A stretch of 64,000 nucleotides of DNA from a virus. The notes under the pieces were generated by a model, which was not told the DNA's origin, ran no database searches, and saw only the letters and a list, made by a program, of their open reading frames with translations. A program made the position numbers and the translations under genes. Location of the stretch: IMG/VR virus record IMGVR_UViG_3300042868_005520, positions 1 through 64,000 of that record. The stretch is one strand, 5' to 3'. Positions 1 to 64,000 of the stretch are shown here, one piece after another (positions within the stretch are counted from its first letter, which is position 1; each line of letters begins with the position of its first letter).

Positions 1-510
1 ATTCTTCACGATGAATTGGAATACGACAATATCATTTATGTTTCCATGCAGGGACGCAAAGGTCAGGTGGTGAACGGCGGCTTTGGAGCCAAAGGATCTT
101 CCATTAACGGGGTAAAGACCTCCACAGCGGTAAAGCGTATTGGCTGTTCCATTTTGAAAAATTTGATTGAAGACACCAAACTCATTGTGGAAGACTTTAA
201 TACGGTGGACGAACTCACCACCTTTGTGGCAAAGGGAGACTCGTTCGAGGCAGAAGACAACCATCATGATGACCTTGCAATGACACTTGTGCTGTTTTCG
301 TGGCTGACCACCCAAGCCTATTTTAAGAGCATCACAGGCAGCGATATCCGAAAAGACCTGTACGAAGAACAAATTAAAAATTTAGAAGAAGAAATGACCC
401 CCTTTGGCTTTGTGGATGACGGTGACGCTCCCGCTGCTATTGTGGATAATCACGGCACAGTTTGGCGCGGCGGAACCAACGAAAACCTAGATATGGGGTG
501 GACATTTTAA
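1..510 (+). CDS. gp17: Terminase large subunit, C-terminal part (truncated at window edge)
   Basis: Frame open from base 1; T4-like nuclease-domain motif FEAEDNHHDDLAMTLVLFSW and PFGFVDDG tail; directly upstream of tail sheath. Confidence 0.95.
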   Translation: MLHDELEYDNIIYVSMQGRKGQVVNGGFGAKGSSINGVKTSTAVKRIGCSILKNLIEDTKLIVEDFNTVDELTTFVAKGDSFEAEDNHHDDLAMTLVLFSWLTTQAYFKSITGSDIRKDLYEEQIKNLEEEMTPFGFVDDGDAPAAIVDNHGTVWRGGTNENLDMGWTF

Positions 511-594
511 TCCATCTGTGAATCCTTCAGAATAATACATACAATCAGAAGCGCAGTCACCACGAATTGACTTCTTCACGAAGGAGAACCCAAA

Positions 595-2598
595 ATGGCA
601 TTTAGAGTAAGTCCTGGCGTAAGTATCAAAGAAATCGACCTGACCACAGTTGTTCCTGCTGTCGCAACCACTCCTGGTGGTTTTGCTGGCTACTTCCACT
701 CTGGTCCTGCGGACGAAATCGTTACCGTAACAAACCAAACGGAACTTGTCAGTATCTTCGGCAAGCCGCAGAACGACAACTATGTGGACTTCTTTACGGC
801 AGCAAACTTCCTGTCGTATGGAAACAATATGCAAGTGGTTCGTGTGCTTGGATCTGCTTCCAGAAACTCTTCGGTTGGTAAGGGTGGCACAGCAGGTTTT
901 GCCACAGGCACCTTGCTTATCACCAACTCAACACAATTTGGAGCAAGCGCAGGTCTTTCTGCATCCGCTCCTGCTGAAGCAGGAGCCTTGTTTGCTTCCA
1001 AGTATCCTGGTGTTATTGGAAACAGCGTGAAAGTTGTTGTTACAACTGGATCAGGAACCACCACAGGAGGACTTTCTGCTGCTGCTCTTATGGGAGCCAG
1101 TTCATTAACAATTAAGGCACCTGGTACCACTTATGGATTTAGTGTGGGTGACGAAATTACATTTGCAGACGGAACATCAGTCACTGTAAGCGGTGTGTCT
1201 GGAAGAAGTGCAACTGCTGGAGACATTTTTGGTGTTACTGGTACTGTGGCTTCGGGAGTTTCGGTTACACTGCAAACACTACTGCCCACGGCTCAACTCA
1301 TCAACGCAACATATACGCACAAGAGCGTTTACGCAAAGTCGATTGGTTCCACCTCTTTCACCACTCCATATGCTTTTGACGCAGGTGGATCGGGAGATCA
1401 GATCAATGTGCTTGTTCTTGACAAGGACGGCACATTATCAGGAACAGTAAACACTGTGCTTGAGAAGTTTGAAGGCTTGTCTCGCGCAGAGGACGCAAAG
1501 AAGTTTGACGGCAGTAGCAATTACTACCGCACAGTAATAAACGAGCAGTCCAAGTATGTCTGGGCACTATCACGCGATATGGCATCCAACACAGGATTTA
1601 CTGCTACCAAGACAAATTGGAATACGCTTGGTGTTTCGCTTGCATCTCAAACCCACTTGGCAGATAGTGTAAACTCTTTCCATCTATCGGGAGCCGTTTC
1701 TGCTGCACCAACTGTATCCGAACTGTACGCAAACGGATGGAACAAGTTTGCCGATGCGGATGCAGTGGATGTGTCTCTGCTTCCAATGGGTGGGGCTTCA
1801 GCCACTCTTGCTCAACTAGTTGTGCAGAATGTCTGCGAGAAGCGTCTTGACTGCATGGCATTCGTTTCTCCAGCACAGAGTGATGTTGAAAATAAATTGC
1901 CGTATGAAGCCTTGAACAACCTCAAGACTTTCCGCGACAGCACCTTCAACATTAACTCATCCTACGCAGTCATTGACAGCGGTTGGAAGTACCAGTTGGA
2001 CACCTACAACAATGTGCTTCGGATTATGCCTCTGAACGCAGACATTGCAGGATTGGTTGCTCGTACCGAGTTCACCAACGAAGCGTGGTTCTCGCCAGCA
2101 GGATTCAATCGTGGTCAACTGAAGAATGTTGTTAAGTTGGCGTACAATCCATCTGCGGAAGCACATCGTGACGAGTTGTACACCCGTCAGGTAAACCCTG
2201 TGGTATCTTTCCCAGGCGAAGGGGTAATCCTGTTCGGTGACAAAACCGCTCAGTCCCGTCCAAGTGCGTTTGATCGCATCAATGTGCGCCGTCTGTTCAT
2301 TATTCTTGAGAAGGCAATTGCCACGGCTTCAAAGTTCTTCCTGTTCGAGCAGAACGATGCGTTCACTCGCTCTCAGTTCAAGAACCTTGTTGTTCCGTTC
2401 CTCAAGACTGTTCAGCAGCGTAGAGGCATCACCGATTTCAAGGTGGTGTGTGACGAAACCAACAATACGGGTGAAGTAATTGACCGCAACGAGTTCGTGG
2501 CTGATATATTTGTAAAGCCAACCCGCAGCGTCAATTTCATCTCTCTTAATTTTATTGCAACAAAGACAGGCGTTAGTTTCACCGAAGTCGGAGCGTAA
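595..2598 (+). CDS. gp18: Tail sheath protein
   Basis: SPGVSIKEIDLT N-terminus, FLSYGN, WFSPAGFNRG, FDRINVRRLF motifs; AAGGAG RBS. Confidence 0.97.
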   Translation: MAFRVSPGVSIKEIDLTTVVPAVATTPGGFAGYFHSGPADEIVTVTNQTELVSIFGKPQNDNYVDFFTAANFLSYGNNMQVVRVLGSASRNSSVGKGGTAGFATGTLLITNSTQFGASAGLSASAPAEAGALFASKYPGVIGNSVKVVVTTGSGTTTGGLSAAALMGASSLTIKAPGTTYGFSVGDEITFADGTSVTVSGVSGRSATAGDIFGVTGTVASGVSVTLQTLLPTAQLINATYTHKSVYAKSIGSTSFTTPYAFDAGGSGDQINVLVLDKDGTLSGTVNTVLEKFEGLSRAEDAKKFDGSSNYYRTVINEQSKYVWALSRDMASNTGFTATKTNWNTLGVSLASQTHLADSVNSFHLSGAVSAAPTVSELYANGWNKFADADAVDVSLLPMGGASATLAQLVVQNVCEKRLDCMAFVSPAQSDVENKLPYEALNNLKTFRDSTFNINSSYAVIDSGWKYQLDTYNNVLRIMPLNADIAGLVARTEFTNEAWFSPAGFNRGQLKNVVKLAYNPSAEAHRDELYTRQVNPVVSFPGEGVILFGDKTAQSRPSAFDRINVRRLFIILEKAIATASKFFLFEQNDAFTRSQFKNLVVPFLKTVQQRRGITDFKVVCDETNNTGEVIDRNEFVADIFVKPTRSVNFISLNFIATKTGVSFTEVGA

Positions 2599-2628
2599 GG
2601 TCTAAATAATAAGACCAAGGAGTAATCA

Positions 2629-3240
2629 ATGCCAGTAGATCCAACAAACAATATTTCAGGATTCGTAAACGCCTTTGCTGGCGGTGGTGTTCGTACCAAC
2701 CTGTTCCTAGTCACAGGAAATATTCCTGGCTACCAGAACAACCGCGCAATCTCTTTCTTGTGCAAGGCTGCACAGATTCCTGCGTCCTCGCTTGGAACTA
2801 TTGAAGTTCCGTATCGTGGTCGCAGAATCAAACTTCCAGGAGATCGCACATTCCAAGACTGGACAATCACAGTTATTTCCGATGCGAACATGAGTCTTCG
2901 CTCAGGATTTGAGTTTTGGAGTGCAACCTTTAATTCTCATGTCAGCAACATTACCTCAAACAACTTCATGCAGTTCATGCCTACATGGTCTGTTACGCAA
3001 CTGCTTCGTGATGGTGAGCCGCTTCGCACATACAATTTCATTGGATGCTATCCAAGTGAAGTTGGAGCAATTGATCTCTCATACGAGAACAATGACTCTA
3101 TTGCAGAGTTCCCTGTTACCCTGAACTACTCTTGGTGGGAGGCTGCTCAAGGTGGTGCTGTTCCTGCTACGGGTACTGGTCAGGAAAACATTCAGGCTCT
3201 ATTGCAGCAGTCGGGGATCAATATCGGTCAAGGTTTCTGA
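2629..3240 (+). CDS. gp19: Tail tube protein
   Basis: GGVRTNLF, FLCKAAQIP, GRRIKLPGDRTF..W motifs; synteny. Confidence 0.96.
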   Translation: MPVDPTNNISGFVNAFAGGGVRTNLFLVTGNIPGYQNNRAISFLCKAAQIPASSLGTIEVPYRGRRIKLPGDRTFQDWTITVISDANMSLRSGFEFWSATFNSHVSNITSNNFMQFMPTWSVTQLLRDGEPLRTYNFIGCYPSEVGAIDLSYENNDSIAEFPVTLNYSWWEAAQGGAVPATGTGQENIQALLQQSGINIGQGF

Positions 3241-3267
3241 TACTCTTTTTGACAGGATTCTTTATTT

Positions 3268-4908
3268 ATGGCTATCAAACTTTTTGGCTTTTCTATTGGT
3301 AAAGAAGAGAAGGAGACTTCCAAGGATGAACTTCCAAAGAAGTCTCTTTCTTTTGTAGCACCTGATCAGGATGACGGCGCGATTCCACTAGAAGTGGGTG
3401 GTTACTTTGGAACCGCTGTTGACTTTGACGGCGCAATCAAAACCGATCTAGACCTTATCAAGAAATATCGTGACATGGCAATCCACCCTGAAGTGGAGTC
3501 TGCTATTGCTGATATCTGTAATGAGTCTATTGTGTATGACGATACTTTTACTACGGTAAAGATCGACACCACAAACATTAAGTACAGCAAGTCTATTAAA
3601 GACAAAGTGGAATCGGAGTTTGAAGAAGTCCTGAAACTCATGAATTTCTCTCGCCGTGGTTTTGAGATATTCCGCAAATGGTATGTGGACGGACGAATTT
3701 ATTACCACATCATTATTGATGAAGCCAACAAGAAGAAGGGCATTCTTGAAATTCGTCCTATTGATCCCACGAAGATTCGTAAGATTCGTAAGATTCACAA
3801 GAAGCCCATGTCACAGCAGTCTCCCCTTGGTGTTCAAATAGTAACATCGGTGGAAGAGTTCTATGTGTACAACGAACAAGAGCCTGGTTCCACTGCGCTC
3901 TCGATTGAAGGGTTAAAGATCTACCCTGATTCCATCTGCTTTGTTCACAGCGGACTGTATGACGGATATCGCAAGAAAGTAATTGGATATCTGCACAAGG
4001 CTATCAAGGCTTTGAATCAACTTCGCATGATTGAAGACGCAGTGGTGATTTATCGCATTACTCGCGCACCAGAACGCCGTGTGTTCTATGTGGATGTTGG
4101 TAACCTGCCCAAGCAGAAGGCAGAAGAGTATGTGCGTGGACTCATGCAGAAGTACCGCAACAAACTCATGTACGATCCACAGACAGGTGAGATTGCAGAT
4201 TCCCGCAAGCATATGTCCATGCTTGAAGACTTTTGGATGCCTCGCCGCGAAGGTGGTCGTGGCACAGAAATCTCAACGCTTGAAGGCGGACAGAATCTTT
4301 CGGAAATGGAAGATGTAAAGTACTTCCAAAAGAAACTCTTTCAATCGCTTAATGTTCCCACCTCTCGTATGGAAGAATCCACTGGATTCAACATGGGCAG
4401 GTCTTCAGAGATTTCACGCGATGAAGTGAAATTCTTTAAGTTCATTGAACGACTCCGCATGAAGTTCTCTGAAGTATTCCTTGAACTGCTGCGTGTGCAG
4501 TTGGTTCTCAAGGGAGTTATTCGTGAGGACGAGTGGGCAGATATTGAAAGCCGTCTAATATTCAAATTTGCAAAGGATTCGCATTTCTCCGAACTCAAGG
4601 AAAGCGAAGTTCTCAAAGATCGTCTTGCCAGTGCACGGGAAGCAGAGGATTTTGTTGGCAAGTACTATTCTCGTGAATGGGTACGCAAGATGATTCTGCG
4701 TCAAACCGAAGACGATGTGGAGCAGATCGACAAGCAGATCAAGGAAGAAAAGGCTTCAGGAGTTATTGCTCCACCTGAAGGTGCTGTTCCTCCTGAAGCG
4801 CAGCAAGCCCAACCTCCTGCTCCAGCCCCTGCTGCGGGTGGGGACGGACAACCACAGGTAACTATTGGTGAAATCGTCCCTGATGACGAAAAGGAGTGGA
4901 ACTCGTAA
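3268..4908 (+). CDS. gp20: Portal protein
   Basis: YRITRAPERRVFYVDVGNLPK, MLEDFWMPRREGGRGTEISTL motifs. Confidence 0.98.
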   Translation: MAIKLFGFSIGKEEKETSKDELPKKSLSFVAPDQDDGAIPLEVGGYFGTAVDFDGAIKTDLDLIKKYRDMAIHPEVESAIADICNESIVYDDTFTTVKIDTTNIKYSKSIKDKVESEFEEVLKLMNFSRRGFEIFRKWYVDGRIYYHIIIDEANKKKGILEIRPIDPTKIRKIRKIHKKPMSQQSPLGVQIVTSVEEFYVYNEQEPGSTALSIEGLKIYPDSICFVHSGLYDGYRKKVIGYLHKAIKALNQLRMIEDAVVIYRITRAPERRVFYVDVGNLPKQKAEEYVRGLMQKYRNKLMYDPQTGEIADSRKHMSMLEDFWMPRREGGRGTEISTLEGGQNLSEMEDVKYFQKKLFQSLNVPTSRMEESTGFNMGRSSEISRDEVKFFKFIERLRMKFSEVFLELLRVQLVLKGVIREDEWADIESRLIFKFAKDSHFSELKESEVLKDRLASAREAEDFVGKYYSREWVRKMILRQTEDDVEQIDKQIKEEKASGVIAPPEGAVPPEAQQAQPPAPAPAAGGDGQPQVTIGEIVPDDEKEWNS

Positions 4909-5075
4909 TGCTGCATTCATTTGAAGAATTCAAGACCGCTGTGCTGTGCTCCCTACAGGACAAGATTGCCGAACGGATCTCCCAAGAGCGGGAATCGCTT
5001 TCAAATAGTCTGCTTCGGGGTGAAAATGTGGACTCGGATGAAATAGATACCGAGTCAAGCACCAAAGAAAACTAA
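4908..5075 (+). CDS. Small acidic protein, probable prohead core (gp67-like), 55 aa
   Basis: Not in ORF track; ATG overlaps gp20 stop (TAATG); MLHSFEEFKTAVLCSLQDKIAERISQERESL...; gp67 position. Confidence 0.6.
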   Translation: MLHSFEEFKTAVLCSLQDKIAERISQERESLSNSLLRGENVDSDEIDTESSTKEN

Positions 5076-5103
5076 ATAATTAGTCGCAAAGGAGTAGACA
5101 CAT

Positions 5104-5391
5104 ATGGACACAAATAAACGAATCGCTCGCGCAATGTTGAAGAAGAGTTTTGCTGAAGCCAAGGAATTGGTTTTCAAGTCGCTCTACGCCAAGGCATCAC
5201 TTGCTTTGGACGAGGCTCGTTACGCCGTGGCTAATGCTATATTCAATGAAGCCAAGAAGTCTCCCGCCACAAGCGTTCCTGCTGGTGCTTCTGAAGAAGA
5301 ACACGCCAAGGCTCGTGCCGCCAATCCGTACCGTGTTCGTCTTGGAAAAGGCAAACCTGCTGGTGCAGTTGACAAGGCGGAAAAGAAGTGA
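5104..5391 (+). CDS. Probable prohead core protein (gp67/gp68-like)
   Basis: AAGGAG RBS, upstream CTAAATA, position between gp20 and gp21. Confidence 0.6.
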   Translation: MDTNKRIARAMLKKSFAEAKELVFKSLYAKASLALDEARYAVANAIFNEAKKSPATSVPAGASEEEHAKARAANPYRVRLGKGKPAGAVDKAEKK

Positions 5392-6029
5392 AACTAATCA
5401 CTGAAACAACCCAAAGCGTTCAATGGCTCACCGAAGAAAAGAACGGTCAGAAGCACTATTTCATTGAAGGCGTGTTCATGCAGTCGGAGATGAAGAACCG
5501 CAATGGTCGTATGTATCCTTCTGCCGTCATGGATAAAGAGGTTGATCGCTACAACACCGAATATGTAAAGCAGAATCGCGCAATGGGCGAACTTGGTCAC
5601 CCTGAAGGACCAACGGTTAACCTTGAGCGTGTGTCCCATATCATCAAGGACTTGCGTATAGAGGGAAAAGACATCTACGGCAAGGCTAAGATTCTCGATA
5701 CTCCATACGGAAAGATTGTCAAGAACCTCGTGGAAGAAGGAGCCAAACTTGGCGTTTCTTCCCGTGGTATGGGCAGTCTTAAAGAACAGGATGGAGTGAA
5801 TGTTGTTCAGGAAGATTTCATGTTGGCGGCAGTTGATGTGGTTGCAGATCCGTCTGCACCCAACGCTTTCGTGAACGGAATCATGGAAGGTCGGGAGTGG
5901 ATTTGGAACAACGGGATTCTCAAGCCTGTTGTGATTGAGGAATACAAGAAAATCATTGAGAAAACACCGTCACGAAAACTAGAAGAACAAACGATGCGTT
6001 TGTTCGCGGACTTCATTTCAAAACTCTGA
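5388..6029 (+). CDS. gp21: Prohead protease
   Basis: IEGVFMQ, NRNGRMYP, GELGHP, GVSSRGMGS, DVVADPSAP motifs. Confidence 0.98.
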   Translation: MKLITETTQSVQWLTEEKNGQKHYFIEGVFMQSEMKNRNGRMYPSAVMDKEVDRYNTEYVKQNRAMGELGHPEGPTVNLERVSHIIKDLRIEGKDIYGKAKILDTPYGKIVKNLVEEGAKLGVSSRGMGSLKEQDGVNVVQEDFMLAAVDVVADPSAPNAFVNGIMEGREWIWNNGILKPVVIEEYKKIIEKTPSRKLEEQTMRLFADFISKL

Positions 6030-6066
6030 GTAGTCTACATATTTCCAACGAAGGAGATTCACAGTC

Positions 6067-7251
6067 ATGGCAAGAGAAAATATCGAAGATGTCATCAAGA
6101 AGGTAATTCTGGGCGAAGGCTTTCTAGCCGAGACTGCACAGGATCCAGATCCAACTGAAGACGAGGACACCTCGGAAGAGGATGCTTCGGCTGATGAGGG
6201 TTTTGAAGTCGAGGAAATCGACGAAGCCAAGTGCGATGACAAGGAAGAGGACGAAGACGAATCCGAGGACGAAGAGTCCGAAGAGGAAGAAGAACCCAAG
6301 GGCAAGAAGAAGATGCCAGCATTCCTCAAGGGAAAATTTGGCAAGAAGGGCAAGTCCGAAATGGAAGAAGCCGTGTCTGACTACGCCAGCACCAATATCA
6401 CCCATGATGTAAACAAGAAGGGTGCTAAGATTGCCGAACCAACTGGCGATGCCAGTGGTAAGAACAAGGGCACCATCAAGGCTAAACCTTCTGCTGCCAA
6501 GGCTGAAACCAAGATCCCTGAGATCAAGCCCACCGTCAAGGAAGATATTGCTGCCATGCTGACAGGCGAAGACCTTTCAGAAGAATTCAAGACTTCTGCT
6601 GCCACTCTCTTTGAGGCTCACCTCGCAGAGCGTGTTTATCAGATCGAAGAGGAATTGAAGGGGCAATACGAAGATCTTCTTGAGCAGCACACCGTTGCTG
6701 TTACCGAAGAACTCGTTGAGCGCATTGACGATTACCTCAACTATGTGGTCGAAGAGTGGATGCAAGAGAACCGTCTCGCTGTAGAGAAGGGTCTTCGCAC
6801 CGAGATCACCGAAAACTTTATCTCGAACCTCAAGGGACTCTTCACCGAGTCGTACATTGAAGTTCCTGAAGACAAACTCGACTTGTTTGAATCCACTGTT
6901 GATCAGGCGGAAGCCCTCAACAGCGAACTTCAAGGACAGGTCGAGAAGAACATGGAACTCTCAGAAGAAGTCGAGCAACTCAAGTGCGAGATCATCTTCC
7001 GCGAGATTTCCGAAGGAATGACTGATACTGAAGTTGAAAAACTTCGCCGTCTCGCAGAAGACCTAGAGTTTGATACGATTGAGCAGTTTGCCGAAAAGAT
7101 TGGTGTTCTCTGCGAGAACATTGGATCCATCGGAACAGTAGCAGAAGAAGCATCATCGGAAGAAGGACTCGAAGAGTCCTACGAAGACGCTTCGGAAGCA
7201 ACCCCGCTCGTTGAAGCGTATGTGCGCTCCATGAGCAAGTCACGAGAGTAA
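6067..7251 (+). CDS. gp22: Prohead scaffolding/core protein
   Basis: Acidic, LSEEFK..A.TLFEA and DDYLNYVVEEWM.EN motifs; synteny. Confidence 0.95.
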   Translation: MARENIEDVIKKVILGEGFLAETAQDPDPTEDEDTSEEDASADEGFEVEEIDEAKCDDKEEDEDESEDEESEEEEEPKGKKKMPAFLKGKFGKKGKSEMEEAVSDYASTNITHDVNKKGAKIAEPTGDASGKNKGTIKAKPSAAKAETKIPEIKPTVKEDIAAMLTGEDLSEEFKTSAATLFEAHLAERVYQIEEELKGQYEDLLEQHTVAVTEELVERIDDYLNYVVEEWMQENRLAVEKGLRTEITENFISNLKGLFTESYIEVPEDKLDLFESTVDQAEALNSELQGQVEKNMELSEEVEQLKCEIIFREISEGMTDTEVEKLRRLAEDLEFDTIEQFAEKIGVLCENIGSIGTVAEEASSEEGLEESYEDASEATPLVEAYVRSMSKSRE

Positions 7252-7294
7252 ACCACAGTCACAGACTGTTTAACAGTTTCAAGGAGATACTAAC

Positions 7295-8749
7295 ATGGCA
7301 GAAGAAAAGTTTCTAACCGAGGCGGCTATCCGTAAGTGGAAGCCTGTTCTCGATCACAAGGACATGAGTCCTATCACGGACGCTCACAAGCGTGCAACAA
7401 TGGCAACTCTTTTGGAGAACCAAGAGAAGGCAATCAAGGAGCAAATGCTCGTTGAAGTCAGCCCAGGCAACGCAGTTGGTAACGGTATGTCCTCCACCAT
7501 CAGCGGCAATGCTTCGATGCAGGGTTACGATCCAATTCTTATCCAATTGGTTCGTCGCGCCATGCCAAATCTCATGGCATACGACATCTGCGGCGTTCAG
7601 GCTATGTCGGCTCCGACAGGCTTGATCTTTGCAATGCGTACCAAGTACGGTGCACAGTCTGGCACCGAGGCTCTGTTCCAGGAACCAATGACCACATACA
7701 GTGGTTCGTCCTCCGCTAACAGTAGCGGTGGTTCGGGTGCTGCTGCTGGTGGTGCAGCCGTTGGTAACACTGCTGCATTCGGTTCAAACATTGGTGTTGA
7801 TCCGTTTGCTGGTCTTCCAGGTCTTGGCGATCCAAACAGCGTCAGTGGTATCACCACTGGTTCGGGTATTCGTACTACGACTGGTGAAGGTGAAGCACCA
7901 AACGAGATGGCATTCAGTATCGAGCGCGTGGCTGTTCAGGCTGCAACTCGTATGCTTGCTGCCTCGTACAGCGTTGAACTTGCTCAGGATCTCAAGGCTG
8001 TTCACGGGCTTGATGCCGAGACTGAACTTGCGAACATTCTCAGCACGGAAATTCTTGCTGAAATCAACCGCGAAGTTGTCCGTACTGTGTACAAGACAGC
8101 CAAACTCGGTGCACAGCAGACCGACCTTTACTACAAGACCGTAGTTGGTGGTCTGTCCGCTGCTGGTACTGCCACAGTCGGTGGCGTGTACGATCTCATT
8201 CAGGACTCAGATGGTCGTTGGAGCGCGGAAAAGTTCCGTGGTCTGATGTTCCAGATTGAGCGTGAATGCAATCAGATCGCCAAGGATACCCGTCGCGGTA
8301 AGGGCAACTTCATCATCTGCTCCGCAGATGTTGCTTCAGCCCTCGCAATGGGTGGTTTCTTGAACATCTCACCTGCTCTTAACACCACCCTTGATGTTGA
8401 TGACACTGGCAATACCTTTGCTGGTACCCTCAACGGCAAGATCAAGGTGTACATTGATCCGTACATCGACACCACTGCAACCAGTGGCAGCAACTTTGTA
8501 CTCACGGGATACAAGGGCAGCAGCCCATACGATGCAGGTATCTTCTACTGCCCGTATGTTCCGCTTCAGATGATGCGTGCTGTTGATACTTCTACCTTCC
8601 AGCCAAAGATGGCATTCAAGACCCGCTACGGCATGGTCGCGAACCCCTTTGCAGAAGGCACAACCGTTGGTTTCGGCGGTATCAAGACTCGCGCAAATGT
8701 CTACTACCGTATCTTCCGCGTGGACAACCTCCACGGCGTGGCTTCGTAA
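7295..8749 (+). CDS. gp23: Major capsid protein
   Basis: LVRRAMP, VQAMSAPTGLIFAMR, ELAQDLKAVHGLDAE, YCPYVPL, FKTRYG motifs. Confidence 0.99.
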   Translation: MAEEKFLTEAAIRKWKPVLDHKDMSPITDAHKRATMATLLENQEKAIKEQMLVEVSPGNAVGNGMSSTISGNASMQGYDPILIQLVRRAMPNLMAYDICGVQAMSAPTGLIFAMRTKYGAQSGTEALFQEPMTTYSGSSSANSSGGSGAAAGGAAVGNTAAFGSNIGVDPFAGLPGLGDPNSVSGITTGSGIRTTTGEGEAPNEMAFSIERVAVQAATRMLAASYSVELAQDLKAVHGLDAETELANILSTEILAEINREVVRTVYKTAKLGAQQTDLYYKTVVGGLSAAGTATVGGVYDLIQDSDGRWSAEKFRGLMFQIERECNQIAKDTRRGKGNFIICSADVASALAMGGFLNISPALNTTLDVDDTGNTFAGTLNGKIKVYIDPYIDTTATSGSNFVLTGYKGSSPYDAGIFYCPYVPLQMMRAVDTSTFQPKMAFKTRYGMVANPFAEGTTVGFGGIKTRANVYYRIFRVDNLHGVAS

Positions 8750-8774
8750 TAGACTGCTCACAAGCAAAGACATG

Positions 8775-8806
8775 GGGGAGGGCTTCACGCCCTCCCCTGT
8801 TCTTTT
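8775..8806 (+). terminator. Intrinsic terminator after gp23
   Basis: GGGGAGGGC-ttcac-GCCCTCCCC 9-bp stem followed by TGTTCTTTT. Confidence 0.85.
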
Positions 8807-8813
8807 CTACATA
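8807..8813 (+). promoter_or_regulatory. Putative late (gp55) promoter CTACATA, 5 nt before the gp3 ATG
   Basis: Matches the recurrent CTA[A/C]ATA motif before late genes; resembles T4 TATAAATA. Confidence 0.6.
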
Positions 8814-8818
8814 CTTGT

Positions 8819-9343
8819 ATGGCAAACACATTCGAATTTGACATTCCCGCAGACATCAAGAACAGGTATCCTGAAAATATCAGTGCCTTGTTGCCCACAT
8901 ATTTTCGTTTCTCTATGGCGAGACTACCGAATACTACTTACTTCTGCCAAACCGCTTCCATACCGTCTGTAACACTCACGGATGTTTCAATGCCTACTCC
9001 GTTTGTGCCCATCAAGGCTCCATCCAAAATGGAATTTGATGACTTGACTATTACATTCATAGTGGACGAGGCTCTTTTAAATTGGCTTGAAATATACAAT
9101 TGGATGCGCTCTGTTACCAATGTGGAAAATTACGAGGAGTTCCGCTCTCCGAATACCCACCTCACCACAGCCAATATGGTTGTACTGAACAGCGGCAAGC
9201 AACCCAAAATCAATGTTACATTTGAAGGGCTGTATCCCAAGAACTTGTCCGCTATTGATTTTTCATCTACGATCATGGATCCTGAACCGATACAATCCAC
9301 CGTTACTTTTGGATACAGAAGTTACAGTATTGAGCGGTACTAA
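8819..9343 (+). CDS. gp3: Tail completion / sheath stabiliser
   Basis: YFCQTASIPSV, L.ITFIVDE...NW.EIYNWM motifs; synteny. Confidence 0.9.
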   Translation: MANTFEFDIPADIKNRYPENISALLPTYFRFSMARLPNTTYFCQTASIPSVTLTDVSMPTPFVPIKAPSKMEFDDLTITFIVDEALLNWLEIYNWMRSVTNVENYEEFRSPNTHLTTANMVVLNSGKQPKINVTFEGLYPKNLSAIDFSSTIMDPEPIQSTVTFGYRSYSIERY

Positions 9344-9363
9344 TATTTGTTTGTGAATAGGGG

Positions 9364-9391
9364 TTGACTCTTAGTGGATATGGTGTAGACT
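9364..9391 (+). promoter_or_regulatory. Sigma70-like early/middle promoter for uvsY
   Basis: TTGACT-16 nt-TAGACT in an intergenic gap. Confidence 0.55.
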
Positions 9392-9412
9392 CTCCCCTAC
9401 GGAGAACACATT

Positions 9413-9847
9413 ATGACCTTGGACGATATTAGAAAAGAAATTGAACGGGATGTGCGGTTGGACGAAACCGCATTGGACATTGAATCCCTGAAGATTCCAC
9501 AACTACACAGCAAGTACCTGAACTTCCTAATGGACGAGCGGTTGTCGTTGGCAAAGATTACAAGTGATTACGATATTACACTACGAAGCAAGTGGGAATA
9601 CTACACAGGTAAAATGTCACAAGAGGAGTTAACCGCTCGTGGATGGGAGCCGTTTGCACTAAAGATTTTGCGTAATGATCTTGATCTATATTTGAATGCA
9701 GATGCAGATATATCCAAGGCTCGTCAGCGAGTGGTGTATCAAAAGGAAAAGATTTCACTCCTAGAAGAGATTGTGAAGGAATTAAATAATCGCCATTGGA
9801 AAATTCGTAATGCCATTGATTGGCGTAAGTTTGTGAATGGACAGTAA
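9413..9847 (+). CDS. uvsY: Recombination mediator UvsY
   Basis: SLKIPQLHSKYL, KWEYYTGK, IRNAIDWRKF motifs. Confidence 0.93.
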   Translation: MTLDDIRKEIERDVRLDETALDIESLKIPQLHSKYLNFLMDERLSLAKITSDYDITLRSKWEYYTGKMSQEELTARGWEPFALKILRNDLDLYLNADADISKARQRVVYQKEKISLLEEIVKELNNRHWKIRNAIDWRKFVNGQ

Positions 9848-10379
9848 TTCCACAACTGCGCTTTGCGAAGACCCTGCCAATTGGTGGGTGGATCGTATGT
9901 ACCTGCAAGACGCATTTGCTGCCGCACGACACAGCACTGATCCTAGAACACAGGTGGGTGCAGTACTTGTAGTTCCTGTGGGTGGTGTGGTGCTGGCATC
10001 GTGGAACGCTATCCCCGAAAATTTATATGACTACGAGTGCACTCCTGAAACTAAAAATTACTGCACCGAACACGCGGAACGAGCAGTAGTATTCAAAGCA
10101 CTACAGAACGGACTCCCAACTCAGGGGTTAACCGTGTACTGCACATGGGGGGTGTGTGCTGAGTGCGCTCGTACACTTATAGAGTTCGGCATCAAGCGTG
10201 TGGTTACCCTTTACCGCCTCGTAGAAGCCTCTCCTGAGCGTTGGCAGGACGGTATGCACAATGGACTCCTAATGATGAAATGTAGCGGAATAAAGACGGT
10301 TGGGTGGAGAGGAGACTTGGGGACTAAATATAATATACGGTTCAACGGTCAGGTTGTGGGAAACGAGGACTTGTTGTAA
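9837..10379 (+). CDS. Deoxycytidylate (dCMP) deaminase family protein
   Basis: S.DPRTQVGAV, HAE and CAEC zinc motifs, GIKRVV. Confidence 0.88.
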   Translation: MDSNSTTALCEDPANWWVDRMYLQDAFAAARHSTDPRTQVGAVLVVPVGGVVLASWNAIPENLYDYECTPETKNYCTEHAERAVVFKALQNGLPTQGLTVYCTWGVCAECARTLIEFGIKRVVTLYRLVEASPERWQDGMHNGLLMMKCSGIKTVGWRGDLGTKYNIRFNGQVVGNEDLL

Positions 10380-11881
10380 TGTTCGACCTTGATGTAAGCG
10401 AAATAGATTCGGTGAATGTTCGTGTGCATTGCGATAAAGGCATTGCCCATGAACTCTCTGATTATTTTACTTTCAAGGTTCCTGGTTACAAGTTCATGCC
10501 AGCGTATCGCTCTCGTATGTGGAACGGTGAAATCAAACTCTATAATATTCACACGCAGACCATCTACGCAGGACTAGTAGAGTACATTCAGAAATTCGCA
10601 GACGAACGCAAGTACACCATTACCCTGCCTTCACGCAATGCTTTCACCACTACCCCTGCTGATGTGCAGGGATTCATGGAAGACTTCTTGAATGTTCAAG
10701 TACACGGTAAAAAAGTCTCGCCCCACGAACATCAAATCAATGCAGTACAACACGCCATGCAGGAAGAACGATGCCTTTTGCTGTCTCCCACAGGCAGCGG
10801 AAAAAGTCTTATCATCTACGCACTACTGCGGTACTACCTGAGCAAGATTCCAAAGGATAAAAAGGTACTCATCATTGTGCCAACAGTGTCCCTAGTAGAG
10901 CAGATGTTCTCTGACTTTACTGACTACTCTTCGGCAAACGGATGGGATGTGCAAACTAATTGCCACAAGATTCTTGCAGGAGCGGACAAGGCAACACAAA
11001 AGCGTGTGGTGATTTCCACATGGCAATCCATATACAAGCAAACGGAAAAGTACTTTGAGCAGTTTGGTGCTGTGGTTGGAGATGAAGCCCACCTGTTCAA
11101 GTCCAAGTCTCTCACCGCAATACTCACCAAACTAAAGCGTTGTCCTTTCCGCGTTGGTACTACAGGAACCTTGGACGGCACTGATACCCATCGCCTTGTG
11201 CTTGAGGGGCTGTTTGGTCGTGCCTATGAGGTCACCAAGACCAAGGCACTCATGGAAAAGAAAATACTCAGTGATCTAAAAATTGACTGCATACTGCTGT
11301 CATATCCCGATATTGATAGAGAATCGGTCAAGCGAGCGAAGTATCCTGATGAAATCAAGTGGATCATTGGATCCACTCGCCGAAATCGTTTTATTGCTAA
11401 TCTTTGTAAATCACTCAAGGGCAACTCGCTTATACTTTTTCAATTCGTAGAAGATCACGGCAAACTGCTAAATACTATGGTTAGGGCTTGCATTCCAATG
11501 GAGCGCAAGGTATTCTTTGTCTATGGCGGTACAGAAGCATCAGAACGAGAAGAGATACGCAAGATTGTAGAAACAGAATCCGATGCCGTCATCATTGCTT
11601 CGTATGGAACATTCAGCACAGGCATTTCCATCCGAAGACTGAACAACATTATATTTGCTTCACCATCCAAGTCACGGATACGAGTATTGCAGAGTATTGG
11701 AAGACAATTGCGAGTTTCACAAGACAAGACCACAGCGCGGCTTTATGATCTAGGTGATGACCTTTCGTGGAAGACTTGGAAGAATCACACACTTCGCCAT
11801 ATGAATGAGCGTATGAAACTGTACGAAGCCGAAGGTTTCGAGTACAAGGTAGTAAAAATACAGTTAGGAGAAGACACATGA
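10379..11881 (+). CDS. uvsW: UvsW SF2 helicase
   Basis: SPTGSGKS, DEAH, GTTGT, QSIGR motifs; WNGEIKLY. Confidence 0.97.
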   Translation: MFDLDVSEIDSVNVRVHCDKGIAHELSDYFTFKVPGYKFMPAYRSRMWNGEIKLYNIHTQTIYAGLVEYIQKFADERKYTITLPSRNAFTTTPADVQGFMEDFLNVQVHGKKVSPHEHQINAVQHAMQEERCLLLSPTGSGKSLIIYALLRYYLSKIPKDKKVLIIVPTVSLVEQMFSDFTDYSSANGWDVQTNCHKILAGADKATQKRVVISTWQSIYKQTEKYFEQFGAVVGDEAHLFKSKSLTAILTKLKRCPFRVGTTGTLDGTDTHRLVLEGLFGRAYEVTKTKALMEKKILSDLKIDCILLSYPDIDRESVKRAKYPDEIKWIIGSTRRNRFIANLCKSLKGNSLILFQFVEDHGKLLNTMVRACIPMERKVFFVYGGTEASEREEIRKIVETESDAVIIASYGTFSTGISIRRLNNIIFASPSKSRIRVLQSIGRQLRVSQDKTTARLYDLGDDLSWKTWKNHTLRHMNERMKLYEAEGFEYKVVKIQLGEDT

Positions 11882-12768
11882 GCCGAAAGAAAAAAACAGA
11901 ACTCAGGATCTTCAAACTCCGTAGTGGCGAAGAGATTATTGCAAAGGTTGCAGGTAAGACCAAAGACAAGATCAAGTTGCAGCGTCCCATGCGGATCATG
12001 AATAATATTCAGAGTGATCCCTATACGGGCGCAAAGCGTCAGGTGATCTACTTTTCTGATTGGCTTGGCAGCACTTCTGAAATAATTGCAGACATTCCAC
12101 TAGACTTTATTGTTGTTGAACTGCAACCCGATCCCGATATTGTGTGTCTGTATGATCGCCAAACCGAAGCAGATGATCGTGGTGCAGCACTTCCTCTGCC
12201 ACCTTCCTCTACTGCTCCCGCTGAACTTCCCTTGTTTGATGAAGACGAAATGCTTGAACTCAGCGATGATGTGGATAAAAAGTTAGAGGAATTGCTCAAG
12301 CGTATGGCGCAGGAAGACGCACCACCACAGGCAACAGACTATAAGAATCCACTTCAGTCGGTGTTTGACCAATTAAGTCCTGTGTTTCCCCCATCGTTTC
12401 CCCCTTCGTTCCCTCCACGAGTAGAAGGCATTGTGTTTTCTGTGAGTATTCCCAAAGACATTCTTGCTAGTTGGGTGGAGACAGGCTTTATTGACTATTT
12501 GAAAGATTGTATTTCTGATTTTACGAGTACAGACTTTCTTGAACAGATGATGAATGAGGAGGAAGAAGAGGAAGAAGAAGAAGTTGAAGACAAGCCAAAG
12601 CGAGCAAAGCGGCAGAAAAGAGAGAAGACTTCCAAGGACGATTGGAAGGAACCTGCCGATGAACACAAGGCAAAACCCGAATACGGAAACACATCGGGAG
12701 ATTGGTCGCCATTTTTAAAAGACTACTTGCCAGAACAAGAGCCTCCAAAAAATACAGATAAGGGTTGA
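11878..12768 (+). CDS. Hypothetical protein with Sm-like N-terminus and acidic/Pro-rich tail
   Basis: KLRSGEEIIAKV start, typical of the gene between uvsW and gp55 in T4-like marine phages. Confidence 0.6.
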   Translation: MSRKKKTELRIFKLRSGEEIIAKVAGKTKDKIKLQRPMRIMNNIQSDPYTGAKRQVIYFSDWLGSTSEIIADIPLDFIVVELQPDPDIVCLYDRQTEADDRGAALPLPPSSTAPAELPLFDEDEMLELSDDVDKKLEELLKRMAQEDAPPQATDYKNPLQSVFDQLSPVFPPSFPPSFPPRVEGIVFSVSIPKDILASWVETGFIDYLKDCISDFTSTDFLEQMMNEEEEEEEEEVEDKPKRAKRQKREKTSKDDWKEPADEHKAKPEYGNTSGDWSPFLKDYLPEQEPPKNTDKG

Positions 12769-12793
12769 CACGGAGTTGATTATGATTCATAAT
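12765..12793 (+). promoter_or_regulatory. Sigma70-like promoter for gp55 operon
   Basis: TTGACA-17 nt-CATAAT. Confidence 0.7.
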
Positions 12794-12807
12794 GTACATA
12801 AAGGAAT

Positions 12808-13428
12808 GTGATGGCTAAGAAAAAGAGTGACCACTATATCGACAACCAACAGTTTTTTGCTGAGATATCAGCATGGAAACTACTTGTTACTGCCGCAAAC
12901 GAAAAGGGAGAAAAGCATCCTCCCGTAACGCATTACATTGGCGAATGCTTTATGAAGATTGCGGAGCATTTATCCCGCAAGCCCAACTTCATAAACTATC
13001 CGTATCGTGATGAAATGATGTCTGATGGAATTGAAAATTGTCTGCTGTACGCATACAACTTTGATCCTGCAAAATCAAGCAATCCATTCTCGTATTTCAC
13101 TCAGATTACCTACTACGCTTTTCTTCGCCGCATACAGAAGGAGAAGAAGCAAGCGTATATCAAACTCAAGAAGATTGAGATGTCCAATGTGGATTCTTCT
13201 GTGCGCCGATGGTTCCGCGAAAACTACCTAAAGGTTGGCGAGAATTTTGAAACACTTCCTACCTTCCTGACCGAAAACGATATTGCTTCGTTTGAAAAGA
13301 AAACAGGTGAAGCGAAGGAAGAGGTTTCTGAAGTTAAACCCAAGCCCAAGAAAACGAAGAAGAAGGCGGCGGCAAAGCCAAAGACCCCACCTGTAGCAAA
13401 GAAGAAATCGAAAGGCAAGAAGAAGTGA
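12808..13428 (+). CDS. gp55: Late-transcription sigma factor
   Basis: HYIDN, IAEHLS.KPNF.NY, DGIENC, NPFSYFTQI.YYAFLRRI.KEKKQ. Confidence 0.97.
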   Translation: MMAKKKSDHYIDNQQFFAEISAWKLLVTAANEKGEKHPPVTHYIGECFMKIAEHLSRKPNFINYPYRDEMMSDGIENCLLYAYNFDPAKSSNPFSYFTQITYYAFLRRIQKEKKQAYIKLKKIEMSNVDSSVRRWFRENYLKVGENFETLPTFLTENDIASFEKKTGEAKEEVSEVKPKPKKTKKKAAAKPKTPPVAKKKSKGKKK

Positions 13429-14492
13429 AGATTGCATTGGTGACGGATACCCATTTCGGTGCGCGAAACGATTCGCCATTGTTCCTAGAGCATTTCATGC
13501 GGTTCTTTGACCGCGTGTTCTTTCCTCGGATTGAAGCAGATGGCATCGACACCATTATTCACTTGGGCGATTTTCTTGATCGCCGCAAGTTTGTTAACTT
13601 CTTGACGCTGAATGCAGTACAGACAGGATTCGTTAAGCGGCTTGAGAAGAGCGGAGCAAAGATGCACTGCATCTTGGGCAACCACGATATCTTCTTTAAG
13701 AACAAGAGCGAAGTAAACTCACTACAGGAGTTGTTCTCGGATCGCTTTATTGTTCACGACAAGCCAACTGTTCTAAACTTTGATGGGCTTCCCATTGCAA
13801 TGCTACCGTGGATCAACAAGGAAAACGAAGCAGAGTCTCTGCAATTCCTGAAGGACGCACCCGCAGACATACTGATGGGTCATCTTGAACTCAACGGATA
13901 TCATGTTCTCAGAAATACTCCATTCGATGGTGGTATGGATGCGAATCTGTTCCAACGGTTCAAGGCGGTGTACACAGGACACTTTCACTCCCGCCATTCT
14001 CGCGACAACATTCATTATTTGGGATGCCCTTATCAGATCACGATGAGTGACTACGGAGAGAAAAAGGGATTCCATATATTTGATACCGAGACACAGGACT
14101 TGGAGTTTGTCAAGAATCCACACACAATCTTTACTCAGATTCGTTACGATGACTCGCAGAGTAGTGATACGGTTCCTCTATCGGTTGATGAGGATAGAAC
14201 ACGAAGCAAGTATGTTCGTATCATTGTAGAGAAGAAGACAAAGCCGTATCTGTTTGAGAAGTTTGTGGATTCGGTGTACAGTAGCAGCCCACACGGTGTT
14301 ACTATTATTGAAGACTTCCAACAGGAAACCGCAACTGATACGGCTACTGATGAGTTGGGAGAGGATACTATTTCAATCATTAATCGAGAAATTGATTCGC
14401 TGAAGCAGGACATTGGAGACTGCAAGGCTATCAAGGAACTTATTCGTGAACTGTACGGGGAGTGCATGGCAAACGAGATTGGAAAACCATGA
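13425..14492 (+). CDS. gp47: Recombination endonuclease subunit (SbcD/Mre11-like)
   Basis: DTHFG, GDFLDRR, GNHD, GHFH metallophosphoesterase motifs. Confidence 0.96.
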   Translation: MKIALVTDTHFGARNDSPLFLEHFMRFFDRVFFPRIEADGIDTIIHLGDFLDRRKFVNFLTLNAVQTGFVKRLEKSGAKMHCILGNHDIFFKNKSEVNSLQELFSDRFIVHDKPTVLNFDGLPIAMLPWINKENEAESLQFLKDAPADILMGHLELNGYHVLRNTPFDGGMDANLFQRFKAVYTGHFHSRHSRDNIHYLGCPYQITMSDYGEKKGFHIFDTETQDLEFVKNPHTIFTQIRYDDSQSSDTVPLSVDEDRTRSKYVRIIVEKKTKPYLFEKFVDSVYSSSPHGVTIIEDFQQETATDTATDELGEDTISIINREIDSLKQDIGDCKAIKELIRELYGECMANEIGKP

Positions 14493-16207
14493 TCACATTC
14501 AACAAGATTAAGTGGAAAAATCTACTAAGCACGGGAAATGTGTTTACCGAAGTGGCTCTAGATAAATCCGCAACCACTCTTGTGTGCGGCGAAAACGGAG
14601 CAGGTAAAACTACCATGCTTGACGCTATAACCTTTGTTCTATACGGCAAGCCGTTTCGTAACATCAATATTCCACAAATTGTTAACTCTATCAACGGTAA
14701 GGACTGTGTGGTAGAGATTGAATTCACAGTTAACGGCAGCACATACAAGGTGACTCGTGGTCTAGCACCAAAGGTGTTTGTTATTGAAAAAGACGGCAAG
14801 GCAATAGACCAAACTGCTAATGTGAAAGACTATCAAGCAATTCTTGAGGGTCATATTCTAAAGATGAACTACAAGACATTCTGTCAAGTAGTCATATTGG
14901 GTTCCACCAACTATGTTCCGTTCATGCGCCTTGCTGCTGCGGATCGGCGTGGTGTGGTAGAGAACCTGTTGGATATTGATGTGTTCTCCAAGATGAATGA
15001 TCTCCTGAAGACTCGTCTATCCGAAACCAAAGAAGCACTCCGAGAAGTGGATACGGAAATCAATACTCTCAAACTTCGAATAGAGCATAAGGCAGACTTG
15101 ATCAAAAAAATCGAGGACAAGTCTGACTCACAGTTGGACTCTTATGCTGCATCCTCTGCCGAAGAGCAGAAGACTCTTGACGAACTACTTCAGAAGAAGG
15201 CAGTTCTACAGGAAGAACTACTTGCTATTGGTGCGTCTCCTGATGCTGTTAATAAGGGTCGGGAAGCAGTGAATCAACTTGCTGCACTTCGCAAACAAAT
15301 GATTAGTGGAATAAAAAAGGCAAACGAAGAACGCGAGTTCTATCAGCAGAATGAAGACTGCCCTGTATGCAAGCACGATCTTCCACAAACATTTCGTGAT
15401 GACATGATTGTAAAGAAGCAGAGCCGTCATACAGAATTAGAAACAGCACTCGCCCAACTAGAAGTAATGATTGCAAAAGAAAAAAGCAATCTTGAGCAAT
15501 TGCTATCGGGTGTTGAATCTGCGGACAAGAAGAAAACAGAAATCACTAAATCTGATTCTGCTATTGCGTCTTCCAAGAAGTACCTGAAGCAGTTGCAGGA
15601 TCTTGCGGACAAAGTGCAGCGGGAGAAGGCTTCTATCAAAACCGAACAGGACGATATGACCGTGCTTCGCGGACAAGAAGACGGAGCAGAGGCAAACAAG
15701 AAGTCACTAGTGGAAGATCTGCACACAATGGAGATTGCCACGGTGCTGCTGAAGGACAGCGGTATCAAGCGAAAGATTATTCGGAAATATATTCCTGCAC
15801 TAAATAAAATCATTAACAAGTATTTGATTTCAATGGACTTCTTTGCTCAATTCACTCTCAACGAAGACTTTAATGAAATAATCAAGAGCCGCCACCGCGA
15901 TGAGTTCTCGTATGACAACTTTAGCGAAGGTGAAAAATTGAGAATCGACCTTTCTCTCTTGCTTGCGTGGCGAGATATTGCTAGAATGAAGAACTGTGCC
16001 AACACGAACCTACTTATTCTTGACGAAGTATTTGACTCTTCGCTTGATGCCGTTGGTACGGAAGAGGTGATCAAGATTCTTCAAAGCATGGGAAGCAGCA
16101 ATAATATATTTGTCATCTCCCACAAGTCCGATCAGTTACTAGATAAGTTTCAGAACATATTGACCTATAAGAAGGTTAACAACTTCAGCAAACTATGCCT
16201 CCCATGA
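14489..16207 (+). CDS. gp46: Recombination ATPase subunit (SbcC/Rad50-like)
   Basis: GENGAGKT, CPVC zinc hook, FSEGEK, LDEVFD, ISH. Confidence 0.97.
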   Translation: MITFNKIKWKNLLSTGNVFTEVALDKSATTLVCGENGAGKTTMLDAITFVLYGKPFRNINIPQIVNSINGKDCVVEIEFTVNGSTYKVTRGLAPKVFVIEKDGKAIDQTANVKDYQAILEGHILKMNYKTFCQVVILGSTNYVPFMRLAAADRRGVVENLLDIDVFSKMNDLLKTRLSETKEALREVDTEINTLKLRIEHKADLIKKIEDKSDSQLDSYAASSAEEQKTLDELLQKKAVLQEELLAIGASPDAVNKGREAVNQLAALRKQMISGIKKANEEREFYQQNEDCPVCKHDLPQTFRDDMIVKKQSRHTELETALAQLEVMIAKEKSNLEQLLSGVESADKKKTEITKSDSAIASSKKYLKQLQDLADKVQREKASIKTEQDDMTVLRGQEDGAEANKKSLVEDLHTMEIATVLLKDSGIKRKIIRKYIPALNKIINKYLISMDFFAQFTLNEDFNEIIKSRHRDEFSYDNFSEGEKLRIDLSLLLAWRDIARMKNCANTNLLILDEVFDSSLDAVGTEEVIKILQSMGSSNNIFVISHKSDQLLDKFQNILTYKKVNNFSKLCLP

Positions 16208-17322
16208 CACAAAAAATATCAAAAGAACGCGCTCGTACTATTCTCTCTGGTGGTTCTGAGCCGCAAGTCAACGCCACTGTGGCAAAAGAAGATATTGATA
16301 TTGCCATTGAGAAATCCCTGTATTGGTACAGGCAAAACTTCAAGCCAACAGAGTCCAAGGGGTGGATAGTTAAATATCTACGAGATCACGGACGCGCAGA
16401 GGATGCAGCGGTGGTTGGTCGAGCAGAAAAGTCTCGTCTGCGTTTGGTGGCTCCGTACTGCCGTATGGTGACCCGTGGGTTTCCGTTTGCGGATGTACAC
16501 AAGGCTCTTATTGAGAAGACTCTAGGGGAACTGCTTGACCATGCACGGGGTGTGGCAGACGCTATCCCCATTGAGCGAGTAAGTGTACAGGATCGTGTGG
16601 TTGCAAAGGCAGATGTTCTGCTGTCTGATTTGGAGCCTGTGATTGATGAAACCACCGAGTCTGTTCTCAAGGGAAAGCGAAAAGATAATGCCCTGCTTGA
16701 GTGGATTTCTCGCACCGAACTAACCCGCCCACTTGCTGTTATTGTGCGTGATCGCTTGGCGAAAACCCTAGAGGAAATGCTTTTAGCACAAGCAGGAACC
16801 GATCCCGATCTTGTTGAGGGGTACTCTCATTTTAAAAAGACAGCATTAAAGAACATGGTGGACACGCTGACATCTGCTGTTCAAAATTTAAATGATCGTA
16901 TTGGTATTCTTAAATCTAGTAAGAAGCCGCGAAAGCAGAAGCGCAAGTCTCCAGAGTCTCAAATAAAGAGACTCAATTTCTTGCAAAGAAGTGATGCCTT
17001 TGCTATTGACTCCATCAATCCAGTGGATATCATTGGGGCACAGAGACTGATCATGTACAACACAAAGAACAAGAAAGCCACTCTGCTTATTGCAGTTGAA
17101 CCAAAAAGCGGACTTGCCGTAAAGGGATCAACCATTATTGGATTTGATTCAGCAAAGTCTTTTGAGAAGACTGTTCGGAATCCTGATGAGTTCCTGAAGA
17201 ATCAGAATGACTGCCGAAAGACAGTTGTGTCTGCTATTCGTTACCTTACGGGATTGAAGACTAAGAGTAGCGAACCCACGGGTCGCGTAAACAGTAATTG
17301 CCTCATTCTACAGGTACAGTAA
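16204..17322 (+). CDS. Hypothetical protein
   Basis: Long ORF coupled to both neighbours; SINPVDIIGA..L.MYNTK, VKGSTIIGFD..KS..KTVR motifs resemble a conserved T4-like unknown. Confidence 0.7.
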   Translation: MTQKISKERARTILSGGSEPQVNATVAKEDIDIAIEKSLYWYRQNFKPTESKGWIVKYLRDHGRAEDAAVVGRAEKSRLRLVAPYCRMVTRGFPFADVHKALIEKTLGELLDHARGVADAIPIERVSVQDRVVAKADVLLSDLEPVIDETTESVLKGKRKDNALLEWISRTELTRPLAVIVRDRLAKTLEEMLLAQAGTDPDLVEGYSHFKKTALKNMVDTLTSAVQNLNDRIGILKSSKKPRKQKRKSPESQIKRLNFLQRSDAFAIDSINPVDIIGAQRLIMYNTKNKKATLLIAVEPKSGLAVKGSTIIGFDSAKSFEKTVRNPDEFLKNQNDCRKTVVSAIRYLTGLKTKSSEPTGRVNSNCLILQVQ

Positions 17323-18170
17323 TGATTCTCGTTGACAACACGCAGGTATTGATGTCGTCTATCTTTGCACAACACAGAGATGTTGCAGCCATTGATGAAG
17401 ACCTAGTTCGACACATGGTACTGAACACATATCGCATATATCGCAAGAAGTTTTTCCGCGAATACGGCGAACTAGTGATCTGTGAAGACTCAGGCTCTTC
17501 TTGGCGGCGGCAGTTCTTTTCTCACTACAAGGGAAAGCGCAGACAAGACCGTAAAGAGAACGAGGCTCAATGGACTCGGTTCTATGAGATAATGAATAAG
17601 ATTAGGGATGAGGTTGCTCTGCATATGCCTTATCGAAATCTAGCAGTTCAAGGCTGTGAAGCCGATGATCTTATTGCCTATCTTGTGAAACGATTTGCCC
17701 CCACAGAGAAGATGCTTGTGTTGAGTGGAGACAAGGACTTCTCTCAACTGCTTATTCATCCAAGTGTGCGGCAGTACGCTCCCCTTCAGAAGAAGTTTGT
17801 TGAAGTAGACAACCCCAAGCAGTTTTTGCTTGAGCATATTGTCCGAGGAGACTCGTCTGATGGAGTTCCAAATATTCTATCGGATGATGACTGCTTCATG
17901 GTGGAAGACAAGCGACAGAAGCCCATCACAAAGAAGCGTATGGATGAATTGCTAAACTATTACGCGGAGCATGGAGTGGTACAAGAAAAGCACCAAGCGA
18001 ATTGGAATAGAAACAAGACACTCATTGATCTGCTTCATATCCCATCCGAGTACGAAGAAAAAATTGAAGTGAATTGGAATACACCTTTTACACCCTCTCG
18101 TAGCAAGATTCTTGGCTACATGATAGAGAAGGGTTTGCGTAACCTTATTTCTGATATTGAGGACTTTTGA
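17322..18170 (+). CDS. rnh: RNase H / 5'-3' exonuclease
   Basis: EADD, SGDKDF.QL, GDSSDGVPN motifs. Confidence 0.95.
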   Translation: MILVDNTQVLMSSIFAQHRDVAAIDEDLVRHMVLNTYRIYRKKFFREYGELVICEDSGSSWRRQFFSHYKGKRRQDRKENEAQWTRFYEIMNKIRDEVALHMPYRNLAVQGCEADDLIAYLVKRFAPTEKMLVLSGDKDFSQLLIHPSVRQYAPLQKKFVEVDNPKQFLLEHIVRGDSSDGVPNILSDDDCFMVEDKRQKPITKKRMDELLNYYAEHGVVQEKHQANWNRNKTLIDLLHIPSEYEEKIEVNWNTPFTPSRSKILGYMIEKGLRNLISDIEDF

Positions 18171-18171
18171 T

Positions 18172-18354
18172 ATGTTTGAGCGCAACAACCGTGACTACGA
18201 CAGTAGCGACCCGAACGCAAAGAAGGCTCGTAAGAGTGTGGAGCGAAAGCATAAGAGCAGCCGCCGCCACGATCAGAAAGAAATTTTGAAAAGATTTGTG
18301 GAAGACTCTAATGCAGGAAAGCGAGAAGATTATGACAACGAAGACCAAGACTAA
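18172..18354 (+). CDS. Small charged hypothetical protein
   Basis: GAGG RBS, fills the gap rnh-gp45. Confidence 0.55.
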   Translation: MFERNNRDYDSSDPNAKKARKSVERKHKSSRRHDQKEILKRFVEDSNAGKREDYDNEDQD

Positions 18355-19033
18355 TGTGGTGAAGATTTCCAAGCGAACACTTGATATACTCAAGAACTTT
18401 GCTAGTATTAATTCAGGAATTCTAGTGAACGAGGGTAACAAGTTGAATACCCTGTCGTCCACTAAGAATATCCTTGCCGAAGCAAAGGTGGATGAAACCT
18501 TTGCCAAGTCGTTTGCTATTTGGGATTTGAACAAGTTCTTGGGAACCGTGAGTCTGTTCAAGGATCCTGAGTTCGTGTTTGAGGACAACTATATCACCGT
18601 GAAGTGCGGAAACTCAAGTGTTCGCTACTACTATTGTGATCCTCGTCTAGTGACTTCCACAAGCAAGAAGATCAGTATGCCGTCCCCTGTGGTGCAGTTT
18701 GATCTGAAGTCGAAGGACTTTGCTGAGATCATCAAGGCGGCTTCGGTGCTTCAGGTAACCCATCTGTGTGTGCGATCATCGGCAGACGGCAAGCACATCG
18801 AACTTGCAGCCACAGACAAGGCAGATAAGACCTCTAACTTCTATTCGGTGATTGTGGGGGAGAATGCTTCGGGTGCCACATTCGACTTTATCTTTGATGT
18901 GGATAATCTAAAGATTCTTCCAGGTGATTACGCTGTTGCGATTTCGGAGAAGGTGGTCAGTTCCTTCACGAATAAGAATGAACCTCTGACCTATTGGATT
19001 GCCCTGAACGCAGACTCAACATACAAGGCTTAA
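18332..19033 (+). CDS. gp45: Sliding clamp
   Basis: ILKNFASINSGI, FAIWDLNKFL, NLKILPGDY, YWIAL motifs. Confidence 0.96.
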   Translation: MTTKTKTNVVKISKRTLDILKNFASINSGILVNEGNKLNTLSSTKNILAEAKVDETFAKSFAIWDLNKFLGTVSLFKDPEFVFEDNYITVKCGNSSVRYYYCDPRLVTSTSKKISMPSPVVQFDLKSKDFAEIIKAASVLQVTHLCVRSSADGKHIELAATDKADKTSNFYSVIVGENASGATFDFIFDVDNLKILPGDYAVAISEKVVSSFTNKNEPLTYWIALNADSTYKA

Positions 19034-19034
19034 A

Positions 19035-19988
19035 GTGATCTCAACAGAAACCGTGAAGGGATTGTGGTGCGAAAAGTATCGACCACAAACCGTTGCTGAT
19101 TGTATTCTTCCATCTGAAACGCATGACCTGTTCCTGCAAATGGCGGAGCGAGGCGAACCGCAGAATCTACTACTGAGTGGAGGAGCGGGTTGTGGCAAGA
19201 CTTCTATTGCTAGAGCCTTGTGTAATGATTTGGGTTGTGACTATATTGTGGTGAACTGCTCCGAGGACGGAAACATTGATACTCTCCGTACCCGAATCAG
19301 AAACTTTGCGTCCACGGTGTCTCTTACCGAAGGCGTAAAGAAGGTGGTGATATTGGATGAGTTTGACTACTCCAATGCACAGTCCACACAGCCAGCACTT
19401 CGGGGTTTCATTGAGGAGTTCTCGACCAACTGTCGGTTCATTCTTACCTGTAATTTCAAAAATAGAATCATTGAGCCGCTGCACTCCCGATGCACCTGTA
19501 TAGATTTTCGTATACAGCAGAAGGAGAAGGCTCAGATTGCGGTAAAGTTCCTGAAACGAGCCACCGAGATTCTAGAAGCCGAGAGTATTGAGTACGAACC
19601 CAAGGTGGTGGCTCAACTCATTACAAAGTACTTTCCTGACTTTCGGCGTACCCTGAACGAACTTCAGCGGTATTCCGTGAGTGGAAAGATTGATGTGGGC
19701 ATTCTTCAGACCCTTGGGGATGTGCAGATCCGCGACTTGGTGAAGCACATGAAGGCAAAGGAGTTTGCCAATGTTCGTAGGTGGGTGGTGGACAACCTAG
19801 ACAACGATCAGACACGGGTGTACCGCGCAATTTACGATAGCCTGTGTGATACGGTTGAGGGTGGGTCTATTCCCCAAGCCATTCTTATTCTTGCAGACTA
19901 CCAGTACAAGGCGGCGTTTGCTGCGGATCACGAGATTAATCTCACGGCTTGCCTTGTGCAACTAATGATGGAGATTAAGTTCAAGTAA
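19035..19988 (+). CDS. gp44: Clamp loader large subunit
   Basis: LW.EKYRP, GAGCGKT, LDEFD, IIEPLHSRC. Confidence 0.97.
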   Translation: MISTETVKGLWCEKYRPQTVADCILPSETHDLFLQMAERGEPQNLLLSGGAGCGKTSIARALCNDLGCDYIVVNCSEDGNIDTLRTRIRNFASTVSLTEGVKKVVILDEFDYSNAQSTQPALRGFIEEFSTNCRFILTCNFKNRIIEPLHSRCTCIDFRIQQKEKAQIAVKFLKRATEILEAESIEYEPKVVAQLITKYFPDFRRTLNELQRYSVSGKIDVGILQTLGDVQIRDLVKHMKAKEFANVRRWVVDNLDNDQTRVYRAIYDSLCDTVEGGSIPQAILILADYQYKAAFAADHEINLTACLVQLMMEIKFK

Positions 19989-20233
19989 TGGCACGGAATC
20001 GCAGCGTAAAAAAAGGCAGAGTCTTCAAAGATTTCAAGGACAGGCGTGAGTATCAGACTGCGTTGACCCCTGATGATTTTCCTGATCCCCCGTATTACTC
20101 CATAATGCCTAAAGAAATACGGCAAATGATGAAACAGGATATTACCCGTTTGACAAGGGTTCAACTAGATGAACTGTTCCGCATCAGCAAGCAGTACAGA
20201 AAAGAATATAACCGCAGAAAGAGTAGCCGATGA
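19988..20233 (+). CDS. Small basic hypothetical protein
   Basis: TAATG/ATGA coupling to gp44 and gp62. Confidence 0.6.
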   Translation: MARNRSVKKGRVFKDFKDRREYQTALTPDDFPDPPYYSIMPKEIRQMMKQDITRLTRVQLDELFRISKQYRKEYNRRKSSR

Positions 20234-20622
20234 CTCACACCCTGAGTGATTATTTAAATGCCATCAATGTTTCAAAGGATCCGCTACTAGACAGTAGCGA
20301 GTCTTACACGAAGCAGTCGTATCCACCGTTCGTGGTTACCCGTTGCCTGTCGTATTTCCCCGATACCCTGTTCGCGGCAAACGAGATGAATACTCGTCCC
20401 CTTATAGATTCAAAAATGCACTTTGACTTCCTGCGGGGAGCAGTTCGTCCCCGTAAGCGGTTCTCCAAATGGCTAAAGCGGGAAGACGATAGTCGTGTGG
20501 CGGCTCTAGTGGAGTACTACGGTATATCTTCCCGCAAGGCGCGAGAAGCCCTGTCTGTGCTGTCCGAAGCCGATCTAGAGGAGATTGTTGCCGCTGTGGA
20601 TAAAGGTGGACGAAGCAAATAA
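20230..20622 (+). CDS. gp62: Clamp loader small subunit
   Basis: YPPFVV.RCLSYF.DT...ANEMN, RKRFSKW, YYG.S..KA.EAL. Confidence 0.95.
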   Translation: MTHTLSDYLNAINVSKDPLLDSSESYTKQSYPPFVVTRCLSYFPDTLFAANEMNTRPLIDSKMHFDFLRGAVRPRKRFSKWLKREDDSRVAALVEYYGISSRKAREALSVLSEADLEEIVAAVDKGGRSK

Positions 20623-20670
20623 TCTAAATACTTCCATGTGCGGTTCCGAATTATCAGGAGTGAGCAGAAC

Positions 20671-21108
20671 ATGGAAGCAGATGAACGATATATTGATCTT
20701 GAAACCACTGATCTGCTAGAGATCAGTCTACAGAAACCCGATGACTTTCTTAAAGTCCGTGAAACCTTGACGCGTATTGGCGTGTCGTCTCGCGCAGAAA
20801 AGAAGTTGTGGCAATCATGCCATATTCTGCACAAGAAGGGTAAATATTACATTGTGCATTTCAAGGAAATGTTTGCCCTAGACAGTTTGCCTACCTCCAT
20901 AAATAGTGAGGACATTGGACGGCGTAACACCGTTGCGTGTCTCCTTGAGGAGTGGGGGCTGATTAAGATCGTGGACAAAACCAAGATTACAGAAAAAGTG
21001 CCACTCAACAAAATAAAGATCCTTCCATTCAAGGAGAAGGGTGAGTGGGAATTGTGTCCTAAATATCACATCGGTCGTTCCAAGAAGAACATCAAGACCG
21101 AAGAGTAG
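20671..21108 (+). CDS. regA: Translational repressor RegA
   Basis: DDFLKVRETLTRIG, QSCHILHK.GKYYIVHFKE.FALD motifs. Confidence 0.97.
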   Translation: MEADERYIDLETTDLLEISLQKPDDFLKVRETLTRIGVSSRAEKKLWQSCHILHKKGKYYIVHFKEMFALDSLPTSINSEDIGRRNTVACLLEEWGLIKIVDKTKITEKVPLNKIKILPFKEKGEWELCPKYHIGRSKKNIKTEE

Positions 21109-21126
21109 ACAACGGAGATTTATATT

Positions 21127-21834
21127 ATGAGCAGACTTGTGATCAAGTTCCCTACGCGGAACCGACCTGAAAAATTCAAAACCGTCTTTTCCCGCTACCT
21201 CACCTTCTTGAGTGGACGGCATGATGTTCGTTTCATCCTGTCAATGGATGAGGATGATCTCACCATGAATAATCCTGAAATGCACCAGTGGATTTCCACT
21301 CGTGCAGAGAACGCACAGATTGAGTGCTTCTACGGGAACTCTAAGTCCAAGATTGAGGCTTGCAATGCCAACCTAGAGGGTGTTGACGGCGATGTACTGC
21401 TGTTGGCATCAGATGACATGGTGCCCGTGCAGATGGGATACGATGATATAATCTTTGGTGCTTTCTCTCAAGCCTTTCCTGACTTTGATGGTGCAATCAA
21501 GTTTTGGGATGGTCTGCGTCCAAAGGAAGACCCGCTGATGACTCTCACAGTCATGGGCTTCCCCCTGTACAAGCAGTTCGGATACATTTACAATCCTGAG
21601 TACAAGTCTCTGTACTGCGACAACGAGCAGACACAGGTTTGTGCTGCGCTGAACAAGTTGCGCCGTTGCGACCTGTGCATTATTCAGCACCAGTGGACGG
21701 GTGAGCCATTCGACACCCTCCACGCTCGTAACGAAAACGCGGAGATGTACGGGGTGGACGGTGAAACATTCAAGCGCAGAGGCGCAAATAAATTTGATAT
21801 GGAGGAAATGTTCAATGCCAGTATCAGCAAGTGA
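21127..21834 (+). CDS. Glycosyltransferase (GT-A fold)
   Basis: KFPTRNRP, D.DD, LASDDM DxD motif, YCDNE. Confidence 0.75.
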   Translation: MSRLVIKFPTRNRPEKFKTVFSRYLTFLSGRHDVRFILSMDEDDLTMNNPEMHQWISTRAENAQIECFYGNSKSKIEACNANLEGVDGDVLLLASDDMVPVQMGYDDIIFGAFSQAFPDFDGAIKFWDGLRPKEDPLMTLTVMGFPLYKQFGYIYNPEYKSLYCDNEQTQVCAALNKLRRCDLCIIQHQWTGEPFDTLHARNENAEMYGVDGETFKRRGANKFDMEEMFNASISK

Positions 21835-22453
21835 AATCAAGTTCAGCATCCTGATGCTGTCCATTCCCGAACGCATCGAATCCATGACCGCTGCGGTGAA
21901 GCATCTACAAGAGCAAGCCGATGCTGTAGGACAAGGCAAGGCGGTAGAGATTCTTGTGCTGTTGGACAATCGCTCCAAGAGCATTTCCGAGAAGCGTAAT
22001 GACCTCCTGCAAATGGCACGGGGTAAGTACATTGCGTTCTTGGACGATGACGATGCAGTCAGCAAGGACTACATGAGTAAGATCCTGACCGCTATTGACC
22101 AAAACGATGTTGACTGCATCTCATTCAACCAGTGGTGCAGCATCAACGGCGAACCAATGGATGTGGAGTTCGGCATCGGAAATCCCCACGGGCAGTTGTG
22201 GCGGGACGAAGACGGCTTCCTTGGTGACATCAAGCGTCCACCGTACCATATGTGCCTGTGGCGCAGTGATATTGCCAAGAGTGAATCTTTTAATCCTGTA
22301 TATGGAGCCAACGGGCAGTCTTCGGAAGACATTGATTGGCTCATGCGCCTGTACCCCAAGATTCAGACGGAACATCACATTGATGACTCGTTGCACGGGT
22401 ACATCTATAGTTCCGAGACAACCACCTCCCTTGTTCCACAGGAGCAGCAATGA
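21815..22453 (+). CDS. Glycosyltransferase family 2
   Basis: SILM.SIP.R, KRN.LL..ARGKYIAFLDDDD, ED.DW motifs. Confidence 0.85.
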   Translation: MPVSASEIKFSILMLSIPERIESMTAAVKHLQEQADAVGQGKAVEILVLLDNRSKSISEKRNDLLQMARGKYIAFLDDDDAVSKDYMSKILTAIDQNDVDCISFNQWCSINGEPMDVEFGIGNPHGQLWRDEDGFLGDIKRPPYHMCLWRSDIAKSESFNPVYGANGQSSEDIDWLMRLYPKIQTEHHIDDSLHGYIYSSETTTSLVPQEQQ

Positions 22454-23142
22454 AAGTAATATCGTTCAGCCTGTGGGGCGACAAGCCCACATACACCGTT
22501 GGTGCGGTCAAGAATGCCGATCTTGCGGCTACGCTGTTTCCTGATTGGACTTGTATGTTCTACTGCTTTAGTTCTGTTCCAAAAGAAATAATTGCAGAAC
22601 TACAATCCCGTAAGAATGTGATTGTACGGATGATAGACGGTGATTATAATTCGGAAGACAGCCGTGGTATGTTCCACCGATTCCTTCCCGCTGATGAAGA
22701 AGGCGTAGAGTACATGATGTCCCGTGACACAGATTCCCGTCTATCCGAGCGTGAGCGGCTTGCTGTTGAAGAGTGGTTGGCTAGTGGAGCCGATCTCCAT
22801 GTTATGCGTGATCATCCGTATCACGGTGCGCCAATACTTGGTGGTATGTGGGGGGTTAAGGGCGGAAAACTCAAGGGTATTGCTCGTGACATGGAAGAGT
22901 TTCAGCCAAGCAGCGATAAGGGACAAGACCAGTCTTTCCTGTGGGAATGGGTGTGGAGCAAGGTTACTGATGATGAAATCACCTGCTGTGTACACGATCC
23001 ATTTTTTCAGAAGGCTCCGTTCCCTACTGGTGCTACTCGTGGAGAAACCAATGGTGGAGTGTGGTTCGTAGGACAAGTCTTTGACGAGAACGACAAATAC
23101 AATAGTGAACAGGACACAAATTTGGTTAGAGATATCCTATGA
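22450..23142 (+). CDS. Glycosyltransferase-like protein
   Basis: ISFSLWG..P.Y..GA..N, RD.DSR, MRDHP.H..PILGGMWG, DQ.FL motifs; island context. Confidence 0.65.
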   Translation: MKVISFSLWGDKPTYTVGAVKNADLAATLFPDWTCMFYCFSSVPKEIIAELQSRKNVIVRMIDGDYNSEDSRGMFHRFLPADEEGVEYMMSRDTDSRLSERERLAVEEWLASGADLHVMRDHPYHGAPILGGMWGVKGGKLKGIARDMEEFQPSSDKGQDQSFLWEWVWSKVTDDEITCCVHDPFFQKAPFPTGATRGETNGGVWFVGQVFDENDKYNSEQDTNLVRDIL

Positions 23143-23510
23143 AAATTGAAGTATCAAATGGTGAAATAGCAGACAAGGTTTCTATTTTGATGATAAAGAA
23201 AGAACGCCTTATTGACGACAGCAAGATCATAAATGTATCAAAAGAACTAGAGGAGATTACTCCTGATTTTTTGATAATAATGAATTTTGATCACCCTCTG
23301 TATCTTGAACTCAAACAAGTAAATTCTTCTCTTTGGGATATAGAAGATCAAATTCGTGATAAAGAACGAGTAAAACTTTTTGACGATGAGTTTGTCTCTC
23401 TTGCTAGAGCAGTATACTTTATAAACGACAAAAGAGCAGAAATAAAGAAGACAATAAACACTATTACGGGATCTTCTTTGACTGAAGAAAAGTCCTATGC
23501 CAAATATTGA
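23139..23510 (+). CDS. DUF6165-like protein
   Basis: SNGEI.DK.SIL.IK, LWDIED.IR, LARAVY..ND.R..IK..IN...GS.L.EEKSY. Confidence 0.8.
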   Translation: MKIEVSNGEIADKVSILMIKKERLIDDSKIINVSKELEEITPDFLIIMNFDHPLYLELKQVNSSLWDIEDQIRDKERVKLFDDEFVSLARAVYFINDKRAEIKKTINTITGSSLTEEKSYAKY

Positions 23511-24192
23511 TGTGAATCCAAATACACTATATGTTCACCATCATCTTGGTCTAGGTGACCATATCATTTGCAATGGTCTTGTCCGATTCCTGTTGAAACA
23601 AACCAATGCTAATGACCTTTGGTTGGTGGTGAAACGCAAAAACTTCAATAATGTCTCTAGAATGTTTTTGGACGATTCTCGCATCAAGTTTATACCCGTT
23701 GACGAGGATAAGAATTTCTACGAACTTCCATTAGAATGGTCTAATGTTCGTTTGGCTAGAATTGGATTTGAGCGATGCCGAGAGACAGATTTTGATGTTT
23801 CATTTTATGACTCCACAGGAATCCCTTTCACGGAAAGATGGAATTCTTGGTACTATCAGCGAGATTTAGAATGTGAACAAACGATGATGCAGGAATTGTT
23901 ATTGCCTGAAAAGTTTGTGTTGGTTCACGATACTTCTAGTGTTGGTATTTTTGATCTAAAGATCAATACCAATTTACCTGTGATTCGTGTTTCGCGTTTG
24001 AACAGTGAGAAAACCATGTTTGATTGGATTGGTGTTATAGAACGAGCAACTGAAATACACTGCATAGATTCGTCTTTCATTCATCTAGTGAATTCTGTTG
24101 ATTTGGTAACCGACTCTTTGTTCTATCACAAAATAAAGTCAAGCAAGATGCAGATTTGTTTTCGTAAAAATTGGTCTGTAATAGAATATTAG
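23497..24192 (+). CDS. Glycosyltransferase-like protein (GT9/GT-B-like)
   Basis: HHHLGLGDHII.NG and EIHCIDSSF motifs. Confidence 0.6.
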   Translation: MPNIDVNPNTLYVHHHLGLGDHIICNGLVRFLLKQTNANDLWLVVKRKNFNNVSRMFLDDSRIKFIPVDEDKNFYELPLEWSNVRLARIGFERCRETDFDVSFYDSTGIPFTERWNSWYYQRDLECEQTMMQELLLPEKFVLVHDTSSVGIFDLKINTNLPVIRVSRLNSEKTMFDWIGVIERATEIHCIDSSFIHLVNSVDLVTDSLFYHKIKSSKMQICFRKNWSVIEY

Positions 24193-24204
24193 GAATATGT
24201 TTTT

Positions 24205-24948
24205 ATGAATAGTAGAATCAATGTATTGATCCCTATGGCTGGTCGTGGAGAACGATTTTCTTCCGTGGGTTATGATCTTCCAAAACCATTAATAGAAATT
24301 AATGGACGACCCATGATAGAATGGGCATTGCGTAGTTTAGATGTGGATTTTTACCTACACAATTTTATTTTTGTTGTACGAGACTATCAGAATGATGAAA
24401 TCAACAATCGGATTGCATCAGTTCTAACCTGTCTTGTGCCAAACAATAAAATTGTAAAAATTGATTATGTCACGGAAGGACCAGCGTGTACTTGCTTGCT
24501 TGTTCGTGATATGATTGACAACGATTCTCCTCTTATGGTTGGAAACTGCGATCAAATTATGAGATGGAATGGATCATACTTTGTAAGCAGTTGTTTAAAT
24601 TCTCCATATGATGGAGTAGTGGTTACCTATGATGAAAGCACTCCAAAAAATAGTTACGCCAAATTGAATTCTCGTGGAGATGTGATTCGAATCGAAGAAA
24701 AAAATGTCATAAGCAATGTGTCTTTGAATGGTATACATTTTTGGAAACACGGTTCGGATTTTGTTAGTTCTGCGGATTCCATGATAGAAAGTAATGAGCG
24801 GTATAACAATGAATTTTATGTTGGACCAACATATAACCACATGATCAAGACGGGAAAGCGAGTTGGCATTTTTCACATACCACGCGAATGTCATAATCCA
24901 GTCGGTGTTCCGAGTGATCTTGGAGACTTCTTGGAAAAAAATAAATGA
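24205..24948 (+). CDS. Sugar nucleotidyltransferase, BcbE-like
   Basis: IPMAGRGERF...GY..PKPLI.I.G.PMI, TEGPA.T, N.DQ, EK.VIS, NNEFYV.P.YN, G.P.DL. Confidence 0.85.
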   Translation: MNSRINVLIPMAGRGERFSSVGYDLPKPLIEINGRPMIEWALRSLDVDFYLHNFIFVVRDYQNDEINNRIASVLTCLVPNNKIVKIDYVTEGPACTCLLVRDMIDNDSPLMVGNCDQIMRWNGSYFVSSCLNSPYDGVVVTYDESTPKNSYAKLNSRGDVIRIEEKNVISNVSLNGIHFWKHGSDFVSSADSMIESNERYNNEFYVGPTYNHMIKTGKRVGIFHIPRECHNPVGVPSDLGDFLEKNK

Positions 24949-25274
24949 AGAAATATAAACTTAAAGATATGCATAGAGGATGGTTAATTGGTGATTTTGA
25001 ACCGTCTGTGCTAAGGACGCAAGATTTTGAGGTGGGTGTTCTCACTCACAAAAAAGGCGAACATTGGGATGAACACTATCACAAGATAGCAACCGAAATC
25101 AATGTGTTGGTTGAAGGAAGTATGACGATAAACGGCATACATATAGAGGTTGGAGACATCTTTATCATTGAGCCAAACGAATCCTCTGCTCCAATTTTTC
25201 TAGAGGATTGTAGAGTGCTGTGCGTGAAAACCCCTTCTGTGATTGGAGATAAATATGCAACTATTCGTGAATGA
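24945..25274 (+). CDS. Cupin-domain protein
   Basis: GW.IGDFEP, HYHKIATE.N...G.M, GDIF...P cupin motif. Confidence 0.8.
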   Translation: MKKYKLKDMHRGWLIGDFEPSVLRTQDFEVGVLTHKKGEHWDEHYHKIATEINVLVEGSMTINGIHIEVGDIFIIEPNESSAPIFLEDCRVLCVKTPSVIGDKYATIRE

Positions 25275-26448
25275 GTCTGCACTTGACAGCGAAAAGTATT
25301 TCGTAGTCACCTACAAGTTGGAGTCCGACAAGAACCTACGCGATGCCGCTTGGAACATTGCCATCGGTCAGAGTGTTGGTAATCCAAATGTGCGGAACCG
25401 TTGGGAGACAGAGGATTTGTTTAAGAATCACTCTTGTCTAATACTCGCTGACGAGATTGAACTACAGAACAAGACATCAGGAGAAGTCAAGATTGCGTTC
25501 CCCGTGATCAACACTGATTGGGAAACAGATGGAATCAGCCATCTGCTGTGTCAGATCATGGGTGGTCATGTTGATATTGACTTGGTGAAGAAGTGCCGCG
25601 TAGTCAAGTTGGATCTTCCACAAAGTGTTACCAAGCACTTCGCAGGACCAAAGTTTGGCATCAGTGGTATGAGGAAGTTCACGGGTCAGTACGAAAAGCC
25701 ACTGCTTGGCGCGATCATCAAGCCCAAGATCGGTATCACTCCAGAAACCCTGTTGGACATGGTTAAAGAACTCGTTGATGGCGGAGTTGACTTCATCAAG
25801 GAAGACGAGATCATGTCAAATCCGTCTTTCTGTCCACTAGACAAGCGTGTGCACATGATTTCAAATTATCTGCGCTCACAATCTCGTAATGTAGTATTTT
25901 GTCATACCATCAACTGTGATCCGCACATTCTTGCGGGTCGTGTTTGCAGAATCCACTCCCTTGGCGGAAACGGTGTACACATCAATGTGTGGAGCGGATA
26001 TGGTGCTTACAACAGCATTCGAAAACTAGATCTTCCAATCTACCTGCATTTCCAAAGCAGCGGTGCAAAGGTTGCGACAAGCGTAAACAATCAGTTCAGT
26101 ATTAGTTGGTCTGTGATTTGTCAGTTGGCTACTCTCATGGGTGTAGACACCATTCAGACAGGAATGGTGGGAGGTTACAGCAATGACGATCCTCAAGAAA
26201 TACTTGAGTGCATCAAGGTGCTACGAGAAGGAAACACAGTTCCTGCACTCAGTTGTGGCTTGCATCCAGGATTGGTTGACAAGATTACATCTCTTGTCGG
26301 AAATGACTATCTTGGGAATGCGGGTGGAGCCATTCACGGTCATCCAAACGGAACATTGTCTGGTGCGAAAGCGATGCGACAATCCGTTGATAAGACATAC
26401 GGAACAGAATATACACACGCAATTGAAAAGTGGGGAAAGATACTATGA
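25255..26448 (+). CDS. RuBisCO-like protein (form IV, RLP)
   Basis: GPKFGI.G.R, IIKPKIG, GGVDFIKEDE (Lys201/Asp203/Glu204 equivalents), SCGLHPG, GGAIHGHP.G...GA.A.RQ; GGAG RBS. Confidence 0.93.
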   Translation: MQLFVNESALDSEKYFVVTYKLESDKNLRDAAWNIAIGQSVGNPNVRNRWETEDLFKNHSCLILADEIELQNKTSGEVKIAFPVINTDWETDGISHLLCQIMGGHVDIDLVKKCRVVKLDLPQSVTKHFAGPKFGISGMRKFTGQYEKPLLGAIIKPKIGITPETLLDMVKELVDGGVDFIKEDEIMSNPSFCPLDKRVHMISNYLRSQSRNVVFCHTINCDPHILAGRVCRIHSLGGNGVHINVWSGYGAYNSIRKLDLPIYLHFQSSGAKVATSVNNQFSISWSVICQLATLMGVDTIQTGMVGGYSNDDPQEILECIKVLREGNTVPALSCGLHPGLVDKITSLVGNDYLGNAGGAIHGHPNGTLSGAKAMRQSVDKTYGTEYTHAIEKWGKIL

Positions 26449-27065
26449 AGTGGAAAGAAGATTTGACTCACGACATTAGATTTGGTTCGGTTGTAGACGA
26501 TATTGACCACCCAATTCCTGAATTGGGATTGAAACCAGCAAGCCCTCCTGCTGAATTCACAGATGATAATCATGCGGCTATTCAAAAGGCTATAGATCGG
26601 TGCAAGAATAAGCCAAAGACATTCCTAGAAATAGGTGTCTGTAGAAACGGTCATCATTCATCGACACACACCATATTTAAGAATCTTCCGAGTGATGGAG
26701 TTTATCTTGGAGTTGATCTTGATGATAAAACCTTCCTAGACAACAAAGAAAATGGAATTCATACTATAAAAACATCTTCTTCCAACTACGAAGAAGTAGT
26801 ATCTAAATTGAAATCTCTTGGTGTGGATAAGTTGGATTTTATATTTATAGACGGATGGCACAGTATCAATCAGGTTTTATCTGATTGGGAATACACCAAT
26901 CTTCTTTCTGATGGCGGTGTTGTTGCTTTACACGATACTACTGCTCATCCTGGTCCTTTCTTCTTTATGAAATTTTTGAATAGATCCACATGGGAAGTGC
27001 ACCCTAATCTGTGTCCAAACGATCACGGTTTGGGGTATTGCTTGAAGAATCAGGATACAAAATGA
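26445..27065 (+). CDS. Class I SAM-dependent methyltransferase (Methyltransf_24-like)
   Basis: FLEIG, FIFIDGWHS, L..GGVVALHD motifs. Confidence 0.82.
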   Translation: MKWKEDLTHDIRFGSVVDDIDHPIPELGLKPASPPAEFTDDNHAAIQKAIDRCKNKPKTFLEIGVCRNGHHSSTHTIFKNLPSDGVYLGVDLDDKTFLDNKENGIHTIKTSSSNYEEVVSKLKSLGVDKLDFIFIDGWHSINQVLSDWEYTNLLSDGGVVALHDTTAHPGPFFFMKFLNRSTWEVHPNLCPNDHGLGYCLKNQDTK

Positions 27066-28060
27066 TAAAGGTTCTATTTGTTACTGCGGTTGGAAATGCC
27101 AAATCATATGACTACTTAACAGATGGTATTCTTCACGGACTGAAGACTCGAAAAGATAAGTTTGATGTATATGAGTGCTTTGGTATGAAGCATCTGTATA
27201 AAAATTATCCAACTGATGATAGTCCTGCTTTGTTCGGTAGAAGAAATCTGAATGGTGGACCAAACGAACTAGGTTTGGGTCTGTGCATCAAGATGGTTGC
27301 TGACAAATTTTTTGATGTGATTGTTTTTGATTGGAGAACATCGAGCAATTTTTGGAACAATCATGGGCATTGTCCGTATTGGAAAGAAACAGTTGCAATA
27401 CAAAATGTTGCATTCTCTGCATATCCAAAAGAGAAGATTGTATTCTTGGATAGTAGCGATGACAATGTTGGGAAGTATGAGATGTTTACTCAACCGTTTG
27501 TTGGTAAATCAACATACTTCAAACGAGAATTGTATATTGATGATCCATACTTTCATCCCATAGACATACCTTTTGCTGCGGAAAAGGGAAGCCCTTTGAT
27601 TTTGTCTAATTCTAAAGACAAGTATCTATCCCATGTAATACCAGAAAAAAAAGATACCTATATTTTTAAAGATGAATCTTCTTATTATGGAGATTACGCA
27701 AAGTCTTATTTCGGGGCAACATGGAAAAAGATTGGTTGGGGATGCTATCGCCATTCCGAGATCGTGTTTGCTTCATGTGTTCCTTTGTTTCCAGATATTA
27801 CTCACTGCCCTATGCGAACACTGACTTTTTTTCCAAAAAGCCTTTTTCAAGAGGTTCTTAATCGCGGTGTGTTGCGTAATACCGCCACAAAGGTACAGAA
27901 GTATTCGGATATGTACACTTATGAAAACATTGAAATTAACGAATCTGCTATTGACAAGTCCTGGTATGATGATATTCTTTACCAAGTATATGATCACGCT
28001 CACAAAAATCTCACCACTACAGCAATGGCAGATTATGTTCTGTCTAAACTAGACATATGA
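27062..28060 (+). CDS. Glycosyltransferase-like protein (GT-B)
   Basis: DYL.D...HGL, YFKREL, YY.DY..S.FG.T.KK.GW.C.RH.EI....C.P motifs; context. Confidence 0.6.
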   Translation: MIKVLFVTAVGNAKSYDYLTDGILHGLKTRKDKFDVYECFGMKHLYKNYPTDDSPALFGRRNLNGGPNELGLGLCIKMVADKFFDVIVFDWRTSSNFWNNHGHCPYWKETVAIQNVAFSAYPKEKIVFLDSSDDNVGKYEMFTQPFVGKSTYFKRELYIDDPYFHPIDIPFAAEKGSPLILSNSKDKYLSHVIPEKKDTYIFKDESSYYGDYAKSYFGATWKKIGWGCYRHSEIVFASCVPLFPDITHCPMRTLTFFPKSLFQEVLNRGVLRNTATKVQKYSDMYTYENIEINESAIDKSWYDDILYQVYDHAHKNLTTTAMADYVLSKLDI

Positions 28061-28878
28061 AACAATCAATTGTATTTCGCGGTAGTATATGCAATGACCG
28101 ATACAAGACTAATTTTTTGAAAGACTCTGTTTCGGAACTGCGTAAATGGTTTTTTGGTGAAATCATAATTTCTACATGGCATGGTCAAGAAGAAAATGCC
28201 AATTGTATCAGTGGTGTTGATAAGATTGTTTACACTCAAGACCCCGAATCGGGATTGGTTGCACATAATCGGAGGCAGCATATTTCGTTCAGAGAAGGAG
28301 TAAAGGCTAGTTCTGGCGATGTTGTTTTTGTGACACGAACAGATTGTCTTCTGACGAAGGATCCATTTTATTTAATGGACTGCAATCAAGATCATGATAC
28401 TCGTTTTCGTTTTGTTAGCAGAAGAATGGTTGCTGGAAACATGATGACATTTTCCCCAAACCAAGGTTCTTCTTCTAGTGAAAAGTGGGACGGCTATTTT
28501 AGACTGGGAGATTGGTTTCATATGGGAATGCGTAAAGACATTCTTTTGTGGGGAGATGTTTTAGAATTTTCAGAACAGTTAAATGCAGATGTGAATGGAA
28601 TACAGACACCGAATCGTTCGGTTGAACAGTTGTGGCTGATGTCTGCCATAAATAAATACAGCAAAGACAAGATAGATTTGCAGAAATATCAGTTTATGGA
28701 TGTATATGATGCATGGGCTGGAATTCTAAATAATTTTAGAGTAGTCAATACCCGATCCACTGCGGGAGTACACAACTTAAACTGGAATCATAAGTCCGAG
28801 TTTCATCCTCTGTATGTGACAGAGGATGAATACAATACTGCTTTTTTAAATCGTTATGGAACTATCATAAAAGGATAA
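28057..28878 (+). CDS. WavE-like polysaccharide biosynthesis protein
   Basis: IVFRG.I, EIIISTW, N..RQ..S...G, RTD, D.F..G, EQ motifs. Confidence 0.65.
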   Translation: MKQSIVFRGSICNDRYKTNFLKDSVSELRKWFFGEIIISTWHGQEENANCISGVDKIVYTQDPESGLVAHNRRQHISFREGVKASSGDVVFVTRTDCLLTKDPFYLMDCNQDHDTRFRFVSRRMVAGNMMTFSPNQGSSSSEKWDGYFRLGDWFHMGMRKDILLWGDVLEFSEQLNADVNGIQTPNRSVEQLWLMSAINKYSKDKIDLQKYQFMDVYDAWAGILNNFRVVNTRSTAGVHNLNWNHKSEFHPLYVTEDEYNTAFLNRYGTIIKG

Positions 28879-28880
28879 TC

Positions 28881-29801
28881 GTGGAAACCAAAGACTTCCT
28901 GTTTTTCAACTATTCGTGGGTGGTTAACTCTACTTTCTACTTTGAGTCCTTTGCCAAGAAAGGACACAGCATAGACATTGTTACAGAAAAAGATCTCCAT
29001 TCTTTTGTTCCGCAGAACAAGTACAAAAATGTTGTGCTATATCTCCATGAACCGTGGAGTCTTCCTATAACTGATCACCTAATAAACACATACTTCAACG
29101 ATGCTGTTTTGATTCAGCATGATGATACGGATTTTGAAGATGTTCAATATTGGAGCACTCGCGTTCCTGATCTGGTGATGCAGAGGGAATATACAGACAA
29201 TACTAAAAATCCTCGTGGTTCTGCTATGGGTGCTTTCCATTTCCCCATTCATTCGTGGTACAATCCGTCCATAACAGAAAAACCGTATGATCTGTGCTTC
29301 CTGGCAAACATGACGCATCCTAGACGAGTCATGTTTGCCAGGAAGATGATGGAGTTGATGAACGGTAGACTAAATCATTTGGTTTGGAAAGTAAACATAG
29401 AACCTCATGTGAATACATCTTCTCAGTTCTACAATAAGAATGCCTTCAGTGAGCAGAAGGAAGACACAAAGATAATTGTTAACAAGACCAAGATTGGACT
29501 GAACGATTTTGGAAATTCTTATGAACAGTGGAGAACATGGGAATACGCAAGTGCTGGTACGGCAATACTTATGCCAAAGATGAAAACCAAGTGTGTATCA
29601 GAAGGCTTTATGCCTTTCAACGAATACACTGTATTTCGTGATGATTACTCTGATTTGGAGGAGAAGATACTTTTCCTGCTAGAAAACAATCGGTATATGG
29701 AATACGGCACGATGGCTAAAGAAGCCTATGATAAAAGACACAATCCCGAAAAGTGTTTTGAGTTTTATTACGAGCAAATTATGAGGTATGCCAAACAATG
29801 A
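28881..29801 (+). CDS. Glycosyltransferase (GT1-like/CgeB-type C-terminus)
   Basis: KIGLN..G......RTWE....G..ILM, DLEEKI..LL C-terminal domain. Confidence 0.65.
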   Translation: METKDFLFFNYSWVVNSTFYFESFAKKGHSIDIVTEKDLHSFVPQNKYKNVVLYLHEPWSLPITDHLINTYFNDAVLIQHDDTDFEDVQYWSTRVPDLVMQREYTDNTKNPRGSAMGAFHFPIHSWYNPSITEKPYDLCFLANMTHPRRVMFARKMMELMNGRLNHLVWKVNIEPHVNTSSQFYNKNAFSEQKEDTKIIVNKTKIGLNDFGNSYEQWRTWEYASAGTAILMPKMKTKCVSEGFMPFNEYTVFRDDYSDLEEKILFLLENNRYMEYGTMAKEAYDKRHNPEKCFEFYYEQIMRYAKQ

Positions 29802-30238
29802 ATATCATTTCTCATCGTGGAAATCTATATGGACGAGATCCTTCACAGGAAAACTCTACACAGTATATTCAAAAAGCACTTGAACACGGATTTGATGTTG
29901 AGATAGATGTTTGGTATAACACCGATCTAAAGCAGTTTTATCTTGGACATGATATGCCAACATATTCCGTGACAACTTCTTTTTTAAAAATTGATAGGTT
30001 GTGGTGTCATGCTAAAGATGAAGAATGTTTTTCTAAACTTCTTGATCTTGGGGTGAATTGTTTTTGGCATGAAAATGATAGATTTACACTTACATCACAC
30101 GGCATTGTTTGGTGCTATCCCAACAATTGGTGTGAGCGAGGAGTAACCGTGGTTTTTGATCCACCTTCATCTGAAATACTTTCAAAAAACATTTTTGGTA
30201 TATGTGTTGATGATCCTGTGAATTGGAGAAAAATCTAG
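29798..30238 (+). CDS. Glycerophosphodiester phosphodiesterase-like protein
   Basis: IISHRGN..G, EN, GFDVEIDVW, LGHD, LWCHAK, FWHE.D..TLTS, GIC.D. Confidence 0.8.
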   Translation: MNIISHRGNLYGRDPSQENSTQYIQKALEHGFDVEIDVWYNTDLKQFYLGHDMPTYSVTTSFLKIDRLWCHAKDEECFSKLLDLGVNCFWHENDRFTLTSHGIVWCYPNNWCERGVTVVFDPPSSEILSKNIFGICVDDPVNWRKI

Positions 30239-30852
30239 TGAAACCATTTATAGTATCATCTCATTACAATGAGGATTTGTCTTGGATTGTGCATCAAACA
30301 GAGTACAATTATAAGATATACACAAAGAATCACAATCCATCAGATTTCATTCCGAAAGACAAGATTGTTTACATTCCCAATAAAGGGAACGAAGCGTCTT
30401 CTTATTTGTGGTATATCATAAACAACTACGATTGTCTTCATGAGAGCGTTGCTTTTGTTCATGGTCACTATACGGCATGGCATCAGAATATGGACATTCT
30501 GACCGCTATAAGAAAATACGATGGCTCGGATTACATGACTCTGAATGATCTTTCGCGGAGAAATGTGTTTCACGATAATTGTGGGATAGAAGGAAACGCT
30601 ATAGGAAATTGGAATTGGGCTAGGCAAGGCATGATTGAGATTGGTATGGAAGTTCCTATTCCAACAAGACTCGAATTTACTCAGTGTGCTCAGTTTGTTG
30701 TTACAGCCAGCAGGATACGGTGCAATAGTTTGAATTTCTATAAGCGTTGTATGGATTGGTTGATGAGGACTCCATTTCCTGACGCTATCTCTGGTAGAGT
30801 TTTTGAGCATATCTGGCATTACATAATGACACACAAGGAAATTGAAAAATGA
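30238..30852 (+). CDS. DUF3431-like protein
   Basis: S.YNEDLSW, PNKG.EA..YL.YII.NYD.L, F.HGH...WH, AQF.V, FE..WH; GTG start with GGAG RBS (track starts at 30223). Confidence 0.75.
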   Translation: MKPFIVSSHYNEDLSWIVHQTEYNYKIYTKNHNPSDFIPKDKIVYIPNKGNEASSYLWYIINNYDCLHESVAFVHGHYTAWHQNMDILTAIRKYDGSDYMTLNDLSRRNVFHDNCGIEGNAIGNWNWARQGMIEIGMEVPIPTRLEFTQCAQFVVTASRIRCNSLNFYKRCMDWLMRTPFPDAISGRVFEHIWHYIMTHKEIEK

Positions 30853-31943
30853 TGTATGACTATATGATCGTTGGTTCTGGTCTATTTGGGGCAATATTTG
30901 CCAGACAGATGACTGATGCGGGTGCACGGTGTCTTGTTGTAGACAAACGCAAGCATATTGGTGGAAACTGCTATACCCGTAACGAAGGTGGAATTCATGT
31001 TCACGAATACGGTCCACATATATTTCATACGAGCAGTGACCGCGTATGGGAATACATGAATCGGTGGACTCGGTTCAATCATTTTGTGTATCGCCCCCGT
31101 GTCATTCATGGAGACAACCTATACTCGTTCCCCATCAACCTGTTTACACTATATCAGTTGTGGGGGGTAAAGACACCTCAAGAAGCACAAAACAAATTGG
31201 CTCAAGTGCGGCTCACCATTCCATCCCCGTCAAACCTAGAAGAATGGGTACTGTCCCAAGTGGGAGAAGAAATTTACGAGAAGTTCGTGAAGGGCTACAC
31301 CATGAAGCAGTGGAACCGCGATCCCAAGGATCTTCCTGCGTCCATCATCAAGCGACTTCCCATTCGGCTCACTTATGATGACAATTACTTTGATGACAAG
31401 TATCAAGGTATACCTGTCGATGGATACACGCCCATCTTTGAAAAACTATTGAGTGATATTCCCGTTGAAACAAGTGTAGACTATCTTAAAGATCGTGAGC
31501 GTCTTGAGAATATGGCAAAAAAGATTGTATACACGGGAGCCATAGACGAATTCTTTGGCTGCGATCTAGGCAATCTTGAGTGGAGAAGTCTGAGGTTTGA
31601 ACATCAGACACTTCAGATTCCTGACTATCAGGGAGTAGCAGCAATAAACTACACCGATGCCACGATCCCATATACTCGCGTGGTGGAACACAAGCATTTC
31701 ATATTTGGAAAACAGGATCATACTGTCATCACCCACGAGTACCCACAGAATTGGGATAACACAAAGGAAAAGTTTTATCCAGTGACTGACGATAGAAATA
31801 ATGAACTGTATATTCAGTATAAGAATAGGATTGACACCGAGAGATACATATTCGGTGGTCGTTTGGCGGATTACAAATATTACGATATGCACCAAGTTGT
31901 AGGGTCTGCCCTAACACGCAGTGAAAAGGAAATTGAAAGATGA
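30849..31943 (+). CDS. glf: UDP-galactopyranose mutase
   Basis: IVGSGLFG FAD motif, HIGGNCY, YGPHIFHT, KYQGIP..GY, GRLA.YKYYDMHQV. Confidence 0.96.
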   Translation: MMYDYMIVGSGLFGAIFARQMTDAGARCLVVDKRKHIGGNCYTRNEGGIHVHEYGPHIFHTSSDRVWEYMNRWTRFNHFVYRPRVIHGDNLYSFPINLFTLYQLWGVKTPQEAQNKLAQVRLTIPSPSNLEEWVLSQVGEEIYEKFVKGYTMKQWNRDPKDLPASIIKRLPIRLTYDDNYFDDKYQGIPVDGYTPIFEKLLSDIPVETSVDYLKDRERLENMAKKIVYTGAIDEFFGCDLGNLEWRSLRFEHQTLQIPDYQGVAAINYTDATIPYTRVVEHKHFIFGKQDHTVITHEYPQNWDNTKEKFYPVTDDRNNELYIQYKNRIDTERYIFGGRLADYKYYDMHQVVGSALTRSEKEIER

Positions 31944-32881
31944 AAGCATTAGTAACAGGTGGAGCGGGTTTTATTGGATCGAATTTGGTTGATCGGCTAA
32001 TTTTGGAAGGTCACGAAGTCACAGTGATAGACAACGAATCATCTGATGCCCATGATCACTTCTATTGGAATTCAGCAGCAAAAAACTACAAGTACGATAT
32101 CAATGATTACACGATGGTTCGTGAATTGTATGAAGGAATAGACATGGTGTTCCATTTTGCTGCTGAGGCTCGTATTCAGCCGTGCATTGTTGATCCACTA
32201 AAGGCTGTGAAATCCAATATGCTTGGTACTGCTAGTGTGTTGCAGTGCGCTCGTGTATGCGGTGTAAAGCGTGTCATCTATTCATCCACATCATCCGCTT
32301 ATGGACTGAAGAATACTCCTCCTCTTGTTGAGACAATGCCAAACGATTGCCTTAACCCATACTCGGTGACCAAGACAGGTGGTGAGGAATTATGTAAAAT
32401 GTTCTCCAAACTGTACGGCTTAGAGACAATCATATTTCGATACTTCAATGTGTACGGAGAGCGTCAGCCACTGCGTGGACAATATGCTCCAGTGATTGGC
32501 ATCTTCTTGCGTCAACGGGCAGCAGGAGAATCCATGACCATTGTTGGTGACGGAGAACAGAGGAGAGACTTCACCCATGTTAGCGATGTGGTTGAAGCCA
32601 ATATCAAGGCTTCTCAGTTTATTGCTCCTCGTTATAATATTACCGACAATGGCTCGTGTCAGACTTATCGAGGATGGGAATGGGGTCAGATTTACAATAT
32701 TGGAACAGGAACCAATCATTCAGTGAATGAGATTACTGCATTTATGGGTGGTCAAACTGTAAATATTCCTCCACGCGCAGGGGAATCCCGAATCACTCTT
32801 GCTAATGCAAATAAAGCAAAGGAACATCTTGGATGGATTCCCCAAGTTCGTCTTGAAGAGTGGATTGCCAAGCATAAATAA
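31940..32881 (+). CDS. NAD-dependent nucleotide-sugar epimerase/dehydratase
   Basis: TGGAGFIGS, SSTSSAYG, YSVTK (YxxxK), RYFNVYG, GDGEQRRDF. Confidence 0.95.
   Translation: MKALVTGGAGFIGSNLVDRLILEGHEVTVIDNESSDAHDHFYWNSAAKNYKYDINDYTMVRELYEGIDMVFHFAAEARIQPCIVDPLKAVKSNMLGTASVLQCARVCGVKRVIYSSTSSAYGLKNTPPLVETMPNDCLNPYSVTKTGGEELCKMFSKLYGLETIIFRYFNVYGERQPLRGQYAPVIGIFLRQRAAGESMTIVGDGEQRRDFTHVSDVVEANIKASQFIAPRYNITDNGSCQTYRGWEWGQIYNIGTGTNHSVNEITAFMGGQTVNIPPRAGESRITLANANKAKEHLGWIPQVRLEEWIAKHK
32873..32880 (+). promoter_or_regulatory. Putative late promoter CATAAATA before GT2-TPR gene
   Basis: One mismatch from T4 late box TATAAATA; AAGGAG RBS follows. Confidence 0.6.
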
Positions 32882-32901
32882 CCGTACAAGGAGATCGTGA
32901 A

Positions 32902-34110
32902 ATGTCTACAGTATGCCTCTCAATGATCGTTAAGAATGAAACGCACATTATCCATGAATGCCTCAATTCAATGTGGCAAAACATTGACTATTGGGTGATC
33001 GTGGACACAGGATCCACAGACGGAACCCAAGACCTTATCCGCACCTTCTTTGCAGAGAAGGGAATTCCTGGCGAACTCATTGAGAAGCCGTGGGTAGACT
33101 TTGGCTACAACCGTAGCGAAGCCCTTGCTCTCTGTGATGGCAAGGCAGACTACGCTTGGATGATTGATGCCGATGACAAGATCACAGGCAATTTTGTGTA
33201 TCCCAACGGCAAGAATCTCGTGCACGATGCGTATGCTCTCAAGTGTGGACGAGACGGATGCGTGTGGTGGCGTAATCAAATCTTTAAAACGGGTATTGGT
33301 TGGAAGTATGTCGGCGTTCTCCACGAGTACGCCCATTGCGAAAAGCAGCCACTAAATCAATTCCGTATTGAGGGTGATTATGCTCTTGAGGCGCGTACAC
33401 TTGGTGCGCGTAATGTAAATATTACACAGGTAGAGAAGTACACAAAGGACGCAGAGATGCTGCTCAAGGCTCTAGAAACAGAGCCAACGAATTCTCGCTA
33501 CCAGTTCTACCTTGCTCAGTCGTACTTTGACTCACAGCAGTGGGACAACGCCATTGCAGCGTACTACAAGCGCGTAGAGATGGGTGGATGGGAAGAAGAG
33601 TGCTACTACTCCTTGTTCCGCATTGCCCTGTGTGAAATCTCAAAGAATTCTGATTGGTCAATTGTTCAGCAGAAATTCCTTGACTCGTATGACTACCGTC
33701 CGTGCCGCGCAGAACCGCTTCACGCCATTGCCAGATTCCTTCGCATGAACGGTCGTCCACGCGCTGCGTACCTGTTTGCGAAGGAAGCCGCGCAGTTGCC
33801 GTACCCACAGCAGGACATTCTCTTCATTGATACAAATGTGTACAAGTGGATGGCATTGGATGAACTAGCCGCTACGGCATTCTTTACCCACGATTTCAAG
33901 ATTGGCTACTCCGCTTGCGAAACCCTGCTAAAGCAGAGCCGCTTGCCAGAGAGTGAAATTGAACGAGTTCAGAAGAACCACGCTGCGTACCTTGAGAAAG
34001 TCAAGGAAGTGGATGCACTGACACAGAAACTCGCCAAAGACACCAAGATGCCCCCGCTTGCTCCCGTGCTAAATACAAAGCAGCACACCTTTAAAAAGCG
34101 GAGAAAGTAA
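32902..34110 (+). CDS. Glycosyltransferase family 2 with TPR repeats
   Basis: LSMIVKNE...I..CL.S, VDTGSTDGT, IDADD, GVLHE; C-terminal helical repeats (FYLAQSY, AIAAY). Confidence 0.9.
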   Translation: MSTVCLSMIVKNETHIIHECLNSMWQNIDYWVIVDTGSTDGTQDLIRTFFAEKGIPGELIEKPWVDFGYNRSEALALCDGKADYAWMIDADDKITGNFVYPNGKNLVHDAYALKCGRDGCVWWRNQIFKTGIGWKYVGVLHEYAHCEKQPLNQFRIEGDYALEARTLGARNVNITQVEKYTKDAEMLLKALETEPTNSRYQFYLAQSYFDSQQWDNAIAAYYKRVEMGGWEEECYYSLFRIALCEISKNSDWSIVQQKFLDSYDYRPCRAEPLHAIARFLRMNGRPRAAYLFAKEAAQLPYPQQDILFIDTNVYKWMALDELAATAFFTHDFKIGYSACETLLKQSRLPESEIERVQKNHAAYLEKVKEVDALTQKLAKDTKMPPLAPVLNTKQHTFKKRRK

Positions 34111-34535
34111 TGGCATCAGGATACTACGATATTAACGCACAGCAGTACTCCACATTTAATTTTCATGTGGAGTATTACGACGAGAACGGCAATCGCGTAG
34201 ACTTAACCAATTACACCGCACGATTCCATGTGCGTCCGTTTGCCAATAGTTCGGTGAAGTACATGGAGATTAGTACTTCGGGTGTTACTAGTGGTGGTAT
34301 CACAGGTGAGTACACAGGCACTGCTGGCATTAGCGGAGCGGGTCGAGTCTACATGAACAAGGGCGAGACGGGTGCGGCTCTCACGGGAGGCATTCTTATT
34401 ACTGCCGATGCCACCACAATGGGATACATTCGAACAGGCTCGTGGAAGTACTCTATTGATCTTGTTCAAAGCGGTGTAACTACCGATGAATTGCTGTACG
34501 GTCAATTCATTGTTACTCCCAAAGCCACGAGATGA
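34110..34535 (+). CDS. Hypothetical, probable virion beta-sandwich (BppU N-terminal-like)
   Basis: VDLTNYTARFHVR, Y.I.L, LL.G.F.V.P pattern; CTAAATA at 34069. Confidence 0.5.
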   Translation: MASGYYDINAQQYSTFNFHVEYYDENGNRVDLTNYTARFHVRPFANSSVKYMEISTSGVTSGGITGEYTGTAGISGAGRVYMNKGETGAALTGGILITADATTMGYIRTGSWKYSIDLVQSGVTTDELLYGQFIVTPKATR

Positions 34536-34747
34536 GAATAAAGGTTTTTGAAACTGCCTACACAGTAAAGCCCAAACAAAAAAAGGGTAAACTTGTGGCT
34601 CCTGCGTATACGGTGGGGGTTAAACCAAAACCTGGTGGTGTGGTTTTGAATTTATCAAAATACGACCGCGTGGTAAAGACAGATCGTAGTCTTGGTGTGA
34701 TTATTCAAAAAATCAAGAACACCAAAATTATCAAGCAGTGGGATTGA
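34532..34747 (+). CDS. Small basic hypothetical protein
   Basis: ATGA overlap; internal AYTV..KPK repeat. Confidence 0.5.
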   Translation: MRIKVFETAYTVKPKQKKGKLVAPAYTVGVKPKPGGVVLNLSKYDRVVKTDRSLGVIIQKIKNTKIIKQWD

Positions 34748-34771
34748 CTCCTCTCTGAGTTGTGCTATACT
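34744..34771 (+). promoter_or_regulatory. Sigma70-like promoter for dUTPase-gp43 block
   Basis: TTGACT-16 nt-TATACT with extended -10 TG. Confidence 0.7.
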
Positions 34772-34791
34772 CCTCTCTAGGAGATTTCATT

Positions 34792-35298
34792 ATGAGTACT
34801 GAGACGCTAGGCATTTATATTATTCCCGATTCGGGAGCAGAACTTCCTCAATTCTCAACCGAAGGGTCTGCTTGCTTTGATGTGTGCGCTCGTCTGTGGA
34901 AATCAACAATTGCATATGGTCCTCAAAATGTTCGTGTAGAGATTGACTGCACGGATGGATATGTTGATATTCCTTGTGGATGGCGTGTGCTTGTCCCCAC
35001 AGGGATTGTAATGGACATCCCCAAGGGATTCTCTGTGCGTCTACACTCTCGTAGTGGACTTGCCCTGAAGGAAGGGCTTATCCTTGCAAACGCAGAAGGT
35101 GTAATCGACTCAGACTACACAGATGAACTCATGGTTATGGTTACCTCTATTAGTGGAGGAATCATTACTGTTAATGATGGAACTAGAATTTGTCAAGGCG
35201 AACTAGTTCGTAATCAACCCGTTGCCTTTACTCGCAGTGAATTCCCACCCCAACAAAAAACCGACCGCGTTGGCGGATTCGGTAGCACAGGAGTATAA
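34792..35298 (+). CDS. dut: Trimeric dUTPase
   Basis: SACFD, RSGLA, GVIDSDY, RICQG, R.GGFGSTG motifs I-V. Confidence 0.96.
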   Translation: MSTETLGIYIIPDSGAELPQFSTEGSACFDVCARLWKSTIAYGPQNVRVEIDCTDGYVDIPCGWRVLVPTGIVMDIPKGFSVRLHSRSGLALKEGLILANAEGVIDSDYTDELMVMVTSISGGIITVNDGTRICQGELVRNQPVAFTRSEFPPQQKTDRVGGFGSTGV

Positions 35299-35299
35299 C

Positions 35300-35701
35300 A
35301 TGACACGAGACGAACTACTAGCATTTCACGCAGAACTCTGCACCGAAGCCCGTGATCTGATGAGCCTAAAGAACCGCGACTACGCTGGCAAGGAAGGCAC
35401 AGAGCCGTTTGCCAACTTTACCCGCGTGGAGTCAATGGGCATCTGCAAGACCGAACAAGGTTTCATGGTGCGCCTTACCGACAAGATGAGCCGCCTGTCT
35501 TCCTTTGTACACGCAGGAAAAATGAATGTACAGGACGAGTCATTTATGGACACCTGTGTGGATGTAATTAATTATATGGTTTTACTTGCTGCATACTTAA
35601 AGGATAAAGAAGCGCAGAAGCAAGACGCTCCCACAATCAAATATACAAGCACACCGATTCCTGTTGATTTAAATATAGGTGGTGGTAAACTAGGGGCATG
35701 A
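35300..35701 (+). CDS. Nucleotide modification-associated domain 1 (Nmad1/DUF1599-like, MazG-like fold)
   Basis: KN.DYA, PFANF, VRL.DK.SRL, ES..DT..D..NY motifs. Confidence 0.8.
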   Translation: MTRDELLAFHAELCTEARDLMSLKNRDYAGKEGTEPFANFTRVESMGICKTEQGFMVRLTDKMSRLSSFVHAGKMNVQDESFMDTCVDVINYMVLLAAYLKDKEAQKQDAPTIKYTSTPIPVDLNIGGGKLGA

Positions 35702-36630
35702 TACGACACCTTGGCTACGCCTGTATGAATCTGTCCTTGTCAGAAGGACAGAAAAAAGTAGATCGGTTCTTCACAGATCGAACTCTACGGATGGATCGCT
35801 TTACCCTTGAGCGTGTGGGAGAACTCGGTACGCGGAACGCCGCCGATCTTCTTCCCATCCTCAAGTGGAATGTCGCCAACGGCATCCACTTCTTCCGCAT
35901 TGGCAGTGGGATGTTTCCGTTCATGGATCATCCCACGCTTGGGTACGGGATGGGTGCGCTATCCCCAAAACACAGCGATTCTATTGTTAACAGCCTTGCA
36001 GCAGCGGGTGCGTATGCCAAGGAACACGGCATACGCTTGTCATGCCATCCTGGTCCATACACTTGCATTGCTTCACCTGACCACGATATAGTAGACAAAA
36101 GCATTTTATGTTTGCGGATGCACTCCCTTATCGCCGACCTGTTGGGCTGCGGCGATGAGTTTGCCATTAATATTCATGTGGGTGGTGTGTACGGCGACAA
36201 GACAGACACAGCAAAACGATTCACTGATGCTTTTAATTCCCTACCGCTAAACATTCAAAATCGTTTAACAGTTGAGAACGACGACAAAGCGTCTATGTGG
36301 AGTATGAGCGATCTGTATGAACTACTGTGGTCGCGATGCCAACGCTTAAAGTTGGTGTTGGATGTGCACCACCACCGCTTCTGCAAACGAGAGTTGCTGC
36401 ACCACGCAGCAGACATGGCGTTCACCACATGGGACGGCTTTTGTGAAATTCCAAAGGTTCACTACTCGGAATCAAAAGCAGGTGCTAGACCCCAAGCCCA
36501 CTCGGACTACATTAGTGAAGAAATTCCTGTACTGTCGGATACCGTTGAGTACGATGTAATGATTGAAGCCAAGGCAAAGGACTTGGCACTTCTCCAATAC
36601 CGAAAGGCTTACGCCCCATGCTTGCTGTGA
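35698..36630 (+). CDS. uvsE: UV damage endonuclease UvdE/UvsE
   Basis: LGYAC.N, FFRI.S..FP, RLS.HPG, ENDDK, D.HHH, HYSES, HSDY, MIEAKAKD. Confidence 0.95.
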   Translation: MIRHLGYACMNLSLSEGQKKVDRFFTDRTLRMDRFTLERVGELGTRNAADLLPILKWNVANGIHFFRIGSGMFPFMDHPTLGYGMGALSPKHSDSIVNSLAAAGAYAKEHGIRLSCHPGPYTCIASPDHDIVDKSILCLRMHSLIADLLGCGDEFAINIHVGGVYGDKTDTAKRFTDAFNSLPLNIQNRLTVENDDKASMWSMSDLYELLWSRCQRLKLVLDVHHHRFCKRELLHHAADMAFTTWDGFCEIPKVHYSESKAGARPQAHSDYISEEIPVLSDTVEYDVMIEAKAKDLALLQYRKAYAPCLL

Positions 36631-37055
36631 TTCTTGCTACCGTAATTTGCTCTGCCGCCACCTTTAAGGATGTAACGGTTCGCCCCCGCGAGAATCCTGT
36701 GAAGATTATTGATTTTCACACCGTTGACCAATTGCTTGATGCCATGTACACTGTTGAGTCCAACCGTGGACTGATTCTTGTGGGAGATGAGGGTAAGGCG
36801 ATTGGTCCTTATCAGATTTGGAAGGCGTATTGGCAGGACGCTGTGGAGTTTGACAAGTCTATTGGTGGGGAATACCAAGACTGCATGAAAAAGGCGTATG
36901 CCGAAAAGATTGTTCGTGCGTATTGGAAGCGGTACGCTCCCAAGAGTGCAACGCTTGAGCAGTTGGCACGAATTCATAACGGTGGTCCGCGTGGACATCT
37001 GAACCCGAACACAATTAAGTATTGGAACAAGATCAAAAAGGAATTAGTCAAATGA
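36618..37055 (+). CDS. Lysozyme, i-type/destabilase-like, with hydrophobic N-terminus
   Basis: VES, GPYQI...YW.DA, ARIHNGGP.G, T.KYW motifs. Confidence 0.82.
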   Translation: MLAVILATVICSAATFKDVTVRPRENPVKIIDFHTVDQLLDAMYTVESNRGLILVGDEGKAIGPYQIWKAYWQDAVEFDKSIGGEYQDCMKKAYAEKIVRAYWKRYAPKSATLEQLARIHNGGPRGHLNPNTIKYWNKIKKELVK

Positions 37056-37447
37056 GTAAACCATTCGGATATTCGTATTACCTTGATATGTACACCTGTC
37101 GCATTGGTGCAGCCGATGACTTGGAGTTGCACTACCGCTTTCTTGAGCGCGTTGTGGACAAGATTGGCATGACTCGTATGTCACAGCCTGTGGTAATGCA
37201 TGGTCCAACTAAAAATGGACTTGAGATTTATCCCGACAAGGCAGGGGTAAGTGGTTGGGTTCCGCTTATTGAGAGCGGCATTCAGATTCACTCAATGGAA
37301 CCCAAGCGGTTCATTACCCTTGATGTGTACTCCTGCAACAAGTTTGATCAGAACATCATTTTTGAATACGCACGAGAATGCTTTGGCTTTGAAGAGTACG
37401 AAGAGAAATTCTTTGAGCGTGGTATGGGCTACGGCGATATTGCCTGA
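37052..37447 (+). CDS. Pyruvoyl-dependent S-adenosylmethionine decarboxylase family (SpeD-like)
   Basis: GVSG...LIES.I.IH autocleavage site, LDVYSC. Confidence 0.85.
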   Translation: MSKPFGYSYYLDMYTCRIGAADDLELHYRFLERVVDKIGMTRMSQPVVMHGPTKNGLEIYPDKAGVSGWVPLIESGIQIHSMEPKRFITLDVYSCNKFDQNIIFEYARECFGFEEYEEKFFERGMGYGDIA

Positions 37448-37460
37448 TGTGAGGTGTGCC

Positions 37461-38060
37461 TTGCCACAAGACAATGAAAAGAAAAAAGAACAGAAACGAA
37501 AATGGTGGAAGACTTTCTATCAAGAACACAAAGAACAGATACTTGCAGAAAAGCGTGAGTATCGTGAATCCAATAGACAGGTGATACGAGACACCCAAAA
37601 AGTCTACCGCGATTCTGAAAAAGGCAGATCAAAAAATGCTGAAGAGGCTAGAGAGCGCAGGGCATTAAAGAAAAACTGCACAATTCCATTGACGGAAAAT
37701 GAACGCGAACGGCTTATGCTTTTAGAAAAAACTCGCAGAGAACTATCTGTAGAAACAGGTAAAGAGTATCATATAGACCATATTCTCCCTCTTTCTCACG
37801 GTGGTATTCATCACCCCATGAATTTAAGAATACTTGATGGTGCAGAAAACCTTTTAAAAAATGCAAAACTAATTCCCGAAGCGATTGCACTTGCACCCGA
37901 ACACTTCCGCTTGTATAGTGAGCGTGTTAGTCCTGAACGCGCATGGGAGTTTGTGCGCCAACTTGCAGCAGGATTAGGATTGAGTGAAAAGGATTTGGAC
38001 GCGCTCATCACAGGCAAGCCGCTGAAGAACAAGCCCACACTAGAGGATTTCATGCTATGA
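37461..38060 (+). CDS. HNH endonuclease
   Basis: YHIDHILPLSHGG.H...NL.IL...EN..K; charged helical N-terminus; start uncertain (TTG 37461 after GAGGT, or GTG 37449). Confidence 0.85.
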   Translation: MPQDNEKKKEQKRKWWKTFYQEHKEQILAEKREYRESNRQVIRDTQKVYRDSEKGRSKNAEEARERRALKKNCTIPLTENERERLMLLEKTRRELSVETGKEYHIDHILPLSHGGIHHPMNLRILDGAENLLKNAKLIPEAIALAPEHFRLYSERVSPERAWEFVRQLAAGLGLSEKDLDALITGKPLKNKPTLEDFML

Positions 38061-39016
38061 ACACCCACCACATTATTCTTGGCGATTGTATTGAAGGCAT
38101 GAAAACGCTATCCGACAAATGCGTTCAGACTTGCATTACATCTCCTCCGTACTTCGGCTTGCGTGATTACCAAGGAGGAGAAGCCGAGATTGGTCAAGAA
38201 GACACCGTTGAGGGCTATGTGCAGAAGATGGTCGAGGTGTTCCGCGAGGTGCGCCGTATTCTTCGTAATGACGGTACGCTGTGGCTGAACCTTGGCGACT
38301 CGTACATGAGCGCAAAGAACTGTGCCCCACCACCGCAGACGGTAGCCAACGGCAACGCTCGTAGTATGCCCACTGATTTTATTCCTGCAAACCGTAAGGA
38401 TCAGGATGGGCTGAAGACAAAGGACTTAATTGGTATTCCGTGGCGGGTCGCTCTTGCGCTACAGGCAGACGGATGGTATCTGCGGCAGGACATTATTTGG
38501 AGCAAGCCCAATCCCATGCCTGAAAGCGTGGCAGACCGCTGCACGAAGTCGCATGAGTACATTTTCCTGCTGTCCAAGAAGCCCCACTACTACTACGATC
38601 ACGAAGCGGTAAAGGAACCTGCTCGTAATTGGGGAACCCGTGACCGCACCGAAATGCGGGACGGAACCACTGATCCCAAACTAAAGCACCACGGACTACA
38701 GGGCAAAGAGTGGGAGGAGAATCCACTGAAAAACAAGCGATCCGTATGGACGGTGAATGCGAAAGGCTACAAGGGCGCACACTTTGCGGTGTATCCTGAA
38801 GAACTAGTAACGCCGTGTGTGCTTGCAGGATGCCCCGCAGGAGGCACGGTGTTTGATCCATTCACAGGCAGCGGAACAACTGCTGTGGTGGCTTTGAAGA
38901 ACGGACGGAATTATATTGGGACTGAATTGAATCCCGAATATGTTAAGATTGCAGAAGCGCGTATTAAAGAATCAGTTCCACAAACTCTAGAGGGGATTTT
39001 AAATGAGCAAGTTTAA
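38057..39016 (+). CDS. DNA N4-cytosine/N6-adenine methyltransferase (beta class)
   Basis: TSPPY, HFAVYP, DPFTGSGTT motifs. Confidence 0.93.
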   Translation: MNTHHIILGDCIEGMKTLSDKCVQTCITSPPYFGLRDYQGGEAEIGQEDTVEGYVQKMVEVFREVRRILRNDGTLWLNLGDSYMSAKNCAPPPQTVANGNARSMPTDFIPANRKDQDGLKTKDLIGIPWRVALALQADGWYLRQDIIWSKPNPMPESVADRCTKSHEYIFLLSKKPHYYYDHEAVKEPARNWGTRDRTEMRDGTTDPKLKHHGLQGKEWEENPLKNKRSVWTVNAKGYKGAHFAVYPEELVTPCVLAGCPAGGTVFDPFTGSGTTAVVALKNGRNYIGTELNPEYVKIAEARIKESVPQTLEGILNEQV

Positions 39017-39266
39017 GCCGATTGGAAAATGGATTTGGGTGCAGTCTGAACTTGGTGGGCAAACCGAAACCGAAGCGGGAATCATTTACAATGAAGTAAT
39101 ACGATCTCGGAACATTTGGGCGCGGGTTGTCGCAATTGGTGATAAGATAACGGAAGACATTCGTGTAGGCGACCGTATTCTGTGGGACAGAACACTGAAC
39201 AAGGGTCAAGGACATGACGGCAAAGACATGGTTCATCAGGATTGGATTGCACTCGTAGAACGATAA
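39003..39266 (+). CDS. GroES-like co-chaperonin
   Basis: KPIG..I.V, TEAGII mobile loop, VVAIG, VGDRI. Confidence 0.75.
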   Translation: MSKFKPIGKWIWVQSELGGQTETEAGIIYNEVIRSRNIWARVVAIGDKITEDIRVGDRILWDRTLNKGQGHDGKDMVHQDWIALVER

Positions 39267-39274
39267 GGACACCA

Positions 39275-41830
39275 GTGGACTTCTATACTTCCGTTGACAT
39301 TCGTGGTAAGAACATTCTCTATCGTGGTTGGAAGAACGGACAGCGGCAACACTTGCGCGTTCCGTTTTGCCCCACGCTCTATATTCCTGGCAAGGATAAG
39401 AGTGGAGAGTCTACGCTTACTACGATTCACGGACAGCCTGTACAGCCGATGCAGTTTGAGGATATGCAGGAAGCACGGGGGTTCATTGATCAGTTCAAGG
39501 ATGTTTCTAATTACGCAATCTACGGCAACACGAACTATGTGTACCAGTATCTTTACAAGGAGTTTCCCCACGAAGTCGAATACGATTTCAAAAGCCTCCG
39601 CGTAGCAAACTTTGACATTGAGACATCTTGTGACGGCGGTTTTCCCACGCCCGATTCTCCGACTGAAAGGATTATCGCGATCACAATCTCAATGGGTGAA
39701 AAGACCTATGTGCTAGGCTTGGGAGACTTTCACATTGAGGGAGAGGGAGTTCAGATCACCCCGTATGATGACGAGCGAGAACTTCTAGAAGGCTTTATTG
39801 CCATTTGGAAATTCCTCGACCCCGATATCGTGACAGGATGGAACATTCGCTTTTTTGATATTCCGTACCTTGTGGCGCGGATGAACTATCTTGAAGACGG
39901 GTGGGCGAACTCCCTCTCTCCTTGGGGGAAGATGCGGGAAATGACTGTGAACCGCATGGGGCGGGATCAACAAGCACACATCATTAGTGGTGTGGCTACG
40001 CTTGATTACTTTGAGTTGTACCAAACCTTTACTTATGTAAAGCAGGAATCGTATTCGCTCAACCACATTTCCAAGATGGAATTGGGTGAGGAGAAACTGT
40101 CCTACGGTGAATACGAAACCATTCAGGAGTTCTACACCAAAGACTTTCAGCGATTCATGGAGTATAACCTACAGGATGTGCGACTCGTAGACAAACTAGA
40201 ATCCAAACTAAAACTCATGGAACTAGCGGTGGCGTTGGCGTATTCCGCCCGTGTAAACTTTGAGGATGTGTTTTCTCAGGTTCGCACATGGGATGCCATT
40301 ATTCACCATCACCTGATGAGCAAGGGCATGGTGATTCCACAGAGAACAAGCAACAAGAAGGACGATCAGTACGCGGGTGCGTATGTGAAGGATCCACTTG
40401 TGGGCAAGCACGATTGGGTTGTGAGTTTCGACTTGAACTCTCTGTATCCAATGTTGATTGCGGGTTACAATATTAGTCCCGAAACAATGGAGCAGAATCC
40501 TGTTTGGAAACGCGGAAGCATTAGTCCTGATTCCATTTTGAGCAGGAACCGAGCAGAGCCTGTTTCGGAGTTCCTTGACCCTGCGGAATATTTGAGCGAA
40601 GCCAAGCGGTGCAATCTTTCTATTGCTGCTAATGGAGTTGCTTTCAGAAAAGACAAGCAAGGCTTTCTTGGAGAACTCATGGAGAAGATGTATGCGGAAC
40701 GCAAACACTTCAAGGGGTTGATGATCCAAGCGCAGAAGCGGCTTGTGGAATTGGATAAGTCTGCTCCCGCCGAAGAGCGGCAGCGGATTGAATACGAGAT
40801 TTCCAAGTACCACAATTTTCAATTGGTTCGCAAGATTCAATTGAACTCCATGTACGGCAGTCTTGGCAATCAGTACTCCCGATGGTTTGATGTAGCCCTA
40901 GCAGAAGCCATTACACTATCAGGTCAGTTAAGCATTCAATGGATTGGTGACGGTATCAATCGCTTTCTCAACAAGGTGTTGAAAACCGATGGGGAAGACT
41001 ATGTGATTGCTTCCGATACTGATTCCGTATATCTGCGTCTTGGTGGCGTGGTGGGGATGAGCAAGAAGCACCAAGCCCAAGATCAGGTAGACTTCCTGAA
41101 TGATTTCTGTGAGCGAGTTCTACAGCCGTACATCAACAAGCAGTTCGCCGAACTTTCATCTGTAATGAATGCGTATGCGAACAAGATGGCAATGGGACGC
41201 GAAGTTATTGCAGAGAGTGGCGTGTGGACTGCCAAGAAGCGGTATATGCTTTCTGTTTGGGATAGTGAGGGTGTTCGGTACAAGACTCCAAAGTTCAAGA
41301 TCATGGGCATGGAGACTGCTAGATCGTCTACCCCTGCGTATGTTCGTAAGGCACTAAAGACTGCCATTGAAATGGTTCTTGTTGGTGATGAAGTAACGCT
41401 TCAAAAGTTTGTTGTAAAGACCGAGAAGGAGTTCAAGTCATTGCCTGTGGAAGAAGTGGCTTCTCCCCGTGGCGTATCTAATATAGACGAGTACTCTGAC
41501 TCCCTGACTATTTACAAGAAGTCTACACCCATTGCTGTTAAGGCTGCGCTGCTTCACAACAACATGATCAAGCAATTAAAACTTGGTCGCAAGTATCGGC
41601 TTATTGGTGAGGGCGAGAAGATGAAGTTCATCTATCTGAAAACACCTAATCCTATTCACGAAGGTGTTATTGGATTTCCTGTTACCATGCCTAAAGAGTT
41701 TGATCTTCAAAAATACATTGACTACGATACTCAATTCAAAAAGACTTTCCTTGAGCCTCTACGCACAATCACCAATGCGGTGGGGTGGAGTCCTGAAGAA
41801 AGAAATAGTCTTGAGTCTCTGTTTGCTTGA
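39275..41830 (+). CDS. gp43: Family B DNA polymerase
   Basis: DIET, GWN..FFD, SFDLNSLYP, K..LNS.YG, SDTDS, KKRY; GTG start after AAGGA. Confidence 0.98.
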   Translation: MDFYTSVDIRGKNILYRGWKNGQRQHLRVPFCPTLYIPGKDKSGESTLTTIHGQPVQPMQFEDMQEARGFIDQFKDVSNYAIYGNTNYVYQYLYKEFPHEVEYDFKSLRVANFDIETSCDGGFPTPDSPTERIIAITISMGEKTYVLGLGDFHIEGEGVQITPYDDERELLEGFIAIWKFLDPDIVTGWNIRFFDIPYLVARMNYLEDGWANSLSPWGKMREMTVNRMGRDQQAHIISGVATLDYFELYQTFTYVKQESYSLNHISKMELGEEKLSYGEYETIQEFYTKDFQRFMEYNLQDVRLVDKLESKLKLMELAVALAYSARVNFEDVFSQVRTWDAIIHHHLMSKGMVIPQRTSNKKDDQYAGAYVKDPLVGKHDWVVSFDLNSLYPMLIAGYNISPETMEQNPVWKRGSISPDSILSRNRAEPVSEFLDPAEYLSEAKRCNLSIAANGVAFRKDKQGFLGELMEKMYAERKHFKGLMIQAQKRLVELDKSAPAEERQRIEYEISKYHNFQLVRKIQLNSMYGSLGNQYSRWFDVALAEAITLSGQLSIQWIGDGINRFLNKVLKTDGEDYVIASDTDSVYLRLGGVVGMSKKHQAQDQVDFLNDFCERVLQPYINKQFAELSSVMNAYANKMAMGREVIAESGVWTAKKRYMLSVWDSEGVRYKTPKFKIMGMETARSSTPAYVRKALKTAIEMVLVGDEVTLQKFVVKTEKEFKSLPVEEVASPRGVSNIDEYSDSLTIYKKSTPIAVKAALLHNNMIKQLKLGRKYRLIGEGEKMKFIYLKTPNPIHEGVIGFPVTMPKEFDLQKYIDYDTQFKKTFLEPLRTITNAVGWSPEERNSLESLFA

Positions 41831-41872
41831 TCCCGTCCCTACATACAGTAACCCCTAACAAAAGGATTCATT

Positions 41873-42193
41873 ATGGCTACAAAGATCGTGAAGGTGCTGA
41901 CTGGCGAAGAAATTATTGCAATGATTACGGAAAACTTTGAGGGCGACAAAGTTGTGTCGTATACTTTAAAGAATCCGTGCATGGTTGTGCCTGTGCCAAG
42001 CAAGGGCGGCGGTACAAATATTGCAGTCGTGCCGTGGATGGCATCAGTCAAGGATACAAAGGTTACAGTTCCTGCATCGTATGTAATGTTCACTGCTGAT
42101 CCTGCCACGGATCTTGCAAATGAATTTAATGGTGCATTCAATGGACTAGTTGTTCCGTCCACTGGCTCTTCAGGACTGAAACTCTCTACCTGA
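41873..42193 (+). CDS. Hypothetical protein (Sm-like)
   Basis: KVLTGEEIIA, LKNP, PW motifs; CTACATA at 41839. Confidence 0.6.
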   Translation: MATKIVKVLTGEEIIAMITENFEGDKVVSYTLKNPCMVVPVPSKGGGTNIAVVPWMASVKDTKVTVPASYVMFTADPATDLANEFNGAFNGLVVPSTGSSGLKLST

Positions 42194-42378
42194 TGCAAAC
42201 CTTAAACATCGAATATTTGAAAGGTCTTCTCCAAAAAAGAAAAGACCTGCTTCGACATGAAGTAAAGCAGATGATCGTTGACAAACTCACTCCTCTTGAT
42301 ACAATTAGGAGTTGTGAGGCAGAGATGGAATTGATTGACACTCAACACAAGGCATTAAGACATTATGAAACTGAATGA
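42193..42378 (+). CDS. Small hypothetical protein
   Basis: TGATG coupling, helical composition. Confidence 0.5.
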   Translation: MQTLNIEYLKGLLQKRKDLLRHEVKQMIVDKLTPLDTIRSCEAEMELIDTQHKALRHYETE

Positions 42379-43414
42379 TATTTTGAAGGCGGCAAACAAC
42401 AAGTACGCAACCATTGCAGCAGATGGATTGGAGGGCAGCGATGTCAAGGGATTTATTTCCACGGGATCGTATTCTTTTAATGCTCTACTGAGTGGTTCTA
42501 TTTACGGCGGCATTCCCGACAACAAGATTATTGCTCTTGCGGGTGAACAAGCCACGGGCAAGACTTACTTTGCGCTGAATGTGGTTCGTGAATTTCTTGA
42601 TAGTGATCCCACCGCAATGGTGCTGTATTTTGATACAGAGCAAGCCATCACTAGTGAAATGCTTGACTCTCGCGGAATTGATCGTTCGCGGGTGGCTGTG
42701 CTGCCTGTTGCCACGGTGGAAGAGTTCCGTCACCAATGTGTTCTCACCGTGGACAAGTATTTGGAGACAGACAGCAAGTCTCGTCCTCGCATGATGATTG
42801 TGCTTGACTCTTTGGGAATGTTGTCCACAGAGAAGGAAATGAACGACACCGCCGAAGGCAAGGGAACCCGTGACATGACTCGCGCACAGGTTCTCAAGGC
42901 TACCTTCCGTGTGCTCACCATCAAGTTGGGCTACGCCCGTATTCCACTTATTCTTACGAATCACACTTACGATGTTGTGGGTGCGTATATTCCAATGAAG
43001 GAAATGGGTGGGGGCAGCGGTCTGAAGTACGCTGCGTCCACTATCATCTACCTGTCCAAGAAGAAGGACAAGGTTGACAACGAGGTGGTTGGCAATATCA
43101 TTCACTGCAAGACCAACAAGAGCCGTATGACGAAGCAGGACAAGATGATTGATGTGCAGTTGAATTTTGAAACAGGACTCAACAAGTACTACGGGCTATT
43201 GGATGTGGCAATCAAGTACGGCATCTTCACCAAGGTGTCCACGAAGATTCAGTTGCCCACAGGCAAGACGGCTTTCGAGTCACAGATTAATCGGGATCCT
43301 GAGAAGTACTACACTCCCGATGTGCTTGCAGCAATTGAAGTTGCCGTGAAGAAGGAGTTCTGCTACGGAACGGATGAGAAGCCTGAGCCTGAAGCCACAA
43401 CAGACGAGGAGTGA
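42365..43414 (+). CDS. uvsX: RecA-like recombinase
   Basis: GEQATGKT, YFDTE, DSLGML, DMTRA, MGGGSGLKYAAS. Confidence 0.96.
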   Translation: MKLNDILKAANNKYATIAADGLEGSDVKGFISTGSYSFNALLSGSIYGGIPDNKIIALAGEQATGKTYFALNVVREFLDSDPTAMVLYFDTEQAITSEMLDSRGIDRSRVAVLPVATVEEFRHQCVLTVDKYLETDSKSRPRMMIVLDSLGMLSTEKEMNDTAEGKGTRDMTRAQVLKATFRVLTIKLGYARIPLILTNHTYDVVGAYIPMKEMGGGSGLKYAASTIIYLSKKKDKVDNEVVGNIIHCKTNKSRMTKQDKMIDVQLNFETGLNKYYGLLDVAIKYGIFTKVSTKIQLPTGKTAFESQINRDPEKYYTPDVLAAIEVAVKKEFCYGTDEKPEPEATTDEE

Positions 43415-43415
43415 T

Positions 43416-44828
43416 ATGAGTCAGACGGAACGAACGATCCTATCGGGACTGCTTAATGATTCTGAATTCTGCAAGAAGACTATTCCATTCTTGCAAGAGG
43501 AATACTTTATTGATCGGGTAGACAAGACGGTTTTTCGTTCTGTTCAGAAGTTTGTGGAAGAGTACAAGGGGGTTCCAAGCAAAGAAGCCCTGCTGATTTC
43601 CATTGAGGGAGACAAGAGTATTAGTGAGGATGAATTCTCGCGATGCAAGACTCTTGTTGGAGAGATGTGCAAGTCTACAAAACAGGATACTGATTGGTTG
43701 GTAAAAACCACCGAGAAGTTCTGTCAAGACAAGGCTATCTACAATGCTATTCTTGAGTCAATTCAAATTATTGACGGCAAAGACAAGACACGCACCCCCT
43801 TGGCTCTTCCCGAAATTCTATCAAAGGCACTTGCTGTTTCCTTTGATACCGATGTGGGTCACGACTTTCTTGAGGACTACGAAGAGCGGTACGAGTTCTA
43901 TCACAGGGTAGAGAAGCGCATTCCGTTTGACTTGGAGATGTTCAACACCATTACCAAGGGCGGTATCTGCTCCAAGACCTTGAATATTTTCATGGCAGGA
44001 ACGGGTGTAGGTAAGAGTGCGTTCATGTGCCATCACGCTGCGGCGTGTCTCATGCAAAACAAGAATGTGCTGTACATTACTCTTGAGATGGCAGAAGAGC
44101 GAATTGCCGAACGCATTGACGCAAACATCATGGATATTTCAATGGAAGACATGACTGACTTGTCTTTGGAAATGTACAAGAAGCGGTTGCAAGCGCACAC
44201 ACGGGGAGTCAGCGGTAAACTCATTGTTAAAGAGTATCCCACATCGTCTGCGAATGCAAATCACTTTCGTATTCTGTTGGACGAGTTGCGAATGAAGAAG
44301 CAGTTTGTTCCCGATATTATATTCATTGACTATATTAATATCTGCTCGTCTTCCCGCTTCAAGAGCGGTGGCACAATTAATTCATACGGATATATCAAGG
44401 CTATTGCCGAAGAGTTGCGTGGCTTGGCAATGGAACGGGATGTTCCTATCATCTCTGCCACACAGACTAATCGTGGTGGCTTCTCGTCTACCGATGTGGA
44501 CTTGACTGATACTGCGGAATCGTTTGGACTTCCTGCAACAGCAGACTTGATGATTGCCCTGATCACCACCGATGAATTGGAAAAGTCGGGACACATCTTG
44601 GTGAAGCAGTTGAAGAACCGATACAATACAAAGGCAGCAAACAAAAAGTTTATTGTGGGGTTGAACTACTCCAAGATGAAGTTCTTTGATGTGGACAGCA
44701 GCGAGTCGGAAGACTTGATGGACGCAAACATCAACAAAAAGGAAACAGACGGCTTTGGAAGTGGTTACGGCAAGGACTTAAAGAGTAAGTTTGATACTAA
44801 GCGTGATACCTCTGATTGGAGTGTGTGA
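43416..44828 (+). CDS. gp41: Replicative DnaB-like helicase
   Basis: AGTGVGKS, TLEMAEE.IAERIDAN, DYINI, ATQTNR, ESFGLPATAD, QLKNRY. Confidence 0.97.
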   Translation: MSQTERTILSGLLNDSEFCKKTIPFLQEEYFIDRVDKTVFRSVQKFVEEYKGVPSKEALLISIEGDKSISEDEFSRCKTLVGEMCKSTKQDTDWLVKTTEKFCQDKAIYNAILESIQIIDGKDKTRTPLALPEILSKALAVSFDTDVGHDFLEDYEERYEFYHRVEKRIPFDLEMFNTITKGGICSKTLNIFMAGTGVGKSAFMCHHAAACLMQNKNVLYITLEMAEERIAERIDANIMDISMEDMTDLSLEMYKKRLQAHTRGVSGKLIVKEYPTSSANANHFRILLDELRMKKQFVPDIIFIDYINICSSSRFKSGGTINSYGYIKAIAEELRGLAMERDVPIISATQTNRGGFSSTDVDLTDTAESFGLPATADLMIALITTDELEKSGHILVKQLKNRYNTKAANKKFIVGLNYSKMKFFDVDSSESEDLMDANINKKETDGFGSGYGKDLKSKFDTKRDTSDWSV

Positions 44829-45820
44829 TGTCTGCCTACATCGACAAAAAATATATCAACATGGTGTCGCCGCAACTACAGCGGTTCAAGTGGAAGAGTG
44901 CAGAACTAGCCAATTGCCGATGTCCTCTTTGCGGAGACTCACAACGCAACAAGACAAAGGCTCGTGGTTTTTTCTTTCCGAAGAAGAACGACTACTTTTT
45001 TAAATGCCACAACTGTGGTATTGGTCACTCCATGTATCGGTTCTTGCAGTTCGTGGCTCCTGCTCTTGCACACGAGTACGCGCTTGAGCGGTGGCGCAAC
45101 GGCGAGAACGGAAAAAGTAATTATGTAAAGCCTGACGAGCAGATTCTTGCCCTGCCAAAAGCGGATATCCGTCTGCCAAAAATTGCATCGCTTCCCACCG
45201 ATCATCCCGCACAGAAATATTTGGAGTCTCGCAAGGTTCCACACCTTGACCGTTTCTATTTTTCAAATAGTTTTGGTGATTGGGTTAGATCCATTGACCC
45301 TACATACCTTACCGTTCCGAATGACGAGCGTATCGTTATACCGTTCGTGAACAAAGCAGGGGATCTCGTAGCAGCGCAAGGACGCAGCCTAAGTGGTTCC
45401 AAGAATGCCATCCGATACATCACCGTGAAGTTCTGCAAAGACGGCAGAGCCATTTACGGCGAAGATCGTTTGGACTACTCTAGGAGAGTCTATGCAGTTG
45501 AAGGTCCGATTGATTCTGTATTTTTGGATAATGGCATTGCTTTGGCAGGTTGCGAACTCGCCCACGCTACTAAACTCTTTAGTGATTGCGTTATTGTATA
45601 CGATAATGAGCCTCGCAACACGGAGATTGTCGCCAAAGTGCAAGAAGCCATCTCCGCAGGGTACACCGTATGCGTGTGGTCTGACAGCGTAGACGAGAAA
45701 GACATTAACGACATGGTGCTTGCAGGACGCACACCACAAGAAGTTCAGAAGTTGATTGACGAGTGTTCGTGTAGTGGTCTTGTTGCCCATGCACGGTTTT
45801 CACAATGGAGGATGCGATGA
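44828..45820 (+). CDS. gp61: DNA primase
   Basis: CPLCGDS..CHNC zinc finger, EGPIDS.F, YDNEPRN, KDINDM. Confidence 0.97.
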   Translation: MSAYIDKKYINMVSPQLQRFKWKSAELANCRCPLCGDSQRNKTKARGFFFPKKNDYFFKCHNCGIGHSMYRFLQFVAPALAHEYALERWRNGENGKSNYVKPDEQILALPKADIRLPKIASLPTDHPAQKYLESRKVPHLDRFYFSNSFGDWVRSIDPTYLTVPNDERIVIPFVNKAGDLVAAQGRSLSGSKNAIRYITVKFCKDGRAIYGEDRLDYSRRVYAVEGPIDSVFLDNGIALAGCELAHATKLFSDCVIVYDNEPRNTEIVAKVQEAISAGYTVCVWSDSVDEKDINDMVLAGRTPQEVQKLIDECSCSGLVAHARFSQWRMR

Positions 45821-46500
45821 AAGAAGTAAAGGTTCTTGATAACGGATTCGTGCAGTATGTTTCTCATATGGGAAATGATTTAACTGTTGCAAATGCAGCG
45901 CGTGTATCGTTTCACAAGATTAGCGAAGAGTTCACCGACAAGGACGGTAAACTTATTAACTATCTTGCCAAGCACAAGCATTGGACTCCGTTCGCCCATC
46001 CACAAATCACACTGCGGATCAAGGCTCCCATCTTTGTTCGCACCCAACTCTTTAAACATAAAGTTGGCATGACTGAGAATGAAGTAAGCCGCCGCTATGT
46101 TTCCGATCCACCCGTGGTGTACCTTCCTCGTTGGCGTGGCAAGCCTACAGGTGGAGCCAAACAAGGCTCCGAAGACTTTATGCCTATAGATGACGAGTAC
46201 AACACTGTGAATCGACACTACGAAATAACGGTGCGGGAATGCCTACTAACCTATGATGAACTCCTGAAGCGGGGCGTGGCTCCCGAACAGGCTCGTGCGG
46301 TGCTGCCACAGGGAACCTATACCGAATGGTGGTGGACGGGATCGCTCTCGGCATTCGCAAGAGTGTACTCACAACGCAGTGATTCTCATGCACAATGGGA
46401 ATGTCAAGAGTACGCCTCCGCAATAGCAGCAGTAATCTCTCCACTATTCCCCCATTCTTGGGGTGCTTTAACCGCCAAGCCACCCATCTCCCTCGCCTAA
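45817..46500 (+). CDS. thyX: FAD-dependent thymidylate synthase
   Basis: NAARVSF, HWTPF.H, QLFKHK (RHR variant), NEVSRRY, EQAR.VLPQ, HAQWE. Confidence 0.95.
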   Translation: MKEVKVLDNGFVQYVSHMGNDLTVANAARVSFHKISEEFTDKDGKLINYLAKHKHWTPFAHPQITLRIKAPIFVRTQLFKHKVGMTENEVSRRYVSDPPVVYLPRWRGKPTGGAKQGSEDFMPIDDEYNTVNRHYEITVRECLLTYDELLKRGVAPEQARAVLPQGTYTEWWWTGSLSAFARVYSQRSDSHAQWECQEYASAIAAVISPLFPHSWGALTAKPPISLA

Positions 46501-46508
46501 ATACGGGG

Positions 46509-48170
46509 ATGACCGATTCACCTAGTTCAAACTCACCCACAGAGCCGCGCCGAACTGCTGCCATTTCCAGTGGTAAGTATTCATCGGGTTCTGTATTTCG
46601 TTTAGTACGGGAGATCCGTGGTTCCGCGTACTCTGTGGGTGACGAGTTTATTCTTTCAGAAGAGCAGGACTGCTTTAATCCTAGCATTCTACGGCTTGGT
46701 GGCGTTGGCGAAAACTATTTTGCTGACCCAAGTGGTCGCCCTCTTAAAATTGAAGCGGGAGACAAGCAGATTGATTCTATTTTTCAATTGGTAGAACCCA
46801 CTGCTGTACCATTACTAGAAGAAATTAAAGTGGTTTCGCCTCCTGTACGAAATGTTTCAGAGACAGAGTTTTCTGCATTCCGTTCAGGGTTGGCTGATCT
46901 ACTCACTGAGATTTCTGCTGTTACGCCCACACAAGGTGAACGAGGCGAACGGGGTACTCGTGGATACACAGGTGTTCAGGGAGCAAAAGGCGATAAGGGT
47001 GACAAGGGAGATCAGGGAGAACAAGGACAAGCAGGAATCACTGGTGAACGGGGACAGCAAGGTGAGCAGGGAGTTGCTGGTGTTCAGGGTGATAAGGGAG
47101 ACAAAGGCGATACGGGTAGTAGTGGTGCTGATGGAGTGCAAGGAGTTCAAGGCAACAAGGGTGATAAGGGTGATCGCGGAGATCAGGGGCTGCAAGGAGT
47201 TCAGGGCAAGAAGGGCGACACGGGAGTTGCAGGTAAAAAAGGAGACAAGGGCGACAAGGGAGATCGCGGTGAGCAAGGACTTCGCGGTGTTAGTGGTGCG
47301 CGAGGCGAAGCAGGAGTAGCAGGAGTAGCAGGTAAACGCGGTGCTGATGGTGCTGACGGCAAGGCGGGAGTCAAGGGAGTCCGAGGAGCCAAGGGAGATA
47401 AAGGCAGCACTGGCGATTCAGGTATTGTTTCTGCTAAGTTTCCACTTGTTTATGACGCAGCCGAAAAAACCATCTCAATTGATGAGGCACGGCTAGACAA
47501 AATTCTCAAGAAGATTCTTGGCGGCGGCAAGGTGTCTCCACAAGACATGGGTTGGCTTGCGTCCACGGGTGGTGGCGGCAAGGTGGCTGTGCACATTAAC
47601 GGCTCCAAGATTACTCCTGATGTTCGCACACTAGACTTTACAGGCGCAGGAGTCACGGCTTCCAAGGTTGGTGGCAAGGTCACCATTAATTTTACAGGCA
47701 CAGGTGGTGGAACCGCCGCAGCAGGAACAAACTTCTACTATCGAGAAAATCCACCTGTTGCGATTGATGGAGTTACTATTGGTTCTCGTTGGATGGACTC
47801 CGACAACGGACAAGAGTACATCTACATTAATGACGGAAATACTCAGCAGTGGGTGCAGCCAGCAATTCCAAATGTAATATCAAGTGTTGTTCACACCGTT
47901 GTGACTATTAGTGCCGCAACTTACGAGGCAAGCAATCTAGACTATTACATTGGGGTTAGTTCTGGAGTTCCATCAACTATTACTCTGCCTGAAGGACCAG
48001 CATACGGGCGAGAGGTAATAATTAAAGATGAATCAGGGCAGTCAAACACCTACCCTATCACGGTGGTTGGTGCAGATTCCGCTCTCATAGATAATCAGGC
48101 TGGTGTTACTATTGATACCAACAATAGAGCAATTCATTTTATATACAACAGTGGATGGAGAATAATATAA
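46509..48170 (+). CDS. Collagen-like repeat protein (probable fibre/virion appendage)
   Basis: 54 uninterrupted Gly-X-Y triplets; C-terminal G.RW.DS..G.EY.Y..DG...QWV and ITLP...G....IKDE.G domains; ATG 5 nt after CTAAATA. Confidence 0.85.
   Translation: MTDSPSSNSPTEPRRTAAISSGKYSSGSVFRLVREIRGSAYSVGDEFILSEEQDCFNPSILRLGGVGENYFADPSGRPLKIEAGDKQIDSIFQLVEPTAVPLLEEIKVVSPPVRNVSETEFSAFRSGLADLLTEISAVTPTQGERGERGTRGYTGVQGAKGDKGDKGDQGEQGQAGITGERGQQGEQGVAGVQGDKGDKGDTGSSGADGVQGVQGNKGDKGDRGDQGLQGVQGKKGDTGVAGKKGDKGDKGDRGEQGLRGVSGARGEAGVAGVAGKRGADGADGKAGVKGVRGAKGDKGSTGDSGIVSAKFPLVYDAAEKTISIDEARLDKILKKILGGGKVSPQDMGWLASTGGGGKVAVHINGSKITPDVRTLDFTGAGVTASKVGGKVTINFTGTGGGTAAAGTNFYYRENPPVAIDGVTIGSRWMDSDNGQEYIYINDGNTQQWVQPAIPNVISSVVHTVVTISAATYEASNLDYYIGVSSGVPSTITLPEGPAYGREVIIKDESGQSNTYPITVVGADSALIDNQAGVTIDTNNRAIHFIYNSGWRII
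46935..47423 (+). repeat. Gly-X-Y collagen repeat coding tract
   Basis: GER GER GTR ... GST GDS, 54 triplets counted. Confidence 0.95.
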
Positions 48171-48174
48171 TTCC

Positions 48175-48606
48175 ATGCCACTAGATTTCCCCCCATCACC
48201 AAGCGTAAACAATACCTACTCCTTTGGCGGAAAAACATGGAAGTGGAATGGTGCTGCATGGGAGGTATTTTTCAGTATTGATAGCGGTGCTGCTGTCGTG
48301 GGCACTTCATTTGAAGTGGAAGTAACTGCTGGAGCAACTCAATACATTATTGGATTACCTAATAATGTGGTGATAGGCAGTGGAATCAGCACAAATTATT
48401 TGAATTTTGCTAATGGATCCACCTTTTCGGGAAACTCTTCAGGCGTAACTCTTTCTAATACTTTGAATGTTTCGGGTGATCTAAATATAGCAGGACGACT
48501 CCTCGTAGATGGGGTCATTGTCAGCAAATCAGGATTCAGTGGATTTACTGGAAACGGTATAGTTGAGCCAGTAACTGATGTAGACCTAGACGGAGGAGAA
48601 TTCTAA
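48175..48606 (+). CDS. Small virion/fibre-associated protein
   Basis: DFP.SP....Y...GKTW.WNG..W N-terminus; ends DLDGGEF. Confidence 0.6.
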   Translation: MPLDFPPSPSVNNTYSFGGKTWKWNGAAWEVFFSIDSGAAVVGTSFEVEVTAGATQYIIGLPNNVVIGSGISTNYLNFANGSTFSGNSSGVTLSNTLNVSGDLNIAGRLLVDGVIVSKSGFSGFTGNGIVEPVTDVDLDGGEF

Positions 48607-48607
48607 A

Positions 48608-50089
48608 ATGGCAATTATCCGTATAAAACGATCAACAGGAACCAATTTACCATCAGGTCTTACCTTTGGCGAGTTGGCGTTTGTGCAAGGCAGTGGAGCC
48701 ACCGCAAATCGTTTGTATATTGCAGGTAGTTCAGGTGGAACCGCATGGGTCGGCGCAGAGATTCTCAATTCTCCCATCTATTGGAGTGGACTAACTGCAC
48801 AAACCACTCTTGCAACCATTTCTGCAACCGAAAACCGAATTGTTGCTGGTGGTGGTGTAACATTTGCATCAGATATAACAGTAAATATTAGTGCAGGTAA
48901 ATATTTTGGAAAGTATACTCGCGGAGACATTATTCCCGCAACAGGAAAAACTGTTAAAGAAGTGGTAGAGTTGTCACTTAGTGAAGTGATTACACCCCTG
49001 ATAACTATTGTCCCATCAGGAACTATTGATTTTGGTCAGACATCTGGAAGCATCTCCCTTGCTGTTACCTACACCATCAAGACCGCAGGAGCAAGCGCAG
49101 CAGGTTCCACGCTAGAATTCCAGTATAACGGTGCTGCAAGTTGGACAACTCTATCTACTGCCCTAAAGGATGATGCCAAGGGAACGGATCAGCAATACAC
49201 TGGTTCATTCACGCATAACACATGGAATCGTGCGAGTGATGCGGGATCTGGTGGTACATACGGAACCACAGTATTCAACTACAGATACACCATTCACGAC
49301 ACATTCGGTGCAACCGCAACCATATCAACAACGAGAACTCCTGGAGGTGCATCTTCTCCAACTGTTGACACTTTTGTTGCTGCTGGAAATGTGTCTGCTC
49401 CCGAAACCAATACCGTGCGAGAAAAAGGAAATACTTACTCCACCATTACAGCCACTTTAAGAAGAGTGAATCAGTATGTTCCTCTGACATTCTGGAAACT
49501 CCAATACAGAGAAAATGGCATTGGTGCATACGCAGACACAAACACGCCTTCTGCTGGTTTTCAAGCAGTTAGCGGAAATCCTGGCACTGTTTCTATCAGT
49601 ACCAATCACGCCCCTGCTAACACAGTGAATCGGGTTGACTATCAAGTTGTGGTTCGTGATCAGTATAGAGACACGATAAACGCAAATGGTGTAGATGTCA
49701 CTCCAACACCTAATCCTGGTGTATCTTTTGGTTACAAGATATTCTACGGGGCAACCGCTTCCATTCCAACGAATTCGGCGGGTGTGCGTACTCTTCCTGG
49801 TGTAAGCATGGCAAGCGGAACCAATGCGTTCCCTAATCCATTCACACTGAACAGCGGAATTGCATTTAAAAACTTTGTTATTGCCTTGCCTACAAACATA
49901 ACCGTATTAACACAAGCAGATTTGGAAGCAATTAGCGCAAGTCCAGGCTACGCACTAAGCGGTTCGCTGACCGCTGTTAATGATGTAGCAGGAAACTCTA
50001 AAAATTATAATGTGTATACCCTGACGAACGGAAGTACCTATGCCGAAAATCACCGTCATGTCATAACAACCACAGGAACGGTAGCCTAA
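48608..50089 (+). CDS. Fibre/adhesin-like structural protein
   Basis: IRIKRS....P..L..GELA N-terminal domain; Thr/Gly-rich beta composition. Confidence 0.65.
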   Translation: MAIIRIKRSTGTNLPSGLTFGELAFVQGSGATANRLYIAGSSGGTAWVGAEILNSPIYWSGLTAQTTLATISATENRIVAGGGVTFASDITVNISAGKYFGKYTRGDIIPATGKTVKEVVELSLSEVITPLITIVPSGTIDFGQTSGSISLAVTYTIKTAGASAAGSTLEFQYNGAASWTTLSTALKDDAKGTDQQYTGSFTHNTWNRASDAGSGGTYGTTVFNYRYTIHDTFGATATISTTRTPGGASSPTVDTFVAAGNVSAPETNTVREKGNTYSTITATLRRVNQYVPLTFWKLQYRENGIGAYADTNTPSAGFQAVSGNPGTVSISTNHAPANTVNRVDYQVVVRDQYRDTINANGVDVTPTPNPGVSFGYKIFYGATASIPTNSAGVRTLPGVSMASGTNAFPNPFTLNSGIAFKNFVIALPTNITVLTQADLEAISASPGYALSGSLTAVNDVAGNSKNYNVYTLTNGSTYAENHRHVITTTGTVA

Positions 50090-50090
50090 T

Positions 50091-52055
50091 ATGCCACTTC
50101 ATCAATTCACAAGCGGTCTTCAATTAGGATACGGAATACAGCCCGTAAATCCTGTTCCTGTTGATTCATTTTCTGGTCCATATGCTGCGGGAACAACCAC
50201 TGCCGCAGTTGAATTGGCAAATGCCACCATTCCTGCTGCCCTGCGATTCTTGTCACTTGAAGTACGAATTTTGGCTCCTTATGAGGGTGCAACCCTTGCA
50301 TACAAGTACTGGTATCGTGGCAGTACAGCAGATAATGGACTTGTAGAATTTTCGTCTGCTTCCAATTCCACTGATTCTGGAGTAACACTAGCAGTCGCTG
50401 GCGCAGGAATTGTGCTGTCTCCCGCAGGAGGAACAGGAACAGTTACATTTATCAATAATGGTGTGTTGTCATTCAACGGCAATACTGGTGCTGTTAGTGG
50501 TGCTTCACTTGGTGCAAACACCTTTACGGCACTCAATACCTTTAATGCAGGTATCACCACATCATCTATTTACGCTTCGACAGGATCCACTTTTGGTGCA
50601 CGAGTTGATGTTGCTGGTGTTCTTGATGTTGCTGGTGGTGTCACACTAGAAGCAACTCTTGATGTAACTAGTGTTGCTAAATTCAATAGCAATGTTACTC
50701 TCGGCGATGAAGTTGCAGATATTATAACCGTAAATGGTCGGTTTATAGCAAATGCAGGTATTACAGCAAATGCAGGTATTACTACAGCATTCATCTACGC
50801 TTCCACAGGATCCACTTTCGGTGGAACCCTCGTAGTAAACGGTGGAGCAACCTTTGCCGCGACAGATCACTCTGGTGTTGCTAGATTTGCAGCAGGACTC
50901 ACCACAAGTACTCTTGATGTTGTGGGCATCTCCAGGTTTGCAGGTGGTTCAACCTTCTCAGGCATCGCTACATTCACTTCTGGTATTACTACTTCATTCG
51001 TCTACGCTTCGACTGGTTCTACCTTTGGCGCACGAGTCGATGTTGCAGGTGTTCTTGATGTTGTTGGTGGTGTCACACTAGAAAATACTCTTGATGTTAG
51101 TGGTGTAGCGCGGTTCACCGTAGGTATTACCACATCAACTCTTAATTCTTCAGGAGCAATTAGAGCCAACGGAGGACTGACTGCTTCCACTCTTGATGTT
51201 CAGGGTGTTTCCAAGTTTGCAGGTGGAGCAACATTCGCTTCCCCTGCTGATTTTGCTTCTGCTGCCAAATTTGCTGTGGGGTTGACCTCTAGCGGAGATG
51301 TGGTTGTTGGTTCTGCTGGTACCGTACTCAAGACAAACGGCGATGCCACCATTGGTGCAACTCTCACGGTGAACGGAAACTTCTTTGTTGCAGGAACACT
51401 GACCACTGTTAACCGAACCGATCTTTCCATTGACGATAAGACCATTACTCTTGGTAGAACTCTTGCAGATGATGCTCTTGCAGACGGTGGTGGACTGTCT
51501 CTCAATGGATCATCTCCTAGAACACTCACTTGGAGCAACAGTGCCGATGCGTGGACAAGCAACGACAACTTTAATGTTACTACTGGTTACGGCTACAAGG
51601 TAAACAACACCACAGCCCTTGCTTCAGGCATGGTTCACGGGTTGAGTGCTTCGACAGGAATAATTACTGGTGGTACATGGGCAGCAAACCTGATTGGTCT
51701 TACCTACGGGGGAACAAACAAGGATCTATCGGGAGCGGCTGCTTTTGGAGTTGTATACAAAGATGCCGACAGTATGGAAGTCACGGCAGCAGGAACTTCA
51801 GGACAAATTCTAAAGTCCAACGGTTCTGCTGCCCCAACATGGATAGATGTGACTTCTCTGTCTGGTCTAACAGCAGCAAAGGTCAAAACCACCGCCACGA
51901 ATACCGCAGGAACATACTTCCTTACATTCGTAACGGCTGCTTCAGACTCTACTGATCTGTTTGTTGATACCACCACAGGCGTAACCTACGATGCAAACAC
52001 AGGTTTATTGTCCTGCACAAAGTTAGAAGCACTTGTTGATGGTGGTACATTTTGA
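50091..52055 (+). CDS. Fibre-like structural protein with internal repeats
   Basis: Repeated GITTS.IYASTGSTFG modules, TVNGN..V.GT.TTVN...L.IDDK.I.L domain; ends VDGGTF. Confidence 0.7.
   Translation: MPLHQFTSGLQLGYGIQPVNPVPVDSFSGPYAAGTTTAAVELANATIPAALRFLSLEVRILAPYEGATLAYKYWYRGSTADNGLVEFSSASNSTDSGVTLAVAGAGIVLSPAGGTGTVTFINNGVLSFNGNTGAVSGASLGANTFTALNTFNAGITTSSIYASTGSTFGARVDVAGVLDVAGGVTLEATLDVTSVAKFNSNVTLGDEVADIITVNGRFIANAGITANAGITTAFIYASTGSTFGGTLVVNGGATFAATDHSGVARFAAGLTTSTLDVVGISRFAGGSTFSGIATFTSGITTSFVYASTGSTFGARVDVAGVLDVVGGVTLENTLDVSGVARFTVGITTSTLNSSGAIRANGGLTASTLDVQGVSKFAGGATFASPADFASAAKFAVGLTSSGDVVVGSAGTVLKTNGDATIGATLTVNGNFFVAGTLTTVNRTDLSIDDKTITLGRTLADDALADGGGLSLNGSSPRTLTWSNSADAWTSNDNFNVTTGYGYKVNNTTALASGMVHGLSASTGIITGGTWAANLIGLTYGGTNKDLSGAAAFGVVYKDADSMEVTAAGTSGQILKSNGSAAPTWIDVTSLSGLTAAKVKTTATNTAGTYFLTFVTAASDSTDLFVDTTTGVTYDANTGLLSCTKLEALVDGGTF
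50472..50651 (+). repeat. 180-bp fibre module, copy 1 (copy 2 at 54271-54450; partial copy ~50980-51100)
   Basis: 60-aa module FNG.TGAV.GASLGANTFT.LNTFN.GITTS.IY.STGSTFGARVDVAG.LDV.GGVT.E shared by two genes. Confidence 0.9.
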
Positions 52056-52096
52056 TCACCTAGTTTGATCGCCTAGATAGAGTGAAAGGCTTTACT

Positions 52097-52312
52097 ATGA
52101 ACGAACCAAATTACAATGAGACTGTTGTGATTCCGTTGCTTCAGAAGAAGTTTCAGGAACTCACTAACGCAAATCTAGTATTGGAGGCTAATCTTCTTGT
52201 GGAAAAGGAGAAAAATGCCTATTTACAAAAGCAGATAGCGTACATTCGTGGCGACACGCCACCAAAGAAAAAGAAAAAAGATGACTTGGTGATAGACGGC
52301 AACTCCGTCTAA
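52097..52312 (+). CDS. Small coiled-coil protein, possible fibre chaperone
   Basis: NETVVIPLL..K...L..AN...EA.LL; paralog of 55368-55886. Confidence 0.6.
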   Translation: MNEPNYNETVVIPLLQKKFQELTNANLVLEANLLVEKEKNAYLQKQIAYIRGDTPPKKKKKDDLVIDGNSV

Positions 52313-52320
52313 AATATTTA

Positions 52321-53178
52321 ATGGCAAAAATAATCACAAAATATTCAACGACTGGTGGCTCATCTCCAAGTGGTTTGACCACTGGCGAGTTGGCTGTGAA
52401 TATTTTAGACAAAAAACTGTATGTTGGTGGTGCAGCAGGACCTGTAAGTCTGTCTGATTCGTATGTAAACTCTTTTAATGGTAGAACAGGTGCAGTTCAG
52501 GGTGTGTCTGCCGCCAACGGACTTACAGGTGCGGTTACATGGGCAGCGGGTACAGGTCTAGATGTTTCCTCTGGTGGTGGAGCCATTACCTACGGAATTG
52601 GTGCGGGATTCGCACTACTACGCTCTGTTGGAAACACAGCCGCCTTGGATAATATATCTAATCCGAGCATTGGTGACTTGGTGTTTGTGCAGGATCGAGG
52701 AACTTACTACTACTGGGATTACTACGCCGCAGGAGGGACACTCGCGTGGATTAACATTAGTTTAATTTCAAATGCATTGCAAGGAGATCTGAACGGTGAC
52801 GGATCCGTTAATGGTGCAGACCTCGGCATTTTGCTTAATAGTTGGTCTGTACTATCTGGTAGCAATTCCTTGACTATCGGTGTTAAAGACGGCATAACAG
52901 GTGCTTTTAAAATATTTGCAGACGGAAGTGCCAATCCCAAGAAGCAAGAAATGGTTGTGGTGTCAACCCAAGGCACCACATCAGCATTCTCAGTAAACAC
53001 AGACACTCTGTATTTTACGGGATTAGTTGAAATAGACGGCGAGAATGTGGATAAGGTTGCGTTAACCGTCTACAACGGAAAAACAGAACTGTATGGCGAC
53101 ACCACCGTTAACGGAACCCTACAACTCCTTAACGGGGGAATTTCGGGTGGATTTATAGACGGTGGAACATTTGTATAA
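52321..53178 (+). CDS. Fibre/adhesin-like protein with dockerin/EF-hand motif
   Basis: P..L..GELAVN..D.KLYVG N-terminus; GDLNGDGSVNGADLGILLNSW; ends IDGGTFV. Confidence 0.7.
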   Translation: MAKIITKYSTTGGSSPSGLTTGELAVNILDKKLYVGGAAGPVSLSDSYVNSFNGRTGAVQGVSAANGLTGAVTWAAGTGLDVSSGGGAITYGIGAGFALLRSVGNTAALDNISNPSIGDLVFVQDRGTYYYWDYYAAGGTLAWINISLISNALQGDLNGDGSVNGADLGILLNSWSVLSGSNSLTIGVKDGITGAFKIFADGSANPKKQEMVVVSTQGTTSAFSVNTDTLYFTGLVEIDGENVDKVALTVYNGKTELYGDTTVNGTLQLLNGGISGGFIDGGTFV

Positions 53179-53229
53179 TTACCTATATAGTAACAGCATA
53201 CTTTACTATTAACTTTTAAGGAACGTATC

Positions 53230-55281
53230 ATGGCAACTCAACTAACTTTCCGCAGAGGCACATCCGAACCAACTCAAGCATCAGGATTGACTCTTGGTGA
53301 ACCAGCGTTTAATACCTCGCTGAGTACTTTCCATATTGGAAGAGGTGCAGGTGTTACGGCTGCTTGGGTTGGTGCACAAATCAGTGGTCTGTCTACGGGC
53401 ATTGCTGCGGGACTTACCTTGCAGGTTCCAACCATGTCTGCGGTTAAAGACTATGTTGCAAGCACCACATCGGGTGTTGCCACTCTAAACAGTTTAACAG
53501 GCACAGTTACCCTTGCTGCTGGCACTAATATTGGAGTCACCACTGCTGGCAGTAGTATTACTGTTACGAACTTGGGTGTGCAAACCTTTAACGGACTCAC
53601 GGGTGCTGTTGGCGGTGTCACCACATCTGCTGCAAACACCTTTACCGCACTTAATACTTTCAACGCAGGTATTAGTGCTGCTGGTGGTGTGACTTTTGCA
53701 GGTGACATTGCAGTCAATGGTGGTGATATCACCACTTCAAGTGCTACTGCAACAGTATTTAACACAACTACAACTAACTTGAGTATTGGTAGTGCTGCTA
53801 CTACTTTGACAATGGGTGCTACTTCTGGTACTGCATCTATTAGAAACTCTAATATAATTTTGGGCACTTCGAGTAGCACCTTTATTGCAACACCTGTCAG
53901 TACTAATAATGACTTATATATTAGTCCATATGGAAATTTGTTATTAGCACCAAGTTCAAGTAGTGTAGGTGACGGTACATATGCATCAGTGGTTGTCACC
54001 AATAGTACTGATGCAGCAGGTCAAGTACAGATTGCTGGAGGTGATCTTTATCTTGGTACAAAATCTGTAGATGGAGCGGTGTTTACATCTGTCAATGTAA
54101 TATTTGAAGGTTCGGGGAATGCCGATTCCAACAAAACAACAGTAACTGTAGACAACCCAACAGCAAATCGTACAATCACCTTACCTAATGCTTCTGGTAC
54201 TGTTGCACTCACTAGTCAGTTAATGGGGGCAGTGAACGGCTCTACGGCTGCAACCAACGCAGTGACTTCTTTCAACGGACTCACTGGTGCAGTCACAGGT
54301 GCATCACTTGGTGCAAACACCTTTACTGGACTCAACACATTCAACTCAGGTATCACCACATCATTCATCTATGTTTCCACAGGATCCACCTTTGGTGCAC
54401 GAGTTGATGTTGCTGGTATTCTTGATGTTGTTGGTGGTGTCACAATGGAATCTACCAGTGATCATGCTGGTGCTGCCAGATTTGCTTCAACGCTTGTTTC
54501 CACAGGTTCAATAACCGCAAATGGTGGATTGACTGCTTCCACCCTTGATGTGAGTGGTACTGCCAGAACAACAGGCAACATGACTGTTGGTGCAACGCTC
54601 ACAGTCACGGGAAACTTACTTGTTAACGGCACAACAACCACGATTAACTCCACTACACTTTCAGTGGACGACAAAAATATTGTGCTTGCTGATGGTAATG
54701 TACTAGATGCATCCGCCGATGGTGGTGGTATTACTCTTAAAGGAGCCACAGATAAAACCTTTAATTGGGTGGATGGAACCGATTCGTGGACAAGCAGCGA
54801 ACACATGGATCTTGCCGCAACAAAGGTGTTCAAGATTGGAACAAGCACGGTTCTATCATCAAGTGCTCTTGGCAGTGGTGTTACTGGATCTAGTCTTACC
54901 GCAGTTGGAACACTCGCAACAGGCGTATGGCAAGCCACAGCGATTGGTGCAACCTACGGTGGTACGGGACTTACTTCATACACCATTGGTGATGTGATCT
55001 ACGCAAACGGCACAAGTTCTCTTGCTAAACTTACTACTACCACGGCAGGATATCTGCTGGCGGCAAACGGTGCTGGTGCTGCTCCTGAGTACAAGCAAGT
55101 ACTGATTAAAGACGCTGCTGCAAACTCTATTGCCACGATCCTATCTGGATCAGGAACTCTTACTGCTACTATTCAGAATGCTACCTCATCACTAAAGGGA
55201 GTTGCATCGTTTGATAACACAAACTTTACTGTTAGTACTGGAGCAGTTACGATTACAGGAGTAGACGGTGGCACTTACTGA
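53230..55281 (+). CDS. Fibre-like structural protein
   Basis: FRRG....L..GEPAFN N-terminus, shared modules, RTITLP.ASGTV, KG.ASF....F.V..G.V; ends VDGGTY. Confidence 0.7.
   Translation: MATQLTFRRGTSEPTQASGLTLGEPAFNTSLSTFHIGRGAGVTAAWVGAQISGLSTGIAAGLTLQVPTMSAVKDYVASTTSGVATLNSLTGTVTLAAGTNIGVTTAGSSITVTNLGVQTFNGLTGAVGGVTTSAANTFTALNTFNAGISAAGGVTFAGDIAVNGGDITTSSATATVFNTTTTNLSIGSAATTLTMGATSGTASIRNSNIILGTSSSTFIATPVSTNNDLYISPYGNLLLAPSSSSVGDGTYASVVVTNSTDAAGQVQIAGGDLYLGTKSVDGAVFTSVNVIFEGSGNADSNKTTVTVDNPTANRTITLPNASGTVALTSQLMGAVNGSTAATNAVTSFNGLTGAVTGASLGANTFTGLNTFNSGITTSFIYVSTGSTFGARVDVAGILDVVGGVTMESTSDHAGAARFASTLVSTGSITANGGLTASTLDVSGTARTTGNMTVGATLTVTGNLLVNGTTTTINSTTLSVDDKNIVLADGNVLDASADGGGITLKGATDKTFNWVDGTDSWTSSEHMDLAATKVFKIGTSTVLSSSALGSGVTGSSLTAVGTLATGVWQATAIGATYGGTGLTSYTIGDVIYANGTSSLAKLTTTTAGYLLAANGAGAAPEYKQVLIKDAAANSIATILSGSGTLTATIQNATSSLKGVASFDNTNFTVSTGAVTITGVDGGTY
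53587..53685 (+). repeat. 99-bp fibre module, copy 1 (copy 2 at 56148-56246)
   Basis: Identical 33 aa FNGLTGAVGGVTTSAANTFTALNTFNAGISAAG with synonymous differences only. Confidence 0.9.
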
Positions 55282-55367
55282 TTGAAAATATTACAGTGGT
55301 TGGGTAGCAGAGCGTAAAGGCTCTGCTGTCCACATACATACTACAGCCTCTTGAAAGGAGATATATT

Positions 55368-55886
55368 ATGGAAAGCAAGAACCCGAACGAAACTATTTTG
55401 ATTCCCCTTCTAAACAAGCGACTCACTGATCTTGTTGTTGCAAATATTTTAACTGAAGCGAAGTTACTGTACTGCGAAGAAGAGAAAACAGAACTAAAAA
55501 CACTGTTGGAGAAAGAGCAGACTGCGGCAAAGCAGTTGGTTGAAGACAACTCATCTGCTTTCTCCAAAGCACTACAAGAGCAAACGCAGAGCATTCGTGA
55601 TACCTGTGAGCAGGAAAAAACTGCTGTGCAACAGGCTGCGGAGCACAGCAAGCAAGAAATTGCTAAAAATTGGGAGCAAGAACTTGCAACCCAAACAGGA
55701 AACCTTAATGCAAGGATTAATGCCTTAACGGCAGAACTCCAATCATCCAATCAAATGGTTAGTTCTCTCCGTAAAGAAATTCGGGAGTTAACGGTACCAG
55801 TCGTTGTTGTGGAGGAAAAAACTACCACACAACCGAAGCGAAACAGCAAGAAACTGGCTCCTGCAATGAGTAGTGATACCTACTAA
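55368..55886 (+). CDS. Coiled-coil protein, possible fibre chaperone
   Basis: NETILIPLL.K.L..L..AN...EA.LL then long heptads; AAGGAG RBS. Confidence 0.65.
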   Translation: MESKNPNETILIPLLNKRLTDLVVANILTEAKLLYCEEEKTELKTLLEKEQTAAKQLVEDNSSAFSKALQEQTQSIRDTCEQEKTAVQQAAEHSKQEIAKNWEQELATQTGNLNARINALTAELQSSNQMVSSLRKEIRELTVPVVVVEEKTTTQPKRNSKKLAPAMSSDTY

Positions 55887-55907
55887 ATAGGGGTAGGAGA
55901 ATTTACA

Positions 55908-57581
55908 TTGGCAACACAAATTCAAATCAAGCGTGGCTCTACCACTCCAGCAGGACTAACTGTTGGCGAAAGTGCCATGAACACAAGCACCAACCAAATC
56001 TACTTGGGTGGAACGGGTGGAACTGTTTTGGTTGGTGGAGAAGTCACGGGTGGTGTAGACATGGGTGCAGGTTCGGCTGTTTCTGCCAATCGCATTCCCA
56101 CACAGAGTGGTGTCTACAACTATGTTCGCAATAGTACCGTTACTTCGTTTAATGGACTCACAGGAGCCGTGGGTGGTGTTACCACATCTGCTGCAAACAC
56201 CTTTACGGCACTCAATACTTTCAATGCAGGTATTAGTGCAGCAGGATCCACTTTCTCGTCCACCACAAACACACTTGATGTGATTGCGTCAACAGAAGGC
56301 GCAGGGCTTCGCATCGCAAAGGCTGTTACAGGAACAAACAGCAGAGTTGGTGGAATTCGTCTAGGCAGATCGGGTACTACTGCAAGCAACACATATCTTG
56401 AAGGTAGTGCTGGTACATTTACTATTTACAACGGAGTAGACAACACAGCCAATGCTTTTGCATTATTCTCTAGTACAGCATTCACTATTGGTGCTACTAC
56501 AGCCTCTCAAATGAACCTGAACTGTCCAGGGACAGTGCAGATTGGTGATGCTACTGGTACTGTTACACTACACGGTCAAAAGTTCACACTTGACGGTTCA
56601 ACACGCTTCTTTACTTTTGGTGATAATAGTGGTACTACCGCAGGATTCGTGGGCATAAACCGCGCATACAACGGTCTGTGTGCAGACTACGCCCTTGAAG
56701 TAAACAGCCCCACTGGCAAGGGCTTGCAGTTAATCTACAACGATAACACGGGGGCTGCGTCCAACTGGGTGAACATGGATGTGAGCAGCGGTGGTAACTA
56801 CACACTGCGTCCAAGCGGTGGCTTGGCTACGGTTACGGGAACGCTGAATGTGTCTGCTGGTGTTTGTGCTGCTGGTGCAACATTCTCAGGTAATGTGACA
56901 GCCCAAAGTACATTGTATACTGATAATATACAAGCCATAGGAAATCAAATAAATATTGCTAATGTAGCAAGTGGTAGAGTTGCTTTTGGTGACTACGATG
57001 GTGCTGGCAACTCTACTTTTGTGTTTATAAGAGATGCTACATCTAGTCTATTAATTTCAAATCCAAATGGGGTTGTCGGAATTGGTGATCCTAACAATGT
57101 GGGCAGCGGATATGCCCTATTATATGATGCTGCTGTTGGATCCTTGGACGGTAATAATTCTTCTCTTACTAATTTTAGTAGTGGAGATTTCAATGGTCGT
57201 CTTGATATGAATGGTGGGTACTCCGAACGGGGTGCCACGGCTTCACAGGCAACAAACACCATAACATTCAATGCTGCTTCAGGAAACACACAGAAGTTTG
57301 TTCCTAGTGCAGTGGTCAACACCGTTAATTTTACTAATATAAACACCGCCTCAACACAATGCACATCCGCAACTCTAATATTCCTTCACGGTGCAACTCC
57401 TTACGGACTTACTACGGGAACATTCTCTGTGCAACTAGCGGGAGTAACCAAAACTGTGAAGTGGTCTGGCGGATCTGCACCAACGCTAACAAACACTGCA
57501 AACAAAACAGATATTCTTAACTTCCTGACATATGATGGTGGAACTACTTGGCTTGGATTTGTTGGAGGTCTGAATTTCTAA
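55908..57581 (+). CDS. Fibre/receptor-binding-like protein
   Basis: IQIKRG..P..L..GE.A.N N-terminus (TTG start, AGGAG RBS); C-terminal VKW.GG.APTL......DI..F.T.DGG..W.G domain. Confidence 0.7.
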   Translation: MATQIQIKRGSTTPAGLTVGESAMNTSTNQIYLGGTGGTVLVGGEVTGGVDMGAGSAVSANRIPTQSGVYNYVRNSTVTSFNGLTGAVGGVTTSAANTFTALNTFNAGISAAGSTFSSTTNTLDVIASTEGAGLRIAKAVTGTNSRVGGIRLGRSGTTASNTYLEGSAGTFTIYNGVDNTANAFALFSSTAFTIGATTASQMNLNCPGTVQIGDATGTVTLHGQKFTLDGSTRFFTFGDNSGTTAGFVGINRAYNGLCADYALEVNSPTGKGLQLIYNDNTGAASNWVNMDVSSGGNYTLRPSGGLATVTGTLNVSAGVCAAGATFSGNVTAQSTLYTDNIQAIGNQINIANVASGRVAFGDYDGAGNSTFVFIRDATSSLLISNPNGVVGIGDPNNVGSGYALLYDAAVGSLDGNNSSLTNFSSGDFNGRLDMNGGYSERGATASQATNTITFNAASGNTQKFVPSAVVNTVNFTNINTASTQCTSATLIFLHGATPYGLTTGTFSVQLAGVTKTVKWSGGSAPTLTNTANKTDILNFLTYDGGTTWLGFVGGLNF

Positions 57582-57982
57582 TGTTTCCATCAAAGGTAGG
57601 TTTTCACTCCTCTATTCTTACTCCGAGGCTGACCAGTACTCTTGGGGCTTTGAGCAGAGGCGTAGGCAATTACGGTACGATGGGGTATGTTCTCATGGGT
57701 AACATAAACAAGCGTGAAAGATTTTTCGTAACAACAACGAATGCTAACATTACAGTTCAAATAGAAACTACAAGCACATCAGCAAATCCTTTTTCTGTGA
57801 TTACAGGAACAAATGCGTTTGCTACTCCTATTGAATTAAAAATCAACAATGGAGAGTATATTCATATTGGTATGAAGGGATCCGTTGTAGGTACTGGAAC
57901 TTTATCCTTGCGTTCAAATAGTTCTACAGGAACAATTTTGGCAAGCGTTGCATACCAAGTTATCACTGGTGGCAGAGGCTAA
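57581..57982 (+). CDS. Hypothetical protein (possible fibre-tip partner)
   Basis: TAATG coupling to the fibre gene; Thr/Gly-rich. Confidence 0.55.
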   Translation: MFPSKVGFHSSILTPRLTSTLGALSRGVGNYGTMGYVLMGNINKRERFFVTTTNANITVQIETTSTSANPFSVITGTNAFATPIELKINNGEYIHIGMKGSVVGTGTLSLRSNSSTGTILASVAYQVITGGRG

Positions 57983-58006
57983 ACCAAATAATCATCCGAA
58001 TACTTT

Positions 58007-58030
58007 AGAGGGGCGAAAGCCCCTCTTTTT
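58007..58030 (+). terminator. Intrinsic terminator ending the fibre array
   Basis: AGAGGGGC-GAAA-GCCCCTCT followed by TTTT. Confidence 0.9.
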
Positions 58031-58078
58031 GTTATGATTTGCTCTACATACTCTACCTAATCAACACAGGAGTTCGCT

Positions 58079-59998
58079 ATGAAATCACTTCCCACGCTGT
58101 ACCAATCTTTCATTCACCTTTCACGCTATTCTCGTTGGCTTGACACCGAAGGACGGCGTGAGTCATGGGAGGAAACAGTTGACCGCTATTTCCGCTTCTT
58201 TGATGAACACTTTGCGGAAAAGGGTGTAAAACTAAATAAGACTATACGCGATGAGTTGCGTGATGCAGTTTTAAATTTAGAAGTAATGCCTTCTATGCGT
58301 TCACTAATGACCGCAGGAGAAGCACTGAAGCGTGACAACACGGCAGGATACAACTGCTCGTATGTTGCCGTAAACAAGGTTCGTGCCTTTGATGAGATTC
58401 TGTATGTTCTCATGTGTGGCACAGGAGTTGGCTTTAGTGTAGAAAGGCAGTATGTTGAAAAACTTCCTACAATTGCTGAAGAGTTTACACAAAGCGATAC
58501 GCTCATTGTGGTCAAAGACTCCAAAGAAGGTTGGGCAAAAGCCTACCGCGAGTTGGTGTCCCTACTTATTGGAGGTCAAATCCCCCGATGGGACACCTCT
58601 AAAATTCGTCCTCTTGGTGCGCGTCTCAAAACTTTCGGTGGACGCGCAAGTGGACCGCAACCACTGGAAGACCTCTTCCGATTTACCGTCAGTACTTTTA
58701 AGAAGAGTGCTGGCAGAAAACTCACATCTATCGAATGCCACGACATTATCTGTAAGATTGCGGAAATTGTCGTGGTCGGCGGAGTGCGTAGATCTGCTCT
58801 TATCTCTCTCTCGAACCTCACCGATGAGCGAATGCGTGATGCTAAAGTGGGGCAGTGGTGGTTGGAAAACCCACAGCGAGCGTTAGCAAACAATTCGGTT
58901 TCATACAAAGAGAAGCCAGAGATTGGCGTGTTCATGGAAGAGTGGCTGTCACTCTACAAGTCCAAGAGCGGAGAACGGGGCATCTTTAATCGTCAGGCTG
59001 CACAGAAAACTGTGGAGAAACTTGGTGATCGCCGTGATGCCACTTACGAGTTTGGTACGAACCCCTGCTCCGAGATTATTCTGCGTGACAAGGAGTTCTG
59101 CAATCTGAGCGAAGTCATTGTTCGTGCAGACGATACCCCCGAAACTCTAAAGCGCAAGATTCGTCTTGCCACCATTCTTGGCACATGGCAAGCCTCGCTC
59201 ACGAATTTCCCGTACCTGTCAAGTGAGTGGAAGAAGAACTGCGAAGAAGAGTGCTTGCTTGGTGTTTCACTCACAGGCATTCTTGACAACAAACTCATGC
59301 GTGATCAGGGTGCTGAATTGGAAAGACTGCTTGCTGGTCTTCGTGCCACTGCTGTTGAAACGAACAAGGAGTGGGCAAAGAAGATTGGTATTAATCCTGC
59401 TGCTGCGATTACTTGCGTGAAGCCTAGTGGAACGGTGTCTCAGTTAACTGATTCCGCAAGCGGTATTCACGCTCGTCACAACGAGTACTACATTCGTACT
59501 GTTCGTGCAGATCGCAAGGATCCCATGTGTCAGTTTATGATTGACAAGGGATTCCCTGCTGAACCGTGTGCCATGCGCCCTGATCACACAATGGTGTTCT
59601 CGTTTCCGCAGAAGGCAGTGGGATCTGTCACGCGCACAGACTTGACTGCTATTGCTCATCTAGAGTTGTGGCTCACCTATCAGCGGCACTTCTGTGAACA
59701 CAAGCCGTCCATCACCGTGACTGTCAAGGAGTACGAGTGGATGGCGGTGGGTGCGTGGGTGTACGATCACTTTGATGAAGTGTCAGGTGTGAGTTTCTTG
59801 CCCCACTCCGATCACTCCTATGTTCAGGCTCCGTATCAGGACTGTACAAAAGAAGAGTACGAAGCAGCAGCAGCAAAACTGCCCCTGTCTATTGACTGGA
59901 GCGAGTTGACGAAGTACGAGAAGGAAGACACTACCAAGGGCACACAAACCTTTGCGTGTAGTGCTGGCTCGTGTGAAGTAGTAGATTTGACTAATTAA
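58079..59998 (+). CDS. nrdJ: Class II (adenosylcobalamin-dependent) ribonucleotide reductase
   Basis: MPSMR.L..AG, YNCS, GGVRRSA, TNPCSEI, CNLSE, TCVKPSGTVSQL, EHKPS.T, C-terminal CSAGSC; no beta subunit adjacent. Confidence 0.93.
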   Translation: MKSLPTLYQSFIHLSRYSRWLDTEGRRESWEETVDRYFRFFDEHFAEKGVKLNKTIRDELRDAVLNLEVMPSMRSLMTAGEALKRDNTAGYNCSYVAVNKVRAFDEILYVLMCGTGVGFSVERQYVEKLPTIAEEFTQSDTLIVVKDSKEGWAKAYRELVSLLIGGQIPRWDTSKIRPLGARLKTFGGRASGPQPLEDLFRFTVSTFKKSAGRKLTSIECHDIICKIAEIVVVGGVRRSALISLSNLTDERMRDAKVGQWWLENPQRALANNSVSYKEKPEIGVFMEEWLSLYKSKSGERGIFNRQAAQKTVEKLGDRRDATYEFGTNPCSEIILRDKEFCNLSEVIVRADDTPETLKRKIRLATILGTWQASLTNFPYLSSEWKKNCEEECLLGVSLTGILDNKLMRDQGAELERLLAGLRATAVETNKEWAKKIGINPAAAITCVKPSGTVSQLTDSASGIHARHNEYYIRTVRADRKDPMCQFMIDKGFPAEPCAMRPDHTMVFSFPQKAVGSVTRTDLTAIAHLELWLTYQRHFCEHKPSITVTVKEYEWMAVGAWVYDHFDEVSGVSFLPHSDHSYVQAPYQDCTKEEYEAAAAKLPLSIDWSELTKYEKEDTTKGTQTFACSAGSCEVVDLTN

Positions 59999-60042
59999 AA
60001 AATCTAGACATTTTTACTCGACAGCCTCTTCTAAATAATAGT

Positions 60043-60807
60043 ATGAAGAGGCGCGTAGTCCAATCTCTTCTGATGGCTCTAGCACTCGTCTTGCTGCAAG
60101 CCTGTGTTCAAGATATAACTGCCGCTGCGCCGAAGAGCGTGGAGCCGCCGAAGAGCGGGGCAGTCGATCCAATGGCAGAAGCCCCTGTGGAGACTCAGTT
60201 CTTCATGAGGGGTTTCTCGCCGTTGGCGGCAGACGAGGAAGCCGCTGTGGGGCATCTAGAGGGCGAGAACGGGGAGGTAATAGGTAGTGCCGTTCTCATT
60301 GCTCCCGATGAAATCCTTACAGCAGGACACTGCCTAGACGATACGGGGGCAGCGTGGTTCTCCACTGGCAACCACTGCTACAGAATAATTAAACACACCA
60401 CCCATCCGTTTTATAAAATTGGTGACACCATGCTGTACGATGTGGCAGTGGCGTGGCTAGAGGAACCGTGCGGTGTTCAACCCCTTCGGGTGGTGACAGC
60501 ACCCCATTATTTCACTCGTACCGAACCACTCACCGTTATAGGATTTGGTGGGGGCATTAAGCGTAGAAGCAATCCCAACACATTCCACTACTTTGGAACG
60601 GTGGTGGAAGACCCCACATACTTTAAGTTTATTCCCTTTGAGGGCACCGTTTGGTTTGGTGACTCAGGTGGTGCAGTCATAGATGCCAACGGAGTACTTG
60701 TAGGGATTGTGTCTTCATTTACTATATTCAACGGTCACTTGTACGAAAATTCCGCAACTCGTTTGGATCTCGTAAGCGATTGGATCGCAGAACAGAAGGG
60801 CAAATGA
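60043..60807 (+). CDS. Trypsin-like (S1) serine protease with lipoprotein signal
   Basis: LTAGHC, DVA, GDSGG triad motifs; MKRR + hydrophobic + LQAC lipobox. Confidence 0.88.
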   Translation: MKRRVVQSLLMALALVLLQACVQDITAAAPKSVEPPKSGAVDPMAEAPVETQFFMRGFSPLAADEEAAVGHLEGENGEVIGSAVLIAPDEILTAGHCLDDTGAAWFSTGNHCYRIIKHTTHPFYKIGDTMLYDVAVAWLEEPCGVQPLRVVTAPHYFTRTEPLTVIGFGGGIKRRSNPNTFHYFGTVVEDPTYFKFIPFEGTVWFGDSGGAVIDANGVLVGIVSSFTIFNGHLYENSATRLDLVSDWIAEQKGK

Positions 60808-60890
60808 AACTCACCCAAATTCAGCGTGTGCTTCTTGGTGCTTGCAGTTTTTTAGTTGGTGTTTTACTGGCTCGCGCAGTAGGTTTCTAG
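60804..60890 (+). CDS. 28-aa single-TM peptide
   Basis: ATGA overlap with the protease stop; MKLTQIQRVLLGACSFLVGVLLARAVGF. Confidence 0.45.
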   Translation: MKLTQIQRVLLGACSFLVGVLLARAVGF

Positions 60891-60911
60891 TATTGCACCA
60901 TAAATACTTAC

Positions 60912-61490
60912 ATGATACTAGCGGGAATAGATTACTCATTGTGTGGACCAGCCGTGTGCCTGTTCAAGTCGAACGCCACGGGGAAATTTTCATACAGTGG
61001 ATGCTCATTTTTTTTCCTTACTGAGAACAAGCGGCAATCGGAAATTCGTTGCATGAATGTGTTTGGTGAGCGGCTGAGTGATTGGAACTCAGACGAACAC
61101 CGCTACGAAAGCATTGCAGATTGGGCTGTGGACATTGTAATGGGCTGCTCCCATGTGGCTCTTGAAGGCTACGCGTACTCCGCTAGTGGCAGGGTGTTTC
61201 AGATTGCCGAGAACACAGGCATCTTAAAATATAAACTGTACCTGTTAAGCATTCCTGTTACGGTGATTCCTCCCACCGAAATAAAGAAGTTCGCCACAGG
61301 CAAGGGCAATGCAGACAAGAACGCCATGTACGCGGCGTTCTCGCATGAAACAGGAGTTAATCTAAAGTCGGTGCTGACACCAAAACGAGCAGACTCAGTG
61401 AGTCCTGTTTCGGATATTGTTGACTCGTACTACATCTGCAAGCGAATGTTTGAATCGCTTCCCGAAGAATTACGCTGCGAAACCGATTAA
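60912..61490 (+). CDS. RuvC-like Holliday junction resolvase
   Basis: GIDYSL, ALEGYAY, KKFATGKGNADK, DIVDSY motifs. Confidence 0.85.
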   Translation: MILAGIDYSLCGPAVCLFKSNATGKFSYSGCSFFFLTENKRQSEIRCMNVFGERLSDWNSDEHRYESIADWAVDIVMGCSHVALEGYAYSASGRVFQIAENTGILKYKLYLLSIPVTVIPPTEIKKFATGKGNADKNAMYAAFSHETGVNLKSVLTPKRADSVSPVSDIVDSYYICKRMFESLPEELRCETD

Positions 61491-61789
61491 GGAGTCGGCA
61501 GGTCTACGGTGTTGGGAGTTGATACGGGAGCAGCCTTTGGAGTTTTGGGGGCAGCGTTGTCTCGCTTGCGACCAAAGAATTCCTTCCACGCCCACGCCAC
61601 AACCAAGAACACAATGGGAAGATACCACAGTATCCATCCCCAATTGCCGACAATCTTGTCGCCGCTCAGGATGTCGTGCTTGAGTTTCAGCATGACAGGA
61701 CTGTCTGATGTGGTATCAGGAATAATAATGGGGGAGGTGTTGCATCCCGCAAGGAAGAGCAAACAAAGAATATAGTTTAGTTTAGACAT
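61487..61789 (-). CDS. Lipoprotein with downstream TM helix (u-spanin-like topology)
   Basis: MSKLNYILCLLFLAGC lipobox; WGWILWYLPIVFLVVAWAW TM; AAGGAG RBS. Confidence 0.6.
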   Translation of the reverse strand: MSKLNYILCLLFLAGCNTSPIIIPDTTSDSPVMLKLKHDILSGDKIVGNWGWILWYLPIVFLVVAWAWKEFFGRKRDNAAPKTPKAAPVSTPNTVDLPTP

Positions 61790-61799
61790 GGCTTCTCCT

Positions 61800-62237
61800 T
61801 TAAGACTTGTTTGAAGCAGCGGCTGAACCAAAGTAGAAGCCTACAATGCTCACCAAGATTTGACGAGTTTCAGACGCAAACAAGAATCCGTTGATCTCAA
61901 CAAAATACTTGCGGGTTGATTGCGGAATAAGTCCAAACAGCCCTTCGGGTGTGGTAGCGTCTACTTCAACGAATGTGGGCAGACCAAAGAACGGCAGAAT
62001 GAACGGAGCCAGCATAGTAGCAAACAGCACTGCAAGAACAATGAGTTGGCGAATGCCCCTACCCACATCCATAGGAACACGCTGTGCTGCCTTGTCTTGG
62101 TTCTCTGTGGTCTGCTTGTTGGCAGCAATAAGCCGCTCAAAGATTTCTTTTTGATCCTGACTCTTCTGAGCCATGTAACGAAACAAGAATCCTGTAGCCG
62201 CTCCTCCAACCAATGAAATCAATTCGGTACTAATCAT
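61800..62237 (-). CDS. Putative holin (3-TM GTA-holin-like)
   Basis: Three hydrophobic segments, C-terminal IVGFYFGS; minus-strand CTAAATA at 62276-62282. Confidence 0.6.
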   Translation of the reverse strand: MISTELISLVGGAATGFLFRYMAQKSQDQKEIFERLIAANKQTTENQDKAAQRVPMDVGRGIRQLIVLAVLFATMLAPFILPFFGLPTFVEVDATTPEGLFGLIPQSTRKYFVEINGFLFASETRQILVSIVGFYFGSAAASNKS

Positions 62238-62274
62238 TTCAATCTGCCTTTCTATAGCACAACTGCACTACTGT

Positions 62275-62457
62275 TTATTTAGGCTTCATCTTCTTCCTAC
62301 GAGCAATATTTGATTTGAGTCTTGGGTTGCCAGGCGGCATATCAGGAGGCAAACCTGCAATGCTGCCGCCTCCTGCGGTATTTGTTGGTGGTGGCGATGC
62401 CATTGGGGGTGGAATTTCTTCGGAAATAAACTTTGAGAATTTTTTGATTGTAGACAT
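62275..62457 (-). CDS. Small Pro-rich/basic hypothetical protein
   Basis: AAGGA RBS; IKKFSKFISEE start, PTN..GGG.IAGL motif. Confidence 0.55.
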   Translation of the reverse strand: MSTIKKFSKFISEEIPPPMASPPPTNTAGGGSIAGLPPDMPPGNPRLKSNIARRKKMKPK

Positions 62458-62465
62458 GGTTTCCT

Positions 62466-64000
62466 TTATACGATGGTGTAAACAGGTGGAACTGCGGACT
62501 TGGTGAGTAGCCATGCTCCTCTTACTCCGTTTGGAGCCACACCATGATAGTCAGTAGCAATATCGTCTATCGTGATGGTGAGTGGAATATCTGAGCGAGC
62601 ACTTTGAGCCAACACGATTCTTTCTCCAATAAGACCAGGACGAACCGTGAGTCTCCATGCGTACAGTCCTGCGTTTGCGCCAGATAGCAATGGAGCACCC
62701 GAAACAATCACTTGATCATTTAGTTGTGGATAGTCTATGATACGCGGAGGACCGCATTTACTATTACCTGATATAATTCTCCAATTGTTCAATGCAGTAT
62801 GAACCAATTTAGCATCGCCGTCCAATTTTCCTCTAGGATCAGGAGAAAGTGCAGCGTAGGTGGAATCACACCATACAGCAAGAGGACCTGCTCCTGCTAG
62901 TATAAGATGATAATTCAGTTCCCACCAATATCTACGATCATCGGCAAATCCACCATCTGTCCAATACGGAGTGGTTATCCACGGAGTAAATCTCTTCCAC
63001 AAATCAGGAGACGCTCGTTGTGCACTTCGTATAGTTCTCATTTCGATCATGAATCCCAAGAAGCCCATGTTGTTTCGGGCTTCTTCCACCTCAATGGCGG
63101 CTCCTTCTACTCCTGAAACACCAATAGGTCCGTGTAGACGAATATACACCTTTCCACCAACACCAAGATTTCCTGCCGTTACATACGATGCAATCGTAAT
63201 TCCTCTTCCACCTACCCATAGAATATCGGTAGGAGAATATCTAAAGCCCTTCCATGCAGTAATTCCTGTATCTGTAGCAGAGAAAGCGGCTGCGGCAGAG
63301 CGTCCCTCACCAAGTGAGAGTGTTACTCCGTAATCGTACTTTGATACTCCTGCCAATCCTGTTTTGTGATAGAATCGCACAGTATCATTAACGGGAGTGT
63401 AGTCGTAGCCTGTTCGGTTACCATCATACGAATTTCCATTGAAGAAATATTTTTGTAAAAAGTTTGTTGGGTTGGGGTAATACGCTGCCAACTTTCCAGG
63501 ATTAGCCCCTGCACTGTCTGCTTTAGAACCAACATACGCGTAGAAGTTTGGGCAAATAAGATCTTTAGGACCAGGAGGAGGACTGTAAGTTGGATCGGAG
63601 TTTCCACTTGAATTAAACAGAATGTCTCCTATAGTACTGTGCTGTCTATAGTAATTTCCTGCACTCAGTCCCATATCGCGTAGGGTGTTGTACACTAGAT
63701 TTCTGTAGTGTCCACTCTCAGTTAGTTCTCGCATTGTGCCATCCCATGCCATTTGAACATAAATTTGAGAGATATTTTCAGGATTTAGTTGTCCTAAATC
63801 TCCACCAAGGTATGAAGTAGGCAAGTAATTGGTTGCAGAAGCAGAAAGCCGTGAGTCTTTGTATTTTCCGCCTCCACCGAAACAAGCACCAGCAACATAC
63901 GCAATTTCTATTGCTTCAGAAACAGATCCCACGGTTGATCCTACACCTTTATATTTTCCAAAAGTTGATAAGAGTCCGTTGTATATCTCCATGAAACGAG
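62466..64000 (-). CDS. Large hypothetical protein, C-terminal part (probably truncated at window edge)
   Basis: 508-aa ORF open to the window end; Gly/Tyr/Trp-rich. Confidence 0.7.
   Translation of the reverse strand, partial: RFMEIYNGLLSTFGKYKGVGSTVGSVSEAIEIAYVAGACFGGGGKYKDSRLSASATNYLPTSYLGGDLGQLNPENISQIYVQMAWDGTMRELTESGHYRNLVYNTLRDMGLSAGNYYRQHSTIGDILFNSSGNSDPTYSPPPGPKDLICPNFYAYVGSKADSAGANPGKLAAYYPNPTNFLQKYFFNGNSYDGNRTGYDYTPVNDTVRFYHKTGLAGVSKYDYGVTLSLGEGRSAAAAFSATDTGITAWKGFRYSPTDILWVGGRGITIASYVTAGNLGVGGKVYIRLHGPIGVSGVEGAAIEVEEARNNMGFLGFMIEMRTIRSAQRASPDLWKRFTPWITTPYWTDGGFADDRRYWWELNYHLILAGAGPLAVWCDSTYAALSPDPRGKLDGDAKLVHTALNNWRIISGNSKCGPPRIIDYPQLNDQVIVSGAPLLSGANAGLYAWRLTVRPGLIGERIVLAQSARSDIPLTITIDDIATDYHGVAPNGVRGAWLLTKSAVPPVYTIV

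Follow-up and report, generated by a model that had tools for sequence, protein, structure and literature searches.

What would a T4-like phage make with 17 consecutive, mostly sugar-related genes between regA and gp43, and to what would the product be attached? The question arises from a window of 64,000 nt (the whole stretch of DNA analysed) of IMG/VR record IMGVR_UViG_3300042868_005520, a 113-kb sequence, ~62% complete, of an uncultivated T4-like phage. The ORF layout and the flanking gene assignments confirm the position and the count of 17 genes given in a sequence-only reading; the island (21127–34110, ~13 kb) consists of ORFs O1–O17, all on the plus strand, tightly packed and without a break (Table 1). 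It is preceded by gp45, gp44, gp62 and regA and followed by gp43 at 39242–41830; the interval of 34110–39241 encodes a dUTPase, UvdE, a destabilase-like protein and an N6/N4 DNA methylase and contains no additional glycan genes, and all detectable GT2 genes lie within the island. After the refinement of starts, the 16 junctions include nine 4-nt overlaps, and the widest gap is 20 nt; all 17 reading frames are intact. The genes form a single, translationally coupled operon, predicted to synthesise a complex glycan by means of soluble cytoplasmic enzymes alone.

Table 1. Genes of the island and promoter-like motifs (positions in the window).
Feature	Position	Strand	Length (aa)	Assignment	Match or remark
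CTAAATA	20624..20630	+		Promoter-like motif, T4 late-type -10 variant, gp62-regA spacer	Kept in L002, L003, L072
CTAAATA	21059..21065	+		Motif inside regA 3' end, 62 nt 5' of O1 ATG	Kept in L002, L003, L079
O1	21127..21834	+	235	Putative GT-A-type glycosyltransferase	phrog_14945 glycosyltransferase, E 6.6e-7
O2	21815..22453 (start refined)	+	212	GT2 glycosyltransferase	Glycos_transf_2, E 1.6e-9
O3	22450..23142	+	230	Probable GT-A-like nucleotide-diphospho-sugar transferase	Look-alike clusters only
O4	23139..23510	+	123	DUF6165, GC 0.32	PF19662, E 2.2e-14
O5	23497..24192	+	231	Compact GT9-like (heptosyltransferase-fold) glycosyltransferase	AF2 model and Foldseek
O6	24205..24948	+	247	Sugar-1-phosphate nucleotidylyltransferase (RLP cassette)	NTP_transferase
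O7	24945..25274	+	109	Metal-binding cupin (RLP cassette)	phrog_24762, E 2e-36
O8	25255..26448	+	~397	RuBisCO-like protein (RLP), phage 'Form IV-like' clade	RuBisCO_large, E 4.7e-37
O9	26445..27065	+	~206	SAM methyltransferase, CmcI/rhamnosyl O-methyltransferase type	Methyltransf_24, E 3.9e-6, cut-off exceeded
O10	27062..28060	+	332	GT-B fold (GT4-like) glycosyltransferase	AF2 model
O11	28057..28878	+	273	WavE family (LPS-core synthesis)	PF07507, E 1.4e-11, cut-off exceeded
O12	28881..29801	+	306	GT-B-type glycosyltransferase, Glyco_trans_1_2	PF13524, E 2.6e-6, cut-off exceeded
O13	29798..30238	+	146	Miniature GDPD-like phosphodiesterase (RLP cassette)	phrog_34507
O14	30223..30852	+	209	DUF3431	PF11913, E 7.2e-33
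O15	30849..31943	+	364	UDP-galactopyranose mutase (Glf)	GLF, E 1.1e-74
O16	31940..32881	+	313	GalE-like NAD-dependent sugar epimerase/dehydratase (SDR)	Epimerase, E 1.4e-55
CATAAATA	32873..32880	+		Promoter-like motif, 22 nt 5' of O17	ATAAATA kept in relatives
O17	32902..34110	+	402	GT2 domain and TPR repeats, GC 0.49	Glycos_transf_2, E 3.3e-10; TPR_17

The island encodes seven glycosyltransferase-like proteins, WavE, DUF3431 and DUF6165 proteins, Glf, a GalE-like epimerase and an RLP cassette with a methyltransferase; family assignments and the structure models of O5 and O10 bear out the inventory first drawn up, including its about seven glycosyltransferases. The PHROG match of O1 is weak, and its Pfam search gave none; O2 also matches phrog_8858 (E 4e-33). 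Sequence searches of Pfam, PHROG and PDB found no match for O3, but its look-alike clusters in the atlas carry hexosyltransferase/glycosyltransferase names (0.99) or are GT8/Nucleotid_trans clusters (0.92), and we take as a lead that O3 is probably a nucleotide-diphospho-sugar (GT-A-like) transferase. O5 has at least 952 homologues that fall in no Pfam family; its confident AF2 model (pLDDT 95) supports a glycosyltransferase with a GT9-like fold, the top Foldseek matches being GT9 structure 3tov (8e-6), WaaC (5e-5) and the protein heptosyltransferase TibC (2.6e-4), the last of which counts for a protein acceptor. In giant-virus (Nucleocytoviricota) clusters, DUF6165 is paired or fused with O5-like domains. 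Homologues of O10 (332 aa in length) have no Pfam family either, and the confident model (pLDDT 84, pTM 0.86) supports a GT-B fold, with PimA, BH4-glucosyltransferase, T4 AGT, BshA and HY126 transferase tied at Z 14–15. O17 also matches phrog_13126, and the NCBIfam model that it matches best is that of the SunS peptide S-glycosyltransferase (E 1.1e-9), with a score that falls far short of the family cut-off. DUF3431 (O14) was found in 0 of 80 related viral loci.

Searches of the donor-sugar genes lent support to the sugar components proposed earlier. With 359.7 bits against the NCBIfam equivalog TIGR00031 (cut-off 303.75), O15 is a true Glf, so galactofuranose can reasonably be expected in the glycan; the best NCBIfam match of O16, galE, reaches 154 bits (cut-off 262). 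O6 further matches phrog_3980 (E 2e-57) and PDB entry 4evw (E 1.6e-16), and the O7 profile matches PDB cupins (7.7e-6), including the M6P-isomerase type (4e-4), with the HxHx4E motif kept. O8 falls below the cut-offs of all NCBIfam RuBisCO/RLP equivalogs; its relatives occur on 178 viral contigs, with invariant KPK and KEDE motifs, and CPR homologues were also recovered (L086, L087). A profile of O13 homologues (n = 34) matches the catalytic N-terminus of GDPD (E 6e-4), residues E18, N19, E35, D37, H51 and D52 being invariant and H6 and R7 nearly so. Among 80 RLP-bearing viral loci, O6 is present in 76, O13 in 69, O7 in 54 and O9 in 28, which ties the RLP to a sugar-activating enzyme; the linkage also exists in bacterial genomes. 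O9, which bears out the methyltransferase of sugar type, has a secondary match to RMNT_CmcI (E 2e-4).

The island is mosaic. The backbone genes O1–O3 and O17 have a GC content of about 0.49 and flank a core, O4–O14, with a GC content of 0.32–0.39; this low-GC core has been horizontally acquired and changes rapidly, bracketed by the conserved backbone. O1 adjoins regA in the related contigs L002, L003 and L079 too, and O17 closes the island on the right in these three and in L005. L002 has neither O9 nor O14, and L003 retains only O1–O3, the RLP cassette and O17. Both island junctions are syntenic in L002 and L003, which are independent contigs, and assembly chimerism, raised in the sequence-only reading, is therefore excluded.

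The motifs at 20624 and 32873 had been described as late promoters. Their identification with the T4 late consensus TATAAATA was rejected, since the actual letters, TCTAAATA and CATAAATA, differ from it; both belong to a [C/A]TAAATA class, which is of T4 late type, enriched and conserved. Fifteen of the 29 CTAAATA matches lie 5' of gene starts, against a background of about 5%, and the motif also precedes gp19 and the gp21-gp23 block (structural operons). ATAAATA is retained 5' of O17 homologues in L002, L003 and L005 despite differing upstream genes; conservation of the motif at 21059 may reflect coding constraint, since it overlaps conserved Pro-Lys-Tyr codons. Judged by its similarity to T4 and its position, [C/A]TAAATA is a candidate late promoter.

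No membrane helices were found in any island protein (no hydrophobic 19-residue window exceeds 1.6), and searches of the whole 113 kb for a priming transferase or flippase (Bac_transf, Glycos_transf_4, Wzx) found none. That membrane and export components are lacking, as first noted, holds; the soluble acceptor deduced from this, in place of exported O-antigen, was not established, as the host may provide export. Soluble or peripheral GT9, WavE, GT2 and GT4 enzymes lengthen LPS-core and lipid-linked intermediates on the cytoplasmic side before these are exported by host machinery, so the missing flippase does not discriminate between readings.

From family membership, O16 and O15 would convert host UDP-glucose to UDP-galactose and then to UDP-galactofuranose, and the cassette O6/O7/O8/O13, with or without O9, would make and activate an unusual, possibly methylated sugar; a ketose phosphate is the probable substrate, to be isomerised or enolised by the RLP and the cupin before the nucleotidyltransferase activates the product. 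The oligosaccharide would be assembled by the seven glycosyltransferase-like proteins (two GT2, two GT-A-like, one GT9-like, two GT-B), WavE and DUF3431, and T4 late-type promoters would drive at least part of the transcription. The acceptor would most likely be a protein synthesised during infection, probably a structural component of the virion, recognised by the TPR-bearing O17. A protein acceptor is mildly favoured over the alternatives because of the conserved late-type motif 5' of O17, the GT2-TPR build of O17 with SunS as its best named match, and the kinship of O4 and O5 with proteins of giant viruses, whose hosts have no LPS. Taken together, a soluble glycan operon with late-type promoters and a protein, probably virion, acceptor is proposed tentatively, as having somewhat less than an even chance of being correct. 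Several observations speak against such an acceptor: 12 kb separate the island from the head genes, no structural gene adjoins it, TPR repeats are generic, and the SunS match is far below the cut-off for O17.

The transferases may instead remodel the host envelope by adding sugars to lipid A-core or undecaprenyl-linked intermediates on the cytoplasmic side for export by host MsbA, Wzx or ABC systems, which we consider somewhat less likely; the cell surface would then be altered, e.g., to block superinfection or to keep progeny from adsorbing to debris. In keeping with this explanation, no membrane protein has to be supplied by the phage for LPS-core assembly. WavE (O11) and the GT9-like fold (O5) represent LPS-core families, and GT9, WavE and GT2 are classic LPS/lipid-linked-glycan families; in Pelagibacter, a homologue of the cassette is found in an LPS-core-like region beside GT9, CMP-Kdo-synthetase-like, SIS and PfkB genes, and O6 relatives in cultured cyanophages cluster with phosphoheptose isomerase and transaldolase. 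The family assignments and the bacterial cassette also tell against a protein acceptor, as does the published interpretation of glycosyltransferase islands of pelagimyophages and cyanomyophages as host O-chain modification (PMC7029224). Envelope remodelling is, however, at odds with the late-type motifs 5' of the island and of O17, with the giant-virus relatives of O4 and O5, and with the slowness of replacing surface LPS within a lytic cycle; the O-antigen modification modules known from phages are small and have membrane proteins among their products, whereas the island has none. To our knowledge, an envelope role has never been demonstrated experimentally for any lytic T4-like phage.

The T4 DNA glucosyltransferase genes occupy the same replication-gene neighbourhood, which counts for DNA hypermodification, i.e., glycosylation of a hydroxylated or hydroxymethylated pyrimidine of phage DNA. 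T4-like phages do have DNA glycosylation, RL38J1 carries a phage Glf (PMC13326640), and T4 alpha-glucosyltransferase and HY126 DNA transferase are among the structures tied for the O10 model, but that tie includes non-DNA transferases. The usual partner genes (ThyA-family hydroxylase/hydroxymethylase, Tet/JBP dioxygenase, C5-methyltransferase) are absent from the 113 kb, a stretch that covers the replication module in full; a ThyA-family gene is missing in three of the four CheckV-complete phage genomes with an RLP cassette. An ordinary dUTPase and the N6/N4 DNA methylase are encoded, and nine transferase-like genes exceed the needs of any known DNA glycan, making this role very improbable. 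It is less improbable, yet still doubtful, that the island is a pile of auxiliary sugar-metabolism genes with no common product, some perhaps decaying cargo; separate modules might manipulate nucleotide-sugar pools or carry out small modifications. Fast gene-content turnover among the close relatives L002 and L003 and the mosaic GC content fit such accumulation; the intact, coupled frames, the joint recurrence of the cassette, O1–O3 and O17 at the same locus in relatives and the balance of donor-making and transferase genes, as in a single pathway, do not.

Among known systems, virion O-glycosylation in mycobacteriophages, reportedly described by Freeman et al. in 2023 and mentioned in PMC11256854, is said to involve 1–3 transferases encoded beside capsid/tail genes and host donors; phage-encoded transferases would likewise modify virion proteins in the cytoplasm here, but with 17 genes, their own donor pathways and a location far from any structural gene. 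Bacterial LPS inner-core assembly (WaaC/WaaF GT9, WavE) also employs soluble or peripheral cytoplasmic-face enzymes, and O6 is weakly similar to heptose-pathway (HddC-type) nucleotidyltransferases (E about 1e-3); the island, however, has no Kdo or lipid A genes, and O5, unlike WaaC/WaaF, is GT9-like but shortened and belongs to a large family that is mostly viral and is covered by no Pfam model.

Earlier publications describe both phage RLPs and the presence of glycan islands in T4-like phages from aquatic habitats. The hypervariable, glycosyltransferase-rich islands of pelagimyophages and cyanomyophages (Zaragoza-Solas et al. 2020, PMC7029224; Sullivan et al. 2010, PMC3037559) are likewise plastic regions between conserved core modules of aquatic T4-like phages, with many LPS-type transferases and sugar-nucleotide enzymes of putative role; they belong to the tail-fibre 'host recognition cluster', whereas the present island lies between regA and gp43, has an RLP cassette at its centre, encodes soluble proteins only and bears late-type promoter motifs. 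'Form IV-like' RLPs were described from phages and Beckwithbacteria by Jaffe et al. 2019 (PMC6389311), the available part of which suggests a link to host carbon metabolism; O8 belongs to the same clade, also on myovirus contigs and with no carboxylation expected, but is locked to a nucleotidyltransferase, a cupin and a mini-GDPD in a glycan operon, while that part of the account does not discuss phage-RLP gene neighbourhoods. DNA-glycosylation clusters of Straboviridae/Pootjesviridae (Lee et al. 2026, PMC13326640), with precedents in T4, in RB69/DLP3 (polyarabinosyl-5-hydroxycytosine) and in RL38J1 (a galactose-initiated hexose chain on 5-hydroxycytosine, with Glf encoded and UDP-galactofuranose synthesis proposed), share with the island the T4-like phage background, GT-B transferases, an own-donor nucleotidyltransferase and, in RL38J1, Glf; the 113 kb yielded neither the ThyA-family 5hodCMP/5hmdCMP synthase that defines such clusters nor the nucleotide kinase linked to it, and the island has far more transferases. 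Giant viruses, in the accessible portions of the sources (PMC9614988, PMC7826918), make their own nucleotide sugars and use soluble transferases without membrane export, as predicted here, and share the DUF6165, O5-like and GT8-like cluster families; they differ in having eukaryotic hosts and a proven capsid/fibril protein acceptor and, in those portions, are described without an RLP. If the proposed protein-directed reading is correct, the system would resemble those by which giant viruses and mycobacteriophages carry out glycosylation in the cytoplasm with enzymes that they encode themselves.

As judged from its sequence, the virus is a distant T4-like phage, the source record being linear, 113,197 bp long and about 62% complete according to CheckV. 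The glycan island, located between the conserved T4 core modules gp45-gp44-gp62-regA upstream and gp43, UvsX and gp41 downstream, consists of 17 plus-strand ORFs (O1–O17) that leave no space for other genes. Gene starts were refined using homologues and the first in-frame ATG; with these starts, nine of the 16 junctions are 4-nt overlaps and all gaps are 20 nt or shorter, so the island reads as one translationally coupled operon. The genes between its end and gp43 are unrelated to it, and the extent assigned to the 17-gene island by the sequence-only reading is therefore correct. Nucleotide searches with the island against 50,697 GenBank phages gave no match. Farther downstream, a tail-fibre-like protein contains 55 unbroken collagen G-X-Y triplets (residues 181–345), where GDK/GxK and GxQ are abundant; by analogy with Bacillus spores and Mimivirus, where collagen-like proteins carry glycans, it is conceivable as a glycosylation target.

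Features of the island and its surroundings (window coordinates)
Feature	Position	Strand	Remark
Tail sheath, portal, scaffold and major head genes (gp18, gp20, gp22, gp23)	595-8749	+	
gp45, gp44, gp62, regA	18296-21108	+	upstream of the island
CTAAATA	20624	+	gp62-regA spacer
CTAAATA	21059	+	62 nt before O1; overlaps conserved codons
Glycan island, O1-O17	21127-34110	+	
O4 (DUF6165) and O5 (compact GT9-like fold)	23139-24192	+	neighbours
O14 (DUF3431)	30223-30852	+	E 7e-33
Motif variant CATAAATA	32873	+	22 nt before O17
CTAAATA	34069		
dUTPase	34762-35298		between island and gp43
UvdE	35698-36630		between island and gp43
Destabilase-like lysozyme	36618-37055		between island and gp43
N6/N4 DNA methyltransferase	38057-39016		between island and gp43, directly upstream of gp43; E 1.1e-53
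gp43	39242-41830	+	47% identity to cyanomyovirus polymerases
UvsX-like and gp41-like genes	downstream of gp43	+	
Collagen-like tail-fibre-like protein	46395-48170		

Profile searches placed eleven island proteins over curated thresholds, namely O2 (GT2), O4 (DUF6165), O6 (NTP_transferase), O8 (RuBisCO_large), O9 (Methyltransf_24), O11 (WavE), O12 (Glyco_trans_1_2), O14 (DUF3431), O15 (Glf), O16 (GalE-like SDR epimerase) and O17 (GT2 and TPR). The O15 profile match (NAD_binding_8 and GLF domains; 359.7 bits with TIGR00031, above the NCBIfam equivalog cut-off of 303.75) identifies this protein as UDP-galactopyranose mutase. NCBIfam gave no name for O1, O3–O5, O7 and O9–O14, and single-sequence PDB searches found no usable match for O3, O10 and O13, so that profiles and structure models were needed. 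The AlphaFold model of O10, starting at M18 (pLDDT 84), has a GT-B fold with Z-scores of 14–15 to many GT4-type enzymes. The structures nearest to the O5 model (pLDDT 95) are GT9 heptosyltransferases, among them WaaC and the protein heptosyltransferase TibC; the family of O5 comprises at least 952 unannotated proteins. O1 and O3 are probable GT-A enzymes, as indicated by a weak PHROG glycosyltransferase match for the former and by look-alike clusters for the latter. The earlier estimate of about seven glycosyltransferases thus holds, with O2, O12 and O17 assigned by family, O10 and O5 by model, and O1 and O3 as probable members. O7 is a metal cupin with an HxHx4E motif, and O13, only about 140 residues long, retains the motifs that form the N-terminal part of the catalytic site in glycerophosphodiester phosphodiesterases. 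An O5-like domain is found together with DUF6165 and GNAT domains in Nucleocytoviricota protein clusters, and this co-occurrence, along with the adjacency of O4 and O5 in the island, suggests that the two form a conserved two-part unit.

The RuBisCO-like protein (RLP) O8 shows RuBisCO_large and PDB matches, and its homologues include proteins of myovirus contigs and of Beckwithbacteria/Patescibacteria (50–51% identity); its KPK and KEDE motifs show no variation among 12 phage RLP sequences. On these sequence features, it belongs to the phage 'Form IV-like' clade described by Jaffe et al. in 2019 (PMC6389311), the available part of that paper giving neither function nor gene context; as a protein clade, the RLP is thus already in the literature and is not new. 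Assignment to a characterised RuBisCO or RLP equivalog was rejected, the NCBIfam scores being far under every cut-off (form III, 185.9 with a cut-off of 497; MtnW enolase, 161.4 with 409; OiaX, 151.1 with 700). Relatives were found in 178 IMG/VR contigs, and a tblastn search with the RLP against 50,697 GenBank phage records gave no match. Within the 80 best viral loci, the RLP is accompanied by the O6 nucleotidyltransferase in 76, the O13 mini-GDPD in 69, the O7 cupin in 54 and the O9 methyltransferase in 28; since membership is kept while gene order varies, this cassette appears to be a functional unit. We infer that the RLP and the cupin would remodel a ketose phosphate, the product of which O6 would turn into a nucleotide sugar. 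In one related phage contig (L079, 10001–11188), the RLP match has four in-frame stops across the tblastn range and may be a pseudogene or a frame-shifting match.

The linkage of the RLP to cassette genes extends to bacteria, including Pelagibacter, Verrucomicrobiae, Planctomycetes, Bacteroidota and CPR genomes, the context having been annotated with Pfam for two loci (Pelagibacter and Verrucomicrobiae). In the complete SAR11 genome of Candidatus Pelagibacter sp. Uisw_094 (L083, 700–12000), the chromosomal RLP shows 58% identity, and its neighbours are two nucleotidyltransferase genes and GT9, 2-hydroxyacid dehydrogenase, CMP-Kdo-synthetase-like, SIS and PfkB genes, a gene content that marks the region as LPS-core-like; one of the two nucleotidyltransferases is a HAD-nucleotidyltransferase fusion, confirmed only at this locus. 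Pfam annotation of the Verrucomicrobiae locus revealed no informative neighbours. Cultured cyanophages possess the O6-type nucleotidyltransferase and no RLP: in Synechococcus phage S-SKS1 (L093, 6001–7428) it forms the N-terminal half of the product of a CDS that bears the annotation 3,4-dihydroxy-2-butanone-4-phosphate (DHBP) synthase. In S-CAM9 (L092, 5350–6735) it is the C-terminal half of a protein of 461 aa, and a HAD hydrolase is encoded separately, two genes farther downstream. The clusters of both phages contain glycosyltransferases and a transaldolase, and that of S-SKS1 also a phosphoheptose isomerase.

The composition of the island is mosaic. The GC content is about 0.49 in O1–O3 and O17, 0.32–0.39 in O4–O7 and O9–O14, 0.46 in the RLP gene and 0.44 in the Glf and epimerase genes, the window mean being about 0.46. 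In contigs from other samples, regA, O1-O2-O3 and O17 are kept at the ends of the locus and the middle varies; L002, L003, L005 and L079 have regA, O1–O3 and/or O17 in common and differ in O4, O5, O9–O12 and O14–O16. L002, with an RLP of 94% identity, has no O9 or O14, and L003 contains only O1–O3, the cassette and O17. The conserved ends, differing middle and GC mosaic together indicate that the locus is a stable landing site, the core of which is foreign in composition and changes fast; O14 looks like the latest addition, because its counterpart is missing from all 80 related viral loci. Among cultured phages, the nearest homologue of O17 is in Tunturiibacter phage Tunturi_5, and the genes around it are uninformative. 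Assembly chimerism, which had been named as a finding that would overturn the island, was looked for and is excluded, as independent contigs from other samples show the same junctions, outer as well as inner.

T4 late promoters consist of a lone -10 element of the CTAAATA-like type. In the present genome, CTAAATA has 29 matches (e.g., at window positions 2602, 5072, 10324, 20624, 34069, 55883 and 60031), 15 of which are no more than 60 nt ahead of a gene start on the same strand, compared with about 5% expected, including sites before gp19 and before the gp21-gp22-gp23 block. On the strength of this enrichment, CTAAATA is probably the late promoter of this phage, with C in place of the TA of the T4 consensus TATAAATA; no enrichment was seen for ATAAATA by itself. 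The motif before regA is kept in L002, L003 and L072, and that before the O17 homologues in L002, L003 and L005, also at loci with another gene upstream, which is good comparative support for reading these sites as promoters; the site directly before O1 is a less certain promoter, because it overlaps conserved codons. Late-promoter motifs had been proposed at the regA and O17 sites, and they are indeed present and conserved in relatives, but the exact T4 consensus is absent from the plus strand. A scan for sigma-70-type promoters gave results at chance level, terminator-like sites were weak, and strand bias is useless for expression timing, since structural and replication genes are both on the plus strand.

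None of the 17 island proteins has a stretch as hydrophobic as membrane helices typically are, and the 113 kb available, about 62% of the genome, contain no match to priming phosphoglycosyl transferases (Bac_transf, Glycos_transf_4), to Wzx-type flippases (Polysacc_synt) or, outside the island, to GT2 enzymes. These results agree with the earlier statement that a flippase, a polymerase and membrane proteins are lacking. The island does not match a Wzx/Wzy- or ABC-dependent O-antigen or capsule cluster, given the lack of a priming transferase of the WbaP/WecA type and of a flippase in these 113 kb and of hydrophobic segments in the island proteins. The interpretation given by the sequence-only reading, a glycan built on soluble acceptors, is only partly sustained: its inventory and the lack of membrane and export parts hold, but a missing flippase is not diagnostic of the acceptor, because soluble members of these enzyme families also extend LPS-core and lipid-linked glycans, which the host then exports. 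The host envelope, modification of which would need nothing more than such enzymes and host export, is a possible target of the island, if a somewhat doubtful one. It is also the literature view, T4-like aquatic phage glycan islands being read as host O-chain modification (PMC7029224).

The acceptor is tentatively suggested to be a protein of the virion. This is favoured by the late-type motifs before the genes, by the GT2 and TPR architecture of O17, the best named match of which, under the cut-off, is the SunS peptide glycosyltransferase, by the presence of TibC among the top structural matches of the O5 model, and by how large and self-sufficient the system is, which sets it apart from known phage O-antigen modifiers. 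It is also favoured by the occurrence of O4/O5-type proteins, partly fused, in Nucleocytoviricota, the hosts of which have no LPS. The capsids of Nucleocytoviricota are glycosylated by virus-encoded cytoplasmic enzymes (PMC9614988). Phage DNA has a real precedent as a target in T4-like phages, polyarabinosyl-5-hydroxycytosine, and the Pootjesviridae phage RL38J1 glycosylates 5-hydroxycytosine and encodes its own Glf (PMC13326640), but it is highly improbable here: ThyA-family enzymes, Tet/JBP and C5-methyltransferases have no match in the 113 kb (38% of the genome being absent from the record, and the control for Tet_JBP having no match anywhere), and a ThyA-family gene is absent from three of the four complete cassette-bearing phage genomes. 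The scores of the O10 model with the DNA-modifying T4 AGT (Z-score 14.0–14.2) and HY126 transferase (13.3–13.6) are tied with those of PimA, BshA and BH4 glucosyltransferase, which do not act on DNA. It is also unlikely that the island has no single common product. In a bolder form of the virion-protein reading, which we regard as speculative and rather doubtful, a complete and host-independent cytoplasmic machine would coat virion proteins with a galactofuranose and RLP-made methylated-sugar oligosaccharide in a giant-virus-like manner; if this were true, the RuBisCO fold would gain a biosynthetic role in nucleotide-sugar formation.

The overall observation of a soluble glycan island in the regA-gp43 interval stands, refined by fold models, profiles and synteny. 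With several glycosyltransferases and nucleotide-sugar enzymes, it belongs to the known glycan islands of aquatic T4-like phages, from which it differs in being fully soluble and in having predicted donor pathways of its own, probable late-type promoters and the RLP cassette. In many aquatic T4-like phages, such islands account for several percent of the genome, and we know of none with a demonstrated product or target. Being compact, fully soluble and predicted to make its own donors, the present island lends itself well to heterologous reconstitution. It makes testable both the reaction catalysed by a large phage RLP clade and the question of what lytic phages of Gram-negative bacteria glycosylate, their own particles or the surface of the host; an answer to either would matter for phage-host recognition, defence evasion and the reading of metagenomic 'auxiliary metabolic genes'.

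Follow-up and report, generated by a model that had tools for sequence, protein, structure and literature searches.

A gene for a RuBisCO-like protein (RLP) in a T4-like phage, together with its neighbours encoding a nucleotidyltransferase (NT), a cupin and a miniature GDPD-like phosphodiesterase, belongs to a linked set that recurs far beyond chance and resides, in viruses and cells alike, in glycan-building islands. The recurrence of the set across 80 viral and 46 cellular loci, the existence of proteins in which RLP, NT and cupin form one chain, and its absence from other RuBisCO forms support the view that the four genes would act as one functional unit. We consider it probable, though well short of assured, that this unit is a conserved biosynthetic cassette, in which a sugar or ketol phosphate derived from the RLP would be activated with a nucleotide and passed to the transferases of the surrounding island. 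An earlier sequence-only reading of the window (the whole 64,000-nucleotide stretch of DNA analysed) had proposed RLP, cupin and NT as a module making a sugar donor; the module stands as a unit of glycan islands, but the peripheral role assigned to the GDPD-like gene does not.

The locus and its enclosing island

Eight genes, all on the + strand, lie head to tail between positions 24205 and 30238, with most neighbouring ORFs overlapping by a few bases. Every gene that the sequence-only reading had named there (NTP-transferase, cupin, RLP and methyltransferase in series, and a GDPD-like gene near them) is present.

24205..24948, + strand: sugar/alcohol-phosphate nucleotidyltransferase (NT), 4evw family (Pfam NTP_transferase)
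24945..25274, + strand: minimal metal cupin of 109 aa, which may be a sugar-phosphate isomerase or epimerase (profile, fold)
25255..26448, + strand: form-IV RLP of the NT-linked clade, 397 aa (Pfam RuBisCO_large, 4.7e-37)
26430..27065, + strand: predicted SAM-dependent O-methyltransferase, accessory member (Pfam Methyltransf_24 / CmcI-like)
27062..28060, + strand: GT-B-like putative glycosyltransferase (start ATG 27062; structure neighbours)
28057..28878, + strand: WavE-like protein, candidate transferase for the cassette product (Pfam WavE, 1.4e-11; Atlas WavE clusters)
28881..29801, + strand: GT1-like glycosyltransferase (Pfam Glyco_trans_1_2, 2.6e-06)
29798..30238, + strand: miniature 146-aa GDPD-like phosphodiesterase, core partner of the NT (motif, profile, fold)
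21127..34535, + strand: enclosing glycan island, between regA and a dUTPase-like gene (Pfam scans)

The RLP ORF spans 25243-26448 and opens at TTG 25243; the likely start is ATG 25255, with GGAG upstream. No Pfam match was obtained for the ORF at 27062-28060, whose structure neighbours in the Atlas bear Glyco_trans_1_2 or RXYLT1_C (TM 0.67-0.75). An O-methyltransferase homologue follows the RLP immediately on its 3' side in 28 of the 80 viral loci, and the GT1-like protein has a homologue in seven. Pfam scans of the wider island recovered GT2, DUF6165, DUF3431, UDP-galactopyranose mutase, an epimerase/dehydratase and a GT2-TPR protein, and G+C falls to 0.38-0.41 over 24-32 kb, compared with about 0.46 in the flanks. 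A SAM decarboxylase gene lies elsewhere in the window, at 37022-37447. The statement that no HAD phosphatase is visible in the window holds, and can be extended: homologues of HAD, SIS, kinase, class II aldolase and RibB proteins are all missing from the entire 113-kb contig.

The island sits inside a replication and nucleotide-metabolism block, with gp45, gp44, gp62 and regA on one side and a dUTPase/dCTP-deaminase-like gene on the other. This position is what might be expected if the cassette supplied a sugar donor for hypermodification of the phage DNA, as in the glucosyl- or arabinosyl-hmC of T-even phages. Such a role is nevertheless very improbable, given that the same cassette is found among LPS- and capsule-type genes in the chromosomes of SAR11, Verrucomicrobia, Legionella and DPANN, and that its neighbours in the window (UDP-Galp mutase, WavE, GT2-TPR) are typical of glycan work.

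Linkage in viruses and cells

Co-occurrence of RLP homologues with NT and cupin genes, on which the earlier proposal had been staked, is evident in the viral loci, 77 of 80 of which have an NT, and 54 of 80 a cupin, no more than 5 kb from the RLP. The GDPD-like gene, described earlier as lying nearby, is found within the same distance in 69 of 80; it belongs to the core and recurs more regularly than the cupin, which about a third of cassettes lack. WavE-like genes (fam4, fam8 or WavE), proposed earlier as transferase partners, are indeed enriched, occurring less than 5 kb from the RLP in 62/80 viral loci as against 0/24 control loci. Among 46 cellular loci with an RLP identity of at least 35%, from SAR11, Verrucomicrobia, Patescibacteria, DPANN archaea, Elusimicrobia, Azospirillum, Turneriella and Legionella, the NT lies within 1.5 kb of the RLP in 41, and a mini or canonical GDPD is present in 24; in DPANN loci it is a canonical 240-aa GDPD that stands beside the NT. 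No NT accompanies the other, more distant RuBisCO forms (0/24 loci).

Could such counts arise without any shared chemistry? Neighbourhood in hypervariable islands can partly mirror co-transfer, but the gene fusions argue against this as the explanation. RLP, NT and cupin are joined in one chain in two metagenomic proteins (P0121 and P0122); in P0123 the RLP is fused to a GT-B-like domain corresponding to the C-terminal half of the 27062-28060 protein; and in L051 the mini-GDPD is fused to a WavE-like fam4 protein. The wider neighbours, in viruses and cells, include GT2, GT1, GT25 and WavE proteins, epimerase/dehydratases and O-methyltransferases. In all four Legionellaceae loci, which probably reflect a single evolutionary event, a LicD-family phosphotransferase (1e-42) adjoins the RLP-NT pair divergently, and the GDPD is absent.

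Phage RLPs as such are not new. In 2019, Jaffe, Castelle, Dupont & Banfield (PMC6389311) described 'Form IV-like' RLPs in phages (Myoviridae) and Beckwithbacteria, among them divergent proteins that miss several catalytic residues and are encoded on T4-like/myovirus contigs sampled in many environments, and left their function open. Their clade is almost certainly the NT-linked clade described here, a Beckwithbacteria relative of the phage RLP (L094) being 50% identical to it; the NT/cupin/GDPD cassette, the fusions and the SAR11, Legionella and DPANN carriers do not figure in the portion of the paper considered here.

Active sites of the encoded proteins

The RLP scores under every NCBIfam equivalog cutoff, including those for MtnW (161 vs 409 bits) and OiaX (151 vs 700 bits). 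It retains K175, K177, K201, D203, E204, S379 and G381, the first five of which are invariant across the clade, and it carries G for E60, G for N123, Q for H294, Y for K334 and C for G380, all five replacements being invariant in 125 clade members. Because the Mg/carbamate centre and K175 are kept while E60, N123, H294 and K334 are lost, the clade is predicted to consist of enolising enzymes unable to fix CO2, in line with the earlier view of the RLP as an enolising enzyme. With the characterised RLPs, namely the DK-MTP-1-P enolase MtnW/YkrW, the MTRu-1-P 1,3-isomerase of R. rubrum and the 3-oxo-isoapionate-4-P decarboxylase OiaX, it shares the RuBisCO large-subunit fold, the carbamylated-Lys/Mg2+ site (K201, D203, E204) and K175, so the expected chemistry would be enolisation of a phosphorylated keto-sugar; it differs from them invariantly in Gln at 294, Tyr at 334 and Cys at 380. 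To our knowledge, every RLP characterised so far works in catabolism or salvage and on substrates with terminal phosphates, and no nucleotidyltransferase is linked to any of them.

That record could be taken to favour a salvage or auxiliary metabolic role, in which the GDPD would act on a phosphodiester of the host to release a phosphorylated metabolite, which RLP and cupin would process as in methionine salvage or another catabolic shunt, with the NT recycling the product. The RLP-cupin pair does recall MtnW and the acireductone dioxygenase MtnD of methionine salvage, and the polyamine pathway fed by SAM decarboxylase, which the window encodes, yields methylthioadenosine. We nonetheless regard this role as unlikely: the RLP is far from the MtnW and OiaX cutoffs and lacks H294, homologues of MtnA, MtnB, MtnK and MtnX are absent from the cassette, the NT has no part in such shunts, and the cassette lies within glycosyltransferase islands, with fusions to transferase-like domains.

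Neither the cupin nor the mini-GDPD sequence has a Pfam match by itself. A profile of 37 cupin sequences matches PDB cupins, H44, H46 and E51 are invariant in the alignment, and the AF2 model (pLDDT 92.7) adopts the cupin fold, its best Foldseek match being 7zvm, a minimal archaeal phosphomannose isomerase; this match to a sugar-phosphate aldose-ketose isomerase suggests that the cupin may remodel a sugar phosphate, as had been proposed. The mini-GDPD contains the motif HRG...EN...E-D...HD, with H6, E18, N19, E35, D37 and H51 invariant and R7 nearly so; its profile reaches the Pyrococcus GDPD 7e0v (3.7e-4), and its AF2 model (pLDDT 97) matches the GDPDs 1zcc and 1v8e in Foldseek with a probability of 1.0.

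The NT passes the Pfam NTP_transferase cutoff (28.2 vs 21.2 bits), has the nucleotide-binding motif PMAGxGSRF...K and belongs to a family with invariant G13, G15, R17, K27, D116, E165 and K166. By profile the family matches, over its full length, PDB 4evw (4e-35), an uncharacterised nucleoside-diphosphate-sugar pyrophosphorylase from Vibrio cholerae solved by structural genomics, which has no assigned function and so gives no clue to the NT substrate. HddC (6e-10), GMPP and RmlA follow at about 1e-9; with GlmU, these closest characterised relatives are all sugar-1-phosphate users, and LicC, TarI and IPCT do not appear among the 50 PDB matches of the profile.

The proposed product and its attachment

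What might such a cassette make? What is observed is gene linkage, from which we infer each of the following chemical steps. The RLP would take a ketose phosphate out of the pentose-phosphate/Calvin pool of the host and enolise it by means of its carbamylated Lys, Mg2+ site and K175, so that a carbonyl would be moved or epimerised without carboxylation. The cupin, where encoded, might add another metal-dependent conversion, either aldose-ketose or epimer, the NT would couple the product phosphate to NMP to give NDP-X, and the methyltransferase, in a subset of loci, may O-methylate NDP-X. A WavE-like or other transferase would place X on a glycan of the virion, the host surface or elsewhere, and the mini-GDPD would make, open or trim a phosphodiester at this final, glycan-transfer stage. 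The linkage, the fusions, the invariant active-site pattern, the glycan context, the swaps in the RLP slot described below and the cupin fold match are consistent with this scheme. Against it, a kinase, mutase and phosphatase for an anomeric sugar-1-phosphate are absent from both cassette and contig, the cupin is not encoded in about a third of cassettes, and nucleotide-sugar pathways have no usual place for a phosphodiesterase. Since the nearest characterised relatives of the NT all use sugar-1-phosphates, either host enzymes would help or the NT would act on a non-anomeric phosphate.

Cultured cyanophages bear on this choice. In the cyanomyoviruses S-SM2, Bellamy and S-CAM9, which carry GDP-heptose or other NDP-sugar modules, the same NT family (33-43% identity) pairs with the same mini-GDPD (37-40% identity) in the same type of glycan island of T4-like phages, and the RLP is missing. 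In its slot are found a bona fide DHBP synthase, RibB (5e-65), fused to the NT in S-SKS1, a mutase-like HAD_2 domain fused to the NT in S-CAM9, or a class II aldolase, SIS isomerase and kinase in Bellamy and S-SM2, none of which the present contig has.

In the original form of the proposal, RLP and cupin yield an unusual ketose or branched sugar, a putative BcbE/KfoE-like NT activates it, and a WavE-like protein transfers it, with the GDPD-like protein at the periphery. It draws on the same linkage as the cassette, on the resemblance of the NT to sugar-1-phosphate nucleotidyltransferases, on the enrichment of WavE-like proteins and on the fact that E. coli K4 needs KfoE to give its capsule the fructose branch (PMC8858990). 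In this form it is doubtful, as the contig has no anomeric-phosphate route, the GDPD-like gene is core and branched-chain chemistry has left no sign.

A sharper form of the cassette explanation, which does not contradict it, is that the NT, like LicC, TarI and IPCT, uses a phosphate of the RLP product that is not anomeric to give a CDP-ribitol-like NDP-ketol or NDP-polyol, to be attached as a phosphodiester by LicD in Legionella and, in phages and SAR11, by the GDPD-like protein together with a WavE-like one. We hold this to be a genuine, if tentative, possibility. LicD beside the RLP-NT pair in the GDPD-less Legionellaceae loci and the NT-RibB fusion of S-SKS1, whose synthase makes a product with a terminal phosphate only, suggest that the cassette product may be passed on phosphodiester-linked and not as an ordinary glycosyl. 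The terminal phosphates of known RLP substrates, the want of a mutase or kinase in the cassette, the canonical GDPDs of DPANN and the fact that a GDPD, a type that handles alcohol-phosphate diesters, is the most constant partner of the NT all point the same way. Conversely, the NT profile lies nearer HddC, GMPP, RmlA and GlmU, the HAD_2 domain of S-CAM9 and the heptose-pathway set of Bellamy and S-SM2 imply anomeric activation in those phages, the Legionellaceae loci probably count once, and we know of no precedent for a GDPD performing synthetic phosphotransfer. As in the LicC/LicD and TarI/TarJ pathways, whose CDP-choline, CDP-ribitol and CDP-alditol donors serve to attach decorations through phosphodiesters, the cassette places in glycan loci an NTP_transferase-fold enzyme next to one that handles phosphodiesters, with LicD itself in Legionellaceae; unlike them, it lacks a conserved reductase or choline kinase, its NT is closer to sugar-1-phosphate enzymes, and most carriers have a GDPD-like protein where LicD would be. 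Whichever phosphate is used, the linkage of the cassette genes in phages, bacteria and archaea points to a candidate role in which the RuBisCO fold may serve in the building of sugars.

The cassette and its glycan island

The window's phage is T4-like, and its source contig is 113 kb long. RNase H, the gp45 clamp, the gp44/gp62 clamp loader and RegA are encoded at 17.3-21.1 kb, and the closest DNA relatives of this block are Synechococcus and Prochlorococcus myoviruses (65-77% identity, in short stretches). Bounded by regA and a dUTPase-like gene, a single-strand glycan island of 13 kb (21.1-34.5 kb), whose core G+C drops to 0.38-0.41, encodes the cassette and, according to Pfam scans, GT2, DUF6165 and DUF3431 proteins, a UDP-galactopyranose mutase, an epimerase/dehydratase and a GT2-TPR protein. 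All the genes named in the sequence-only reading are present in the window:

24205-24948, + strand, nucleotidyltransferase (NT); Pfam NTP_transferase, 28.2 bits (cutoff 21.2)
24945-25274, + strand, cupin, 109 aa; family alignment, profile and AF2 model
25255 (ATG) to 26448, ORF from TTG 25243, + strand, form-IV RuBisCO-like protein (RLP), 397 aa; Pfam RuBisCO_large
26430-27065, + strand, O-methyltransferase (Methyltransf_24 / CmcI-like); Pfam
27062-28060, + strand, GT-B-like protein; Atlas structure neighbours
28057-28878, + strand, WavE-like protein; Pfam
28881-29801, + strand, GT1-like protein; Pfam
29798-30238, + strand, short GDPD-like phosphodiesterase (mini-GDPD), 146 aa; catalytic motif, profile and AF2 fold

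The DUF3431 gene (7e-33) lies immediately 5' of the UDP-galactopyranose mutase gene (both in 30223-31943), and the mutase implies that the phage-built glycan contains galactofuranose. Past the island, genes for a UvdE UV-damage endonuclease, a destabilase-type (i-type lysozyme-like) protein and a speD-like SAM decarboxylase stand in a row (35698-37447). Searches of cultured phages (INPHARED) with the cassette region, as DNA and as protein, and with the RLP returned no match.

The NT, which ends 307 bases upstream of the RLP, belongs to the sugar-phosphate nucleotidyltransferases of Pfam NTP_transferase and keeps the G-x-G-x-R motif and the catalytic lysine of its family (G13, G15, R17 and K27 are invariant). 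A profile of 42 sequences found as its best PDB match an uncharacterised Vibrio pyrophosphorylase (4evw, 4e-35), followed by HddC, GDP-mannose pyrophosphorylases and RmlA at about 1e-9 to 1e-7. The sequence-only reading had called this enzyme BcbE-like and named KfoE among proteins of that kind; KfoE is reported to be necessary for fructosylation of the K4 capsule (PMC8858990).

The two smallest partners were classified by motif and fold. No Pfam family matches the window cupin by itself; its family profile matches PDB cupins, and its AF2 model (pLDDT 92.7) retrieves small cupins with Foldseek at probability 1.0, the best match being the minimal Thermococcus phosphomannose isomerase 7zvm. Motif 1 (H-x-H...E) is invariant among 37 homologues (H44, H46, E51), and the same alignment shows no invariant histidine in motif 2; motif 1 together with the double-stranded beta-helix places the protein in the cupin superfamily. 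The mini-GDPD, likewise, does not reach the gathering score of Pfam GDPD, and only two of the 41 members of its family get as far as an E-value of 0.033. Its family nevertheless has the HR...EN...E-D...HD motif, with H6, E18, N19, E35, D37 and H51 invariant and R7 nearly so, in profile alignment with a Pyrococcus GDPD (3.7e-4), and the AF2 model (pLDDT 97) matches GDPDs in Foldseek with probability 1.0 and a TM score of 0.54-0.67 on the query. By catalytic motif and fold it is GDPD-like, with a shortened barrel of about 60% of the usual length.

The RLP clade and its active site

The RLP begins most plausibly at ATG 25255, which follows a GGAG and gives the 397 aa usual for homologues. It matches Pfam RuBisCO_large (4.7e-37) and RuBisCO_large_N (2.6e-4) and, in the PDB, form III and RLP chains (1e-38 to 1e-30). 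Its residues were compared in an alignment of the clade (79 viral and 44 cellular sequences) that also included 13 RuBisCO homologues of greater divergence, all from CPR/DPANN genomes. In spinach numbering, K175, K177, K201, D203, E204, S379 and G381 are kept in every clade member, and E60 and N123 are invariably replaced by Gly, H294 by Gln, K334 by Tyr and G380 by Cys; the first four replaced positions of the spinach enzyme, E60, N123, H294 and K334, correspond to G42, G108, Q271 and Y312 of the window protein. The 13 distant homologues, by contrast, have the canonical E60, N123, H294, R295, H327 and K334. With K175, K201, D203 and E204 kept and E60, N123, H294 and K334 replaced, the carbamate/Mg2+ centre for enolisation is retained, but the clade has lost the residues that CO2 addition and the second phosphate site require. 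The window RLP thus lacks the catalytic set of bona fide RuBisCO (forms I-III) and, combining the N- and C-domains of the large subunit with a non-carboxylase site, falls in form IV; judged by its sequence, it is not a carboxylase.

Characterised RLP functions were also considered. The protein scores far below the models for the DK-MTP-1-P enolase MtnW (161 bits vs 409 for NF007095; 133 bits vs 514 for TIGR03332) and for the 3-oxo-isoapionate-4-P decarboxylase OiaX (151 bits vs 700 for NF042437), and well under the NCBIfam cutoff for type III RuBisCO too. To our knowledge, every RLP of known function serves salvage or catabolism; a salvage role for this one, methionine salvage included, is unlikely.

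As a working definition, the NT-linked RLP clade comprises proteins with GQSxGNP, G108, KPK, KEDE, Q271-x-S-G, G-Y312 and S-C338-G (window numbering) and an adjacent NT of the 4evw type, and the window RLP has all of these. G42, Q43, G46, N47, P48, G108, K160, K162, K186, D188, E189, Q271, S273, G274, G311, Y312, S337, C338 and G339 are present in 100% of the 79 viral and 44 cellular members; the signature residues S44 and E187 reach 98% in the cellular set. One viral RLP frame (L046:8010-9176), as delimited, has four in-frame stops and may be a decayed copy or reflect a frameshift or an assembly error.

Gene linkage in viruses and cells

The sequence-only reading had staked itself on RLP homologues co-occurring with NT and cupin genes, and so they do. 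Among 178 RLP loci found in IMG/VR, 80 were retained (RLP identity 54-94%), and partners were counted by tblastn and family HMMs within 5 kb of the RLP. An NT lies within that distance in 77/80 (within 1.5 kb in 70), a GDPD-like gene in 69/80 and a cupin in 54/80; a methyltransferase was found in 28/80, a count that covers up to 8 kb of retrieved flank instead of 5 kb. Two of the three NT-less loci end abruptly beside the RLP. The two main gene orders are NT-cupin-RLP, followed downstream by the GDPD, and GDPD-NT-RLP, which lacks a cupin. Cassettes of the latter type repeatedly have radical-SAM/SPASM proteins and a 2x[4Fe-4S] ferredoxin within a few kilobases (L018:3468-4376, L028:9961-10953, L061:6479-6826). 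Recurring neighbours over the viral loci are FkbM and TylF-type methyltransferases, GT1, GT2, radical-SAM/SPASM proteins and phage replication genes. That the cassette serves DNA modification is, in our view, unlikely.

A scan of prokaryotes with one genome per species gave 70 RLP loci, 46 of them at or above 35% RLP identity, and 41 of these 46 have an NT no more than 1.5 kb from the RLP; of the other five, four are short or truncated contigs. No cassette partner was found at any of the 24 loci below 35%, which represent other RuBisCO forms (0/24). Carriers include Pelagibacter (a complete chromosome), many SAR11 single-cell genomes, a Verrucomicrobia chromosome, Patescibacteria/Beckwithbacteria, Woese-, Micr- and Nanoarchaeota, Elusimicrobia, Azospirillum, Turneriella, Francisellaceae and four Legionellaceae. 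The immediate cellular neighbours (n=147) are foremost GT2 (15), epimerase/dehydratases (8) and canonical GDPD (8), with methyltransferases, GT25, WavE, PMT_2 and DegT among the others. In Candidatus Pelagibacter sp. Uisw_094, of a cultured SAR11 lineage, the locus lies at 114-135 kb of a complete chromosome. Upstream of its RLP (58% identity) are a mini-GDPD, at 1.2 kb, and an NT, at 6.6 kb, and a gene for a cytidylyltransferase of CMP-sugar type (CTP_transf_3) is adjacent.

The four Legionellaceae loci (Legionella nautarum, L. maceachernii, L. drozanskii and Tatlockia) have no GDPD-like gene within 10 kb of RLP-NT, and in all four a LicD-family phosphotransferase gene (Pfam, 1e-42) is divergent from RLP-NT (L126:8636-9487, - strand; L125, L127, L128). 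Since tblastn with the Legionella LicD over the loci gave matches in these four only, a general complementarity of 'GDPD or LicD' is not established.

The same genes also occur fused. Two metagenomic proteins of 813-817 aa (P0121, P0122) carry RLP, NT and cupin in a single chain, and in a third of 724 aa (P0123) the RLP is joined to a domain related to the window's GT-B-like ORF (27062-28060), specifically to its C-terminal half. The Atlas structure neighbours of that ORF include RXYLT1_C, which is the ribitol-phosphate xylosyltransferase family. At L051:8206-9276, a mini-GDPD (residues 1-158) is fused with fam4 (residues 128-356), the commonest uncharacterised neighbour family. A putative cupin-RLP fusion in L039 proved to be two separate genes.

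Fam4 and a second neighbour family, fam8, are about 240 aa each, without a Pfam match, and their profiles found no match in the PDB. They have in common only a YD-x-(V/I)I-x-x-R-x-D motif (hhalign probability 94%), which in fam4 reads YD-x-VI-x-x-R-x-D and is WavE-like, and fam4 matches the window's WavE-like protein weakly (8.6%). Counted together, fam4, fam8 or WavE is encoded no more than 5 kb from the RLP at 62/80 viral loci and at 0/24 control loci, an enrichment that fits the earlier suggestion of a WavE-like transferase using the product.

What the cassette may make

What occupies the place of the RLP where it is missing? The RLP was not found in cultured Synechococcus phages, many of which encode the same NT family (33-43% identity) and the same mini-GDPD (37-40% identity). 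S-SKS1 (HQ633071.1, L081:7001-8428) has a 475-aa fusion of NT and RibB (DHBP synthase, 5e-65), annotated in its record solely as DHBP synthase, with genes for a small HAD-like protein and a transaldolase-like protein just downstream. In S-CAM9 and its relatives, the NT is fused to a HAD_2 domain and accompanied by a second HAD_2, and Bellamy and S-SM2 encode a class II aldolase, a SIS isomerase, a kinase and a phosphatase-fused NT; a homologue of the window cupin is present in Bellamy and SynMITS9220M01. The window's phage thus has NT and mini-GDPD in common with S-SKS1, S-CAM9, Bellamy and S-SM2, and an RLP where they have RibB, HAD_2 or aldolase-SIS-kinase enzymes, no homologue of which (RibB, HAD_2, class II aldolase, SIS isomerase, kinase) was found anywhere on its 113-kb contig. 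Because NT and mini-GDPD stay constant while other sugar-phosphate enzymes fill the RLP slot, the pair seems to be the fixed 'activate and deliver' part, and the RLP, with or without cupin, one of several swappable makers of a phosphorylated precursor, most of them drawing on pentose-phosphate intermediates.

The sequence-only reading had the RLP and cupin remodel a ketose phosphate, the NT activate it and a WavE-like or other glycosyltransferase transfer it. The genes, their linkage and fusions, the glycan-island context, the kept enolisation site and the cupin and GDPD-like folds are observed and support this outline in part; the chemical steps we only infer. The RLP would isomerise or epimerise a ketose phosphate, the cupin would interconvert aldose and ketose or epimers, the NT would form NDP-X, and a transferase would install X. 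In general terms, we lean towards a cassette that makes a nucleotide-activated, RLP-derived product for glycan transferases.

How X would be attached depends on which phosphate the NT uses. The cassette encodes no route to an anomeric phosphate, the only phosphate of the RibB product is terminal, the NT's constant companion handles phosphodiesters (GDPD-like), and LicD stands in all four GDPD-less Legionellaceae loci; together these suggest a LicC/LicD-like logic, with X-phosphate attached through a phosphodiester. The nearest characterised relatives of the NT, however, take anomeric sugar-1-phosphates, with which the HAD_2 and heptose-type cassettes are also consistent, and we hold the phosphodiester variant only tentatively. 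The same relatives and cassettes favour a plain glycosyl donor, a variant that the missing anomeric route, the terminal phosphate of the RibB product, the GDPD-like partner and the Legionellaceae LicD make doubtful. The most far-reaching form of the phosphodiester variant, in which the phage-spread clade makes a new keto-sugar or ketol phosphate that is nucleotide-activated and attached by phosphodiester to surface glycans by a GDPD-like transferase (LicD in Legionella), is improbable as a complete account.

Jaffe et al. 2019 (PMC6389311) describe about 80 RLP-related sequences from phage contigs, part of them Myoviridae, that cluster with Beckwithbacteria, and leave their function unclear. 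In a literature search whose coverage left many subscription journals outside, we found nothing linking an RLP with nucleotidyltransferase, cupin, glycosyltransferase or nucleotide-sugar/glycan genes. The cassette forms a genuine and widely distributed pathway, as yet uncharacterised, that centres on a known yet unexplained RLP clade, and the glycan-cassette reading offers an explanation for a clade that has lacked one since 2019. With four small soluble proteins, natural triple fusions and cultivable carriers (L. nautarum, L. drozanskii), the pathway is testable. If the reading is true, an RLP clade tied to an NT in glycan islands would be the first biosynthetic role of the RuBisCO fold, and the cassette would probably yield a new activated sugar; were attachment by a GDPD transferase through a phosphodiester true as well, the RLP reaction, the activated donor and a synthetic role for the GDPD fold would all be new. 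SAR11 are the most numerous marine bacteria, and the cassette, abundant (178 IMG/VR loci, SAR11) and moved by phages, may shape those surface glycans that determine how phage and host recognise each other in lakes and oceans.

What the first reader, a model, noticed from the sequence alone, without database searches (positions are those of the whole stretch)
25255..26448. Phage-encoded RuBisCO-like protein with a remodelled active site
Seen (alignment by eye, form I numbering): K175/K177 (KPK) and K201/D203/E204 (KEDE) are kept, so carbamylation and Mg binding are plausible. E60 appears as G (AIGQSVG), N123 as G (IMGG), H294/R295 as Q/S (LHFQS), H327 as Q (DTIQTG) and loop-6 K334 as Y (VGGY). 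Known: these residues are needed for RuBP carboxylation. So this is not a CO2-fixing auxiliary gene but a divergent form IV enzyme, full length and embedded in unambiguous phage sequence. RuBisCO-superfamily genes are unusual in phages.
Basis: partly seen in the sequence, partly recalled or inferred. Interest (0 to 1): 0.85.

Follow-up and report, generated by a model that had tools for sequence, protein, structure and literature searches.

The report
Phage RuBisCO-like enzyme in sugar-activation cassette
A T4-like aquatic phage carries an intact relative of the CO2-fixing enzyme RuBisCO that cannot fix CO2; in phages, bacteria and archaea it sits beside (sometimes fused to) a sugar-activating nucleotidyltransferase in surface-sugar gene clusters, which suggests an untested sugar-building job for this fold.

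Summary
Window 25255-26448 (+) encodes a 397-aa RuBisCO large-subunit homologue. It keeps K175, K177, K201, D203 and E204. It has G, G, Q, S, Q and Y at E60, N123, H294, R295, H327 and K334.

It lies in an unambiguous T4-like myovirus and is under strong purifying selection. It is not a carboxylase and belongs to no characterised RLP family.

It is not new as a kind. Jaffe et al. 2018 (PMC6389311) described this phage/Beckwithbacteria "form IV-like" clade, with function unknown. I found it on 178 IMG/VR contigs, and this scan has reported it before on other DNA.

Context adds a functional lead:
- The gene sits in a 13-kb glycan island.
- It belongs to a cassette of nucleotidyltransferase, small cupin, RLP and miniature GDPD-like phosphodiesterase.
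- The RLP-nucleotidyltransferase pair is kept in 77 of 81 phage loci and 27 of 28 cellular loci (SAR11, Verrucomicrobia, CPR, DPANN).
- Natural fusions join the parts.

My best reading is inferred, with no assay behind it. The RLP is a Mg2+/carbamate-dependent enolising isomerase acting on a keto-sugar phosphate. Its product is nucleotide-activated for glycan decoration. I found no paper in the searched library describing this linkage.

The parts
25255..26448 (+). RuBisCO-like protein (RLP), 397 aa, 'form IV-like' clade
   Evidence: Pfam PF00016/PF02788. Fold TM 0.89 to form III RuBisCO. Active-site map. dN/dS 0.056.
24205..24948 (+). Sugar-phosphate nucleotidyltransferase (NTP_transferase fold), the invariant partner of the RLP
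   Evidence: Pfam PF00483. Full-length weak matches to RmlA-long, AglF and archaeal GlmU. Best PDB match 4evw at 1.6e-16. Next to the RLP in 77/81 phage loci and 27/28 cellular loci. Fused to the RLP in P0127, P0276 and P0277.
24945..25274 (+). Small cupin, 109 aa, with motif G-x5-H-x-H-x4-E-x6-G. It overlaps the NTP-transferase stop by 4 nt and the RLP start by 20 nt.
   Evidence: Motif read from the sequence. Weak Cupin_2 PDB match 3d82. Atlas neighbours are cupins. Present in 55/81 phage loci. Fused at the C-terminus of P0276 and P0277.
26445..27065 (+). Class I SAM methyltransferase (Methyltransf_24 / CmcI-like). Its ATG overlaps the RLP stop (ATGA).
   Evidence: Pfam. Sequence at the junction. 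Present in 35/81 phage loci, typically just downstream of the RLP.
29798..30238 (+). Miniature GDPD-like phosphodiesterase, 146 aa. In most other phages it lies directly after the RLP; here four inserted genes displace it by 3.3 kb.
   Evidence: tblastn hits in 69/80 phage loci, median offset +1209. Invariant H6 R7 E35 D37 H51 and others. Model pLDDT 96.5. Foldseek prob 1.0 to glycerophosphodiester phosphodiesterases. Fused N-terminally to an RLP in P0156.
21127..34535 (+). Glycan-biosynthesis island inserted between regA and dCTP deaminase. Over roughly 24-32 kb its G+C falls to 38-41%, against 43-51% elsewhere in the window. It holds GT2, DUF6165, the cassette, WavE, a GT1-like gene, DUF3431, UDP-galactopyranose mutase, an SDR epimerase/dehydratase and GT2-TPR.
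   Evidence: Pfam scans. Composition.

Best explanation
The gene encodes a non-carboxylating RuBisCO-superfamily enzyme of the 'form IV-like' clade.

**Chemistry (inferred).** It keeps the carbamylated-lysine/Mg2+ centre (K201, D203, E204), K175/K177 and the main-chain P1 phosphate cradle (S379, G381, G403, G404). I therefore expect it to bind a phosphorylated 2-keto sugar or ketol and enolise it, acting as a tautomerase or 1,3-isomerase, as the characterised RLPs do. Y334 would replace K334 on loop 6. Glycines at positions 60 and 123 would enlarge the pocket.

**Pathway (inferred).** It works with its invariant neighbour, a sugar-phosphate nucleotidyltransferase that makes an NDP- or CDP-linked product. 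Optional steps would come from the small cupin (a further isomerisation or epimerisation), the miniature GDPD-like enzyme (making or breaking a phosphodiester, for example transferring the sugar-phosphate to an acceptor) and an O-methyltransferase.

**Use (inferred).** The glycosyltransferases of the island would use the product to decorate a surface glycan. In the phage case this would most likely remodel the host envelope during infection.

**Shown:** the fold, the residue pattern, purifying selection, the gene linkage and the fusions.
**Inferred:** the reaction type, the order of steps, the substrate and the biological role.
For: **Enzyme:**
- Superfamily membership and intact fold.
- Metal/carbamate triad, KPK motif and P1-site glycines are invariant in 53 diverse clade members and 80 phage loci. 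E60G, N123G, H294Q and K334Y are also invariant, so the site is a selected new one and not decay.
- dN/dS is 0.056.

**Linkage:**
- RLP-NTP-transferase adjacency is kept in 77/81 phage loci.
- It is kept in 27/28 cellular loci from Pelagibacter, Verrucomicrobia, Planctomycetes, Bacteroidota, Patescibacteria/Beckwithbacteria and DPANN archaea, although gene order changes.

**Natural fusions:**
- RLP-NTPtr (P0127).
- RLP-NTPtr-cupin (P0276, P0277).
- GDPD-like-RLP (P0156).
- NTPtr-GDPD-like (L095 ORF).

**Partners:**
- The NTP-transferase keeps the G-x-G-x-R...K, D and E-K signature columns. It matches sugar-1-P nucleotidylyltransferases over its full length.
- The GDPD fold is confirmed with its catalytic residues kept.

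**Surroundings and coupling:**
- Surroundings are glycan genes in the window and in cellular loci: RmlD-like, GDP-mannose dehydratase and CMP-sugar cytidylyltransferase.
- The cupin/RLP and RLP/MTase overlaps (20 nt and ATGA) indicate co-translation.
Against: - No biochemical datum exists for any clade member.
- The cassette holds no kinase or mutase, so the source of the phosphorylated substrate is unknown.
- The order of the RLP and nucleotidyltransferase steps is not determined.
- The nucleotidyltransferase's closest solved relative (4evw) is itself uncharacterised.
- An earlier scan note says related BcbE/KfoE proteins are called fructosyltransferases. I could not test that relationship. 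If it holds, the partner could be a transferase and not an activating enzyme.
- The distal (P2) phosphate site is basic (K/R295, K/R298, H327) in much of the clade but S295/Q327 here. Substrates may therefore differ within the clade.
- Whether the phage uses the glycan on the host envelope or on virions is not addressed by any data.
Confidence: 0.6

Rival explanations
1. Same cassette, different order. The nucleotidyltransferase acts first and the RLP enolises a nucleotide-linked keto-sugar, for example an NDP-4-keto-6-deoxy sugar. The enlarged pocket (G60, G123, P66) would take the nucleotide. The cupin would act as a 3,4-ketoisomerase or 3,5-epimerase.
For: - Glycines at 60 and 123 and loss of T65/W66 open the partner-subunit side of the site.
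- Basic residues at 295/298 in much of the clade could hold a diphosphate.
- An SDR epimerase/dehydratase lies within 8 kb in 31/81 phage loci and in the window.
- Small cupins do such steps in known NDP-sugar pathways (established knowledge of RmlC and FdtA).
Against: - No known RuBisCO-family enzyme uses a nucleotide-linked substrate.
- The dehydratase is absent from most cassettes.
- The cupin gives no Pfam match to RmlC or FdtA families.
- The cupin is missing in about a third of the loci.
Confidence: 0.2
2. A salvage enzyme of the methionine or 5'-deoxy-nucleoside type. It would resemble MtnW, or the Rhodospirillum rubrum RLP that works with a cupin, recycling methylthio- or deoxy-ribulose-1-phosphate during infection.
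For: - The RLP + cupin pairing recalls the R. rubrum MTA-isoprenoid shunt (recalled from memory, Erb et al. 2012; not checked here).
- The nucleotidyltransferase gives a weak IspD N-terminal match.
- Radical-SAM genes occur in 13 phage loci.
Against: - MtnW models score 133-162 bits against cut-offs of 409-514.
- The clade is separated from the MtnW representative P0242 in the tree.
- The N123 position is G, where the MtnW representative has K.
- No mtnA, mtnK or mtnB-type neighbour turned up in 109 loci.
- Neighbours are glycan genes.
Confidence: 0.07
3. A true, if unusual, RuBP carboxylase acting as a carbon-fixing auxiliary gene.
For: - Carbamylation and Mg2+ residues and K175/K177 are retained.
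- The best NCBIfam and PDB matches by score are form III enzymes.
Against: - E60, N123, H294 and K334 are all replaced, invariantly.
- The form III model scores 186 bits against a cut-off of 497.
- No psbA was found in the 113-kb record. The island holds no phosphoribulokinase; the rest of the record was not searched for one.
- The gene also occurs in heterotrophs such as SAR11.
Confidence: 0.02
4. A non-catalytic or decaying passenger gene with no function for the phage.
For: It lies in a low-G+C, horizontally mobile island. It is present in only 2 of 201 sampled genomes of one Pelagibacter-type genus.
Against: - dN/dS is 0.056.
- About 100 invariant columns across sequences down to 55% identity.
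- The active-site pattern is conserved.
- Conserved partners and fusions.
Confidence: 0.03

Closest known systems
'Form IV-like' RuBisCO-related proteins of phages (some Myoviridae) and Beckwithbacteria; Jaffe, Castelle, Dupont & Banfield 2018/2019, Mol Biol Evol 36:435 (PMC6389311)
   Same: - Phage-borne, with sequences drawn from IMG/VR and including myoviruses.
- Divergent from all RLPs, with key residues unlike form IV.
- In my tree, a starred 22-row group (SH-aLRT 96) joins the window and other phage sequences with a Beckwithbacteria MAG homologue, apart from other forms.
   Different: - That paper left the function open.
- Its text does not mention the nucleotidyltransferase, glycan context or fusions.
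- Here the clade is also found in SAR11, Verrucomicrobia, Planctomycetes, Bacteroidota and DPANN genomes.
- I did not compare their sequences directly.
MtnW/YkrW 2,3-diketo-5-methylthiopentyl-1-phosphate enolase (form IV RLP; PDB 2oem, 2zvi)
   Same: - Same fold (TM 0.84).
- Keeps K175, K201, D203 and E204.
- Lacks carboxylase residues.
- Likely the same class of chemistry: Mg2+-assisted enolisation of a 1-phospho-2-keto compound.
   Different: - Separate clade and far below the family cut-offs.
- G where MtnW has K at position 123.
- Keeps K177, which MtnW lacks.
- No methionine-salvage neighbours.
Form III RuBisCO (Thermococcus kodakarensis, Pyrococcus horikoshii; PDB 3a12, 2cwx)
   Same: - Best sequence and structure matches.
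- KPK and KxDE motifs.
- S379, G381, G403 and G404.
   Different: - E60G, T65N, W66P, N123G, H294Q, K334Y and G380C.
- 186 bits against a cut-off of 497.
- No AMP-pathway partners (DeoA, R15P isomerase).
OiaX/OiaT RLPs of D-apiose catabolism (Carter et al. 2018, cited in PMC6389311)
   Same: RLPs acting on a keto-sugar-acid phosphate. They show that the fold supports chemistry beyond enolisation.
   Different: - 151 bits against a cut-off of 700.
- Separate from the OiaX-like representative P0226.
- Those enzymes are catabolic, whereas this context is biosynthetic.

Membership tests
RuBisCO large-subunit superfamily | N-terminal alpha/beta domain plus C-terminal TIM barrel (Pfam PF02788 + PF00016) | tested here: met
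   PF00016 scores 128 bits (cut-off 30) and PF02788 scores 21.7 bits (cut-off 20.7). The model has pLDDT 90.6 and TM 0.89 to 3a12.
Bona fide RuBisCO (forms I-III) | Full catalytic set: E60, N123, K175, K201, D203, E204, H294, H327, K334 | tested here: not met
   K175, K201, D203 and E204 are kept. E60G, N123G, H294Q, H327Q and K334Y are replaced.
Bona fide RuBisCO (forms I-III) | Score over the NCBIfam curated cut-offs (TIGR03326 form III, NF003252, NF010002 form II) | tested here: not met
   186 of 497, 178 of 438 and 109 of 489 bits.
Bona fide RuBisCO (forms I-III) | RuBP carboxylation in vitro | not testable with these tools
   Needs a 14CO2 assay.
MtnW/YkrW DK-MTP-1-P enolase | Family model score, Lys at the N123 position, methionine-salvage neighbours | tested here: not met
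   133 of 514 and 162 of 409 bits. G at position 123. No salvage genes nearby.
OiaX 3-oxo-isoapionate-4-phosphate decarboxylase | Family model score | tested here: not met
   151 of 700 bits.
'Form IV-like' phage/Beckwithbacteria clade (Jaffe et al. 2018) | Encoded on phage (myovirus) DNA and grouping with Beckwithbacteria homologues apart from other RLP and RuBisCO forms | tested here: met
   T4-like context. A 53-row clade is separated at SH-aLRT 99. Within it, a starred 22-row group (SH-aLRT 96) joins the window and phage sequences with the Beckwithbacteria and Patescibacteria homologues L091 and L090.
'Form IV-like' phage/Beckwithbacteria clade (Jaffe et al. 2018) | Key residues divergent from canonical form IV while some are shared | tested here: met
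   Signature G60 N65 P66 G123 K175 K177 K201 D203 E204 Q294 Y334 C380.

The most novel reading that the evidence does not exclude
This RLP clade catalyses a reaction new to the RuBisCO superfamily and gives the fold its first biosynthetic role. It would make an unusual keto- or branched sugar phosphate that its fused or adjacent nucleotidyltransferase activates. With the mini-GDPD and cupin, the product would be installed as a phosphodiester-linked or ketose decoration on surface glycans of SAR11, CPR/DPANN cells and phage-infected hosts.
Probability: 0.45. Interest if true: 0.75.

Novelty: new member of a known kind. Interest (0 to 1): 0.55.

Why it matters
All RLP functions I know of (from my own knowledge; not surveyed here) are salvage or catabolic. 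This clade is locked to a nucleotide-activating enzyme inside glycan islands. It is abundant in aquatic T4-like phages and also sits in flexible surface-glycan regions of SAR11 and of tiny CPR/DPANN cells. If the model holds, it would give the RuBisCO fold a biosynthetic role. It would also point to an unknown sugar in marine cell surfaces, which are the very structures phages recognise.

The cassette is small, at two to four genes, and needs no other partner genes. That makes it directly testable in vitro.

As a discovery of 'a phage RLP' it is not new. The value lies in the functional lead.

Tried and rejected
- **GenBank phages.** megablast of the island and tblastn of the RLP against GenBank phages gave no match.
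I could not inspect the contigs that encode the fused proteins or the 313-kb contig of P0087.
- **Complex prediction** of RLP with the nucleotidyltransferase returned no verdict: score 0.00, controls not run. This counts neither for nor against binding.
- **Tabita et al. 2007 (IV-GOS clade)** could not be read. My recollection that GOS RLPs may be this clade is untested.
- **Literature searches** for RLP + nucleotidyltransferase/cupin/polysaccharide and for RLP + genome neighbourhood/viral found no paper describing the cassette.
- **KfoE/BcbE lead from an earlier scan note.** The literature calls KfoE a fructosyltransferase needed for fructosylation of the E. coli K4 capsule. I had no KfoE sequence, so I could not test whether it is related to the window's nucleotidyltransferase.
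- **ESM Atlas** gave only generic names for the nucleotidyltransferase and the cupin.
- **The 242-aa protein** that follows the RLP in cupin-less cassettes has no Pfam or PDB match and no BLAST similarity to WavE.
- **Host clues.** No tRNA in the window and no psbA in the record. The host remains unknown.
- **Promoter and terminator scans** in the island were at chance level for promoters.

Full report
**Observation**

Window 25255-26448 (+) is an open frame of 397 codons. A GGAG ribosome-binding site lies 6 nt before the ATG. Homologues begin at the same methionine.

Pfam places it in RuBisCO_large (4.6e-37) with the N-terminal domain also over its cut-off. An AlphaFold2 model built on 35 relatives has mean pLDDT 90.6. 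It superposes on CABP-bound form III RuBisCO at TM 0.89.

- K175/K177 = K156/K158
- K201/D203/E204 = K182/D184/E185
- E60 -> G38
- N123 -> G104
- H294/R295 -> Q267/S268
- H327 -> Q301
- K334 -> Y308

I add T65 -> N43, W66 -> P44 and G380 -> C334. S379, G381, G403 and G404 are kept.

**Is it a working gene?**

Against a 94%-identical phage copy, dN/dS is 0.056. Across 35 relatives down to 55% identity, about 100 columns are invariant.

In 80 phage loci the pattern G60 N65 P66 G123 K175 K177 K201 D203 E204 Q294 Y334 S379 C380 G381 G403 is fixed. The same pattern holds in 53 diverse clade members, including cellular ones. The 'missing' carboxylase residues are therefore a selected alternative active site and not decay.

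S295 and Q327 are traits of the window's subgroup only. Half of the phage copies have K295 and 31 have H327.

**Where it sits**

The window is the first 64 kb of a 113-kb IMG/VR record estimated 62% complete. It carries T4-type genes:
- tail sheath, portal and gp23-type capsid
- helicase and SbcC-like nuclease
- DNA polymerase and RNR
- gp45, gp44, gp62, regA, RNase H, dCTP deaminase and UvdE

The capsid protein is about 54% identical to those of T4-like cyanophages. No psbA was found in the record, and the host is unknown.

Between regA and the dCTP deaminase lies a 13-kb island (21.1-34.5 kb). Over roughly 24-32 kb its G+C is 38-41%, against 43-51% elsewhere in the window. It is made of glycan genes:
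- GT2 and DUF6165
- an NTP-transferase, a small cupin, the RLP and a SAM methyltransferase
- WavE, a GT1-like protein and a 146-aa protein
- DUF3431, UDP-galactopyranose mutase, an SDR epimerase/dehydratase and GT2-TPR

The cupin overlaps the RLP start by 20 nt. The methyltransferase ATG overlaps the RLP stop as ATGA.

**The conserved unit**

A scan of IMG/VR found 178 contigs encoding a relative, and I examined 80 of them.
- The NTP-transferase lies next to the RLP in 77 of 81 loci, counting the window.
- The cupin is present in 55 loci.
- The methyltransferase is present in 35 loci.
- The 146-aa protein is found by tblastn in 69 of 80 loci. It is normally directly downstream of the RLP. In this window four inserted genes have pushed it 3.3 kb away.

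The 146-aa protein has the HRG...EN...ExD...HD motifs of glycerophosphodiester phosphodiesterases. It folds with pLDDT 96.5 and matches GDPD structures at Foldseek probability 1.0. It is therefore a miniature GDPD.

In the 18 loci without the cupin where I saw it, a 242-aa protein of no known family follows the RLP.

**Beyond phages**

A scan of one genome per prokaryote species found 28 loci. They include:
- a complete Pelagibacter chromosome (58% identity)
- several Pelagibacteraceae single-cell genomes
- a complete Verrucomicrobiae chromosome
- Planctomycetes, Bacteroidota and Balneola
- Patescibacteria and Beckwithbacteria
- Woese-, Nano- and Micrarchaeota

In 27 of 28 an NTP-transferase homologue flanks the RLP, upstream in some and downstream in others. 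The mini-GDPD or the cupin is often nearby. Neighbouring genes there are again glycan genes: RmlD-like, GDP-mannose dehydratase and CMP-sugar cytidylyltransferase.

Only 2 of 201 sampled genomes of the Pelagibacter-type genus hold the gene. That fits a flexible surface-glycan island.

Two very short 'MAG' contigs (L084, L085) have the phage gene order and are probably mis-binned phage DNA.

**Fusions**

Predicted proteins in the large databases join the parts:
- P0127 is RLP-NTP-transferase.
- P0276 and P0277 are RLP-NTP-transferase-cupin.
- P0156 is mini-GDPD-RLP.
- A Micrarchaeota ORF is NTP-transferase-GDPD-like.

Gene order varies while the linkage persists across three domains of hosts and viruses. 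Together with the fusions, this is strong evidence for a single pathway.

**Phylogenetic place**

HMMER against 1.8 billion representatives shows a step. Clade members score 190-506 bits (37-57% identity). All other RuBisCO/RLP representatives score 177 bits or less.

In a maximum-likelihood tree of 142 sequences, the clade of 53 rows is separated from the rest at SH-aLRT 99. The clade contains phage and cellular sequences interleaved.

NCBIfam labels identify MtnW (P0242), OiaX-like (P0226) and form III-type (P0221, P0177) representatives, all on the other side of that split. The window protein itself is far below every curated cut-off.

Within the clade, a starred 22-row group (SH-aLRT 96) joins the window and the other phage sequences with the Beckwithbacteria and Patescibacteria homologues. 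This matches the 'form IV-like' group of Jaffe et al. 2018. They reported about 80 phage sequences, some from Myoviridae, left the function open, and do not mention this gene context.

**Mechanism: what is shown and what is inferred**

Shown:
- an intact RuBisCO-type active-site scaffold with the Mg2+/carbamate residues and K175/K177
- the main-chain phosphate cradle
- loss of the residues that handle CO2 addition and the partner-subunit lid (E60, T65, W66, N123, K334)
- an obligatory genomic partnership with a nucleotidyltransferase that keeps the G-x-G-x-R...K, D and E-K columns typical of sugar-1-phosphate nucleotidylyltransferases

Inferred from the established chemistry of the superfamily (enolisation of 1-phospho-2-keto substrates by MtnW and other RLPs):
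- The RLP enolises or isomerises a keto-sugar phosphate taken from host metabolism. The cassette has no kinase or mutase.
- The product is nucleotide-activated.
- The cupin adds an isomerisation or epimerisation where it is present.
- The mini-GDPD makes or breaks a phosphodiester, for example passing a sugar-phosphate to an acceptor.
- The methyltransferase O-methylates.

I put 0.6 on this general model and 0.2 on the variant in which the RLP acts on the nucleotide-linked sugar. Small weights go to salvage, carboxylase and no-function readings. The substrate cannot be named from sequence.

**Novelty and verdict**

- The gene is a new member of a published but uncharacterised clade.
- 'RuBisCO-like gene in a phage' is not unusual in environmental T4-like phages.
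- This scan has already reached the same cassette reading on other genomes. I formed my reading before opening those notes, and my tests here agree with them.
- I found no paper in the searched library that describes the linkage to a nucleotidyltransferase, cupin and mini-GDPD, or its fusions.
- The link between this RLP clade and those partners remains an attractive, directly testable lead to a new RLP function.

Noticed in passing
P0195 (database protein, not in the window): A 583-aa protein joins an N-terminal TIR domain to a complete RuBisCO-like protein of another RLP lineage (28% identity to the window RLP). It could be a defence-type fusion.
   Followed up: no
L010:3793-4518 and 17 other phage loci: In all 18 loci that hold it, none of which has the small cupin, a 242-aa protein with no Pfam, PDB or WavE similarity follows the RLP directly. 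It may replace the cupin's role.
   Followed up: partly
window 35698-36630 (+): A UvdE UV-damage endonuclease gene lies in the phage, just past the glycan island.
   Followed up: no
window 30223-31943 (+): DUF3431 and a UDP-galactopyranose mutase (Glf) suggest that the island's glycan contains galactofuranose.
   Followed up: no
L084 and L085 (genome contigs): Contigs of 3.3 and 4.6 kb are binned as Crocinitomicaceae and Methanobacteriota MAGs. They carry the phage gene order NTP-transferase-cupin-RLP-miniGDPD at 59-61% identity and are probably mis-binned phage fragments.
   Followed up: partly
L101, L098, L099, L102, L097 (Pelagibacteraceae loci): Many cellular cassettes carry two NTP-transferase paralogues flanking the RLP (about 37% and 27% identical to the window's) plus the mini-GDPD. 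This hints at two activation steps or two donors.
   Followed up: no
window 46395-48170 (+): A tail-fibre protein with collagen-like repeats matches many PHROG tail-fibre families.
   Followed up: no
P0161, P0175, P0278 (database proteins): These are IF-2B (ribose-1,5-bisphosphate isomerase-type) domains fused to form III-like RuBisCO, the fusion already described by Jaffe et al. for form III-c.
   Followed up: no
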